Positions 1 through 46,027 of a stretch of DNA of 46,027 bases are shown piece after piece. Position 1 is the stretch's first letter. Every line of letters starts with the position of its first letter. A program made the translations under genes and the position numbers. The stretch comes from Candidatus Kerfeldbacteria bacterium (lineage in GTDB: Bacteria > Patescibacteriota > Patescibacteriia > JACPL01). Below the pieces are notes generated by a model. That model ran no database searches and had not been told where the DNA came from. It worked only from the letters and a program-made list of their open reading frames with translations. The stretch is from assembly GCA_016182525.1 (NCBI GenBank), contig JACPGL010000005.1, forward strand, positions 1-46,027. Reading direction: 5' to 3'.

Positions 1-141
1 CTGTTTTGTTCACGAAAATGACGCGGCGCCCGTTTGCCTTTTTGCTTCGCAAAAAGTTTTCCGGCCGCTATTTTCGTTCCAAAACATCACCATTTTTCAA
101 CTGTTTCTCCGCTTGGTTTTTCAAACGCCTGTGTATTTTTT
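1..141. repeat. Partial copy of dispersed MITE-like element (second copy at 3146-3321), cut by the window edge
   Basis: 1-87 is identical to 3209-3295; after a ~37-bp extra segment both continue with ACGCCTGTGTATTTTTT. Confidence 0.85.
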
Positions 142-159
142 GTTTTTTATGTGTGAACA

Positions 160-252
160 AGAAAAGAAAGGACAAATGGGAAGGCTCCGCCCGACGAGCT
201 GCGGGATCCGCGTGAGGCGGGCGGAAGGGCGCCCATTTGTCCTTTCTTTTCT
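160..252. repeat. Long hairpin with 21-bp perfect inverted repeat upstream of the dnaA promoter
   Basis: AGAAAAGAAAGGACAAATGGG (160-180) / CCCATTTGTCCTTTCTTTTCT (232-252), GC-rich inner stem. Confidence 0.8.
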
Positions 253-259
253 CGCTTCC

Positions 260-288
260 TTGACAATAAAAGAGCAAGGGGATTAAAT
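260..288 (+). promoter_or_regulatory. Putative sigma70 promoter of dnaA, followed by degenerate DnaA boxes
   Basis: TTGACA-17bp-TTAAAT; TTTTCCACA, CCGTCCACA and TGTGGATGA lie between it and the start. Confidence 0.5.
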
Positions 289-416
289 GGGAGAGCTTTT
301 CCACATTCCGTCCACAGAATATACACATTTCTCCCCCTTTTCACCCATACTCCTTGTGGATGATCTGTGGTATTCTAGGAAGAGAACACGAAAAAACACA
401 CCTAAAACCCGGAGGT

Positions 417-1817
417 ATGAAAACCGAAGAAATCTGGAAATCCGTGCTTGGCGAACTCGAGCTCTCGATCTCGCGAGCCAACTTCACGACGTGGTTTAAG
501 AGCACCTTTATTCTCAATCAGAAGGATAATGAGATGGTTGTGGCTGTCCCAAATACCTTCACAAAATCCTGGCTTGAAAATAAGTACCATAAGACCATTC
601 TTGAAGTCGTCCAGCATATCACTGATCATAAGGTCTGGAAGGTCACCTATGAGGTTGAAACGCGGCGTCCAGAACGGATGTTTGAGCAAAAATCTTTGAG
701 AAAACAGATTGTTGCGGCCCCTCACCCAAAGATTGAGCGTGCTCCGCGTCCACGAGTCACAGCGCCAGCTCCGGTGCAAACACCGGCTCAATCCCACAAT
801 CTCAACCCTCGCTACACCTTTGAATCGTTTGTGGTCGGAAAAACGAATGAACTCGCCCGCGCCGCTTCTCACGCCGTTGCAGAAAAGCCCGGCCTCCGCT
901 ACAACCCCCTGTTCATTTTTGGGGGCGTTGGACTTGGCAAAACCCATCTTATGCAAGCTGTAGGACACGACATTCTCCACCGCGACCCCACAAAACGTGT
1001 TTTATATATCACCTGCGAGGATTTTACGAACGAATTTATTCGAGCGGTTCAAAAAGGGAGTACGGATTCGTTTAAAAACATGTACCGGTCAGTCGACGTG
1101 CTCCTTGTGGACGACATTCAGTTCATCGCCGGTAAAGAAGGGACGCAAGAAGAATTTTTTCACACGTTTAACGCTCTCCACCAAGCGAATAGACAGATTG
1201 TCATCTCGTCTGATCGCCCGCCAAAGGCCATTCCAGCCCTTGAACACCGCTTGGTTTCTCGTTTTGAATGGGGAATGACGGCGGATATCTCTAACCCAGA
1301 CCTTGAAACCCGAATGGCGATTTTGAGTAAGAAATGCGAAGAAAAAGGATTTCAACTCCCTGAAGACATGGTCGAACTTTTAGCCACGAACATTTTTTCA
1401 AATATACGAGAACTTGAAGGGGCACTTAATAAAATTATTGCCTACCATGAGTTAAATAACGTGGAGCCCAACGAGGACTCGGTGAAACACATTATTTCAC
1501 TGATCAGCACTCGACCCCGTAAAGGCGCGATCACCGCTCGGGGAATCATGGCCACGGTTGCGGAATTTTTCGATATTTCTGTTGATGATTTAGCTGGAAA
1601 TAGCCGAAAAAAAGAGCTTGTGGTGCCGCGACAAATTACGATGTTTCTTATGCGAGAAGAAATGAAAAGTTCGTACCCAAATATCGGTCAGGAACTCGGT
1701 GGCCGCGATCATACCACAGCGATGCATGCCTACACAAAAATCCAGACTGAAATTGAACATGATGAAAAGATTAAACACGACATCGCAATCTTACGTGAAA
1801 AAATTTATGTGATGTAG
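417..1817 (+). CDS. dnaA: Chromosomal replication initiator DnaA
   Basis: NPRYTFESFV, Walker A GGVGLGKTHL, LLVDDIQF, GGRDHTT domain IV; start taken at MKTEEIWK (417). Confidence 0.98.
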   Translation: MKTEEIWKSVLGELELSISRANFTTWFKSTFILNQKDNEMVVAVPNTFTKSWLENKYHKTILEVVQHITDHKVWKVTYEVETRRPERMFEQKSLRKQIVAAPHPKIERAPRPRVTAPAPVQTPAQSHNLNPRYTFESFVVGKTNELARAASHAVAEKPGLRYNPLFIFGGVGLGKTHLMQAVGHDILHRDPTKRVLYITCEDFTNEFIRAVQKGSTDSFKNMYRSVDVLLVDDIQFIAGKEGTQEEFFHTFNALHQANRQIVISSDRPPKAIPALEHRLVSRFEWGMTADISNPDLETRMAILSKKCEEKGFQLPEDMVELLATNIFSNIRELEGALNKIIAYHELNNVEPNEDSVKHIISLISTRPRKGAITARGIMATVAEFFDISVDDLAGNSRKKELVVPRQITMFLMREEMKSSYPNIGQELGGRDHTTAMHAYTKIQTEIEHDEKIKHDIAILREKIYVM

Positions 1818-2048
1818 TGTGGGAAAGATGTGAATAGAGGGAGGGAAAGAGTGGGGAAATATTCATAAGGTGTGTATAAAAAAAAGAAAAAAATATATCT
1901 TCCACAATTCATCCCGAACCCTCTCTCTTCTTATCCCCTTCTCCACCTAATATTTTTCCGTTGTATTCCTTAAGAATACATCTTCTCACGAACACTTATC
2001 CCCTTATCCCCAGTCTCTATTATTACTCCTAGTTTATTATAGATATTT
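1818..2048. other. Putative replication origin oriC
   Basis: AT-rich dnaA-dnaN spacer with DnaA boxes TGTGTATAA (1871-1879), TGTGAATAG (1829-1837), TCTTCCACA (1898-1906), TTATCCCCT/TTATCCCCA (1996-2012). Confidence 0.75.
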
Positions 2049-3155
2049 ATGAAACTTTCATGCACACAAGAGAATCTTGAACGAGGACTCGCAACTGTCG
2101 TCCATTTAGCAGGGAGGAATGTCACTCTCCCTATTTTAAATAACGTATTACTTAAAACTGAAAATGGAGTGATCCAGCTTATGACGACGAATCTTGAAAT
2201 GGGCGTGCGGGCAACTCTTCGCGGCAAAGTTGAGGAGGAAGGATCGTTTACCGTGCAAGCGCGATTGTTTATGGACTATGTCGGACTTCTCCCGAATGAC
2301 CGTGTGGATATTGAAGTGTCGGAGAATTTAATGCGCATTGTCGGTGGAGGGAATGAAACAACGATGAAGGGGTTAACCGCCGACGAATTCCCTCTCCTTC
2401 CAAGTATTGAGCAGCAAAATGGGATTGAAGTGGATCTTCATACTTTTCGTGATGCGGTTACTGAAACGCTGTTTGCCGCTGCGCTCGATGACACACGCCC
2501 GGAGATTAGCGGAGTGTATTGCGTAGTTGCGAATCAAACATTTACCTGTGTAGGAACAGATAGTTATCGTTTAGCTGAGCGAATCATTCCACTCCACAAA
2601 GCATTTTCTGGTGAAGCGCGATGGATTCTCCCCTTGCGAACACTTCAAGAACTTCTCCGTATCTTGTCCCAAGCTGAAGCGGGCACGCTCCAAATCTTCT
2701 GGTCAGAAAATCAAATCGCATTTCTGTGGGACGATGTGGAGTTTATTTCTCGCCTTGTGGAAGGGCAATACCCTGACTATCAACAAATTATCCCCAAAGA
2801 CTTTCGTACCGAAGCGATCGTGTCTCGCGATGATTTAATTAAAACAGTTAAAACCGCGAGTTTATTTGCAAAATCCGGAATTAATGATGTGGCGCTCCAA
2901 CTTTCAGCAAAAGAGAATATGCTTATTGTCTCATCAGCGAATCAGCAGGTCGGGGAGAATGTGAGTCGGCTTAAAAGTATTATAAAAGGCGACGACAATA
3001 CAATTGTGTTTAATTATCGGTATCTTTTAGAGGGGCTTGCCTCATTTGAAACGGACGAGGTAAAGCTGCAGGTGATTGATAGCGACAACCCGGGCCTCTT
3101 TCGCCCGAACTCCGACGACAAGCACATCTATCTCGTGATGCCGATTAAGAAATAA
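2049..3155 (+). CDS. dnaN: DNA polymerase III beta sliding clamp
   Basis: LPILNNVLL, TDSYRLAE, SRLVEGQYPDY, C-terminal LVMPI; follows dnaA. Confidence 0.98.
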   Translation: MKLSCTQENLERGLATVVHLAGRNVTLPILNNVLLKTENGVIQLMTTNLEMGVRATLRGKVEEEGSFTVQARLFMDYVGLLPNDRVDIEVSENLMRIVGGGNETTMKGLTADEFPLLPSIEQQNGIEVDLHTFRDAVTETLFAAALDDTRPEISGVYCVVANQTFTCVGTDSYRLAERIIPLHKAFSGEARWILPLRTLQELLRILSQAEAGTLQIFWSENQIAFLWDDVEFISRLVEGQYPDYQQIIPKDFRTEAIVSRDDLIKTVKTASLFAKSGINDVALQLSAKENMLIVSSANQQVGENVSRLKSIIKGDDNTIVFNYRYLLEGLASFETDEVKLQVIDSDNPGLFRPNSDDKHIYLVMPIKK

Positions 3156-3321
3156 AAAAATACACAGGCGTTTTCCAAACCGGGCTCCAAAACAGTGAAA
3201 AATGGAGCCTGTTTTGTTCACGAAAATGACGCGGCGCCCGTTTGCCTTTTTGCTTCGCAAAAAGTTTTCCGGCCGCTATTTTCGTTCCAAAACATACGCC
3301 TGTGTATTTTTTTATTTCTTA
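3146..3321. mobile_element. MITE-like element with 26-bp perfect terminal inverted repeats between convergent genes
   Basis: TAAGAAATAAAAAAATACACAGGCGT (3146-3171) is the exact reverse complement of 3296-3321; interior duplicated at 1-87. Confidence 0.6.
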
Positions 3322-6300
3322 CGGCACAGTAATTGTCACGATGTTGGAGTTAAGACTTTCCTTTTTATACGGGTGGGTGGTGTCAACGGCGCGCGTCATG
3401 ATGGTGTGTGTGCCCGGAGAAAGGGTTTGTGTGAGTTCAAAGAAAAAGTTCGATGTCCCACCGCGCGGTTCGCGGCCTGTTGTGGTGCCAACATAGTGCC
3501 CATCCACAAAAACATTGACAAGGTTATGGTCTTTCACAACCCCTGCCGGGATGGGCGTGGATGACGTGATCTCGCCAGCTTGCGGATGGAGAATAATTGG
3601 AGCCGGGTTTGGATGGATCACGCGGAAATATACGGGTGCGCTTTCGCGAATACGTTCTCCATTCTCATTCACCTCGCGAATGAACACGCTGTGGATAGCG
3701 AGTTGGAGTGGTGCTTTGAGGATGTGCGCGAAGTTCAGTGTTGTTCGGTTGGTGAGCGTGGCCACAACGCGGTGATCGACAAGAATTTCAACCATGTGAG
3801 CGGTGGGCGCAAGGCCGACAATGGTTGGAGTTGGGCTGGAGGTGGTGTTCACCGGGTCATTCGTATAGTCGCGTTCAAAGGTATTTAATACTTTTGCTTC
3901 TTTTTTAGAGAAGATAAAGAAGAAGTGTTCATCGGAAAACACCGAGGTTGTTTCTCCGTCCACTGAACGGGCTTTGACGGTATGTTTGCCGGGTAACAGG
4001 GCAGGAGAGGTGAACGAGAAGTCGCCGACCCCAGAGGTGTGAACGCGCGTTGCTGTTGTTCCGCGGTTCACTCCATCAATCCAGATTTCAACATTCATCC
4101 CTGAACCAGCAAGCCCAGTTATAATAGGCCGAGTGTTTTCTGTGGTGAACCAATCTGCCGGCGCGACAAGTGATGGTGTGCGAAGGTCGCTTGCGGTCTC
4201 GTCTATTTCTTCGGGCTCTGGCGTCTCCTCTGGTACAGGTGATTGTTCGGGCTCTTCGTCACCCTCCTCTTCTTCCTCTTGCCCTTCGGTTTGGGTGGTG
4301 AATGAGAAGATGTCACTTACTCTTCCAGCGCCGTACGTATTCGTTGTGGTAATCGTGAATCGGTACACTGTTGCTGGGATCAATGATGTGAGAGTGATGC
4401 TTTGTGCGCTCTGTGATTGTTGGCCGAGATTTGTCCCTGCCTCATCAGTGCCGTATGAAAGAGTGTATGAGGTTGGTGTGCCGTATGGTGCATCCCAACT
4501 CAGTGTTGCCTCGGTTTCGCGCAGCGTTGCTCTCACCTCGCTAACTGTGCCCGGAAACCGCGATTCATCAGCTCCAATATCGACAAAGGACGTATCAAAG
4601 GGCCGAGCATGACCCTCGTAATCAGTGCGTGGCGCGTTGACCAATGTTCCAGCGTCGCGCGCGCCTGATGCCGCTTTCAGGTGCACGTCTCCCCCATCGG
4701 CATTGTGGAGATCGGGGTTGATTGCCAACGAGTGCGCATCTTGAGCTGTTGCGTTTTGCCAATCAGCAAGTACGGCGAGTGGTGTTGGTGTCCCGTCTGT
4801 CATCATCCCAACGTTTCCTGATTCTGGGTCAAAGGCGTTATAGTCGGATGTGTACTGTGCACCGCTCGAAGCAGAAATGTGCGTGGTGTTTTCAGAAAAG
4901 ATGGTATTTTGGATTGTCACAGTACTTGCTCCTGATGCGAGATTCACTCCTGTGCCATTTCGAAGCACGGTGAGGTTTGTCAGGAGAATGTCGTCGCCGC
5001 TCACGCGAATCGCATCCGTTTGCGCATCGGTGATGACCATATTCTTGAGCGCGCTGTCGTGATTTGCGCTCGCGATATCAACACCCCGTGTTCCGCCGCT
5101 CACCGTCACGCCGTCAAAAATCATCGGGTATTCTGTGTTCACCGCAAGAGTGGCGCCTGACGGAGTCCCTTGGACCGCGAACGGCGTCTCCCCCCAGCGC
5201 GTGATCGTTGTGGTTGTTAAGGGGCTGCTTGTAGCCGACGCTCCTCCGGCCTCCGCAAACTCAGGATTATTTAATTCAACATTTTCAGGAAACGTCCCGC
5301 GCGCGTACAGGGTCTGCCCTTGCCCAATGTGCATTTGGGAAAGCGTATACGTGAGTGTTTTACATGGAGTGACCGCGCTCGAACAGGTGCCTGTGTCGCT
5401 GCCAGTCGCACTGTCTGTATAAAACACGTCGAAAATGGCTTCTTTTGAAAACGCGGTTTCATGCGCGCCGATATCCACGCCGTTGCCTTGTGGTCGCGAG
5501 TTTCCGAGAATATCGTTTACTGGTGAAACGTTGGCAACTCCTGCATCGATATTGACGCTCGTGCCAAGAAGGGTAAAGTCTCCGTCGTCTGCATTCTGGA
5601 ATGCAGGGTCTTGTGAAAGCGATTGTGCATCCAGCCCGGTTGCTGCTTGCCATTCGGCGAGCGTGGCATACCCGCTTGAACCGACTTTCCCAAGCTTTTT
5701 ATTTGTGGAGTAGAATGTATTTCCGTTTGAAGCGGTAAAGCGATCTTCGGAAAATGGATCAAGAGCAATCGCGTAGTCACCGTTTTCTGATGAGACCGTG
5801 TTGTACAGCGTGTTTCCTGATGCGTCGCTCATTTGAATTCCATGCCCGCCGCTTTTATAAATAGAGTTTGAAAGAAGCGCGACAGATGATGTATTTGCAA
5901 GATGGATGCCATTGCCGCTATTCGTATCAAAAATGGAATTTGAAATGGTTGAACTGGTTGTGTTGGATGTCAGACTCACTCCATCATCACCGTTTTCACG
6001 CGCAATGGAATTTGTCACTGTGACCGATGAAGATGCGCTTACACGAACCCCGTCTGATGTTGCGTGTGTAACGGTCACGCCGTCGAGGGTGATGGATGAG
6101 CTGCTGTCGATCGCGATGTTCGCGTCTTGAGCGTTGGAGACGGTGATATCGGAAAGTGTGAGAAACGATGCGCCAGAAATGGAGATGCCGGTTGTGTTTG
6201 CGCTCGCATTGATCACTGGAGCGGTTCGCCCGCTGTCTGTCCAAGCAACAAATTGCGTTGGAGAGTTTGCTGCTCCACTGTGCGCTGATGTCAGGGAGAC

Positions 6301-8262
6301 GCTTTCGGTAAATGCGGTTTGCGTTGTTCCGGAGCTTAGATGGAGAATGTCTTCGCTTGCTCCCCCACGAACGGTTTGGAGCGCGCGGGTGATTGTTTTC
6401 CACGGCGCAGCGGTTGTTCCGTGGCCAGACGTATCGCTGCCCGAAAATGCATCAATGTAGATATTGCCGAGCGCTTCTTCGTATTCATAGGCGCCTGGCT
6501 CTACTCCTTTGCCCGACGGACGTGCCAGACCCCCGAGATCGGTTGCGGGTGCGCTTGCTGCATCGCCGGTATTGAGTGCTGTGGAATCTCCGCGCAGGTG
6601 GTAATCATCGCTTGCGCTGCTTACGAAACTGGGGTCGGCCGAGCGATCGTGAGTACTCGCCGATGTTCCGGGGCCGTACGCTCCGAGTGCATTATTCCAC
6701 AATAGGTTGTAGTCGACGTTGGTTGTTGGAACACTTGCACCAAGAGTGAGACCGTACCGGTCGGTGCTGCCGGTAATGATGTTATTTTTAACAACTGCCG
6801 TTGCCGGGTTTCCATAGAGTCCAAGACTCGCCGCATTGGTCGCTGAACCGTCAGTATTGCCGTGGATCGTGTTGTTCAGAATCGTCACGTCATTTCCATT
6901 TTCAACATGGATACCTCCGACGCCGGTTGTTGCCGCATTTTCATACACGACGTTGTTTTGCACTGTCACCATTTTGCCGTTCGCGCCACCGCCAATGTAG
7001 ATTCCTGCTCCGTATGTTGCTGTGCTTCCACTCACCGTATTTTTTTCAATAAGCGTCCCATTGAGACATTCCTGACATCGAATCCCCCCACCTTTGTAGA
7101 CAGCAGTGTTCGTGGTCATGCTGTTCCCGCGTATGGTCGCCTTACCTTGAAGAACGTAGATTCCTCCGCCGCCAGCTCGTTCAATATTATTTAAGTGCTT
7201 TGAAGATGAGTTTGAAATAATGGTGTTATTTTCAATAACGGGTGCGTAAGCGGTATTGTTGTTTCCATACACATAGATTCCTCCGCCGTAATCGTAGACT
7301 TGATTTGCCGATATCGTATTGTTTTGGACTCTCGCACTTGAGCGTGTGAGGGAAATTCCTCCCCCGTTGTAGCGCCCTCCAAACGTATAGCTTCCTCTGA
7401 TGTATCCATAAGAAACATAATTATTCTGGATCGTTGGCGACGCATCGCTTACACGGACTCCCCCTCCTTCCCAGTGTGATCCGCTGTCGTCACCACCTTT
7501 GTAGAGGTAGAGTCCTTCAATCGTACTTGAGTTGCCTCCTGACACAATAATAATGCTTCCGTGGTATTCGCACGAGGCTGGTTGAAAACCGTCGCAGAGC
7601 TCATCGCTGAGGCCTCCTTCATTATCCCAGAATCCTCGGAGAGTTGTTGTTGTGGGGTCGCTTACGTTGCCCCGAAGGATGATGTTTTTTTGCGATGATC
7701 CGAGTTGGATTTGTGCTTCATGGTATGCTCCAGACAACACTTGGACAATTTGGCCGTCTTGAGTTGCCGCATCGATCGCGCTTTGAGCAGTGGTAAAGCT
7801 CAAGTCCTTGCTATATCCTGCGTTCACACACGCTTGGACAGACGAACTAAAGCAAATGTCCTTCGCTCCGACACCAAAACTGAATCGTGGGAGCGTGTAT
7901 AGTATGCTGAAGATCAGCCACGCCGTGAGCGTAAGGAATGTTGCAGCAGTAACAAGGAGCGTAAGGTTTCGCTGACGTTTGAACTCGACATACGACTCAA
8001 TGAAATTTCCTTTCCAGTCACGTGCCGCCACTTCGCGGAATCCCTTGTCCACTGACATGAAAAAGAACACCGGCAACGTGACCGTGAAAATAAAGATATT
8101 CGTGAGGATGATGACCCACGCCAAGAACAGCTTGCGGAGTTCACACAATACAAAAGCTTTCCGCCAGCGTCGAATGTAGATGAAACAGTTTTCGCGGCGG
8201 ATTTCAGAACGTTTGAGATTTTCTCGCTCTTGCACAAGAAGAGCGCGAATCCCTAGCACCAT
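3319..8262 (-). CDS. Large membrane-anchored surface protein: parallel beta-helix modules, fibronectin type III and Ig-like domains
   Basis: N-terminal TM segments; repeated NNTI/N-GGGI beta-helix motifs; three DP.F..D.HL..D.G..R..G..DIGA.E closing motifs; LSWDAP..Y.LSY FN3; acidic linker; P.I.G Ig-like repeats. Start could be 8058. Confidence 0.85.
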   Translation of the reverse strand: MVLGIRALLVQERENLKRSEIRRENCFIYIRRWRKAFVLCELRKLFLAWVIILTNIFIFTVTLPVFFFMSVDKGFREVAARDWKGNFIESYVEFKRQRNLTLLVTAATFLTLTAWLIFSILYTLPRFSFGVGAKDICFSSSVQACVNAGYSKDLSFTTAQSAIDAATQDGQIVQVLSGAYHEAQIQLGSSQKNIILRGNVSDPTTTTLRGFWDNEGGLSDELCDGFQPASCEYHGSIIIVSGGNSSTIEGLYLYKGGDDSGSHWEGGGVRVSDASPTIQNNYVSYGYIRGSYTFGGRYNGGGISLTRSSARVQNNTISANQVYDYGGGIYVYGNNNTAYAPVIENNTIISNSSSKHLNNIERAGGGGIYVLQGKATIRGNSMTTNTAVYKGGGIRCQECLNGTLIEKNTVSGSTATYGAGIYIGGGANGKMVTVQNNVVYENAATTGVGGIHVENGNDVTILNNTIHGNTDGSATNAASLGLYGNPATAVVKNNIITGSTDRYGLTLGASVPTTNVDYNLLWNNALGAYGPGTSASTHDRSADPSFVSSASDDYHLRGDSTALNTGDAASAPATDLGGLARPSGKGVEPGAYEYEEALGNIYIDAFSGSDTSGHGTTAAPWKTITRALQTVRGGASEDILHLSSGTTQTAFTESVSLTSAHSGAANSPTQFVAWTDSGRTAPVINASANTTGISISGASFLTLSDITVSNAQDANIAIDSSSSITLDGVTVTHATSDGVRVSASSSVTVTNSIARENGDDGVSLTSNTTSSTISNSIFDTNSGNGIHLANTSSVALLSNSIYKSGGHGIQMSDASGNTLYNTVSSENGDYAIALDPFSEDRFTASNGNTFYSTNKKLGKVGSSGYATLAEWQAATGLDAQSLSQDPAFQNADDGDFTLLGTSVNIDAGVANVSPVNDILGNSRPQGNGVDIGAHETAFSKEAIFDVFYTDSATGSDTGTCSSAVTPCKTLTYTLSQMHIGQGQTLYARGTFPENVELNNPEFAEAGGASATSSPLTTTTITRWGETPFAVQGTPSGATLAVNTEYPMIFDGVTVSGGTRGVDIASANHDSALKNMVITDAQTDAIRVSGDDILLTNLTVLRNGTGVNLASGASTVTIQNTIFSENTTHISASSGAQYTSDYNAFDPESGNVGMMTDGTPTPLAVLADWQNATAQDAHSLAINPDLHNADGGDVHLKAASGARDAGTLVNAPRTDYEGHARPFDTSFVDIGADESRFPGTVSEVRATLRETEATLSWDAPYGTPTSYTLSYGTDEAGTNLGQQSQSAQSITLTSLIPATVYRFTITTTNTYGAGRVSDIFSFTTQTEGQEEEEEGDEEPEQSPVPEETPEPEEIDETASDLRTPSLVAPADWFTTENTRPIITGLAGSGMNVEIWIDGVNRGTTATRVHTSGVGDFSFTSPALLPGKHTVKARSVDGETTSVFSDEHFFFIFSKKEAKVLNTFERDYTNDPVNTTSSPTPTIVGLAPTAHMVEILVDHRVVATLTNRTTLNFAHILKAPLQLAIHSVFIREVNENGERIRESAPVYFRVIHPNPAPIILHPQAGEITSSTPIPAGVVKDHNLVNVFVDGHYVGTTTGREPRGGTSNFFFELTQTLSPGTHTIMTRAVDTTHPYKKESLNSNIVTITVP

Positions 8263-8401
8263 GCCAATTTCGTTGTTATTTTGGTTTTATTTTGTATTTT
8301 TACACTTTAATTATAGCTTATTTTAGCGTTTTTGTCAACCAACTTGAATAAAATATGGTTTTGAAGTAGACTACAGGAGTTCTTTTTCTTAAAATAAACG
8401 T

Positions 8402-8563
8402 ATGGAGGAGCGAAAAACGCATCTTTCTGGGGATTTATGGACAGTCATTTTGGTTGTCGGGGTTCTGCTTGCGGGAGTCTTGATTTTTAGCTCAGTAGAC
8501 ACCAATCGAACCCTCACGAGCTCGCTTGCGAAGCAATTGTACGAGTTTGTGTTGAATATATAA
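8402..8563 (+). CDS. Small single-TM hypothetical protein (53 aa, below the ORF-track cutoff)
   Basis: MEERKTHLSGDLWTVILVVGVLLAGVLIFSSVDTNRTLTSSLAKQLYEFVLNI*. Confidence 0.6.
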   Translation: MEERKTHLSGDLWTVILVVGVLLAGVLIFSSVDTNRTLTSSLAKQLYEFVLNI

Positions 8564-8599
8564 TGTACGACGCCTAATTTAGGCGGTTATAAGCTAAAT

Positions 8600-8672
8600 G
8601 CCCTCGTAGCTCAGTTGGAAGAGCGAGGCACTCCTAACGCCTAGGTCCCCTGTTCGACTCAGGGCGAGGGCA
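8600..8672 (+). tRNA. tRNA-Arg(CCT)
   Basis: Acceptor GCCCTCG/CGAGGGC, anticodon loop CTCCTAA, GTTCGAC T-loop. Confidence 0.9.
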
Positions 8673-8765
8673 CGAGCGGTAATGAAATTGGCTAAGATGA
8701 GAGAAAGTTTATTCAGCGCCGATTAAATAATGATGATTACAACACGGATAGATCGACATGTCAAA

Positions 8766-8801
8766 TGTTCTACGTGCCTGCCTACCGGTAGGCAGGGAAC
8801 A
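8766..8801. promoter_or_regulatory. parS-like site interrupted by a 20-bp palindrome
   Basis: TGTTCTACGTG + [CCTGCCTACCGGTAGGCAGG] + GAACA. Confidence 0.65.
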
Positions 8802-8823
8802 TTTAGGAATAACACTATGAGCT

Positions 8824-9189
8824 ATGACGCTTTCTGAAGCCCAAGGGGCAGTTCTAGAGTTTGCAAAGAAAAATGGGTGGGAAGACTACCCCAATATAGA
8901 CAAATTTGACCACATTCACGAAGAACTGCTTGAAATGAGCCAGTTCTTGCGGTATAAGTCCCGCGAAGAGCGTGAAAAGTTTGTTTCTGAGCACCAAGAA
9001 CTTTTCGAGAAGGAGCTTGGAGACGTGCTTTTCGGGCTGTTACGGCTCGCAAATCAGCTCGGAGTGGATGCAGAAAGGGGATTCCTAGCCGCAAAAGCGA
9101 AAATCGAGAAGAAATATACTTCTGGAGTAGCTGAAAACAAGACTATACATCAAAGCTCGGGAGATTCGCAGTTCGGGTCGCCAAGCTAA
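8824..9189 (+). CDS. MazG-like nucleotide pyrophosphohydrolase
   Basis: EELLEM...EKELGDVLF..L.LAN.LGVD motif. Confidence 0.8.
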   Translation: MTLSEAQGAVLEFAKKNGWEDYPNIDKFDHIHEELLEMSQFLRYKSREEREKFVSEHQELFEKELGDVLFGLLRLANQLGVDAERGFLAAKAKIEKKYTSGVAENKTIHQSSGDSQFGSPS

Positions 9190-9190
9190 A

Positions 9191-9206
9191 TGTTCCACGT
9201 GGAACA
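9191..9206. promoter_or_regulatory. parS centromere-like site
   Basis: TGTTCCACGTGGAACA perfect palindrome, ~7 kb from oriC. Confidence 0.85.
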
Positions 9207-9270
9207 TTGACGAGAAGCGGATTTTGTGTCGTGATATACATATTACAACACAGATCTAATGTTCACGCAA

Positions 9271-9286
9271 TGTTCCACGTGGAACA
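9271..9286. promoter_or_regulatory. parS centromere-like site
   Basis: Second TGTTCCACGTGGAACA, 80 bp from the first. Confidence 0.85.
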
Positions 9287-9333
9287 TTCGTTCCCAAGAC
9301 CTGCGAGCCCAAAAGTTATCACTTCGGAGTATA

Positions 9334-9532
9334 TGAGGAACTACCAGCCAGAATACCTTCTCGAACCACGCCCTCCGTTCGGGGAAAATTTTCGTCGTTC
9401 ACTTCGGGGAACCCTCGAAATTCGCTCGCTGATTACAGCTCGCTGCTTTCGTCTCCCTCTCGTTCACTCGTCCATTTGCAAGCCCTCACTACGGGAAGTG
9501 GTTCTCGAAAGTATTCCGGCTGTCGTTCCACA
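9334..9532 (-). ncRNA. Candidate structured RNA (long imperfect hairpin)
   Basis: 9334-9378 pairs with 9491-9532; several plus-strand A.C mismatches become G.U pairs on the minus strand. Confidence 0.3.
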
Positions 9533-9650
9533 TCTTCTCAAGAGACAAGATCACGACGGGTGGCAGCGGGAAAGCGGTCACACCGAGCGTAGCTGCACGA
9601 AGTGCGTGGAGCGAGGTGTGACAGGGTGCCCGCTGACAGGACCCGTGACC
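9531..9650. repeat. Bipartite structured element, copy 1 (copy 2 at 29491-29655)
   Basis: GATCACGACGGGTGGCAG (9549-9566) and GACAGGACCCG (9635-9645) are identical in both copies. Confidence 0.75.
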
Positions 9651-9741
9651 ACTGCAATTGAGACAGAGGAGGCCGGCCGATGCGGCTCGGAGTAGCAGCC
9701 TTGTTGGCAATTGAGGCGGTATGCAGAGTCTATGGGAATAT

Positions 9742-9814
9742 GGGCCAATAGCTCAGTTGGTAGAGCGCAGCATTCGCATTGCTGAGGTCAGGGGTTCGAC
9801 TCCCCTTTGGTCCA
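9742..9814 (+). tRNA. tRNA-Ala(CGC)
   Basis: G3.U70 acceptor, anticodon loop TTCGCAT, GGTTCGAC. Confidence 0.95.
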
Positions 9815-9828
9815 CCGATGTTCCAGTA

Positions 9829-9847
9829 CCTGCCTGCCGGTAGGTAG
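9829..9847. repeat. Degenerate CCTGCCT(A/G)CCGG palindrome
   Basis: CCTGCCTGCCGGTAGGTAG, same family as 8777-8796 and 37492-37511. Confidence 0.7.
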
Positions 9848-9925
9848 AGAGCATTGCAGGAAATGTATATTTGTGTTCTAGTAAACATACTAGGACATAA
9901 AATACATAGAAAGTCAAATACTTAA

Positions 9926-9948
9926 TGTCCAAAGCTAAGCTTTGGCCA
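9926..9948. repeat. TGTCCAAAGCTAAGCTTTGG palindrome
   Basis: Family copies at 15113, 25093 and 27166. Confidence 0.8.
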
Positions 9949-9953
9949 CTCTC

Positions 9954-10027
9954 GGGTCTGTAGCTCAGTTGGTTAGAGCGCACGATTCACATTCGTGAGG
10001 TCAGAGGTTCAACTCCTCTCAGGCCCA
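9954..10027 (+). tRNA. tRNA-Val(CAC)
   Basis: Anticodon arm CACGA-TTCACAT-TCGTG, GGTTCAAC. Confidence 0.95.
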
Positions 10028-10102
10028 CTCGAAAGTTGATGGATTATAGGATTTATGTTGTAATATAGATTTAGCTTTCCTCATCCATACTTTGTCAATA
10101 TA

Positions 10103-10155
10103 CTATCCACATCTTGCTCCTCTTTATCCACAGCATATCCAGATTCTTGTCCACT
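10103..10155 (+). promoter_or_regulatory. DnaA-box cluster outside oriC
   Basis: CTATCCACA (10103), perfect TTATCCACA (10124-10132), ATATCCAGA, TTGTCCACT, all in the same orientation. Confidence 0.6.
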
Positions 10156-10212
10156 TGCTATACTTAAGGATGTTTTAAGGTCATGTTCACCAGTGAGAGG
10201 AGGTGATTCGGA

Positions 10213-10842
10213 ATGACAACAATTGAAACATGGGGGGAGCTCCTTGTGGGTTCTTTCCAAGATCTGTGGCTCCGTTTTATCAGCTTGTTGCCGGAACTTT
10301 TAGCAGCGCTCATCGTTTTCATTGCTGGGTGGCTCATTGCAATGGCCATTGAGCGTGTGGTTGTGCTCATTGTGGAAAAGCTGTGGATTGAAAAACTTGC
10401 TGAACGGGTGAAGTTGAATGAATTACTCGTGTTTCTCCTTGCCGCGTCAGACATCCTTGGTCTTTCAGAGGTGACGCAGTTTTTGAACCGTGTGTTGCTC
10501 TACGTACCGAACGTTGTCGTGGCTGTGCTCATCCTCCTGCTCGGTATTATTTTCGGTCGGTTTGCCGAGCGCGTGGTGCATGGGAGTTTGCAAGCGGCGA
10601 AGTTTGCATCAGCCGGCATGCTCGCTGGTCTTGCAAAATGGATGATCACGGTGTTTGCGATTCTTGCCGCGCTGATCCAACTCAAAATTGCCGAGACCAT
10701 GCTGAACACGCTCTTTACCGGATTTGTGGCCATGATTGCGCTTGCCGGAGGTTTGGCATTTGGACTTGGGGGCAGGGAAGAGGCGCAGCGCGCGCTTCAA
10801 CAACTCAAGAGTGATATTAGTCGTCGGCATGGGCCGATGTAA
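10213..10842 (+). CDS. Small-conductance mechanosensitive-channel-like TM-helix repeat protein
   Basis: LPELLAALIVFIAGW and YVPNVVVAVLILLLG repeats, GLAFGLGGREEA; SD GGAGGTGA upstream. Confidence 0.8.
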   Translation: MTTIETWGELLVGSFQDLWLRFISLLPELLAALIVFIAGWLIAMAIERVVVLIVEKLWIEKLAERVKLNELLVFLLAASDILGLSEVTQFLNRVLLYVPNVVVAVLILLLGIIFGRFAERVVHGSLQAAKFASAGMLAGLAKWMITVFAILAALIQLKIAETMLNTLFTGFVAMIALAGGLAFGLGGREEAQRALQQLKSDISRRHGPM

Positions 10843-10854
10843 AGCGTCTCAAAA

Positions 10855-10894
10855 AAGATCCGTCTCGTGGTCGACCAGGCGGATCTTGTGTTTT
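10855..10894 (+). terminator. Putative intrinsic terminator
   Basis: AAGATCCGTCT...AGGCGGATCTT stem followed by GTGTTTT. Confidence 0.5.
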
Positions 10895-10930
10895 CTAAAG
10901 GTTTTTGCTAGTCTGAATCAGAAATAACCG

Positions 10931-11110
10931 TCGCAAAAATTTGGTGCGCAGGGAGCGGAGCGACCGAGCACGAATTTTTGCGAAGAGCGGGACACGAACG
11001 GAAACTGGAGTCTCGCACCATAGATTTCTCGACAGCAGTTCGACAAGCTCACTGTGACATTGCTCGGAATGACATGGTGCGAGACGGAAGTTGCAGTTCG
11101 TGATCACGCG
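10931..11110. repeat. Nested palindromic repeat complex
   Basis: TCGCAAAAATT/AATTTTTGCGA hairpin; GTCTCGCACCAT/ATGGTGCGAGAC stem enclosing TTCGACAAGCTCACTGTGAC and CTCGGAATGAC REP-like pieces. Confidence 0.65.
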
Positions 11111-11111
11111 A

Positions 11112-11187
11112 GGGCCCTTAGCTCATTTGGTAGAGCGCGTCCATGGCATGGACGAGGCGACCGGTTCGATCCCGGTAGGGTCCACCA
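11112..11187 (+). tRNA. tRNA-Ala(GGC)
   Basis: G3.U70, anticodon loop ATGGCAT, encoded CCA. Confidence 0.95.
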
Positions 11188-11258
11188 CAAAAACTTCTAA
11201 CGAATTCGTTGAGGACGCTTCGATATCCAACGCGTCTTGAAAGGTACTCTCATACCCC

Positions 11259-11321
11259 TTGTTTTTTATTTTGAAAAGGTGTATAATTTAACTGGAAGTA
11301 ACCTTTAAGGTATTTTCCAGT
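11259..11321 (+). promoter_or_regulatory. Promoter and inverted-repeat operator of the AbiE-like pair
   Basis: TTGTTT-17bp-TATAAT, then ACTGGAA-GTA-ACCTT-T-AAGGT-ATT-TTCCAGT (11291-11321). Confidence 0.55.
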
Positions 11322-11328
11322 CCATAAT

Positions 11329-11928
11329 ATGCACAATAAACCAGGAAAAGGGGAGTATTTAGAAGTGTTATTGCGATCACCACGGACCGTCTTTTCGACC
11401 AAGGATGTGGCAATGCTTTGGGGCGAAGAAAGAGAAAGCACGGTCACGAGTCGGTTGAATAAATACGTGAAAGCCGGGAAGCTCGTCAGAGTTCGTCGCG
11501 CCCTCTATGCCAAAGATGAACACTACGATCGTCACGAATTGGCAACAAGAATCTATACCCCTTCCTATATCAGCTTCGAGACGGTCTTAACGCGAGCGGG
11601 AGTCAATTTTCAGTTTTACAATACTCTTTTTGTTGCATCGTATGTCACTCGCGAAATTGACGTTGCTGGGCAGAACATTTCTTTTATTCGGATGAAGGAC
11701 TACGTTTTGACGAACATTACGGGCATTGAACACCCGAACGGCATTGCGACCGCAACGAAAGAGCGCGCCTTTTTGGATCGAATCTATGTGAGTAAAGACT
11801 ACCATTTTGACAACTTGAATGTGTTGGATTGGGAGAAGGTTTTTGAAATTTTGCCGATCTATCATAACAAACGGATGGAGAAGAAAGTGAAGAAATACTT
11901 TGAGTATCATAAGAGTACAATCGTATGA
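11329..11928 (+). CDS. AbiEi-like antitoxin / transcriptional regulator (type IV TA)
   Basis: N-terminal wHTH (GKLVRVRRALY), PSYISFETVL, ATKERAFLD; ATGA overlap with the next gene. Confidence 0.8.
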   Translation: MHNKPGKGEYLEVLLRSPRTVFSTKDVAMLWGEERESTVTSRLNKYVKAGKLVRVRRALYAKDEHYDRHELATRIYTPSYISFETVLTRAGVNFQFYNTLFVASYVTREIDVAGQNISFIRMKDYVLTNITGIEHPNGIATATKERAFLDRIYVSKDYHFDNLNVLDWEKVFEILPIYHNKRMEKKVKKYFEYHKSTIV

Positions 11929-12617
11929 TGATCGATTATGCAAAACATAAAAACATCCTGCTTCAAATTCTGAAGGATATCTATTCTGATCCCAGTATCG
12001 CGCCTTATGTGGGCTTTAAGGGCGGCACCGCAGCTCATTTGTTTTATGGCTTGAATCGAGATTCAGTTGATTTGGATTTCGATTTGCTCGACGAAAACAA
12101 GGAGCAAGTTGTGTTTGAAGAAATTCGAAAGATCGCCTCTGGGTACGGGAAAATCATTGAGTCTCGGATAAAGCGGTTTAATCTTTTCAATATGATATCA
12201 TACGAAACAAAAGCACAGAACATTAAGATCGAAGTCAATCGACGAAAGTTTGGTTCGCGGTATGAGCTCAAAACATTGCTCGGCATCTCAATGTTAGTGA
12301 TGGTCCAAGAAGATATGTTTGCCAACAAGCTTCTGGCAATGGTTGAACGTATCGGGAGAACGAGCCGTGATATTTATGATGTATGGTTTTTTTTAAAGAA
12401 CAACTGGCCAATACAGAGAGAGATCATCGAGCAGCGCTCCGGACTGTCGTTTACGGAGTTTTTGCAAAAGGGCATCGAGCAATTAGAAAAAATGAACAAC
12501 AAAAATATCCTTGTAGGCTTGGGCGAGTCGCTCACGAGATCACAAAAAGACTGGGCTCGCGCAAAGCTTCGAACTGAGACAATCTTTTTATTGAGAGCTC
12601 GACTGGAGAGCGAATGA
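11925..12617 (+). CDS. AbiEii/AbiGii-family nucleotidyltransferase toxin
   Basis: FKGGTA..FYGLNR.SVDLDFD, K.EV, NKL.A, RDIYDVWF. Confidence 0.9.
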   Translation: MMIDYAKHKNILLQILKDIYSDPSIAPYVGFKGGTAAHLFYGLNRDSVDLDFDLLDENKEQVVFEEIRKIASGYGKIIESRIKRFNLFNMISYETKAQNIKIEVNRRKFGSRYELKTLLGISMLVMVQEDMFANKLLAMVERIGRTSRDIYDVWFFLKNNWPIQREIIEQRSGLSFTEFLQKGIEQLEKMNNKNILVGLGESLTRSQKDWARAKLRTETIFLLRARLESE

Positions 12618-12688
12618 AACAGCCGCCGGGTTCAGGGACTCCGTGATGGAGTGTGAACCCGGCTGGCCAACGTAAGCAGGAACGCTGC

Positions 12689-13117
12689 TCACGTAAAGGT
12701 AAAGCTCACGGCGAGTAACTTCCGCTCGCCGAGGCCCACCCACACTGTTGTCTTGCCCACCGTGAGGTGGGGGCCGACGACGAGGTCACGATACAGGTTC
12801 TCGGCTGTCACCCCCACGCCGTGGTGGGTGATACGGCCGAGATAGTACCAGCGATCGTCAAGATCGGGGAAGTGCTCGACCACCGCGAATGCCGATCCAC
12901 GGTTCTTCAACCAGTTCGCCGTCATAAGTGCGGCGACCGCGAACTCCGGCGCGTCATGCAAGTTCCATGTGGAACCTGCTCTTCCTCCGAGCCAGCTTTC
13001 GACCGATCCGATCTGGAGACGACGCTGCAGGCCGATCTCTCCAAGTCCCCAGCCGGCAGTCCCCCCGCCCGAAAATGAGAGCTGCCCAGCTTGGATGAAG
13101 AAGGGGACCCTTGAATG
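12689..13117 (-). pseudogene. 5'-truncated GC-rich beta-strand-rich (barrel-like) ORF
   Basis: Frame stays open 52 codons upstream of the TTG at 12961 (FFIQAGQLSFSGGGTAGWGLGEIGLQRR...) with no ATG/GTG start; ends LLAVSFTFT*; followed by hairpin 12621-12666. Confidence 0.45.
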
Positions 13118-13198
13118 TCAACCCAAAGTGCAAATGCGTGAAGTAGCCGCCCCGCCGTTTGGCGGTTTTTTGGAGTGAGCGCGAGTTCGTTTATGGAT

Positions 13199-13227
13199 TT
13201 GCAATTTTTTGAGAGGTATGGTAAGGT
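13199..13227 (+). promoter_or_regulatory. Extended -10 sigma70-type promoter
   Basis: TTGCAA-17bp-TAAGGT with TGn; the same TGGTAAGGT precedes the native GT4 gene (15054-15062, minus). Confidence 0.55.
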
Positions 13228-13309
13228 TCGCCGAAATTCCTTGTTGGGCAAATGGCGCGCCTAACAGGAGTTTATGAAGCCTGACAGCAGGCTTCGTGGA
13301 GGCCATTCT

Positions 13310-13759
13310 ATGGCCAGTATCAGAAGGTTCTTCGCGGCCGCCGTTCTGGGTCTCGCTTCCGTCGTCCTTTCCGGCCGGGTCGCCGACGCGTTCGTCGGCA
13401 CCGACCAGTTCGCCGTCGAGGGCGACGCGACGGTGACCTTCACCTTCGGCATGTATTTGAAGTGGCAGCCGAGTGAGTCGAGGTTCCTCTGCACCATCTT
13501 CTGGCCGGACGCCACGCAGGACGTGTTCGTCAAGGTCAAGGAGGAGCAGTTGGACATGCTCATTCACGACGCCACCACCGGAGGTGGAACGCTGTTCAAC
13601 GGCACGTGGTTCCCTCTCGTCGACGATGGCGCCTACGAGATCTCGGTGCGCGTGGACTACGAGTCTGGGAAGCCGGTGAACACGGAGCTCGTCGCCCTCA
13701 CGGACGTGAGCGACCAGTTCACTGAGAACCCGATCGTCAGCCCGAGGAAAAGGTTCTGA
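13310..13759 (+). CDS. GC-rich secreted hypothetical protein
   Basis: SD GGAGG (13298-13302); signal peptide MASIRRFFAAAVLGLASVVLSGRVADA; strongly GC3-biased codons; hairpin 13765-13813 after stop. Confidence 0.75.
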   Translation: MASIRRFFAAAVLGLASVVLSGRVADAFVGTDQFAVEGDATVTFTFGMYLKWQPSESRFLCTIFWPDATQDVFVKVKEEQLDMLIHDATTGGGTLFNGTWFPLVDDGAYEISVRVDYESGKPVNTELVALTDVSDQFTENPIVSPRKRF

Positions 13760-13869
13760 CCCCCAAGACGCCAGCCCCGTCGGCCGCTTTCATGCGAGCC
13801 GGCGGGGCGTCTTCGATTCGGTGAAAACCAAAATCCGCTTCGTTAGAGAGAGCGGATCGTGGTCCGGCG

Positions 13870-15042
13870 TTATCGTTTCTCCGGCATCATGAACTGCACA
13901 GCGCGGTTCGCGTCTTTGCAGTAGCGAAGGCCGAGATACACGTTCGTGGTTTTTTCGACAACGGTCTGCCAGTCGAAACGCGCGAGGGTTTCCTCTTGAA
14001 TTTCTGGTGAGCGTGCCATGAGCACATCGTGCCTCGCCAACATCTCTCGCAGCTTTTGTACAATACTTTGAACATTACGAAGTGCATACGTTCCGGCAGT
14101 TGCTGCAATTTCATGATTCACGGGGATGCTCGACACGAGCACCGGCTTGCCATAACTCATGGCTTCAAGCGTTGCCGTTGGGCAGCCTTCGGAGTTGGAC
14201 ATGTTGACATAGAACAGACAGTTCGAAAACAGTTCCTCTAACATCTCCCCATCTTGCCGTCCGCAAAATACGATACGATCGTCGCCGTCAGAAAGAGCGC
14301 GGAGAGATGCCTCATAAGAATCTGTATACGATGCATCGCCGGCAATCGCGAGTGTGACGTCTGTCTGAATCTGCTTGAAGGCTTCAATCACGAGATGAAT
14401 ATTTTTGTGCGGGATTAAGCGGCTGGCGATGAGGATGTATTCATTCGCGCACAACCCAAACTGTTCCGTAATCTTTTGCGCTGGGCGAGACACAGGGCGA
14501 ACCACGCCGGTCGGAATGACGATCGCGTCTTTGTTGTATGTGCGTCGCGCATAGGCAGCATTGGTTTCGGATGTTGTAATCGTGACATGAGGGAACGTCA
14601 GAGCGGTCCACTCCGCGCATCGCAACACCCACTTTGCGAATCGTCCCCATTTGCCGTGCTCGCGGTCAATACTGTGGAACGTCACCATCACGCGCGCGTG
14701 CGGCCGGAACAGACGAGGCACAAACGCAAGGAGCGACGGGCCAATGCTTTGAAAATGGAAAATGTCCGCGCCAATCCACACGGCGTGGAGTGTTGCAAGA
14801 AGGGTGTGGGTGATCGTGTCTAAATGTTTGGTTCGAAGCGACGGCAACCGTTTCACGCGCACGCCGCCAATCATCTCCTCATCTTTGGATGTCGTGTAGG
14901 GTCGAGCGTACACAATGACCGGGAATCCTTTTTCCGCAACCCGAAAGCTGAGTTCCCGAACATGAGTTTCGACGCCTCCGGTGACGTTTGAGATCCCCTT
15001 TTGCCCGATAAAGGCAATAAGGGGTTTTGAAGAGGTTGACAT
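13870..15042 (-). CDS. Glycosyltransferase family 4
   Basis: IGQKG...GGVETHV, SRLIPHKN, EGCPTATLEAMSYG; promoter TTGACA-17bp-TAAGGT just upstream. Confidence 0.92.
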   Translation of the reverse strand: MSTSSKPLIAFIGQKGISNVTGGVETHVRELSFRVAEKGFPVIVYARPYTTSKDEEMIGGVRVKRLPSLRTKHLDTITHTLLATLHAVWIGADIFHFQSIGPSLLAFVPRLFRPHARVMVTFHSIDREHGKWGRFAKWVLRCAEWTALTFPHVTITTSETNAAYARRTYNKDAIVIPTGVVRPVSRPAQKITEQFGLCANEYILIASRLIPHKNIHLVIEAFKQIQTDVTLAIAGDASYTDSYEASLRALSDGDDRIVFCGRQDGEMLEELFSNCLFYVNMSNSEGCPTATLEAMSYGKPVLVSSIPVNHEIAATAGTYALRNVQSIVQKLREMLARHDVLMARSPEIQEETLARFDWQTVVEKTTNVYLGLRYCKDANRAVQFMMPEKR

Positions 15043-15112
15043 AAAGATCATGCACCTTACCACAAAATTTGTTGCGCTGTCAAGCCTCCTTTTTTGCTAA
15101 TCTTCGCAATTT

Positions 15113-15135
15113 TGTCCAAAGCTAAGCTTTGGACA
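15113..15135. repeat. TGTCCAAAGCTAAGCTTTGGACA palindrome
   Basis: Perfect 11-bp arms around a single base. Confidence 0.85.
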
Positions 15136-15143
15136 TATGCTTC

Positions 15144-16904
15144 CTATTTCACGACACCTTTGCCTGTAAGAGCGGGATCTTTGGTGAGATTCGTGGTGAT
15201 CGCTGGGGTCGTAGAGCTTCGCGTCCCCTGGTCGGTGTTCATACGTAACGTTGCCTCGCCAAGAAGCGTCGGAGCAGTGCCCTTGTGCGCCGTGGTGGGG
15301 ATGAGTTGCACATCGAAGCTTGCCGAAATCGTCTCGAGTTCGTCTGGTGTCGATGGAACGTTCCACGTGATCGTTCGTGTTTGAGCGTCAAAGGCGGGTG
15401 CGCCGCCAGCCAGTGAGGATGGGTTGCCGGCAAAGAGCACAGCGCTTGGCAAGAGTGCGGTAACGGTGAATGAACGAACGTTTTCAAAGTTCGCGACCTC
15501 CATAACCACGCGATAGAGTGTTGGGGTGCCGACTTCAGGCGGGATGGGCCCGGCGCCGACATCGGTGTACAGTGCGTAGGTCGCAAAGCTGATGGCAGGG
15601 ACAACCGTGAGCGAGCGAGGAGCTGTATACACGGTGATCGGAGTCTCGGTGTTGTCGGCACGTTGCTCTGCGGTGGCTGAGCACGAGAGCGATACAGTTC
15701 CGTTTAATCCAAGAGTTTGTGGAGTGAAGGAAAATGTTCGCGCGAGCGATGCGCCGGCAGCGAGATCTGCGAGCTCCGAGAGTGTTGTGTAAGAGAATGA
15801 AATTCCGTGGTTCGTGGCAACACCACCGTCTCCACGGAAGGTCATCTTTGTATCGCCATCACCAAGACAACTCATCACCACATTGCGGAGTGTGTGCTCG
15901 CCGGTGTTGGTGATGGTCATGCTTGCGGTGGTTGACGCTCCAACCTCAATCGTGTCATCAGAAAGGGCAAGCGTAAGTTTTGCCTCGGGTCGAACCACGG
16001 TGAGTGGGAGAATCTGTCGGTCGATCACGATCGCTTTGTCGTTCACACGAACGCGTGCAGTGACCGTGAGGGTGTGTTCTCCAACTACGTCATCATTCAT
16101 TCGCGCTTGGATTTTTACATCGCTCGCTTTGTGATCAACATCAGTATTTTTTTTGGAAAAATTCGCTTCGGCCGATGATTCAATCTCGATCGTTTCATTG
16201 TCCACAAACGAACCGCGAACAGGAGTAATCGTGACGTCAAAGTATTGATTGCCGGCAACCGTTTGTAGCGCGTCTATGCGCATGGCAAGATCGGTGGCAA
16301 GGACGGGGAACGAGAGCGTGGTCGTCTGCCCGCGTCGACTGCCCTGATCGTCGTATGTGATAATTGTTTTCACCTCACGTGATTCATTGATCATGCCATA
16401 GGGGGTGAGCTGAACGGACATCGTCTGTTGTTCATCGCGGGCAAGTTCGTCCGCATGCGTAGAAAGTTGCTGACTGTCGGGAGTCGCAGATCCATCGTCA
16501 GGAATAATACGAATCTCAACATTCGTGAGAACGTGTCCGCTGTCGTTCGTCAACACGATGGGGAAGCGATGCGCACGACCGGCGGTAAATGGGCCGGTTT
16601 CGTCTTGCCCAATGGGAGAGAGAAGCGACGGCGTTGCGGTGACATGAATGTCGTCAATAAAGAGCCGACGAATCTGCGCGCGGAAATAGATCCCGGCTCC
16701 AAGCAACACAAACATAAGCATGGCAAGAAACGTATCAAGCACATAGTGGTGTTTCTTGCCGATGTAGCGGCCAGTATGGAAATGCGCAAGCGGCGGCAGA
16801 AAAATATTGACCGTACCAATGTAGAGGCGTTTGCCCCAATGCACAACACCTTTCCCATCATGGCCTTTGAGCTGGATCATTTTTTCTGGTTTATGGTCGT
16901 CCAT
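15144..16904 (-). CDS. Membrane-anchored Ig-like repeat (DUF11/CARDB-like) protein
   Basis: Single N-terminal TM; TNDSGHVLTNV / TNTGEHTLRNV repeats; GPIPPEVG.PT.Y C-terminal domain. Start uncertain (the GTG at 16967 lies in a repeat). Confidence 0.7.
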   Translation of the reverse strand: MDDHKPEKMIQLKGHDGKGVVHWGKRLYIGTVNIFLPPLAHFHTGRYIGKKHHYVLDTFLAMLMFVLLGAGIYFRAQIRRLFIDDIHVTATPSLLSPIGQDETGPFTAGRAHRFPIVLTNDSGHVLTNVEIRIIPDDGSATPDSQQLSTHADELARDEQQTMSVQLTPYGMINESREVKTIITYDDQGSRRGQTTTLSFPVLATDLAMRIDALQTVAGNQYFDVTITPVRGSFVDNETIEIESSAEANFSKKNTDVDHKASDVKIQARMNDDVVGEHTLTVTARVRVNDKAIVIDRQILPLTVVRPEAKLTLALSDDTIEVGASTTASMTITNTGEHTLRNVVMSCLGDGDTKMTFRGDGGVATNHGISFSYTTLSELADLAAGASLARTFSFTPQTLGLNGTVSLSCSATAEQRADNTETPITVYTAPRSLTVVPAISFATYALYTDVGAGPIPPEVGTPTLYRVVMEVANFENVRSFTVTALLPSAVLFAGNPSSLAGGAPAFDAQTRTITWNVPSTPDELETISASFDVQLIPTTAHKGTAPTLLGEATLRMNTDQGTRSSTTPAITTNLTKDPALTGKGVVK

Positions 16905-16943
16905 ATCTTTAGTAGGTGTAATCTCTACGGGTCCTGCCGGACG

Positions 16944-17158
16944 GGAAGAGCTGAACACATCTTTCACGCGGCACCAGAATCGATCGGATCGACTCGGCCG
17001 GCCGTTCTTTTACTTTGTCATCCTGAGGTCGCACGGAACGGGCGACCGAAGGATCTCTAAGAGATCCTTCGACTCGCTTCGCTCGCTCAGGATGACAAGG
17101 TATAATCTCAGGATGGTAATTTCGTGGGCGCCGCGTGAAAGAAGTGTTTGTCTTTTCC
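16944..17158. repeat. IR-bounded scaffold element carrying a GTCATCCTGAG palindrome (17015-17098)
   Basis: AACACATCTTTCACGCGGCACC / GGCGCCGCGTGAAAGAAGTGTT arms; 22 bp identical to 21362-21383. Confidence 0.75.
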
Positions 17159-17164
17159 ATTTTC

Positions 17165-19216
17165 TTAGAATTCAATAGATCCATCAAAGGTCAAAATCTC
17201 TTCAAAGCCATCGTCATCCACGTCTTGAATGGCCACGCGCATGCCGCGGCGGGAGGATTTGTCATAGGCGAAAAATCCTGGATTTTCAAGTGTGCCAAAT
17301 CGGTTGAAGATGCGCACGTGCGGCCCGCCGCCCGGCCCCGCGCCAGTCACGATCTCGGCTTGCCCATCGTGATCAACGTCGCCAACGGCCATGTTCACGC
17401 CAATGCGGATGCGCGGGTCATAGGCAAAGAAGCCAAGCACCACGGGTTTGCCATTGCCGTCGAACACGCGAATGTGCGGCCCGCCGCCTTCACCCGGGCC
17501 GGTGACAATCTCGTCTTTGCCATCGCCGTTCACATCCCCAACCGCAATGCGCACGCCCGTGCGGATCTGTTTGGCGTAGGCAAAGAATCCGGCATTCTTG
17601 AGTGTTCCATCTGCGTTGAAGATGCGCACTTGGGTGCCGCCGCGCTGGCCGGTGCCGGTGACAATTTCTTGGTGGCCATCACCATCCAGATCACCTGCAT
17701 CGAAGAGCACGTTACCGGTGAACACATTTCCGTATGGATAAAACTCTTTGCGCAATGTTCCATTTTCATTTTTGATTTGGATGCGATTGCCGGCAGACAT
17801 CAAAATTTCGCGTGAGCTATTGCCTTCAAGATCCGTGATTTCGGTTAATCGGCCACCTTCGGCAAACGGCGTGTAGGCGTAAAACCCTTGACGGATTTCG
17901 CTGCCCCAGCGGTTCACGACGTTGGCAAATGTGCCGTTCACAAACGGCGTGTCATAGAGCACCGACAATCGGCGGAGCAGGATAATGCCGTCGTTGGCTG
18001 GGATGGTGACCGACGTTGTCAGTTCGCCGCTGTTCACTGATCGATCTTGCACGCCATTTACGCGTTCGAACCCACCCTCGAGCACCACTTTTTGCGAAGA
18101 CGAGGTAGAGTTCACGAACACCACACCCTTTTCAAAATCTCGGCGCCAGACTCCAGCCTGAACCGTGGCAGAATTCGTCAACACATTTCGCGCCGTGTTG
18201 ATGGGTTTGCCGAGTGCTGCGTCATATTCATCGTACCACCAGAATTGTGTGTGGTCTTCGGTGCCCCAATCGTAGCTAAAGAATCCATCATCTAACAGCG
18301 TTGAGGTGAGCGCGAATCGCATGTCTTGCCAGTCGGTGTAATCGCCGGTGTTGAGCGTGTCCCCGTTCACAATAATGAGCTGATGCTCTTGTGCGTTTTT
18401 CGAAAGATCAAAATAATTAGGCATAGATCCTTTCCATTCACCTTCCCAGATATTCGGGAAACTTTCAAACATCCGGCCGTTCAAATAGTCCATGTATCCG
18501 TTTCCGCCGTTCGAGATTAAAATCGCATCATCGCCTAATCGCTCTCGTGACTCGCGCAAGATGATCGTCATCCCTTCTTTCCACGCCCGATCAATCTCTG
18601 CCGCGTCGTCAATTTTGCCGTCGCGATCAAAATCGAAATTGCCGTCGTTCACCCAACTTGCCGTCTCCCAAATGTTGTCAAAGAAAATTCCATCCCAATA
18701 TCCGGTGGACATCACCTCTTCTTCAAGAAAGCGGGGGAGATACGTGTTCCATCGCTCTCCGTCAATTTTCGATGCATAGTTTGTTGGGTCGATCGTGTAC
18801 TGACCGGGCCAAAAGACAACATGATCGCCGTCGTCTTCCAGCGCCCACCACTCATCGCCCATGTGATCTTGAATCTGGTGCCACGGGCCATCTTCACTTT
18901 CAATGTATGGCAACCAAAACCACGGAAAGCTGTGGGTAATGACGTACGCAAGAATAATCACGTCAGGATTTTTTTCGCGGATGCGTGCGAACGCTTCGGG
19001 ATTGGTATCTTGCACGGACATTGCGAGCACAACTGTATCCCAGTCGGCCACACGATCAATTTCTTCGTCGGTGAGCGGAGACTTGAGGTAGAGATTGGCA
19101 AGACGCGGAAACCCGACGCTTGGAAAATCCAACGCGTCTACTGTAAACGGGTGCAAGAACGAGACGAAAAGAAGGAAGAGCGTGAACGGGGCGATGATTC
19201 TATGCATGCGCGACAT
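17165..19216 (-). CDS. Secreted putative glycoside hydrolase (TIM-barrel, GHL15-like) with FG-GAP repeats
   Basis: Signal peptide; WDGIFFDN, NGRMFESF, WWYDEYD, VWRRDFEKGVVFVN; GDLDGDG.QEIVTG.G..GG..VRIF repeats. Start 19216 or 19207. Confidence 0.75.
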   Translation of the reverse strand: MSRMHRIIAPFTLFLLFVSFLHPFTVDALDFPSVGFPRLANLYLKSPLTDEEIDRVADWDTVVLAMSVQDTNPEAFARIREKNPDVIILAYVITHSFPWFWLPYIESEDGPWHQIQDHMGDEWWALEDDGDHVVFWPGQYTIDPTNYASKIDGERWNTYLPRFLEEEVMSTGYWDGIFFDNIWETASWVNDGNFDFDRDGKIDDAAEIDRAWKEGMTIILRESRERLGDDAILISNGGNGYMDYLNGRMFESFPNIWEGEWKGSMPNYFDLSKNAQEHQLIIVNGDTLNTGDYTDWQDMRFALTSTLLDDGFFSYDWGTEDHTQFWWYDEYDAALGKPINTARNVLTNSATVQAGVWRRDFEKGVVFVNSTSSSQKVVLEGGFERVNGVQDRSVNSGELTTSVTIPANDGIILLRRLSVLYDTPFVNGTFANVVNRWGSEIRQGFYAYTPFAEGGRLTEITDLEGNSSREILMSAGNRIQIKNENGTLRKEFYPYGNVFTGNVLFDAGDLDGDGHQEIVTGTGQRGGTQVRIFNADGTLKNAGFFAYAKQIRTGVRIAVGDVNGDGKDEIVTGPGEGGGPHIRVFDGNGKPVVLGFFAYDPRIRIGVNMAVGDVDHDGQAEIVTGAGPGGGPHVRIFNRFGTLENPGFFAYDKSSRRGMRVAIQDVDDDGFEEILTFDGSIEF

Positions 19217-20414
19217 CGGCGTAGAGGTGAAGAATAGAGTCAACATGGCGGGCGAACGTGAATCCCTCACTGTGTATCCTAGCAGATTCTCCGAATTTCG
19301 CGAAAGAGGCAGGGTGATCAAGCGCCCACTGCATTTTTGCGGCAAGATCCGCGGGGTTTTTGGGTTCAAAGAGAAGTCCAGTTACATGATCCTGGACAAT
19401 TTCTGGCAGGGCGCCAATCCGTGAAGCAATCACCGGTGTACCACAGGCCGCGGCTTCCAGTGCGGACAACCCGAACGGTTCCACGAATCGCGACGGGACA
19501 ATCACGCCCCGCGCTCGAGACATGTGTTCAAAAATGTGCTCGTGAGGAACATGCCTCAGAAACTGAACATTCGTCAGTCCGTGTGTTTGCGCAAATGCTT
19601 TGAGTTGGTCTTCGTCTGGCCCTGTTCCAATAATGCGAATGCGCGCTTGTGGGACACGCCGCGCCGCTTCGAGGAGCACGTCACACCCCTTTTCCCACTT
19701 CAGTCGCCCCACAAAGAGCACATGATCTTTTCGTTCCACGCCTTCAACTCGGGGTGATGCGATGCCATGCGAAATCATTCGGATGCGATCAACGGGGTAC
19801 CCAGCACGGAGCAGAAGATCGCGCATACAGATGCTTGGGGCGACGATTGTCGTGACGTGACGATAGAGTTTGAGAACACGATGCAATGCCGTTTCTAGCA
19901 CCACAATCACTGACGCCGTGAGTGACGCGCGGAATCGTCGGTGGAGGAGAATATCCCAGGCCTGTTTCCATGGTCGCCCGACAAGAGCAGTATCTCGCTC
20001 CTCCAGTGTATAGAGTGGTGACACGAGTTTGTGATCATGCGCGGTTAGAACAATCGGGATGTGATGTTTGGCAAGAGTTGTAAGGAGAGAAGGCGAGAGT
20101 TGATGGTAGATGTTGTGTACGTGCGCCACATCCGGTGTGAATTCTGCAAGAAGCGCTTCCAGTTTCTGTTGCGCTTCACGAGAATAGAACAGCCGACCGA
20201 GCGTTTTGAATCCGCTTTTTATCCCGCTCATGTTTTCTGTTTCGACAAACGACGGGAAAAATTGCGACCATGACGTAGGCAGATTTTCCGGGTGAGCCAT
20301 GGCAAATGGCACCACGGTATGGCCGCGTTCTTTAAGCGCCTGCGAAAGTTCGAGCATATACTGATCTGCTCCACCGGCTGGGGAATAGAATTTGTTGATC
20401 TGGAGAATGTTCAT
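19200..20414 (-). CDS. Glycosyltransferase family 4
   Basis: MNILQINKF...GGA, FVGRLKWEKG, EPFGLSALEA. Confidence 0.92.
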   Translation of the reverse strand: MNILQINKFYSPAGGADQYMLELSQALKERGHTVVPFAMAHPENLPTSWSQFFPSFVETENMSGIKSGFKTLGRLFYSREAQQKLEALLAEFTPDVAHVHNIYHQLSPSLLTTLAKHHIPIVLTAHDHKLVSPLYTLEERDTALVGRPWKQAWDILLHRRFRASLTASVIVVLETALHRVLKLYRHVTTIVAPSICMRDLLLRAGYPVDRIRMISHGIASPRVEGVERKDHVLFVGRLKWEKGCDVLLEAARRVPQARIRIIGTGPDEDQLKAFAQTHGLTNVQFLRHVPHEHIFEHMSRARGVIVPSRFVEPFGLSALEAAACGTPVIASRIGALPEIVQDHVTGLLFEPKNPADLAAKMQWALDHPASFAKFGESARIHSEGFTFARHVDSILHLYADVAHA

Positions 20415-21328
20415 GATTTTCGTGCATGAAGAATCCATCCTGATGCGAAGTGGGCGGGCACATGATCGGTGAGTTTTCCATCAAGAGTATCAAGTCGGCG
20501 AAAGAGTGAGAAGTCGCGGCGGATGAAAAACCGTCCCAGGATATAATACAGTTCACGGATAAGAGAAGAGGAACCGCACGCCTGTTCGATCGTGAATCCC
20601 GCCTCTTGAATACGTGAACGAATGGCGCGGAGCGTAAAGAATTGCACGTGTGGGCTGTCGCTCGGGCTTTGCACATCGCGTGATTGCATCATCTGTTTCA
20701 ACCGGCGCTTTGCGTGCTTCGTGACAAGATTGGCATTGGCGATGCGACGCAGGATCTCCTCCACGCACCATCCGTTTGGAACCGTAACGAGCAGCAATCC
20801 GTTTGGCGCTAAGATTTCGCGAGCATGTCTCAGGGCAGAAGCAGGATCCTGCATGTGTTCGAGCACTTCGGACATGATGATCACATCGAAGCTGCCGGCA
20901 GATCCGTTCTTGTCTAATGACGAGAACGGATCTCGTCCGGCGAGGTCACTCGCGAGGAGGTCGCCTGTGGCGACCGACGAAGCAATCCGACCCGAAGGGT
21001 CATCCTGAGCAAAGCGAAGGATCTCTAGAGATCCTTCGGCCTTCGGCTTCAGGATGACAATAGTACCAGTAAGGATATTCATCATCGCTGCCTCTGGAGT
21101 TTTGCGAAGCTCGTCTGTGGCTCGTGCATCCGCGTCAAGAGCGGTCACATCATATCCAAGAGCGGCGAGCGGCCGCGAGATATTGCCCGAACCGCATCCA
21201 ACATCAAGAATCCGGACGGTTTTCGGATCTTGCGGAAATGCGCGGCGAATTGCCGCAACAAAATCCTCCAGCTTGCGCAATCCGCCGGGTTCTCTATCAA
21301 AGTTTGTATGGAGACTCGTATTGACCAT
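20411..21328 (-). CDS. Class I SAM-dependent methyltransferase with in-frame palindromic insertion
   Basis: ILDVGCGSG, FDVIIMSEVLEH, L.PNGLLLVTVPN; ~55 codons of repeat DNA at 20894-21059. Confidence 0.85.
   Translation of the reverse strand: MVNTSLHTNFDREPGGLRKLEDFVAAIRRAFPQDPKTVRILDVGCGSGNISRPLAALGYDVTALDADARATDELRKTPEAAMMNILTGTIVILKPKAEGSLEILRFAQDDPSGRIASSVATGDLLASDLAGRDPFSSLDKNGSAGSFDVIIMSEVLEHMQDPASALRHAREILAPNGLLLVTVPNGWCVEEILRRIANANLVTKHAKRRLKQMMQSRDVQSPSDSPHVQFFTLRAIRSRIQEAGFTIEQACGSSSLIRELYYILGRFFIRRDFSLFRRLDTLDGKLTDHVPAHFASGWILHARKS
20894..21059. repeat. Composite of three palindromic repeats inside the CDS
   Basis: GATCCGTTCT..AGAACGGATC (20894-20941), GTCACTCGCGAG..AGCAATC (20945-20987), GTCATCCTGAG..TCAGGATGAC (20999-21058). 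Confidence 0.85.
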
Positions 21329-21344
21329 TGGAGTAGGAGTAGAT

Positions 21345-21504
21345 GGAAAAGAGAAATACTCCTTTCACGCGGCACCAGAATCGCTCGCCTCCTGCGGGCG
21401 AGCGTTCTTTTCCCTCGGCAATTTCGCCTCAGCTCTTCGAGCTTCGGACCAAGCCGAAATTGCCTGCGGGACATGCCGCTTAGAAAGGAGTATTTCTCTT
21501 TTCC
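21345..21504. repeat. IR-bounded scaffold element
   Basis: 22-bp perfect IR GGAAAAGAGAAATACTCCTTTC (21345-21366 / 21483-21504). Confidence 0.8.
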
Positions 21505-22904
21505 TGTCCTGATAGGATCCGATTCTATCCTTTTGTTTTTCAAAGAATAGTGGTGCCACGAGTAATGCCGCGAATGTCCAGAAAAACAGCAAGTACATGT
21601 TTGTTTGAAAGTATGTGCCGAACGCCGTGATCGTGAGCATCGTGATTAAGAATGCCACCACGCCGATCATGGCAGGTTTCATGTCTTGCGGAATGACGGC
21701 ATAGGCGTGTCGTCCTTCTCGAGCAAGGCTTACAAGCATCATCCCGAACGCGAGCAATCCTACCACACCCATCTGCACCGCAAGTTCAGCATAGGTATTA
21801 TGAAGCTCTCGAATTTTTTGTTCGCCAGTCCAGTCTGACACGTCCACATCGATCGATCGGCCAAATCCCACACCGGCGATCGGATTTTGCACGAAGGCAC
21901 GCATGCCCTCTTTGAAAATAACCGCGCGAAATTCCGTGCTTGAATCTTCAATGCGCGTGGGGTTCAGAATCGCAATGCGTTCAAGAAGAGGGCGACTCGC
22001 AGCTTCGATCTTGGAAAAATTGTTGAGAAAGAGAATCGATCCCGCAATGGCGAGCATCACAACACTGCTCGCGAGTACTCCCGTTTTGAGGAAGAGTCCA
22101 AGGAGTCGTACACGCTGCTCTCGTGCCACCACACCAAAGGTCAGAATTGTTGCAATGGCAAATCCGAGCCAGAGATTTCGGAACAGCCCAACGAGAATAC
22201 CGAGCGACCCGATCGTAAAGAGCGGAACAGCCCATTGGCCAAGGGCGGCGATTCGTCGATCTCGGTGTGCGTACAGATTCATGAACAGGATCAGACCGGT
22301 GAGAACGAAAAAGCTGTGCGGCGCGCTAAGCATGCGCGTGCCTTCGGTTGAAAGCGGTGTCATATCCACCCACACACCTTTGCCAGTCGCGACTCCATAG
22401 GCGATGAAGGGGATGAGCGTGATGCCACCAAGAAGAAAAGTGGTGATCACGCGCTTCCATGCTTCACGTGTTCGGACAAGTGTCAACACAATGAAAAAGA
22501 TCACTGGATAAAACGCTGCGTTTTTGAATGGTGATGGAAATAGATACAGGGAACTGCAACGAGCGGATGCGCGCATGGGCAAGTGCGCTTGCTCCGGTGA
22601 GCGCGAGCGTGATGTCGAAGAGAAAGAGTTTGACTTGATGATCGCCGAACATGATTGGCTGAAGCGCAAAGAGGTGTTCGAACGTCATCGTTGCAAGGAT
22701 GAGGATGTGTAGGCCGGATTCCGGAGTTCGAATGATCGGGATGGCAAGGAGGAGTGTGGCAACAAGGAAGAGTGGAGGCGTAAGGCCGGTGACCAGCGAG
22801 AGGCCGAGGATGAGCGCAATTCCAAAATACCCGAGAAGCGTGCTTTCAAAAATGTCTCGTGCAGGCGTGGGTTGTATTTGGACTTGAGAATATGTTGACT
22901 TCAT
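21365..22904 (-). pseudogene. O-antigen ligase/polymerase (Wzy_C) family membrane protein, frameshifted
   Basis: N-part in ORF 22464-22904, C-part in ORF 21365-22669 (R..W, NPIAGVGFG, LHNTYAELAVQMGVVGL); frame switch near 22525-22550. Confidence 0.75.
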
Positions 22905-22910
22905 ACATAG

Positions 22911-23011
22911 GTCATTGCGAGGTCGCGCTTTCGCGACCGAAGCAATCTAGCTAAGGGATTTTTGTCGGCAGATCCGTTCTCGTCTACTGACGAGAACGGA
23001 TCTCGTCCGAC
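22911..23011. repeat. GTCATTGCGAG half-element plus GATCCGTTCTCGTC palindrome at the island edge
   Basis: 22911-22948 and 22964-23011 match families seen at 20894, 25209 and 29558. Confidence 0.8.
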
Positions 23012-23018
23012 GGGGTGA

Positions 23019-23098
23019 GCACTCCAGAATGCGTGAAACGTTCACGCGCTCTGGGGTATGCCGGTACGTATGTATCGCTCATTGTCGTACCGGCCCCC
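23019..23098 (-). terminator. Conserved double-hairpin 3' module
   Basis: GCCGGTACG..CGTACCGGC-ATA-CCCCAGAG..TTCTGGAG; 17 bp identical to 25331-25347. Confidence 0.55.
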
Positions 23099-23116
23099 TA
23101 TCCATCCATCTCTGTT

Positions 23117-24151
23117 TCAGAACGGCCATCCGGCGTATGAGACGCCGGCCCAGCCCGTGAGCGGGCTGTAATCCGCGACACCGGTCGGCGTCGCGGATTC
23201 CCAGGGGCCGAGTGCGCCCCCGATCGTCATGCGCAGGCCGCCGACCAGGCGCACTTGCGCTTCGGCGAGTCCGTAGACACCGGGCGCTTGCGCCCGGTTC
23301 GGGTGGTCGACGCTTCCGCCGACCTCGCGCTGCCAGCGGCCCCACTTCCACGTGCCGACCCCGACGCCGACTGAGACGCGGCCAGCAAAGACGCGGCCAG
23401 CAAGCCCGTCGACTGCCCAAGACGTGAAGTCCCGAGAGCCGACGCTGATGCGTGGCGCTTCAACGAACCACGAGTCAGCCTGCCACCGAAGGCCAGCGAG
23501 GCCCTCCGGAATGGCGACTGATCCGCTTGGCCGCGTCAGCTCTCCGAAGCGGGCTTGGCCTCCGATGATGAGAGAGATGGGCGCCTGGCCCGGGTCTCCC
23601 TTTTCACCGCGAGCACCGCGCTCGCCACGCTCGCCCTTGTCCCCACGGTCGCCTTTGGAGCCGCGCTCGGGGGTCGGGCGGGTGCGGCGGAGGTAGGGCT
23701 CGAACTCGATCCCGCGTCCCTCCGGGCCGGCTGGCCCGTACATTTCGCCGCCGATGCGCGCGTCGTAGCCAAAATCAAGCAGGGCGTCGCGGCCGGCCTT
23801 GGCACGCTCGGTCGTGAGGTTCGGATCCCTCACATCCGAGCGCTCGACGCCCCGGCTTGCCCAGCCGTGCACCGTCCAGTACGCGACGGTGTCGAGTTTG
23901 ACCTCGGCTGTCGCCTCCCGGAAAGCGTCCTGAATCTCGCCGATGCTCGGCACCTTGTTGAGCCGAGCCGAGATCCAGACCTTGCCGGGCAGGTCGGGTG
24001 TGGTCACGAGCGCCGCGGGAGTGGTTGCAGATGGCTCGTCGCCGAGCCGCGCCTGCAGCCGGTCGAACGCATCGCTCTGCGCCGCGGCAGGTGCCGCGAG
24101 CGCAAGGAGAGACATGACGGTCGCAATGACCGTCGTGAGCAGGTGACGCAT
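23117..24151 (-). CDS. GC-rich secreted protein: OmpA-like segment, collagen-like GXY repeat, barrel-like C-terminus
   Basis: Signal peptide ending APAAAQ; VHGWASRG..NLTTERAKAGRDAL..FG; GSKGDRGDKGERGERGARGEKGDPG; ends GVSYAGWPF; SD GAAAGG. Confidence 0.7.
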   Translation of the reverse strand: MRHLLTTVIATVMSLLALAAPAAAQSDAFDRLQARLGDEPSATTPAALVTTPDLPGKVWISARLNKVPSIGEIQDAFREATAEVKLDTVAYWTVHGWASRGVERSDVRDPNLTTERAKAGRDALLDFGYDARIGGEMYGPAGPEGRGIEFEPYLRRTRPTPERGSKGDRGDKGERGERGARGEKGDPGQAPISLIIGGQARFGELTRPSGSVAIPEGLAGLRWQADSWFVEAPRISVGSRDFTSWAVDGLAGRVFAGRVSVGVGVGTWKWGRWQREVGGSVDHPNRAQAPGVYGLAEAQVRLVGGLRMTIGGALGPWESATPTGVADYSPLTGWAGVSYAGWPF

Positions 24152-24262
24152 GGGATGCGCCCTTTCTGCCGCCCCCGAAAGGGCGACGGTTCGAGTCTGA
24201 ATTCTGTTCTGAATGAGCGTCCACACCACAGGGGAGTGATGTGGATTCCGAGAGGCGTGAGT

Positions 24263-24335
24263 TGTCATCCTGAACCAAGCGAAGCGAGGTGAAGGATCTC
24301 CTCAAGAGATCCTTCGGCTCCGCCTCAGGATGACA
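24263..24335. repeat. GTCATCCTGA...TCAGGATGAC palindrome
   Basis: Same family as 17015-17098 and 20999-21058. Confidence 0.85.
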
Positions 24336-24469
24336 GAATCTCATACTCCTTGGAATCCCCCCAACCCCCACGAGCGCGTCACCGAAGTGACTGCGCCCGC
24401 GAGGATTAGGGTTGCCGCGCTTCTCGTGTGCCCAAGAAGGGCACGACACACGTGGCGACGGATTATCCG

Positions 24470-25078
24470 TCAGTTGTTGCAGGCGAACGGGCTGGCGCCC
24501 GCGCCTTCGTCGCAGATCTGGTAGTCCCATCCTCCGACGCCGTTCGGCGCCGTCTCAACGTACGGGTACCACTTGGCGCTGTGCTCCTGAATCAGCGACC
24601 AGACGATCCCGAACGCGTCCTCGGCGTGCGGATTCAGCCGCACGAACGGCTTGGAGGTGGGCGGGTAGGGGACGAGCACGCCACCGGGGGTCTTGGCCCC
24701 GTAGTACCCGACCCCGTCGGTCTTGGACGGGTTCGTCCAGTTGCCCCGATCGTACGTCCCGCCGCCGTCGAAGGAGCCGATGTCCATGAACCAGGCCCCG
24801 CGGGAGGTCATCACGAGGCCATCGTACCAGTCGAGCATGGGCCCAACGTCCCCCCACTTCCGCTCCGGAGGGTCGATGATGGTACGCGGGAGGAGCAGGC
24901 TGGGACCATCGGGATCTCCCAGGAACGGGAAGGCCTGCTCTGCCCAGTCCGGCGGGTTCTTCCAGAAGTCGACCCACTCCTGACTTCCGGGGTCGCCAGG
25001 GATCGTGTACTGTGCCGCGGCAGGTGCCGCGAGCGCGAGAGACATGGCCGCGAGCGCGGCGCGGGCGAACGTGCGCAT
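24470..25078 (-). CDS. GC-rich secreted hypothetical protein (Trp/Pro/Gly-rich)
   Basis: SD GGAGG; signal peptide MRTFARAALAAMSLALAAPAAAQ; GC3-biased codons. Confidence 0.75.
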   Translation of the reverse strand: MRTFARAALAAMSLALAAPAAAQYTIPGDPGSQEWVDFWKNPPDWAEQAFPFLGDPDGPSLLLPRTIIDPPERKWGDVGPMLDWYDGLVMTSRGAWFMDIGSFDGGGTYDRGNWTNPSKTDGVGYYGAKTPGGVLVPYPPTSKPFVRLNPHAEDAFGIVWSLIQEHSAKWYPYVETAPNGVGGWDYQICDEGAGASPFACNN

Positions 25079-25092
25079 GGGGTCCTCCAACC

Positions 25093-25117
25093 TGTCCAAA
25101 GCTTGAGCCTTTGGACA
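25093..25117. repeat. TGTCCAAAG..CTTTGGACA palindrome variant adjacent to the RBS
   Basis: TGTCCAAAGCTTGAGCCTTTGGACA. Confidence 0.75.
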
Positions 25118-25208
25118 TTTTGCGCGGTTGTTTTCGATGAGAAGGATTCCCATCCCAGACAAGACGAGCCGCTCATCTTTTCTGGGACGGGGGTCGCGGG
25201 TGACGGGA

Positions 25209-25276
25209 GTCATTGCGAGCGAAGCGAAGCAATCTCATAAGATCGTCACGTCGGCCTTCGGCCTCCTCGCAATGAC
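25209..25276. repeat. GTCATTGCGAG...CTCGCAATGAC palindrome
   Basis: 11-bp terminal arms with an inner GCGAAGCGAAGCAATC motif. Confidence 0.85.
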
Positions 25277-25298
25277 ACAACGCCACTACTGCTTCTCT

Positions 25299-25367
25299 CA
25301 CCCCACAGAACACGAGAGATTCATGTGCTGTGGGGTATGCCGGTACGAATTCGCGCACCGGCTCCCC
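25299..25367 (-). terminator. Conserved double-hairpin 3' module
   Basis: GCCGGTGCG..CGTACCGGC-ATA-CCCCACAG..CTGTGGGG. Confidence 0.55.
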
Positions 25368-25413
25368 TCCTACCCTCCTTTCCTTGAATGCCCCCCCTCT
25401 CTCGCGGTGTGCC

Positions 25414-27117
25414 CTAGCGCACGCCGATGTTCAGCCGGATGGTGCCTTCCGGCTCGAACGAGTTGATTCCCTGGTCAGGATCGAGCTGCCAGGTGCAGCT
25501 CCTTCCATCGCACCAGATGAGGAATCCCTCGGGCGGCGTACCGCCTTCCGGCACGTAGCTCCACACCCGCTGCTCGCAGGCCGGGGTGAAAAGGTCCCAC
25601 CCCTCCGGGATGTCGAGCACCCAGCGCCCGTTCATCTCCGTGGCCTGCGCCCAGTAGCCCCACTCGAAGCCGCGGGAGTCCTGGACGAAAGCCTCGGGAT
25701 AGCAGCCCTCCCACGAGACGACACGGCCGTCACGGCGGAGATCCTCCACCATCGGGCCGACGTTCGGCTGAAACACGATGTCCGGGCACCCGCCGTCGCA
25801 ATCGCCCGGCTCGGTCTCGCCTCCGTCCCTCCACAAATCGATCTGGTAGGCCTTGCCCATCCCAGGGTGCTCCACAATGGAAGCTCCCGCGGGGACGAAC
25901 GTTTCCCAAACGATGAGAGACCACACCAGCTCGATATCGGGTTCGCACCAGTAGGTGAGGTTGCACTGGGTGAGCGTGGAGTCCTCACCCGTGGGACGGG
26001 GGGCGAACATCTCGTTGCCGCGCTCCTGGAGCGGAACCGTGAGGACCTTCGCGGCCCAGCCCATCTCACCGAAGAACTGGACGTCCGTCCACGGTCCGCG
26101 CTCAAAGTACACTCCTTCCTCGGTGACGCGGGTCATCCGCGCCTGTTCGGTCGAGGTGGCCTCCATCCACGGCCCGTTCTGAGCAGGGTGCTCCGAATTG
26201 TACACGATCGGGCACCCGTCGAACGACTTGCGCATCCACGCCGTGATCCGGATCGCGGCATCGCCACTTGCGTGGCGCACGATCTTCGCTCCTGTCGGGA
26301 GCGGCGTGGAATCCACGAGCAGCGACCAGACACGCGACGTGTCGCTGTTGCAGTAGTAGCCCATGTTCAGGTCATGCAGGGCCGTATCGGTCGGTGCGGC
26401 CACGAAGCCGTTGGAACCAATCACCGCGTGCTCGACGCCCGCGGCAATCCCCCGCTCACCGAACCACCAGAGGTCGGTCCACGGAGTGTCCGTCGAGATC
26501 CAGATGCCGTCGTCGTCCACGCGGACGAGACTGCCCTGGATCGTCGAAGTCGCCCACCACTCCCCGCTCTCCGTATCGAACTTCACAGAGTTGGGAATGA
26601 TGTCGCAGCCGGCGAAGGGATCGTCATCCGGCGGTTCGGGCGTGCAGATCCACTGGTAGGCCCACTCCTTGGTCGTGGGATCCTGCCAGACAGTGAACCC
26701 CGTCAGACCCTCGGCGGACAGCGAGTCCACGTAGGACCAGACGGTCAGGTTGTCGTCGACGCACTTGACGTTGACGGTCGGTCGCTCGCAGGTGAGACCC
26801 ACGAACTCCGTGCCGTCGTCGAGGCGCGTACCCATCTCCGTGATCGCCGGGACGCTTCCGTCCGGGCTGAAGAATTCGGCCACCATGTAGGCGGTCGAGT
26901 CGTTCAGCTCCGGCACGAAGAGCTTCCCGTTGCGGATCTGGAGGAAGTCGACCTTGGGGCCGACCTTGCTGCCGTCCGGGGAGGTATGGATTACCTCCGG
27001 GCAGCTCGAACTCCTCGGCTCCGGGTAGTTGTCGGGGCCGGCTGGAGCTGCGGTATCTCCGCAGCCCGTCAGAGCGAACATGGCAGCCGCAATGGCTGCC
27101 GGGATCCAGTGACGCAT
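25414..27117 (-). CDS. GC-rich putative lipoprotein with four tandem Cys/Trp-rich domains
   Basis: SD GGAAAGGA; MRHWIPAAIAAAMFALTG-C lipobox; four C-x(3-6)-VWS motifs. Confidence 0.75.
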   Translation of the reverse strand: MRHWIPAAIAAAMFALTGCGDTAAPAGPDNYPEPRSSSCPEVIHTSPDGSKVGPKVDFLQIRNGKLFVPELNDSTAYMVAEFFSPDGSVPAITEMGTRLDDGTEFVGLTCERPTVNVKCVDDNLTVWSYVDSLSAEGLTGFTVWQDPTTKEWAYQWICTPEPPDDDPFAGCDIIPNSVKFDTESGEWWATSTIQGSLVRVDDDGIWISTDTPWTDLWWFGERGIAAGVEHAVIGSNGFVAAPTDTALHDLNMGYYCNSDTSRVWSLLVDSTPLPTGAKIVRHASGDAAIRITAWMRKSFDGCPIVYNSEHPAQNGPWMEATSTEQARMTRVTEEGVYFERGPWTDVQFFGEMGWAAKVLTVPLQERGNEMFAPRPTGEDSTLTQCNLTYWCEPDIELVWSLIVWETFVPAGASIVEHPGMGKAYQIDLWRDGGETEPGDCDGGCPDIVFQPNVGPMVEDLRRDGRVVSWEGCYPEAFVQDSRGFEWGYWAQATEMNGRWVLDIPEGWDLFTPACEQRVWSYVPEGGTPPEGFLIWCDGRSCTWQLDPDQGINSFEPEGTIRLNIGVR

Positions 27118-27165
27118 GACGTGCGTCCTTTCCAAAGTCGCCCACGAACAGGCAACAGTGAGCGG

Positions 27166-27190
27166 GTGTCCAAAGCTTAGCTTTGGACAC
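27166..27190. repeat. GTGTCCAAAGCTTAGCTTTGGACAC palindrome
   Basis: 12-bp perfect arms; lies just downstream of a minus-strand TTGACA (27205-27210). Confidence 0.85.
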
Positions 27191-27316
27191 AGGAAGAAAT
27201 ACATTGTCAAGCAGCGACCCGCGAGATGCGAGTCACTACAGCGATTCGAAGAACGGTTTAGAAGTCCCGTCCTCGGAACAATCGAGAAGCCCTTCTCAAC
27301 TGTTCTGAAGATGGCT

Positions 27317-27994
27317 TTATTTTTGAAACACCAGACACACATTCCCCATCCATCGAGAGAATCCTAAACGATTGATCACTCGGTCATACGCTCGACTGAT
27401 CCACGACAGCACTAGGAACTTATATAAATACCCTTCCGTAAATGAGAAGCGCTGAACATCGATGCATCGTAAACCCGCGTTTTCAAAAACCTGAATGAGA
27501 TGGGTACTATCCGTATAGGTGTACTGTGTCTCGTGTGCTTCTTCATGTTCCTCATGTCCGCGGATCCACTGGTGAAATGTCAACGGTGTGTATTTGGCAA
27601 GACGAAATTCCGGTGCTGTCGGATTCGGGAGCGAGGCGATAAAAATTCCACAGGGCTTGAGGACACGGTGAATCTCGCGTGCTGAACCGTCCAGATTTTT
27701 TATATGTTCAAGAACGTAGTTCGCAAACGCCAGATCATACCCATCCGACGCCACGGGTTTCATGTCTTCGATCGATGCAACGAAATATTGTCGCACGCTC
27801 GGGTGGCGTACCTCATGGCGGAACACATCGAGACGATCTTCGGTAAACGTGACACCGGTGCGGGTGAGATGATTTTCGATGGATACGCTTTTGCCCGCGC
27901 CAATGTTTAATAGAACACATGCACGTTGAGGCTCGTGAATGAGTGCTGCGCGAACAATCATCTGAATTAAATGCTTTTCAGCAGGGGTTTGCAT
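27317..27994 (-). CDS. Class I SAM-dependent methyltransferase
   Basis: LLNIGAG, YDLAFANYVLEHI, EIHRVLKPCG. Confidence 0.88.
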   Translation of the reverse strand: MQTPAEKHLIQMIVRAALIHEPQRACVLLNIGAGKSVSIENHLTRTGVTFTEDRLDVFRHEVRHPSVRQYFVASIEDMKPVASDGYDLAFANYVLEHIKNLDGSAREIHRVLKPCGIFIASLPNPTAPEFRLAKYTPLTFHQWIRGHEEHEEAHETQYTYTDSTHLIQVFENAGLRCIDVQRFSFTEGYLYKFLVLSWISRAYDRVINRLGFSRWMGNVCLVFQK

Positions 27995-28003
27995 ACAAGA
28001 AAT

Positions 28004-28969
28004 TTATTCAGTTCTCCCGTTTGCAGAATCCGTTCCAGCAACGCGCTGCTTCCACATCCATCGCGCTTCATCTTTGCGTCGTTTTGGCAACATGCGCACC
28101 AACGCCTCCATGGCTTTTTCTTGCGAGGTCATGTCAGGCGTTTCTTCCATCACTGGAGAAAACATCGGTGCAGGCGCATACGGCTCTGGCACATCTTCGT
28201 CATCATCCTTTGAAACATCTTCCACCACCTCATCTTGAACCGCGTCGTTATATTGTGGTTGTGGCTCGGCTTCATACGGTAACTCAACTGGCGCGGGGAC
28301 TGGCACAGGAGCAACAAACGGCCGCGACTCATCCTCCCGTTCACGCACGTCGCCACGACGAAATTCCGTTTGCGCGATAATCGCAAGCACAGCTACAAGC
28401 ACCGCGGCAAACGCTCCACCAAAAATATTCACCGGATAGTTCGGTCGCACCGGAAAGCGAGAAACAATGGGTCGGTCAATCGTGTACAACAACACCGACG
28501 CATTTCCACCAAGATACGATGCGCCTTCGTTTTCCAACACGTGAATCACCACGGTCATCACGCGTTGTGCGTCAACCGAACGTCGCGCATACACCGACAG
28601 ATGCAAAATGCCGGTATCGGGTTTCACCGAGCCGTCAATGGATTGCTCCCACGCTTCTCGAATTTCGCGTTCGGTGCCACTATAGAATGAGGCAATCGAC
28701 TGATCCTGCAGCACCACTTTATTATAGAAGGACATCGAGGGCAGCACAGAGGTGAGCGTGCCGGCGTACTTTTCGGCCGATCGTGACGCTTGGTAGCCGT
28801 CGCCCACTCCTCGTGGGATGATCAGAATCGAGGCTTCTGATCGGTACTCCAAAGGCTGAAAGAGACTCACAAGAAGCGCTAAAAGAACCCCGCCAAGAGC
28901 CGAGGCCACAAAAATGCCGCGTCGCTCGCGGAAAACATCACTATATGGGGGGTTTTCGGGAGTATTCAT
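28004..28969 (-). CDS. Wzz/CapA-like polysaccharide chain-length determinant
   Basis: TM-QPLEYRSEASILI, PVRPN + second TM, acidic Pro-rich tail; promoter TTGACA-17bp-TATAGT at 29040-29012. Confidence 0.75.
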   Translation of the reverse strand: MNTPENPPYSDVFRERRGIFVASALGGVLLALLVSLFQPLEYRSEASILIIPRGVGDGYQASRSAEKYAGTLTSVLPSMSFYNKVVLQDQSIASFYSGTEREIREAWEQSIDGSVKPDTGILHLSVYARRSVDAQRVMTVVIHVLENEGASYLGGNASVLLYTIDRPIVSRFPVRPNYPVNIFGGAFAAVLVAVLAIIAQTEFRRGDVREREDESRPFVAPVPVPAPVELPYEAEPQPQYNDAVQDEVVEDVSKDDDEDVPEPYAPAPMFSPVMEETPDMTSQEKAMEALVRMLPKRRKDEARWMWKQRVAGTDSANGRTE

Positions 28970-29143
28970 AAACGGAAAGAGTCCAAGAAGAATGGTCAAA
29001 AAAGATCTTGCACTATACGAAATCCCATAGGATATGTCAAGCGCTCTGCCGCTAGACGCGCGAAAGGGTTTTCGGTATAATACAGCCACTCATGGGCAGG
29101 TGTGACGCCCATGTCTTATTCTTACTCTTGAACCGACCTTTGT

Positions 29144-29467
29144 ATGGCAGAAATAACGCTGACTGATCAGAATTTCGAGGCCGAAGTGCTCCAATCCAGC
29201 ACCCCGGTTTTAGTGGATTTTTGGGCGAGCTGGTGTGGGCCATGCAAGCAGCTTGGGCCTGTTCTTGAAGAGGTGGCCAAAGAATACGAAGGCAAACCAG
29301 TGAAAATCGCCAAATTGAACGTGGACGAGAACTCCGCGACCGCGCAGAAATATGGCATTCAAAGTATTCCGAGCTTGCTCATCTTCAAGGGCGGACAACC
29401 TGTGGATCAATCACTGGGCTTCATCCCCAAGCCACAATTGAAAGCGTTTATTGATAAGCATCTGTAA
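29144..29467 (+). CDS. trxA: Thioredoxin
   Basis: VDFWASWCGPC, SIPSL. Confidence 0.97.
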   Translation: MAEITLTDQNFEAEVLQSSTPVLVDFWASWCGPCKQLGPVLEEVAKEYEGKPVKIAKLNVDENSATAQKYGIQSIPSLLIFKGGQPVDQSLGFIPKPQLKAFIDKHL

Positions 29468-29490
29468 GAAGAAAGGGAATAGGGGTGATG

Positions 29491-29655
29491 GGATCTTCCT
29501 TCAAGAGCGGATCACGACGGGTGGCAGGCTTGCTCGACCGCCGCGCGAGCCGCTAGACGCCGGACGAGATCCGTTCTCATCAGTAGACGAGAACGGATCT
29601 GCCGGCGAGATAGGCCCGTGCTCGGCGGGCGGGGAGGGACAGGACCCGAGAATCC
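29491..29655. repeat. Bipartite structured element, copy 2, enclosing a GATCCGTTCTC palindrome (29558-29607)
   Basis: GATCACGACGGGTGGCAG (29510-29527), GACAGGACCCG (29638-29648). Confidence 0.75.
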
Positions 29656-29670
29656 TCTACTTTGTAGGTT

Positions 29671-30648
29671 ATGAATTCATCTGAAACACAATATGACGTC
29701 GTGATTGTGGGAGGAGCGGCTGCTGGCCTCACCGCGGCGTTGTATAGTGCGCGGCGCACGCTCTCCACACTCGTCATCTCCAAAGACATTGGCGGCCAAG
29801 CGTCCATCACCTCCGAAATTGAAAATTATCCCGGCCGCGGATTGGTGGATGGATTCGAACTCATGGATGATTTTCGCAAGCAGTCAGAAAAGTTCGGCGC
29901 ACGAATCGTGATTGATGAAGTAACGCGCGTCACTCCGAAAAGTGAGACGTCATTTGAAATCACGACGGTTTCCGGCACAACGTATTCGGCAAAAGGCGTT
30001 ATCCTTGCGTTTGGATTAACGCCGCGTGATCTTGGGGTGCCCGGTGAAGCGCAATTCAAAGGCCGCGGCGTGTCTACGTGCGTGACGTGCGATGGGCCGC
30101 TGTATAAAGGAAAGACCGTTGCGGTGGTTGGCACAGGCTTGCCGCTTGTCGATGGCGCTGAACTCATGATCAAAATTGCTGCACACGTCTACGCCGTGGA
30201 GAAGAAGCAAAAATTCGTTGGCGAAAAAGCCATGATCGCTCTTGTCGAAGCCGCTCCAAATGTCGAAAAATTGTTTTCTTCTGAAGTCACCGAAATTTTG
30301 GGCGATCAAAAGGTGACGGGCATCCGCGTCAAAAACTCGGTAAGTGGAGAAGAGAAAAATATTGCCGTCGACGGCGTGTTCACCGAACTTGGCTACATTG
30401 CCAAAACCGATTGCGTGAAAGGCGTGATAGAACTTGACGGCGAGAATCATATTGTGATCGATGAGAAGAATGCAACCGATGTGCCGGGAGTCTTTGCAGC
30501 CGGCGACATTACGAGCGTGTCGTATAAGCAAGTGGTTGTCTCGGCCGGAGAAGGCGCCAAGGCCGCGTTATCATTGTATACATATCTTCAATCGAAAGGC
30601 GTGATCGCACGCGGCGTAAATATCGATTGGGGAATTGTTAAAGCGTGA
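29671..30648 (+). CDS. trxB: Thioredoxin reductase
   Basis: IVGGAAAGLTAA, IENYPG, GVSTCVTCDG, GVFAAGD. Confidence 0.9.
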   Translation: MNSSETQYDVVIVGGAAAGLTAALYSARRTLSTLVISKDIGGQASITSEIENYPGRGLVDGFELMDDFRKQSEKFGARIVIDEVTRVTPKSETSFEITTVSGTTYSAKGVILAFGLTPRDLGVPGEAQFKGRGVSTCVTCDGPLYKGKTVAVVGTGLPLVDGAELMIKIAAHVYAVEKKQKFVGEKAMIALVEAAPNVEKLFSSEVTEILGDQKVTGIRVKNSVSGEEKNIAVDGVFTELGYIAKTDCVKGVIELDGENHIVIDEKNATDVPGVFAAGDITSVSYKQVVVSAGEGAKAALSLYTYLQSKGVIARGVNIDWGIVKA

Positions 30649-30654
30649 TTTTTT

Positions 30655-31851
30655 ATGCCCTTACTATCACATCGGATTCAGTCAGCGGTTGCATCGCCGT
30701 TGCGCAAGTACATTCCTTTAGCTGAAGCAGCAAAGGAACGCGGCACATCCATTTACCACCTGAACATCGGCCAACCCGATCTTGCCATCCCGGAGAAAAT
30801 GATGAAGAGTATTCGCGCATTTGATCACAAAGTGTTGCCGTACTCGCATTCCGCCGGAATTGCCGAGCTGCGTGATGCATGGGCGCAGTATTATCAGAGC
30901 TACAATATTCCATTTACACGTGACGACATTTTAGTGACAACGGGCGGATCCGAAGCCATGCTTTTTTCGCTCTTGGCCGTGTGCGATCCCGGCGACGAGA
31001 TCATTGTGTTTGAGCCGGTCTACTCGAACTACAAGATGTACGCAGCCATGCTGAACGTGGTGCTTGTGCCGGTGCCGTGTTCTGCTGAATCCGGTTACCA
31101 TCTGCCAGTGCGCGCGGAAATTGAGAAGCGGGTGAGCGAGAAGACGCGCGCCATTCTTGTTGTCAATCCGAATAATCCCACAGGGACTGTGTATACAGAT
31201 GACGAACTCAAAACCGTTGTGGATATTGTGAACGCGCATGACCTTTTTTTGCTTGCTGATGAAACGTATCGCGAAATCGTGTTTGATGGAGAAACGCATC
31301 GTAGTTTATTCTCGTTCGAAGGAGTGAACCCGCGAGCCATCATGATTGACAGCGTTTCGAAGCGATTCAACATTTGCGGATCGCGCATGGGGTGTATTGC
31401 CTCACGCAACAAAGATCTTATTACGAATATGTTGAAGGCCGGCCAAGCGCGTCTCTCGCCACCGACCCTTGATCAGTACGTGATTCTCGATTTGTTCCCG
31501 GATGTGAAAGAGTACACGAAACGCGTTTGCAAAATCTACGAAGAGCGGCGCAATGTTGTGCTTGGTATATTGAAGAGCGAACCGTCGATTGTGACTCCAC
31601 ACCCCAAAGGCGCGTTCTACATTATGATTGGTTTGCCGGTCGCAAGCGCCGATGATTTTGTAAAATGGATGCTGAACGATTTTTCGCGCAATGGAAAAAC
31701 GACGATGGTCTCTCCATGCGAAGATTTCTACATCACGCCCGGTAAAGGGAAAAATGAAATTCGAATAGCATATGTTCTGGAAACTGATCAATTAAAAGAC
31801 GCAATGGAAATTCTTGTTGATGGTGTGCGCGAGTATCAAAAGAATCACTAA
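30655..31851 (+). CDS. PLP-dependent aminotransferase class I/II (aspartate aminotransferase-like)
   Basis: LNIGQPD, TTGGSEA, NPNNPTG, DETY, SVSKRFNICGSRMG. Confidence 0.92.
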   Translation: MPLLSHRIQSAVASPLRKYIPLAEAAKERGTSIYHLNIGQPDLAIPEKMMKSIRAFDHKVLPYSHSAGIAELRDAWAQYYQSYNIPFTRDDILVTTGGSEAMLFSLLAVCDPGDEIIVFEPVYSNYKMYAAMLNVVLVPVPCSAESGYHLPVRAEIEKRVSEKTRAILVVNPNNPTGTVYTDDELKTVVDIVNAHDLFLLADETYREIVFDGETHRSLFSFEGVNPRAIMIDSVSKRFNICGSRMGCIASRNKDLITNMLKAGQARLSPPTLDQYVILDLFPDVKEYTKRVCKIYEERRNVVLGILKSEPSIVTPHPKGAFYIMIGLPVASADDFVKWMLNDFSRNGKTTMVSPCEDFYITPGKGKNEIRIAYVLETDQLKDAMEILVDGVREYQKNH

Positions 31852-31879
31852 TCTTATTTTTTTGAATTAACTCTTTTGT

Positions 31880-33160
31880 ATGTCTACAAAAAACGGGAAC
31901 CCATTTACAAACGCCATGCGTCAGCTTGATAAAGCGGCAAAGGCCATGAATCTCGAGCCGCATTTCAAAGAAGTGCTCGAGTCTCCGCGCCGGATTATTG
32001 ACGTTTCGGTGCCGGTGACCATGGAAAAAAAAACAAAAAAGATCTTCCGAGGGTATCGCGTGCAATACAACTTTTCACGCGGGCCGGTCAAAGGCGGAAT
32101 TCGATTCCACCCGTCTGTGAATTTGAGCGAGGTCAAAGCGCTCGCGTTCTGGATGATGATTAAGTGTGCGGTTGTTGGCATTCCGTACGGCGGTGCCAAA
32201 GGCGGCGTTGCGGTGGATCCGAAAAAACTTTCCGGAACTGAACTCGAAAAATTGTCGCGCCGATTTATTCAAGCGCTGAAACCCAATATTGGCCCGAATG
32301 AAGATATTCCGGCTCCTGACGTCAACACGAATGCGGCGATTATGGGATGGATGGCTGATGAATACAGCAAACTCGCCGGGCAATATTCTCCAGCCATAGT
32401 CACTGGCAAGCCGCTCGACTTTGGCGGTTCAGAAGGCCGTGAGGAGGCAACAGGTCGCGGAGGACTCATGGTGCTCGATGCGTACTGCAAGATCCACAAG
32501 ATGAACCCGAAGAAAACAACGGTCGTTGTGCAAGGGTTTGGCAATGTTGGCTACAATTTCTCGCGTCTTGCGCATAAAGCGGGCTACAAAATTATTGCCG
32601 TGTCCGAAGCCGCTGGCGGGATTTTTGACAAGCGTCGAGAGGGCATGGATCCTGACCACATCCAAAAAACCAAAAAAGCGCGCTGGACGATTGATGGAGT
32701 GTACTGCCGAGGATCAGTGTGCGATGAAAAGAACTACAAGTTCGTCACAAACAAGCAGCTCTTGGAATTGCCGTGTGACGTGTTAGTACCGGCGGCCATC
32801 GAGAATCAAATCACCTCAGCAAACGCCTCACGCATTCGCGCAAAAGTGGTGCTGGAACTTGCGAATGGGCCGACATCAGCAGACGCAGATGAGAAACTGA
32901 ACAAGCGCGGCATTGTGATTATTCCTGATGTGCTTGCCAACGCCGGCGGCGTGACTGTTTCGTACTTCGAGTGGCTCCAAAACTTGCACAACGAATATTG
33001 GCCCGTCGAGCAAGTGAATGAAAAGTTGGCGTACTATATGACCCGCGCATTCAACGGCACATTTGAACAAGCGCGTTTGTTCAAAACCGATCTCCGCATT
33101 GGCGCATTCATTCTTGCGCTCACCCGCATCACCGGTGCCATGCGCGCGCGCGGATACTAA
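31880..33160 (+). CDS. gdhA: Glutamate dehydrogenase (Glu/Leu/Phe/Val family)
   Basis: KGGIRFHP, GGAKGG, DIPAPDVNT, QGFGNVG, NAGGVTVSYFEW. Confidence 0.93.
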   Translation: MSTKNGNPFTNAMRQLDKAAKAMNLEPHFKEVLESPRRIIDVSVPVTMEKKTKKIFRGYRVQYNFSRGPVKGGIRFHPSVNLSEVKALAFWMMIKCAVVGIPYGGAKGGVAVDPKKLSGTELEKLSRRFIQALKPNIGPNEDIPAPDVNTNAAIMGWMADEYSKLAGQYSPAIVTGKPLDFGGSEGREEATGRGGLMVLDAYCKIHKMNPKKTTVVVQGFGNVGYNFSRLAHKAGYKIIAVSEAAGGIFDKRREGMDPDHIQKTKKARWTIDGVYCRGSVCDEKNYKFVTNKQLLELPCDVLVPAAIENQITSANASRIRAKVVLELANGPTSADADEKLNKRGIVIIPDVLANAGGVTVSYFEWLQNLHNEYWPVEQVNEKLAYYMTRAFNGTFEQARLFKTDLRIGAFILALTRITGAMRARGY

Positions 33161-33199
33161 GTCGCACGAGCCCGACGGTTCTCAGCGATAATACTCTCT

Positions 33200-34069
33200 A
33201 TGGCTATTCCCCAACCCACACCTCAAGAAAAACGAGACGCAGCGTTTCGCGCCATTGGAAAAATCACGCGAAAGCAAGTTGCAGGCGACCATGGTCAAGG
33301 GGTCGGGAGGATGCGAACGCTGCGCCCTGCTGAACAGGCGCGTCTTGTTCGGCGTGATAAAACCCTACGAACCGCGTTCAGGCGCCTGCGAGTGAGTTCG
33401 GCGAGCGCAGCCGGGACATCGATGAAGATTCGTGGTATTGTCAAGAATTTGCGGACACGAATCCGCACAGAAGGTGGCGTGAAGTTTCGAACCCGAGCGG
33501 GTGGCAAAGAGTACCTTCTCAAAGAGACCGTTCGCAGTCGAAAAGGGAAAGAAGGAGTGAAAGGGCTTTCACGCAAGGCCGTGCAAGAGGTTGTTGTTGA
33601 AGCAGAAAAGAAACGAGAAGAGCTTTCGGGCAAAGGAGAGAAAGCAGCTCGCATTGCGCGTCGCCGCAAACGTGATGACGCCGATGAGCGCCGCAAGAAA
33701 CGCATGGCCGAGATTCGCATGACGCGCGAGGGTCGATCTGACCGGAGGCGCCAAGCGCTGGAGGACGTCGACGACCCCAAGCATGGGGCGAGCTCTCTTG
33801 ATGACCATGAGAAAGAGGGAGGGACGGTCGGAGCGTATGAGAAATCACCTGAATCGTCTGTTGTCGAAGGGTTAGGTGGCGTGGCATCGGTGACAAATCC
33901 AGAAGAACTGACGACTCAAACATCAGTCGCCGATATTGCACACGAGGCCTCATCACCAGCACAAGAGGAACCAACAGGAGACGCGTTTACACCAGTTGAG
34001 GACACCGCGCTTGACATGCCCGGGATGGACGCAGGCGAGGGTTCGAACTCAGATGAAACAGAGGCTTAG
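33200..34069 (+). CDS. Hypothetical protein with Arg/Lys-rich N-half and acidic disordered C-half
   Basis: 289-codon ORF filling the gap between co-oriented genes; native CTCT-ATG start context. Confidence 0.7.
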   Translation: MAIPQPTPQEKRDAAFRAIGKITRKQVAGDHGQGVGRMRTLRPAEQARLVRRDKTLRTAFRRLRVSSASAAGTSMKIRGIVKNLRTRIRTEGGVKFRTRAGGKEYLLKETVRSRKGKEGVKGLSRKAVQEVVVEAEKKREELSGKGEKAARIARRRKRDDADERRKKRMAEIRMTREGRSDRRRQALEDVDDPKHGASSLDDHEKEGGTVGAYEKSPESSVVEGLGGVASVTNPEELTTQTSVADIAHEASSPAQEEPTGDAFTPVEDTALDMPGMDAGEGSNSDETEA

Positions 34070-34111
34070 CGCCCTTGCTTTTCTTCATATTTTTGAGTAC
34101 AATCAAAACCT

Positions 34112-34720
34112 ATGATTATCACGTGGCACGGCGAGAGCTGCATCAAGATTCAGTCCGGCGAAACCGTCATCTATCTTGACCCCATTCAACAACCCGGTTT
34201 TACCCCTCCTCGTTTCTCCAAAGCAACGATTGTGGCGTTGACCAATGATACCGGCAAGCAGGATTTCCCGAAAGACACGTTTGTTGTTTCTGAACCTGGC
34301 GAGTATGAAGTTGCTCAAGTCTTTTTCTATGCGTATCCGTGGTACGACAACGGCGATCGGCGCAACATTTTTTCGATTGAGATGGAAGGGATGACTCTTG
34401 TGCATCTCGGCAACATCCACGAGTCGCTTGGCGACGATGTGCTTGAGAATTTAGAAGGCGCTGATGTGGTGATGGTTCCGGTGGGTGGACAAGGCGTGTA
34501 TGATGCCAAAAAAGCGTCCGAAGTGATCGCCTCGATCGAACCGCGGATTGTGATCCCGATGTCGTATTCTGTGAAAGGTGTGGATGTGAAACGCGACACA
34601 CTTTCGCCGTTTGCGAAAGAAATGGGAATCTCGGCATCTGAACCGTTAGACAAACTCAAAATGTCGGCGCGCGATCTGCCGCAAGGCGAGATGCGCATCT
34701 TGCCGTTAGTGAAACAATAA
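34112..34720 (+). CDS. MBL-fold hydrolase-like protein with degenerate metal motif
   Basis: ITWHGESC..I, PGEYEV, HLG, DVVMVPVGG, IEPRIVIPM. Confidence 0.85.
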   Translation: MIITWHGESCIKIQSGETVIYLDPIQQPGFTPPRFSKATIVALTNDTGKQDFPKDTFVVSEPGEYEVAQVFFYAYPWYDNGDRRNIFSIEMEGMTLVHLGNIHESLGDDVLENLEGADVVMVPVGGQGVYDAKKASEVIASIEPRIVIPMSYSVKGVDVKRDTLSPFAKEMGISASEPLDKLKMSARDLPQGEMRILPLVKQ

Positions 34721-34944
34721 TGGCGCATCAATCTTCGCGTCACATTACGACTGAACAGCGCGTTGATGGGCACCGAGTGCTCATTGCGACGTTTCTTAGT
34801 GTGACGGTGATCGGCGTGTCGCTCATACTCTGGTGGCTTTCCTTGCGTATGACTCTGGCCGAGACCGAAGGGGAGCAAGAAGGAGTGTTTGGCGCGATCC
34901 GCAACTCGTTTAACGAAGTCAAAGGAAGCACGAAGTCCGAATAA
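34720..34944 (+). CDS. Small single-TM hypothetical protein
   Basis: TAATG overlap with the upstream gene; one hydrophobic helix. Confidence 0.6.
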
Positions 34945-34964
34945 TTTTCCCCTCCGAATCTTCT

Positions 34965-37472
34965 ATGGCACGACGACGAATTCTTCAACGAAAAGCAGGC
35001 AGCGCGGCTTCAGCACTCACGCTGAACGCGCCGATTGCTGCAGCGATCATCCCACAACCGATTGTCGAGGAAATGCAGTCGTCGTATTTGGATTATGCAA
35101 TGTCGGTGATTGTGTCTCGCGCGCTCCCTGATGTGCGTGATGGATTGAAGCCGGTGCATCGACGCATTTTGTATGCGATGTGGACACTTGGGTTAAAGCC
35201 AAATGCAAAGTTTCGTAAGTCGGCAACGGTAACAGGCGAGGTTCTTGGGAAATTTCATCCGCATGGTGATGTTGCGGTGTATGACTCACTTGTCCGCATG
35301 GCACAAGATTTCTCCATGCGCTACCCTTTGATTCATGGTCAGGGGAACTTCGGTTCAATGGATGGCGACGGCGCTGCGGCAATGAGGTATACGGAGTGTA
35401 AACTTTCCAAAATTTCGGAAAACTTACTCACGGATATTGAAAAAGAAACAGTCCTGTTTGTTCCAAATTATGATGGCTCACAAAAAGAGCCAACAGTTCT
35501 ACCCGCTATTCTCCCGAATTTATTATTGAATGGAACCGTTGGCATTGCCGTTGGAATGGCAACAAACATTCCGCCGCATAACCTCACTGAACTTGTCGAT
35601 GCAATCATGCATCTTGCCGATCATCCGCGCGCGAACGTGGAAGATCTCATGACATTCATCAAGGGGCCGGATTTCCCGACAGGCGGCGAGATTTACGATG
35701 CCGAAGAAATTCAGCGCGCCTATGCCACTGGCCGAGGCGCAATCGTGATCCGCGCCAAAACCGAAATTGTTGAAACGAAAAACGGCGACTTTCACATTAT
35801 TGTCACGGAAATTCCGTATCAAGTGAACAAAGCGCTTCTTGTCGAGAAGATTGCCGACCTTGTGCGCGAGAAAAAGATCGACGGCATTCGCGATCTGCGC
35901 GATGAATCCGACAAAGACGGCGTGCGTGTGGTCATCGAGCTCAAGAAAGGGAGCTACCCGCGTAAAATTTTGAACCGCTTGTTCACGCTCACCTCGCTCC
36001 AGACCACGTTCCATGTGAATTTGCTTGCGCTTGTGGACGGGATTCAACCCCGCGTGCTCACGCTCAAGATGATTTTAGAAGAATACTTAAAACACCGCAC
36101 GGATGTTGTGCGTAAACGCACGCAATATGATTTGACCAAAGCGGAAAATCGCGCGCATATTTTGGAGGGATTAAAAATCGCGCTCGTCAAAATTGACGCG
36201 GTGATTGACACGATCAAAAAATCCAAGGATAAAGATGTGGCACGTGAAAATTTGATGAAGAAATTCCGACTGTCGGAATTGCAAGCTATTGCGATCTTGG
36301 AAATGCGCTTGCAGCAACTCGCGAACTTGGAACGATTGAAAGTGCTGCAAGAATTGAAAGAAATGTTGGCGCTCATCGAAGAACTGAAAGGCGTTCTCAA
36401 ATCTCCGGCAAAAATTTTGGCGATCGTAAAAAAAGAACTTGGCGTGCTCAAAGAACAATTCGGCGACGAACGCCGCACGAAAGTGTTCCCCAATCCGGTT
36501 GGCAAGTTTACGCAAGAAGATCTGATCCCGAAAGAATCGACCATTCTCATGGTGACGCGCGACGGATACATCAAGCGCCAGCCGCCCGAAGCGTTTAAGA
36601 CCCAAGGCCGCGGCGGCAAAGGCGTGATTGGCCTCACGACCAAAGAAGAAGACATGGTGGAACACTTCTTCTCCCCGAACACGCACGCCGACATCTTGTT
36701 TTTTACGAGCAAAGGCCGCGTGTTCCAACTCAAAGCGTACGATATCCCTGTTGCGTCGCGCACGGCAAAAGGCCAAGCCCTTGTGAACTTCCTCCAGCTT
36801 GCACCGGAAGAGCGCGTGTCGGCAATCCTCTCGGCTGACGATCTTTCGAGCTACGAAGCGCTCATCATGGTCACCAAAAACGGACTCATCAAACGCGTGG
36901 AAGTGGAAAGCTTCCTCAACGTGCGCAAGTCCGGGTTGATTGCGATTAAACTTAAAGGCGACGATCGTCTGGAATGGATCAAGCCGTCCGAGGGCAAAGA
37001 CGAAGTGCTCTTGATATCGAAGAACGGACAAGCAATTCGCTTTAAGGAGAAAGACATTCGCGTCATGGGACGCGTTGCTACTGGAGTTCGCGGTATGCGT
37101 TTGAAAAACGGCGATGAAATTGTAGGCATGGATTTAGTCACGACCGATGTCCCGTTTGCGAGCCAGCAGGTTTTTGTTGTCATGTCCGAAGGTTTTGGAA
37201 AGCGAACCGGCCTAACGAACTATAAAGTGCAAAATCGGGGCGGGTCGGGCGTGAAAACGGCAAAAATAAGCAAGAAAACAGGAGCGATCATTGCCGGCTT
37301 TATCGTGGCGGATGGCCGAACCGAGCAAGATGTGCTTGTCATCTCGACCAAAGGCCAAGTGATTCGCTTGCCGCTCAAAAGCGTGTCGGTGCATGGCCGC
37401 GCAACGCAAGGCGTACGCCTCATGCGATTCAAAGAGTCGGAGGATCATGTGGCAAACGTGACGCTGCTGTGA
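34965..37472 (+). CDS. gyrA: DNA gyrase subunit A
   Basis: [21 protein letters not shown], GyrA-box QGRGGKG, beta-pinwheel repeats. Confidence 0.98.
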
Positions 37473-37478
37473 GGCGAT

Positions 37479-37525
37479 TCATGTGGGGATTCCTGCCTAC
37501 CGGCAGGCAGGCACTCCCCACATGA
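37479..37525. repeat. Hairpin after gyrA with CCTGCCTACCGGCAGGCAGG in its loop
   Basis: TCATGTGGGGA / TCCCCACATGA arms enclosing 37492-37511. Confidence 0.75.
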
Positions 37526-37635
37526 GCCTTGCTAAATCCGATAATGTGTGGTACAGTCTTGAAGATCTTTAAGAATTATTTTATACCCAAACCGAGTCAG
37601 GCTTTGCCTCGCGAGGTTCGGCTCCTCATTACTCT

Positions 37636-37911
37636 ATGAGCGTACCTGGAAAACGACGATCACGTTCGACATCCGGCCGGCGCCGTTCGCATGATGCTCT
37701 CGCGAAACTCAGGCCGCAATCGTGTCCAAAATGTGCTTCTCCCATTCTCCCGCATCACGTCTGCACGAACTGCGGGTACTATCGTGGGCGAAAAGTTCTT
37801 GCGATCGAAAATCCGTTTGCGAAAAAAGCTGAAAAGCGAAAAAAGGAAAAAACTGAAGAGAAAGAAAAAGCTGCATCAAGCGCTCCGGAACAAAAAGTGA
37901 AGGCGTCCTGA
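37636..37911 (+). CDS. rpmF: 50S ribosomal protein L32 with K/E-rich tail
   Basis: MSVP..R.S...RRRSH, CPKC...PHHVCTNCGYYRG. Confidence 0.95.
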   Translation: MSVPGKRRSRSTSGRRRSHDALAKLRPQSCPKCASPILPHHVCTNCGYYRGRKVLAIENPFAKKAEKRKKEKTEEKEKAASSAPEQKVKAS

Positions 37912-37923
37912 CCCTGAACCTCC

Positions 37924-38370
37924 ATGTCCAATCGTCACCTTTCACGAACCGTTGCTCTTCAAACACTGTACGAGTGGGATTTCCGTGAAAAGAAAGATGA
38001 TCTTGCCGCACTCCTTGCCGCGAACACGAAAGAGTTTGCGCCGGGCATGGAGGACGAAGGCTTTAGCGGAAAACTCGTGCACAGTGTGCAGGAGCACATC
38101 GTCGAGCTTGATCACACAATCACCGAGTACGCACCCGAGTGGCCGATTGATCAGATCACGGGTGTTGATCGCAATGTGTTGCGCATCGGCATCTATGAGC
38201 TGCTTTTCGACCCCGACATTCCGCCCAAAGTTGCGATTAACGAGTCCATCAAACTCGCAAAAGCGTTTGGCGGCGTTTCATCCGGCAAGTTCGTGAATGG
38301 GGTGCTCGGCAGCATCTTCAAAGACATGCAAAAAGACAACCATCCAAAACTTACAACATTTACAGAATAA
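37924..38370 (+). CDS. nusB: Transcription antitermination factor NusB
   Basis: [28 protein letters not shown]. Confidence 0.96.
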
Positions 38371-38425
38371 TTTTCCTGGTAGGTGTGAGGCAACTGCCTG
38401 ACACGTGCCCGGGACAGTCTCATCT

Positions 38426-39121
38426 ATGGAAAAAGATTTGACCCCGCTTGAACGTCGCTTGGGCGTTACATTTAAGAATCAAGACATGCTGCGCCAAGCT
38501 GTGGTGCATCGTTCGTATTTGAACGAGCATCGCGATTTTGCGCTTGATCACAACGAGCGACTCGAATTTTTGGGCGATGCCGTGCTCGAACTGATCGTCA
38601 CCGAGAACTTGTATCGCAACTACCCGAACCCGGAAGGCGAGCTCACGAACTGGCGCGCCGCGCTCGTGAACAGTCAAATGCTGTCGGTTGCGGCTGCGGC
38701 ATTTGAGCTGGATCACTATCTATATCTTTCACGAGGCGAATCGCAAGATCAGAATTCCAAAGCGCGACAATCCATCTTGGCCAATGCCTTTGAAGCGATT
38801 ATCGGCGCGATCTATCTTGATCATGGATTTGAAACCGCCAAGACGTTCATTGAAGGGTCCATCTTAAAAGAATTGCCGCGGATTTTGGAAAACAAGTTGT
38901 ATCTTGACGCCAAGAGTCGCTTTCAAGAAGCGGCGCAAGAGCATTTGGGCGTCACGCCGACATACGAAGTGCTGGAGGAAACCGGCCCGGATCATGACAA
39001 ACAGTTTGTGGTGGGCGTGTTCATCGGTGAGGAGATGATTGCGCAGGGCGATGGCTCGAGCAAGCACGAAGCGCAATTCAAAGCAGCGGAAAAAGGGCTT
39101 GCCGCGAAAGGCTGGAAATAA
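38426..39121 (+). CDS. rnc: Ribonuclease III
   Basis: HNERLEFLGDAVL, FEAIIGAIYLD, C-terminal dsRBD. Confidence 0.97.
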   Translation: MEKDLTPLERRLGVTFKNQDMLRQAVVHRSYLNEHRDFALDHNERLEFLGDAVLELIVTENLYRNYPNPEGELTNWRAALVNSQMLSVAAAAFELDHYLYLSRGESQDQNSKARQSILANAFEAIIGAIYLDHGFETAKTFIEGSILKELPRILENKLYLDAKSRFQEAAQEHLGVTPTYEVLEETGPDHDKQFVVGVFIGEEMIAQGDGSSKHEAQFKAAEKGLAAKGWK

Positions 39122-39159
39122 ACAAAAACGAGAACGGATCTCGTTGCTGGAATACAAAC

Positions 39160-41838
39160 ATGTTTCTTCGGAGGATCGAACTTCAAGGATTCAAATCCTT
39201 TGCGCATAAAACAGCGCTTGATTTTTCAAAGAACGTTGTTGCCATTGTTGGCCCGAACGGTTCAGGAAAGTCGAACATCTCTGATGCGATTCGGTGGTGT
39301 TTAGGCGAGCAGAGTTCGAAGCTGTTGCGCGGCAAGCGCTCGCACGATGTGATCTTTTCGGGCAGTGACGTGAAGACGCGCCTCGGATTTGCCGAGGTGA
39401 GTCTGCTTTTTGATAATCGAAAAAAGATATTCCCGCTTGAGAATCCGGAAGTGGAAATCACGCGCCGGATTCATGGAGATGGAGAATCGGAATTTTTTGT
39501 GAATCGCCGGCCGGTACGATTGCACGAGATGATTCTGCTCTTGGCCAGAGCCCGCGTCGGCCAAAAGAGTTACTCGGTGATCGGGCAGGGGATGATCGAT
39601 CACATGATCACCGCAACGCCGCAAGAGCGGAAAGAATTTTTCGATGAAGCAACCGGCGTGAAAGAATTTCAAATCAAGCGCGATCAAGCGGTGAACAAAC
39701 TTCGCCGGTCTCGAGAAAATTTGACGCAAGGGCAAGCGGTGCTCGCCGAAATTACGCCGCGGCTCCGATCGCTCAAGCGCCAAGTGCACCGCTTAGAACA
39801 GCGCGAAGCGAAAGAAAAAGAATTGCGCGAGGCGCAGCGTCAAGCGTACGGGTCGCTCTGGCGCGAAATCGAGTCCCAAACGCATGTCGAGCGCCGCCAT
39901 CTTGCTTCAGAAGAAGGCACACTGGCTGAGAACGAACGGCAGCTTGCGGATGTGCAAGCGCTCTTAACCCACGCATCCAAAGAAAAGGGAAATGTTCAAG
40001 CATTTCACGAATTGCAGCAGGATGAACGTGCGCTTTTGGATGAAAAGAGCATGCTGCTCCAAAAACAGGCCGTGCTGAAAAGCCGCTTGGAAACCGAACA
40101 CGAGCGTGCAGGAGGGACTGACCTTGTGTGGCTCGGCCGCCGGCGCGACCACGTTGCGAAACGCATCGCCTTCGACCGCGAAGAACTGTTTCGGCTCACC
40201 AAAAAACTCAAGGACGTCGATGCGGACACGCTCGTCAAACGCGGCGAGCAAGATCGGATCGTCAAAACTTTCCGCGAGCTTGAATACAAAATGTTGCGGC
40301 TCAAAGAAAGCGAAGACGGTAACGTGCATGAACATCTTACCAAGCGGATTAAAAAATTGTACGCTGAACAAGAAGCGTTTTTGAAACAACTGATCGCGAC
40401 CACAGACATGCAGTCGTTCAAATCTGTGAAACGGCAAGCCGTGCAGCTCACGAAGGAGTTTGCACTCCTTGTGGATGAACTCGAATCGTCCACGGCCTCT
40501 GTCGCCCGTGTGTCCGAACTCCACGCGGTACAAAAAGAACTCGAATCCTTTTCGCGTTCTCGCGATACCGTTGTGGATGAGCTTTCGGCGCTGCAAGTAG
40601 AACAGCAAACCATGAAAGAAAAATGCGCCCTCATTGAACACGAAATTGTGCAACTTGAAAAGGAGCGGCGCGATCTTGATCACGAGATTGATCACGCCGA
40701 AGCGAAAAATGCCGCACGGAGCCGGCAGGATATTGTGCGTCAGGTGGAAGCTGAACATCGCGTGCTTCAAGAATCCATCGAAGCGTTTGAAACGAAACTC
40801 CGTGCGGTGCGTGACAAACTCTCGGACTTTCAACGCGAAGAAGAAAAAAAGCGAAAGCAGATTTTTGCGTGGCAGCATGAGGCGCAGGAGGTGCAGACGA
40901 ACGTGAACCACGTGCAGTCGCGCGTGAATGATATTCGCGTCGAACTTGCGCGTCTGGAAACGCGCCAAGATGATCTTATCGAAGAACTTCGCCACGAAGT
41001 GCCGACCGAATTTATCGCCGAGATTCATGCCTACACTGGGACGCCCGAGATGAATCATTCCGACCTCATGTCGCGCATTCAAAAACTCAAGCACGATCTT
41101 GAACTCATCGGCGGCATTGATCCGGAGACGATTGCCGAATACGAAGAGACATCACAGCGCCATGAATTTTTGTCCACGCAGACAACGGATCTTGAGTCGG
41201 CGTGTGATTCGCTCGAAAAGATTATTGAAGAACTTGACGCGACGATTCGTGATCAGTTCCGCTCCACCTTCCAAAAGATCAACGAGAATTTTCATACCCA
41301 TTTCCGCATGCTGTTTGAAGGCGGACATGCCAAGCTTTCGCTCATTCAAGAGGTGCCAGCGGATGAAACAGAGGAGCAAACACTTGCGTCTCTTGCGCAT
41401 CCCGATGAAAACCTTGACGAAACGCAGCCGGAGGAACCGCGACCCAAACTCGCAACCTCTCGAAAGAAAAAAGTGATCACCGGAATCGAGATTGAAGCCC
41501 AACCCCCAGGCAAGCGACTCAAAACCCCAACCGCGCTTTCGGGCGGCGAAAAAGCGCTCACCGCTATTGCGCTCGTTTCAGCCATTCTCGGGGCCAATCC
41601 CACGCCGTTTGTCGTGCTTGATGAAGTGGAAGCGGCGCTTGACGAAGCGAACTCGCTCCGCTTTGCCGGTATCCTAGAAAAACTGGCGCGACATACCCAG
41701 TTTATTGTGATCACCCACAACCGCGTCACGATGAATGCCTCGGACATTTTGTATGGCGTGACGATGGGGCTGGATGGCGTTTCTAAGGTGCTCTCGGTCA
41801 AGCTCGAAGAAGTGAGCGACAAGGTGATCGGCAAGTAG
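39160..41838 (+). CDS. smc: Chromosome segregation protein SMC, short form
   Basis: GFKSFA, GPNGSGKSN, LSGGEK, LDEVEAALDEAN, QFIVITH; rnc-smc-rpsP synteny. Confidence 0.9.
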   Translation: MFLRRIELQGFKSFAHKTALDFSKNVVAIVGPNGSGKSNISDAIRWCLGEQSSKLLRGKRSHDVIFSGSDVKTRLGFAEVSLLFDNRKKIFPLENPEVEITRRIHGDGESEFFVNRRPVRLHEMILLLARARVGQKSYSVIGQGMIDHMITATPQERKEFFDEATGVKEFQIKRDQAVNKLRRSRENLTQGQAVLAEITPRLRSLKRQVHRLEQREAKEKELREAQRQAYGSLWREIESQTHVERRHLASEEGTLAENERQLADVQALLTHASKEKGNVQAFHELQQDERALLDEKSMLLQKQAVLKSRLETEHERAGGTDLVWLGRRRDHVAKRIAFDREELFRLTKKLKDVDADTLVKRGEQDRIVKTFRELEYKMLRLKESEDGNVHEHLTKRIKKLYAEQEAFLKQLIATTDMQSFKSVKRQAVQLTKEFALLVDELESSTASVARVSELHAVQKELESFSRSRDTVVDELSALQVEQQTMKEKCALIEHEIVQLEKERRDLDHEIDHAEAKNAARSRQDIVRQVEAEHRVLQESIEAFETKLRAVRDKLSDFQREEEKKRKQIFAWQHEAQEVQTNVNHVQSRVNDIRVELARLETRQDDLIEELRHEVPTEFIAEIHAYTGTPEMNHSDLMSRIQKLKHDLELIGGIDPETIAEYEETSQRHEFLSTQTTDLESACDSLEKIIEELDATIRDQFRSTFQKINENFHTHFRMLFEGGHAKLSLIQEVPADETEEQTLASLAHPDENLDETQPEEPRPKLATSRKKKVITGIEIEAQPPGKRLKTPTALSGGEKALTAIALVSAILGANPTPFVVLDEVEAALDEANSLRFAGILEKLARHTQFIVITHNRVTMNASDILYGVTMGLDGVSKVLSVKLEEVSDKVIGK

Positions 41839-41910
41839 CGCGGGCGGATTGACAATTCTCGAGAAATCCCGTAGGATGCTAACGGTTCATTCACTATCAT
41901 CCATTCCTCT

Positions 41911-42249
41911 ATGCTCGTTATTCGACTCTCTCGTATTGGCCGGCGGAATCTTGCGCAGTGGCGCATTGTGCTCCAAGAAAAGACACAGTCCCCAAAGGCA
42001 AAAGCGATCGAACTTCTTGGTCACATGAATCCGCATACGGATCCGCGAACAGTTGTCTTGAAAGAGGATCGCGTAAAGTATTGGCTGTCGCAAGGTGCGC
42101 AACCGTCTCCCACGATTCACAACCTTCTTGTGGATCTTGGAATTTTGAAAACCGAAAAAGTGAAAGCATACAAGGTGAAGAAAAAGGCAAAGACGGAAGG
42201 CGAAGAAGTAAAACCAGAGGCGAAAGCTCCCGAAGCAAAAACTGAATAA
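41911..42249 (+). CDS. rpsP: 30S ribosomal protein S16
   Basis: MLVIRLSRIG, IE.LG..NP, YWLSQGAQPS; promoter TTGACA-17bp-TAGGAT at 41849. Confidence 0.96.
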   Translation: MLVIRLSRIGRRNLAQWRIVLQEKTQSPKAKAIELLGHMNPHTDPRTVVLKEDRVKYWLSQGAQPSPTIHNLLVDLGILKTEKVKAYKVKKKAKTEGEEVKPEAKAPEAKTE

Positions 42250-42403
42250 AACAAGATAGAAAACAAGATCCGTTCTCGTTCCACCAGAACCGATTTTGTT
42301 TTCTTGACACGTCAATCGGTTCTGGTATACTCATTTGTATCACCCTCTCCGTTGTGCAGTCGACAACGAAAGGAGTGACTAGAAGAACATTGACATTCTG
42401 AAC

Positions 42404-42751
42404 ATGGAAAAGGATCAAGAATTTGTTGAATACGTTGTCAAATGTCTTGTCGACAACCCAAGCGCGGTTTCAGCCGAGCGGACGGTCGATGAGATGGGCG
42501 TGCTCATCACGCTCAAGGTCGATCCAAAGGATCTCGGCCAAGTGATTGGCCGCAGCGGTCAGACAGCGAAGAGTCTCCGGACGCTTTTGCGCGTTGTCGG
42601 AGCAAAGAATCAAGCGCGTGTGAATCTCAAGATCTATGAACCGGAAGGTTCGCGTCCTCCGCGAGGCCCACGAGCGGCAATGCCCGCGGCACCGGCAATG
42701 CCGGCGGCCATGGATACCGACGCAACAGGACTTGAAGATCTCAAGCTCTAA
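42404..42751 (+). CDS. khpA: KH-domain RNA-binding protein (KhpA/YlqC)
   Basis: LVDNP..V, DLGQVIGRSGQTAKSLRTLL; follows rpsP. Confidence 0.9.
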   Translation: MEKDQEFVEYVVKCLVDNPSAVSAERTVDEMGVLITLKVDPKDLGQVIGRSGQTAKSLRTLLRVVGAKNQARVNLKIYEPEGSRPPRGPRAAMPAAPAMPAAMDTDATGLEDLKL

Positions 42752-42765
42752 CGATCGTTCATCAG

Positions 42766-42798
42766 CTCCCCCCGTTTTTCGGGGGGAGTTTTGTTTTT
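42766..42798 (+). terminator. Intrinsic terminator
   Basis: CTCCCCCCG-TTTTT-CGGGGGGAG followed by TTTTGTTTTT. Confidence 0.85.
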
Positions 42799-42878
42799 AG
42801 GGAGAGTATGGTTTAATAGAGGGAGACTCTCCGAGGGGCGGAGAGCGTTCATTTCATCAGAACCCGTGGAGGTTCGTC

Positions 42879-43214
42879 ATGCAGGCAAGTGTGCAGAACA
42901 GAAGTGATTCACTCTGGCACCGTGATCCTCTACTTGGAGGATCTGTCGTGACGGCCATGTGTTCGCTCGCGACATTCTTCGGCGCTCTCACCTGGGGGAC
43001 ATTCATAACCCCGGGACTTCGCGCCCAAGGAATAATGATAGGAACTATCTTCGCTATCATCGTTCTTCGGATGTGGGTCGCGTACTACGAAAGAGCCAAG
43101 GTGTGCTCTACAGAGGAAGGGGGGCGGGCGGGTGAGTTGCTTTTCAACTTCCTTATGACTGGTGGGGGGCTCGTCCTTGCCGTGGTGTTGGTGGGGTTCG
43201 GCAGTCAGGGATGA
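42879..43214 (+). CDS. Hypothetical 3-TM membrane protein (ORFan-like)
   Basis: SD GGAGG 6 nt before ATG; three hydrophobic helices. Confidence 0.6.
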   Translation: MQASVQNRSDSLWHRDPLLGGSVVTAMCSLATFFGALTWGTFITPGLRAQGIMIGTIFAIIVLRMWVAYYERAKVCSTEEGGRAGELLFNFLMTGGGLVLAVVLVGFGSQG

Positions 43215-43274
43215 GGGATACCAACGTGGTGAACCGTCGGCATAGGCAACCTATTGCCTAGAGAGGAGAATCTC

Positions 43275-43588
43275 ATGAGCAACCTCGTGAGCAGAGTTTG
43301 CCGCTCGGCTCGAGTCCGTGGAGTCGGGCAATCCGCCCTGGGATCGCCGTCGGACTTCTCATGGCGCTCCCCGTAGTTTTCGGAAACCTTGGTCTTGGAG
43401 GCGGGAGTCAGCTGTCGTGGCGTATCGTGTTATTGAGCTTCTGCACGGTTGTCTGCATTTCCGAGTACAGGAGAAGCGAAGCGCTCAAGGAGATGTACTG
43501 GCCGCACATCCGCCAAGGGACGGCCGCGATGTTCACCACATACGCGGTGGTTTCCATCGTGGCGATTGCCCTCATCGCTCGCTCCTAG
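43275..43588 (+). pseudogene. Hypothetical 3-TM membrane protein, apparent 1-nt frameshift after the ATG
   Basis: SD GAGGAG + ATG at 43275 is out of frame with ORF 43298-43588; adding one G gives MEQPREQSLPLG... Confidence 0.45.
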
Positions 43589-43712
43589 GCGAGCGAGCCG
43601 CGGGTTCGGGCCGGCAGGCGTGTCACCACGACGCGCCGCCGGCCACCCATCCTTCTATTGAAAAGATTCCCACAAAGCGGTATGCTCTGGGTTGATCCAT
43701 AATACTTTCGTC

Positions 43713-44381
43713 ATGACCTTCGATATCCTCACCCTCTTTCCTGAATCGTTTGGCTCGTACTTTGGTGCGAGTATTGTGAAGCGCGCGATTCAGGCAAAAA
43801 AGATTCATATGCGGTTTCACAATTTCCGTGATCTGGCGACGGATAAACATCATACGGTTGACGATGCTCCGTATGGCGGAGGCGCGGGCATGGTGTTAAA
43901 AGTGGAACCAATCTATCGCGCTCTCAAGAAAATTCGTCGAAAGAAACATTCACGCGTCATTTTACTTACGCCGAAAGGAAAAATCTTGAACCAACCGATG
44001 GCGCGTGCGTTTGCGAGATGCGATCAGCTCATCCTCATCTGCGGCCGGTATGAAGGATTCGATGAGCGCGTCCGTGCGTTTGTCGATGAAGAGGTCTCGA
44101 TTGGCAACTACGTGCTGACCGGCGGGGAGCTGGCAGCGATGGTGATCGTGGACGCGGTGGCTCGGCTCATCCCCGGGGTGCTTGGCGATGACGCCTCGTC
44201 CGAGGATGAGTCGTTCCGCGCCGGTGCAGACGATCTTGAATACCCGCACTATACCCGACCAGAGACGTTCACTCCCCGCGGCGGAAAAGCTATGTCCGTC
44301 CCGCCCATCTTGCTTTCCGGTGACCACGCCAAAATCCACGCATGGCGCGAATCCCAGCGAAAAAAACAGGATCCGATCTAA
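43713..44381 (+). CDS. trmD: tRNA (guanine-37-N1)-methyltransferase
   Basis: TLFPE, VDDAPYGGGAGMV, CGRYEGFDER, SIGNYVLTGGE, EYPHYTRP. Confidence 0.98.
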   Translation: MTFDILTLFPESFGSYFGASIVKRAIQAKKIHMRFHNFRDLATDKHHTVDDAPYGGGAGMVLKVEPIYRALKKIRRKKHSRVILLTPKGKILNQPMARAFARCDQLILICGRYEGFDERVRAFVDEEVSIGNYVLTGGELAAMVIVDAVARLIPGVLGDDASSEDESFRAGADDLEYPHYTRPETFTPRGGKAMSVPPILLSGDHAKIHAWRESQRKKQDPI

Positions 44382-44430
44382 AAGGGCTCAAAAAGGTCGG
44401 ATCCAAAAGGGTCGTTTTAGATCCGATCTT
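44368..44430. repeat. Cluster of (G/A)GATCCGA(T/C)CT REP-like units
   Basis: GGATCCGATCT, AGGTCGGATCC (inverted), AGATCCGATCT; related unit near 21515. Confidence 0.55.
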
Positions 44431-44468
44431 GTGGATAGGCTGTGGAGATTTTACTGGCTCCGCTCGTC

Positions 44469-44514
44469 TTGACAAGAGCACAAAGGTTCGCTATAATCCC
44501 TGTGCTCTTTTAAG
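44469..44514 (+). promoter_or_regulatory. rRNA promoter with boxA-like element
   Basis: Perfect TTGACA-17bp-TATAAT (44469-44497), then TGCTCTTTTAAG (44503-44514). Confidence 0.8.
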
Positions 44515-44896
44515 ATTCTTCATTTGAAGATCGCACACATTCGTTTTTCGCCAATCTAGAGCCACGACGCACGTCGTGAAGAGAAAACAGCGAAATCAGA
44601 TCCCTCTCGCCTACACATTTCTTGTCTGAATTCGAGAGAGGCATCTCAATGGTTTCCTGTTTTTTCTTCGCCCGGAACACAGGAGTGCGAAACGAAAAAA
44701 GCGAAGAGGTTCATTGACAATCAAATTGTGGTAAGAGGAATCGTTGTATTCCTTTGAGTTCGCTCGGTCGCTCATCAGGGTGACCGAGCAACGGAATGAT
44801 ACACCGTCCCAGAAAATGTATCACAATGGTTGTGTATGATCGGTTCAATCGAACCGACTGCATGATCGGTGTTTGTCTGTAACAAACAGCAAACAT

Positions 44897-46027
44897 TCTT
44901 ACGAGAGTTTGATCCTAGCTCAGGATGAACGCTGGCGGCGTGTTTTAGGCATGCAAGTCGAGTGGTGCCGCAAGGTAACCACGGCAAACGGGTGAGTAAC
45001 ACGTGGACAACGTACCCCGAAGTGGAGCATAACCAGTCGAAAGATTGGATAATACTCCATGTGCTCGTTGAATTTTGTTCAACGCGCAAAGATTTATCGC
45101 TTCGGGAGCGGTCTGCGCCCCATCAGCTTGTTGGTAAGGTAACGGCTTACCAAGGCTCCGACGGGTACCGGGTGTGAGAGCACGACCCGGCTCACTGGGA
45201 CTGAGACACTGCCCAGACTCCTACGGGAGGCTGCAGTTAAGAATCTTCGGCAATGCGCGAAAGCGTGACCGAGCGACGCCGCGTGAAGGAAGAAGCCCTT
45301 CGGGGTGTAAACTTCTTTTCTCAGGGAAGAACTTTTGACTGTACCTGAGGAATAAGGGGCTGCTAACTCTGTGAACCTTTCAGTAGGTTGGTGCAGAGCT
45401 TCTCGAGTAATCGAGAATAGGAAAACTCAGCTTATATGCTGGAACATCGAACTTCGTCCGCTGAAGTCTTCTCTAAATATGGGAGGCGCGGAGTTCGACA
45501 ATCAGCAGGGAAGATTGATTCAACACTCTACCAAAGAAGATTATTCATATATAGATATATGAAAGCAATTTTGATTTGACGCGGCTGGGTATCGAAATGG
45601 TCCAAGATACTGCAAACGTGAACTTGTGGCCTTGGGTAGCCATTCGATATATCAGCGCAAATACCAGTGTAGTGAATAGATCCTGTTCACGCAGGGTAGT
45701 CTATACACTAGACTGGCGCGTCATCTTCTTTGGAAAAGCGTTGGGTCAATCCCCTCAGAGACTGATCCCTTTAAGGGTGAGATCGAAAGTGTCACGCAAG
45801 TGAAATTATACTTTTGATCAGACGCTGAGCTCCCGATTTTTTTCGGGATGATGATATAGTCCAAGGACTTCATGGAGAATGGAGTGGCCAGCAGCAGCGG
45901 TAATACAGAGGCCCCGAGCGTTATCCGGATTTATTGGGCGTAAAGAGTTCTAAGGCGGAACAGGAAGTCAACACGCAAATCTTGAGGCTCAACCTTAAGC
46001 TCCGTGTTGAAACTCCTGTTCTTGAGG
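44897..46027 (+). rRNA. rrs: 16S rRNA, 5' part, intron-containing, runs off the window
   Basis: AGAGTTTGATCCTAGCTCAG, ACTCCTACGGGAGGCTGCAG, GCCAGCAGCAGCGGTAATAC, ATTGGGCGTAAAG; 5' end approximate. Confidence 0.97.
45373..45886 (+). mobile_element. Group I self-splicing intron at 16S position 516 (E. coli numbering)
   Basis: 5' exon ends in U, intron ends in G; P TATGCTGGAA, Q AATCAGCAG, R TCAGAGACT, S GATGATATAGTCC; P3 CTCAGC/GCTGAG. Confidence 0.9.

Follow-up and report, generated by a model that had tools for sequence, protein, structure and literature searches.

The segment at positions 22905–27316 of the window (the whole 46,027-nucleotide stretch of DNA analysed here) is probably a genomic island that a groundwater CPR bacterium gained by horizontal transfer, recently enough for its composition to be unameliorated, and that now sits stably in the chromosome. 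The donor would have been a high-GC, double-membraned bacterium using Shine-Dalgarno (SD) sequences, perhaps a host or a neighbour of the recipient, and the transferred block would have encoded an OmpA/OmpX-like barrel protein that contains a collagen-like spacer, together with a small protein for secretion and a lipoprotein rich in Cys and Trp. Such a block may have entered a cell-surface glycan gene cluster co-directionally; its composition would not yet have drifted to that of the recipient, and the recipient's own short palindromic repeats may later have filled its spacers. The direction of the transfer, its recency and the origin as a single block are what we infer. The composition and contiguity of the segment, its repeats, the anatomy of its genes and their absence from relatives are observed directly.

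Composition and gene anatomy

Over about 4.4 kb, the segment holds three orphan genes (A, B and C), all on the minus strand and with export signals in their products, and its GC content is 64.5%, as against 50.6% and 51.3% in the flanks. Genome-wide, 1-kb windows have a mean GC of 0.51 (sd 0.04), and among the 27 segments of the 1.04-Mb genome with a 1-kb GC of at least 0.60, this one is the longest. The three genes have GC3 values of 0.80–0.88, with a genome median of 0.55. A recount of the bases quoted in the preliminary description gave exactly the same figures, namely 44 GC of 60 at 24001–24060 versus 27 of 60 at 36301–36360. Its placement of three co-oriented ORFans inside a glycan operon also holds; genes A, B and C lie between a native Wzy_C (O-antigen ligase-like) gene on the left (21365–22904, minus strand; Pfam Wzy_C, E 1.5e-15; GC3 0.55) and a native methyltransferase gene on the right (27317–27994, minus strand; Pfam Methyltransf_11, E 4e-12; GC3 0.49), and the neighbourhood of Wzy_C-like, methyltransferase and GT4 glycosyltransferase genes is on the minus strand throughout. 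The Wzy_C gene is represented here by two overlapping ORFs (21365–22669 and 22464–22904), and about 81 additional letters are found at 22526/7 in the Logan contigs of three sequencing runs (X1, X2 and X3).

With refined starts, the genes span 23117–24151 (A), 24470–25078 (B) and 25414–27117 (C). SD-like motifs were recognised by eye in front of each: GAAAGGG at −15 to −9 for A, GGAGG at −10 to −6 for B and AAGGA at −13 to −9 for C. Downstream, the 3' double hairpins of A (23010–23116, minus strand; MFE −44 kcal/mol) and C (25280–25413, minus strand; MFE −51.4 kcal/mol) and the 3' hairpins of B (24340–24469, minus strand; MFE −72.7 kcal/mol) all fold better than shuffled sequences, with z of −4.5, −3.3 and −7.0, respectively. 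The hairpin modules of A and C are homologous, being alignable over about 75 nt around a 17-nt identical core of which the genome has only two mismatch-free copies; furthermore, 23 identical nucleotides in the signal-peptide DNA of A and B (24081–24103 and 25014–25036) were found with blastn. These A–B and A–C modules occur nowhere else in the genome and hence point to one donor source. The parts ascribed earlier to each gene, namely an SD, a signal peptide or lipobox, a GC-rich body, a 3' double hairpin and a repeat, were all found, and the ORF list, Pfam and PHROGs agree that the island contains no integrase or transposase ORF. The array of GC-rich, exported-protein genes first described is therefore real.

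Gene products, homologues and export machinery

Gene A (P0001, 344 aa; GC 0.70, GC3 0.80) encodes, in order, a type-I-like signal peptide, an N-terminal domain, eight collagen-like GXY triplets (the collagen match is under the cut-off) and a C-terminal outer-membrane-barrel-like domain ending in GWPF. In the ESM Atlas, residues 190–344 have a feature score of 0.95 and a TM of 0.68–0.79 (133–150 residues aligned) to OMP_b-brl and OmpA_membrane clusters, a call that uses the Atlas's own model with a whole-protein pLDDT of 0.60; a separate structure model was poor (pLDDT 30.7). No Pfam match to the barrel region was obtained at E ≤ 1, and a comparison with OmpA and OmpX of E. coli by hhalign gave probabilities below 1%. 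The C-terminus of gene A looks like an eight-stranded outer-membrane barrel as far as the model goes. Its homologues are one at 78% identity, conserved over the full length (the P0001/P0007 pair), and one distant relative over residues 192–345.

Gene B (P0002, 202 aa; minus strand, GC3 0.88) is a secreted orphan with a type-I-like signal peptide in its translation; it matches no family in Pfam, NCBIfam or PHROG, and a weak Kelch-like similarity has no single stretch passing by itself. Gene C (P0003, 567 aa; minus strand, GC3 0.85) encodes a lipoprotein with the lipobox L-T-G-C, 16 Cys and 28 Trp. Its N-terminus is modelled as an Ig-like beta-sandwich, with pLDDT of 74–87 only at roughly residues 40–158 and best fold matches (Z ≤ 5.9) to a generic sandwich, and residues 170–295 and 301–429 form a tandem duplication (39% identical, E 2e-22). 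Gene C has three homologues at 47–63% identity, and the P0003/P0004 pair (63%) is conserved over its full length.

Among billions of proteins, the search thus yielded three homologues for P0003, one close and one distant for P0001, and none for P0002 outside its own cluster, and no donor was found. The P0003 and P0001 families were found neither in 400 other Patescibacteria (338 of high quality) nor in the 40 nearest relatives, and scanning contigs from genomes and metagenomes likewise gave nothing. Two genomes of the same order (26–32% identity, flanking genes on separate contigs) are too diverged to show an empty site. The amino-acid composition of the homologues is of a high-GC type, with GARP/FYMINK ratios of 1.5–2.9 versus a native median of 1.03.

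As for export, the genome encodes Lgt (156 bits), LspA (82.5 bits), signal peptidase I (S26, 141 bits) and SecY (184 bits), all in genes of native composition (GC3 0.50–0.59). Omp85, in turn, has no match over the cut-off in any of the 401 Patescibacteria searched (this one and the 400 others). Since the C-terminus of gene A matches outer-membrane beta-barrel clusters while Omp85 is absent, we count it as a sign of diderm origin. If the genes are expressed, the Sec system, signal peptidase I, Lgt and LspA of the CPR bacterium would export B and lipidate C onto the bacterium's own surface. As BAM machinery is lacking, no route is known by which the barrel of gene A could be inserted there, and A may therefore be a passenger or be otherwise used.

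Repeats, the high-GC3 class and alternative explanations

All four spacers of the island hold repeats that recur across the genome. A copy of repeat A (GTCATTGCGAG, hairpin, CGAAGCAATC; 22912–22948, blastn-short) marks the left edge, followed by a palindrome of the GAGAACGGATC type (repeat D, 22964–23013; six other genomic matches). Repeat B (GTCATCCTGAG, hairpin, CGAAGGATC) forms an inverted pair at 24264–24336 (blastn), where Logan contigs end. A variant of repeat C (TGTCCAAAGC..GCCTTTGGACA, 25093–25117) lies in the leader of gene B directly upstream of GGAGG, and an inverted pair of repeat A is located between C and B (25209–25277; seeds at 25211, 25225 and 25266), where the summed metagenome depth is 336–4504 versus 5–15 alongside and contigs break. 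At the right edge, the leader of gene C contains the repeat C palindrome TGTCCAAAGCTTAGCTTTGGACA (27165–27191; 20 other genomic matches). Genome-wide, the seeds occur 46 and 62 times (A), 78 times (B), 60 times (C) and 65 times (D); the four seed families total 356 matches, 65 of them inside gene calls.

With repeats bracketing every gene, one might suppose that three cassettes, each of leader, ORF and 3' hairpins, were acquired separately by integrating at or beside native repeats serving as insertion hot spots, and the GC-rich genes of this genome are indeed dispersed across 22 contigs as single genes or pairs. Repeats are also slightly commoner in spacers bordering GC-rich genes (21 of 77, 27%) than in native ones (98 of 537, 18%), but the difference is not significant (p = 0.07, and p = 0.31 for spacers of at least 150 nt); repeats A–D are not specific to GC-rich genes. 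The integron attC core-site consensus is RYYYAAC / GTTRRRY, and none of the four spacers has it on either strand, nor is there a recombinase, while the A–B and A–C modules fit one source block. We thus consider separate acquisitions unlikely, though the strongest of the alternatives to a single transferred island.

The preliminary description proposed instead that the genome maintains a class of genes tuned to the ribosome and export machinery of a high-GC diderm host. Their DNA, transcripts or proteins would be delivered to the host, or their products would mimic its envelope at the contact site. A distinct class of foreign-looking genes does exist: GC3 reaches at least 0.72 in 48 of the 828 gene calls, the three island genes among them, and GGAG or GAGG occurs at −19 to −4 in 22 of 46 high-GC3 genes versus 8, 6 and 3 at offset positions farther upstream, whereas the native genes are SD-less in this respect (63 of 704 versus 53, 56 and 63). 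It was also right that the GC-rich genes are not one block, the 27 segments forming many separate islands. Of the two further units it listed, the one at 13274–13759 (plus strand; a 161-aa secreted orphan with a signal peptide and no Pfam family, GC3 0.85, GGAGG before an inner ATG, two 3' hairpins with z −4.3) fits the pattern, and that at 42879–43588 (plus strand; two small membrane-protein ORFs, GGAGG and AGGAG before the starts, GC3 0.61 and 0.74) fits only weakly.

In addition to the sharp SD contrast, the intact ORFs, the full-length conservation in the P0001/P0007 and P0003/P0004 pairs, and a BAM-dependent-like barrel in a lineage whose searched genomes all lack an Omp85 match over the cut-off would suit such a host-directed role. 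The class is, however, functionally mixed, comprising cytoplasmic enzymes (malate synthase, a FadB-like protein, an aminotransferase, a radical SAM protein), a serine recombinase and many orphans, with no family assigned to 23 of the 30 proteins scanned; only three paralogue pairs occur among the 48 proteins, and no DNA module is common to the high-GC3 genes outside the island. Signal peptides are only weakly enriched (21 of 48 versus 219 of 780, p = 0.03 by a crude heuristic). Furthermore, the bacterium itself encodes Sec, signal peptidase I, Lgt and LspA, a same-order relative retains the anti-SD CCUCC, the island is not linked to any delivery apparatus, and the absence of its genes from the 400 other Patescibacteria means that this is not a conserved CPR strategy. 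Every "host-style" feature is to be expected if the genes were recently transferred from a bacterium of that kind, and plain horizontal transfer explains both the high-GC3 class and the island features. The earlier interpretation is hence partly supported, in that the class is real, and its host-directed purpose seems very improbable.

We give equally little credence to the island being what remains of a prophage, a plasmid or an integrative element with envelope genes. Collagen-like repeats as in gene A are known in phage tail fibres, and a GC-rich large serine recombinase gene is present at C5:116–1537; it lies away from the island, however, in or beside which there is no phage, plasmid or integrase gene, the PHROG matches of gene A are confined to the low-complexity GXY stretch (residues 139–217), and neither a tRNA target nor direct repeats were found at the borders (nearest tRNAs at 8.6–11.2 kb). 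It is just as doubtful that these are native, fast-evolving surface genes whose composition arose in place, for example by amino-acid bias or biased gene conversion. They do sit co-oriented inside a glycan cluster, and in being orphans they resemble many CPR surface proteins, but the GC excess is at synonymous sites, the SD use is unlike that of native genes, the homologues are also of a high-GC type, and no relative searched has the genes.

Contiguity was assessed in four runs of one study (three to four samples bridging; X1 may be the assembly source). Logan contigs cross the left junction in X1 and X2 (21500–24334), join gene A to gene B in X3 (22951–25236) and cover the right side in all three (X1 25209–28700, X2 25390–27512, X3 26555–28385), at even depths over island and flanks (X1 9.8/8.2/7.9; X2 14/12.4/14.7/12.1; X3 6.1/6.9/5.3/5.2). 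The assembly contig that carries the island also bears gyrA, with Patescibacteria MAGs as nearest relatives, and a 16S fragment with an insertion. A chimera joining GC-rich DNA of another organism at shared repeats, which the preliminary description had raised, is thus the least credible reading of all: the MAG comprises 63 contigs and has an estimated contamination of 3.96%, and in every run contigs end at repeats A and B, whose abundance in the metagenome is extreme, but both junctions lie within single contigs and repeats C and D, the only two that look genome-specific, sit within the island. Repeats A and B, given their abundance (depth to 4504), could in principle have come with the donor DNA.

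Comparison with known systems

Like integron cassette arrays and integrase-less attC clusters (CALINs), the island is a series of orphan ORFs in one orientation with a structured palindrome after each and no integrase nearby. It differs in that every gene comes with a leader and an SD, and in that the palindromes fall into two kinds, gene-specific 3' hairpins and repeats that recur across the genome, at native genes too. Repeats A–D resemble REP/BIME/MITE-type repeats in being short (25–70 nt), palindromic, mainly intergenic and present in tens of copies per 1 Mb, whereas A and B consist of a variable hairpin between conserved ends, are common to many other community members and have no transposase linked to them here. 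As to eight-stranded barrels (OMP_b-brl, PF13505; OmpA_membrane, PF01389; Opacity, PF02462), gene A appears similar in its C-terminal 155 residues, and it shares a signal peptide and an aromatic chain end (F); a C-terminal aromatic residue is the usual barrel-insertion signal. Unlike them, it has collagen-like triplets and belongs to a genome with no Omp85 match, and its barrel is C-terminal, whereas that of OmpA is N-terminal.

Horizontal transfer is documented for groundwater Patescibacteria, and those of an aquifer are described, in the text available to us, as having hundreds of genomic islands amounting to up to 13% of genome length, with donors including non-CPR groundwater bacteria (PMC12455944). 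The present island is alike in the kind of organism, the habitat, the atypical composition and the small genome. It differs in that it lacks a mobility gene, in that no donor could be identified and in the contrast between SD-bearing high-GC3 genes and SD-less native ones, which we did not meet in that text, and its cargo consists of three orphan envelope proteins, one of them outer-membrane-barrel-like.

The GC-rich island and its place in the chromosome

The segment 22905-27316 has a GC content of 64.5%, as compared with 50.6% and 51.3% in its flanks, and the counts given for two 60-base stretches in the preliminary description (44/60 at 24001-24060 and 27/60 at 36301-36360) were found to be exact. 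Throughout the genome, 1-kb windows have a mean GC of 0.51 with a standard deviation of 0.04; those with a GC of at least 0.60 merge into 27 segments on 22 contigs, the longest of which is this island. Three genes are encoded here, all on the minus strand: namely, gene A (23117-24151; 344 aa, GC3 0.80) and gene B (24470-25078; 202 aa, GC3 0.88), each with a type-I signal peptide, and gene C (25414-27117; 567 aa, GC3 0.85) with the lipobox LTGC, the start positions being placed at the signal peptides. These GC3 values of 0.80-0.88 exceed both the genome-wide median (0.55) and the 95th percentile (0.73). By eye, Shine-Dalgarno (SD)-like purine runs are found upstream of each start, and two strong hairpins follow each stop (z of -4.5, -7.0, and -3.3 for A, B, and C, respectively, versus shuffles). 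The anatomy described at first sight, i.e., three co-oriented genes with a signal peptide or lipobox, SD-like runs, 3' double hairpins, and repeats in the spacers, was hence borne out.

A chimeric assembly, which would make the island an artefact, is contradicted by junction-bridging Logan contigs (assemblies of the groundwater sequencing runs X1-X4) and by even depth. Indeed, the left junction is spanned by a 2,960-base contig in both X1 and X2 (21500-24334), genes A and B are linked by an X3 contig (22951-25236), and the right junction is crossed in X1 (25209-28700), X2 (25390-27512), and X3 (26555-28385). Depth across the native and GC-rich parts was 9.8/8.2/7.9 in X1, 14/12.4/14.7/12.1 in X2, and 6.1/6.9/5.3/5.2 in X3, and contig breaks were confined to two repeat elements with a huge summed depth of up to 4504. 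The island was present in all four runs, which belong to one study and one of which, X1, may have yielded the assembly; an island of foreign signature is fixed in this population across four samples. A joint between 24336 and 27166 in X1, X2, and X4 was considered as a deletion variant and rejected, because the identical 14-letter joint exists between copies of repeats B and C (two of the palindromic families described below) on another contig of the genome (C9:~1908).

The genome assembly comprises 1.04 Mb in 63 contigs, with an estimated completeness of 79% and contamination of 4%, and the window is the whole of contig C25. Its assignment to CPR is reasonable in view of the GyrA neighbours, the small nearest genomes, the 16S rRNA gene, and the lack of an Omp85 match. 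The nearest MAGs by GyrA (57-69% identity) are titled Patescibacteria, Saccharibacteria, Gracilibacteria, and Peregrinibacteria, and two of the top matches bear a Gammaproteobacteria title. Among the 40 nearest genomes, sizes range from 0.7 to 1.3 Mb, and the genome has no close relative, being the sole member of its family. At the end of the window (44905-46021), the 5' part of the 16S rRNA gene runs off the contig; the assembled part corresponds to model positions 9-641, of which positions 9-546 are spread over 1,022 bases, implying an insertion of ~480 bases. The 16S rRNA gene of a same-order relative (G002) likewise lies in separated pieces. No Omp85 match exceeded the cut-off in the genome (79% complete) or in any of 401 sampled Patescibacteria.

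On both sides, the island is neighboured by minus-strand glycan/surface genes (Wzy_C, methyltransferases, GT4, and GHL15 with FG-GAP). The Wzy_C-like gene at 21365-22904 consists of two overlapping ORFs in different frames, and Logan contigs of X1, X2, and X3 carry ~81 extra letters at ~22526/7; this locus may be a collapsed or variant form in the window, or a pseudogene. Elsewhere in the window are a 1,647-aa minus-strand ORF of native composition (3319-8262; GC3 0.52) and a tRNA cluster (Arg-CCT, Ala-CGC, Val-CAC, and Ala-GGC; 8600-11187), in which all four tRNAs read G- or C-ending codons and a copy of repeat C is located immediately upstream of tRNA-Val.

Export machinery and the proteins of genes A, B, and C

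As to bamA, lgt, and lspA, the genome is equipped for its own lipidation, with Lgt (C39:7698-8402; 156 bits) and LspA (C41:2273-2659; 82.5 bits) of native GC3, and the BAM component is the one for which no match was found. SecY and signal peptidase I are also encoded with native composition.

Gene A starts with the signal peptide MRHLLTTVIATVMSLLALAAPAAAQ and ends in SYAGWPF, which is kept as G[WF]PF in its two homologues; a terminal aromatic residue is the usual insertion signal of outer-membrane barrels. One homologue is P0007 (78% identity); the other, the distant P0008 (E 2.6e-28, covering residues 192-345), emerged when 1.84 billion representatives were searched exhaustively with a profile, the remaining matches being collagen-repeat noise. 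In the ESM Atlas, the C-terminal 155 residues matched OMP_b-brl, OmpA_membrane, and Opacity clusters with a feature score of 0.95 and a by-query TM of 0.68-0.79, where the atlas model of the whole protein has a pLDDT of 0.60; our own AlphaFold model reached a pLDDT of 30.7. Pfam gave nothing at E <= 1 except Collagen, and alignment with hhalign to OmpA and OmpX of E. coli returned probabilities of 0.6% and 0.2%, respectively. Across Pfam, NCBIfam, and PHROGs, sub-threshold collagen-like matches fell on the GXY stretch alone, and the PDB sequences matched were collagen peptides. Because Pfam and hhalign do not confirm the family and our own model is poor, we call A barrel-like on the basis of the language-model atlas and not a member of the OMP_b-brl/OmpA_membrane family. 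By eye, residues 96-130 of A recall the peptidoglycan-binding motif of OmpA_C; hhalign with E. coli OmpA selected this same stretch, but with a probability of 0.6% (E 0.1), and the motif is not claimed.

Gene B has no homologues beyond its own cluster, and neither B nor C matched any Pfam, NCBIfam, or PHROGs family. Assignment of B to Kelch was also discarded; the PDB matches to designed Kelch proteins were weak, and no stretch passed alone. In gene C, the lipobox context is MRHWIPAAIAAAMFALTGC, its Cys is invariant among four homologous sequences, and the consensus of a lipobox is [LVI][ASTVI][GAS]C; together with Lgt and LspA in the genome, these features predict C to be a lipoprotein. Three homologues of C were found (47-63% identity), and the protein is rich in Cys (16) and Trp (28). 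Its AlphaFold model is confident for roughly residues 40-158 alone, and residues 38-164 appear as a generic beta-sandwich, for which a wide structure search with VIA-align yielded Ig/FN3/CBM sandwiches with a best Z of 5.9, below the noise guide of 7-8. Neither the C family against PDB sequences nor the whole of C in the ESM Atlas gave a usable match. Within C, residues 170-295 and 301-429 form a tandem duplication (39% identical, E 2e-22) of a Cys-bracketed domain of ~130 residues, and a possible degenerate third copy was noticed near the C-terminus. All homologues of A and C show the amino-acid bias of high-GC genes.

Genome-wide repeats and the doubly marked high-GC3 genes

Four seed families of short palindromic repeats have 356 matches across the genome. 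In repeats A and B, a variable inner hairpin lies between conserved ends; repeat C is the palindrome TGTCCAAAGCTWAGCTTTGGACA with the variant TGGCAAAAGC, and repeat D is a palindrome of the GAGAACGGATC type. Because repeat-bearing spacers occur in both classes (98/537 native and 21/77 bordering a high-GC3 gene, p = 0.07), the repeats belong to the genome at large rather than to its foreign genes. Copies in the window include those at 22912-22948, at 24264-24336, and within 25209-27191. The summed metagenome depth of repeats A and B is enormous (336-4504), and these two are therefore common to many organisms of the community, whereas repeats C and D are not over-represented; every spacer of the island contains one or more repeats, and the presence of repeats C and D among them points to residence in this chromosome.

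In home-made and crude calls of genes, starts, and signal peptides (n = 828), 48 genes had a GC3 of at least 0.72. GGAG or GAGG was located at -19 to -4 in 22 of 46 high-GC3 genes, whereas three windows farther upstream had it in 8, 6, and 3 of these genes, a count in which the mis-set starts of B and C were scored without SD, owing to the signal-peptide heuristic. The corresponding figure for native genes was 63 of 704 versus 53, 56, and 63 in the control windows, and among 278 native genes with an unambiguous ATG, SD was found in 36 versus 43 in the control, with an A/T-rich upstream region and T at -1 in 61%; examples of native starts are 29671, 30655, and 34965 in the window. Since enrichment is seen in the high-GC3 set only, the GC-rich genes use SD and the native genes do not, and the latter look like cases of SD-independent initiation, as in Bacteroidota. 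The ribosome itself is likely able to pair with SD: the 3' end of the genome's own 16S rRNA gene is unassembled, and the corresponding end is GGATCACCTCCTTTCT in G002 and two class relatives and TATCTCC in another, the first three of which keep the CCUCC anti-SD. In the part of PMC9297842 drawn on here, loss of anti-SD is linked to a Parcubacteria subgroup lacking uL1; as uL1 is encoded in this genome, it falls outside that subgroup.

A Pfam scan of 30 of the 42 high-GC3 members outside the window gave 7 with a family at E <= 0.001 and 23 with none. Six genes exceeded the curated cut-off, namely a beta-helix protein, a large serine recombinase (C5:116-1537), malate synthase (C26:8-1483, at a contig end), a FadB-like enoyl-CoA hydratase/3-hydroxyacyl-CoA dehydrogenase (C3:13448-15463), an aminotransferase IV (C28:12465-13631), and a radical SAM/BATS protein (C59:4691-5590). 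Apart from the beta-helix protein, these GC-rich genes are unusual metabolic cargo for CPR and are candidates for naming the donor. Signal-peptide-like N-termini were mildly enriched (21/48 versus 219/780) by a crude heuristic that flags 28% of native genes. A paralogue family was rejected because the 48 proteins include just 3 pairs, and A, B, and C belong to none of these. Two GC-rich tandem pairs, C3:23904-25967 and C18:3044-4424, are 33% and 27% identical, respectively; in the former, ARTIDVPGD comes directly after the signal peptides, and a NosD-like beta-helix domain is present in one member, of which a 36%-identical copy with GC3 under 0.72 lies at C47:18150-20777. The high-GC3 set is hence a compositional class and not a gene family or system. 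What stands of the distinct gene class proposed in the preliminary description is its composition and SD use; functionally, the class is mixed, with few paralogues and a mild export bias.

Origin, possible role, and comparison with known systems

In terms of a genomic island, the segment deviates in composition and codon use (64.5% versus 51% GC; GC3 over the 95th percentile) and is continuous with the chromosome, each junction being bridged by contigs from two to three samples. The P0003 family (gene C) was found in none of the 40 nearest relatives and none of 400 sampled Patescibacteria, and the P0001 family (gene A) in none of the latter 400; the island is thus absent from related genomes, with this genome standing alone in its family. 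No integrase or transposase was detected in the island by ORFs, Pfam, or PHROGs, nor were a tRNA target or direct repeats at its borders; the nearest tRNAs are those at 8.6-11.2 kb in the window, and the repeats are the genome-wide palindromes alone. Regarding a donor, A and C have one to three homologues, of high-GC-type amino-acid composition. Pattern searches for C-family relatives gave 71 matches in genome contigs and 239 in metagenome contigs, none of them confirmed, and the pattern of the 3' module of A and C had no match in metagenome contigs; the search for homologues suggested at the outset therefore returned few proteins, none in 400 Patescibacteria, and no donor in the contig scans. 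In the two same-order genomes considered for an empty site, the counterparts of the flanking genes are only 26-32% identical and lie on separate short contigs.

We favour a single transferred block that was later invaded by native repeats. The signal-peptide DNA of A and B is identical over 23 bases (36-39 if one indel is allowed), including codons ending in A/T, which such genes rarely use. The 3' modules of A and C have ~75 bases in common, in which both hairpins recur and 17 bases form an identical core that has no other perfect copy in the genome; the DNA shared between A and B and between A and C points to a common source. Alternatively, A, B, and C are possibly separate insertions at repeats, copies of which lie in every island spacer. 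A promoter/terminator scan was uninformative (0 sigma-70-like and 2 terminator-like sites versus 1.1 and 3.3 expected from shuffles), and an Rfam match to P17 (17.8 bits, E 0.31), below the gathering score of 45, was treated as chance.

For the transferred block, transcription of A-C, if any, would possibly be read-through from the co-directional glycan cluster. If expressed, B would be secreted by the Sec/signal peptidase I machinery of the CPR cell, and C would be lipid-anchored onto its surface by the cell's own enzymes. A would be exported as well but, with no BAM in the CPR genome to fold its barrel, would be a passenger or take an unorthodox role.

We consider it highly improbable that these exported genes, GC-rich and led by SD, encode envelope proteins that derive from a host and are kept and used by an epibiont where it touches a high-GC diderm host. 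In such a case A, for example, could reach the host periplasm and enter the host outer membrane through host BAM, with its collagen-like stalk as an anchor, and C and B would coat the CPR surface and mimic the host. Intact ORFs, conserved homologues, the lack of BAM in CPR, and placement in a surface-glycan cluster are compatible with this scenario; no observation ties the island to the passage of DNA, RNA, or protein into host cells. The host-tuned, host-delivered genes first proposed thus found no positive support, and delivery is not needed where an ordinary genomic island suffices.

The island is a clean, well-bounded, and unameliorated transfer into an ultra-small CPR genome, and its genes are independently marked twice, by high synonymous GC and by SD leaders amid SD-less native genes. 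This double signature could list recent acquisitions in CPR and perhaps name hosts or neighbours as donors. Two points are of real interest: the split between SD and no SD, and a barrel-like outer-membrane gene in a BAM-less lineage. The latter is odd, and whether such passengers are expressed, tolerated, or used at the host interface is a testable question.

Among known systems, an integron cassette array or CALIN was rejected, as a search by core motif gave zero RYYYAAC/GTTRRRY cores of attC on both strands of the four island spacers. Gene A resembles OMP_b-brl/OmpA_membrane barrels in its signal peptide and C-terminal aromatic F but differs in its sequence profile and in residing in a genome with no match to the Omp85 insertion machinery; in the literature searched, supplementary gene lists aside, no description of outer-membrane-barrel genes in CPR was found. 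In the part of PMC12455944 drawn on here, aquifer Patescibacteria are described to have genomic islands and single-gene transfers amounting to up to 13% of genome length, with donors including diderm phyla. The present island, an unameliorated transfer, appears to be of the same kind as those islands and is ordinary as a transfer event because such islands are already documented there.
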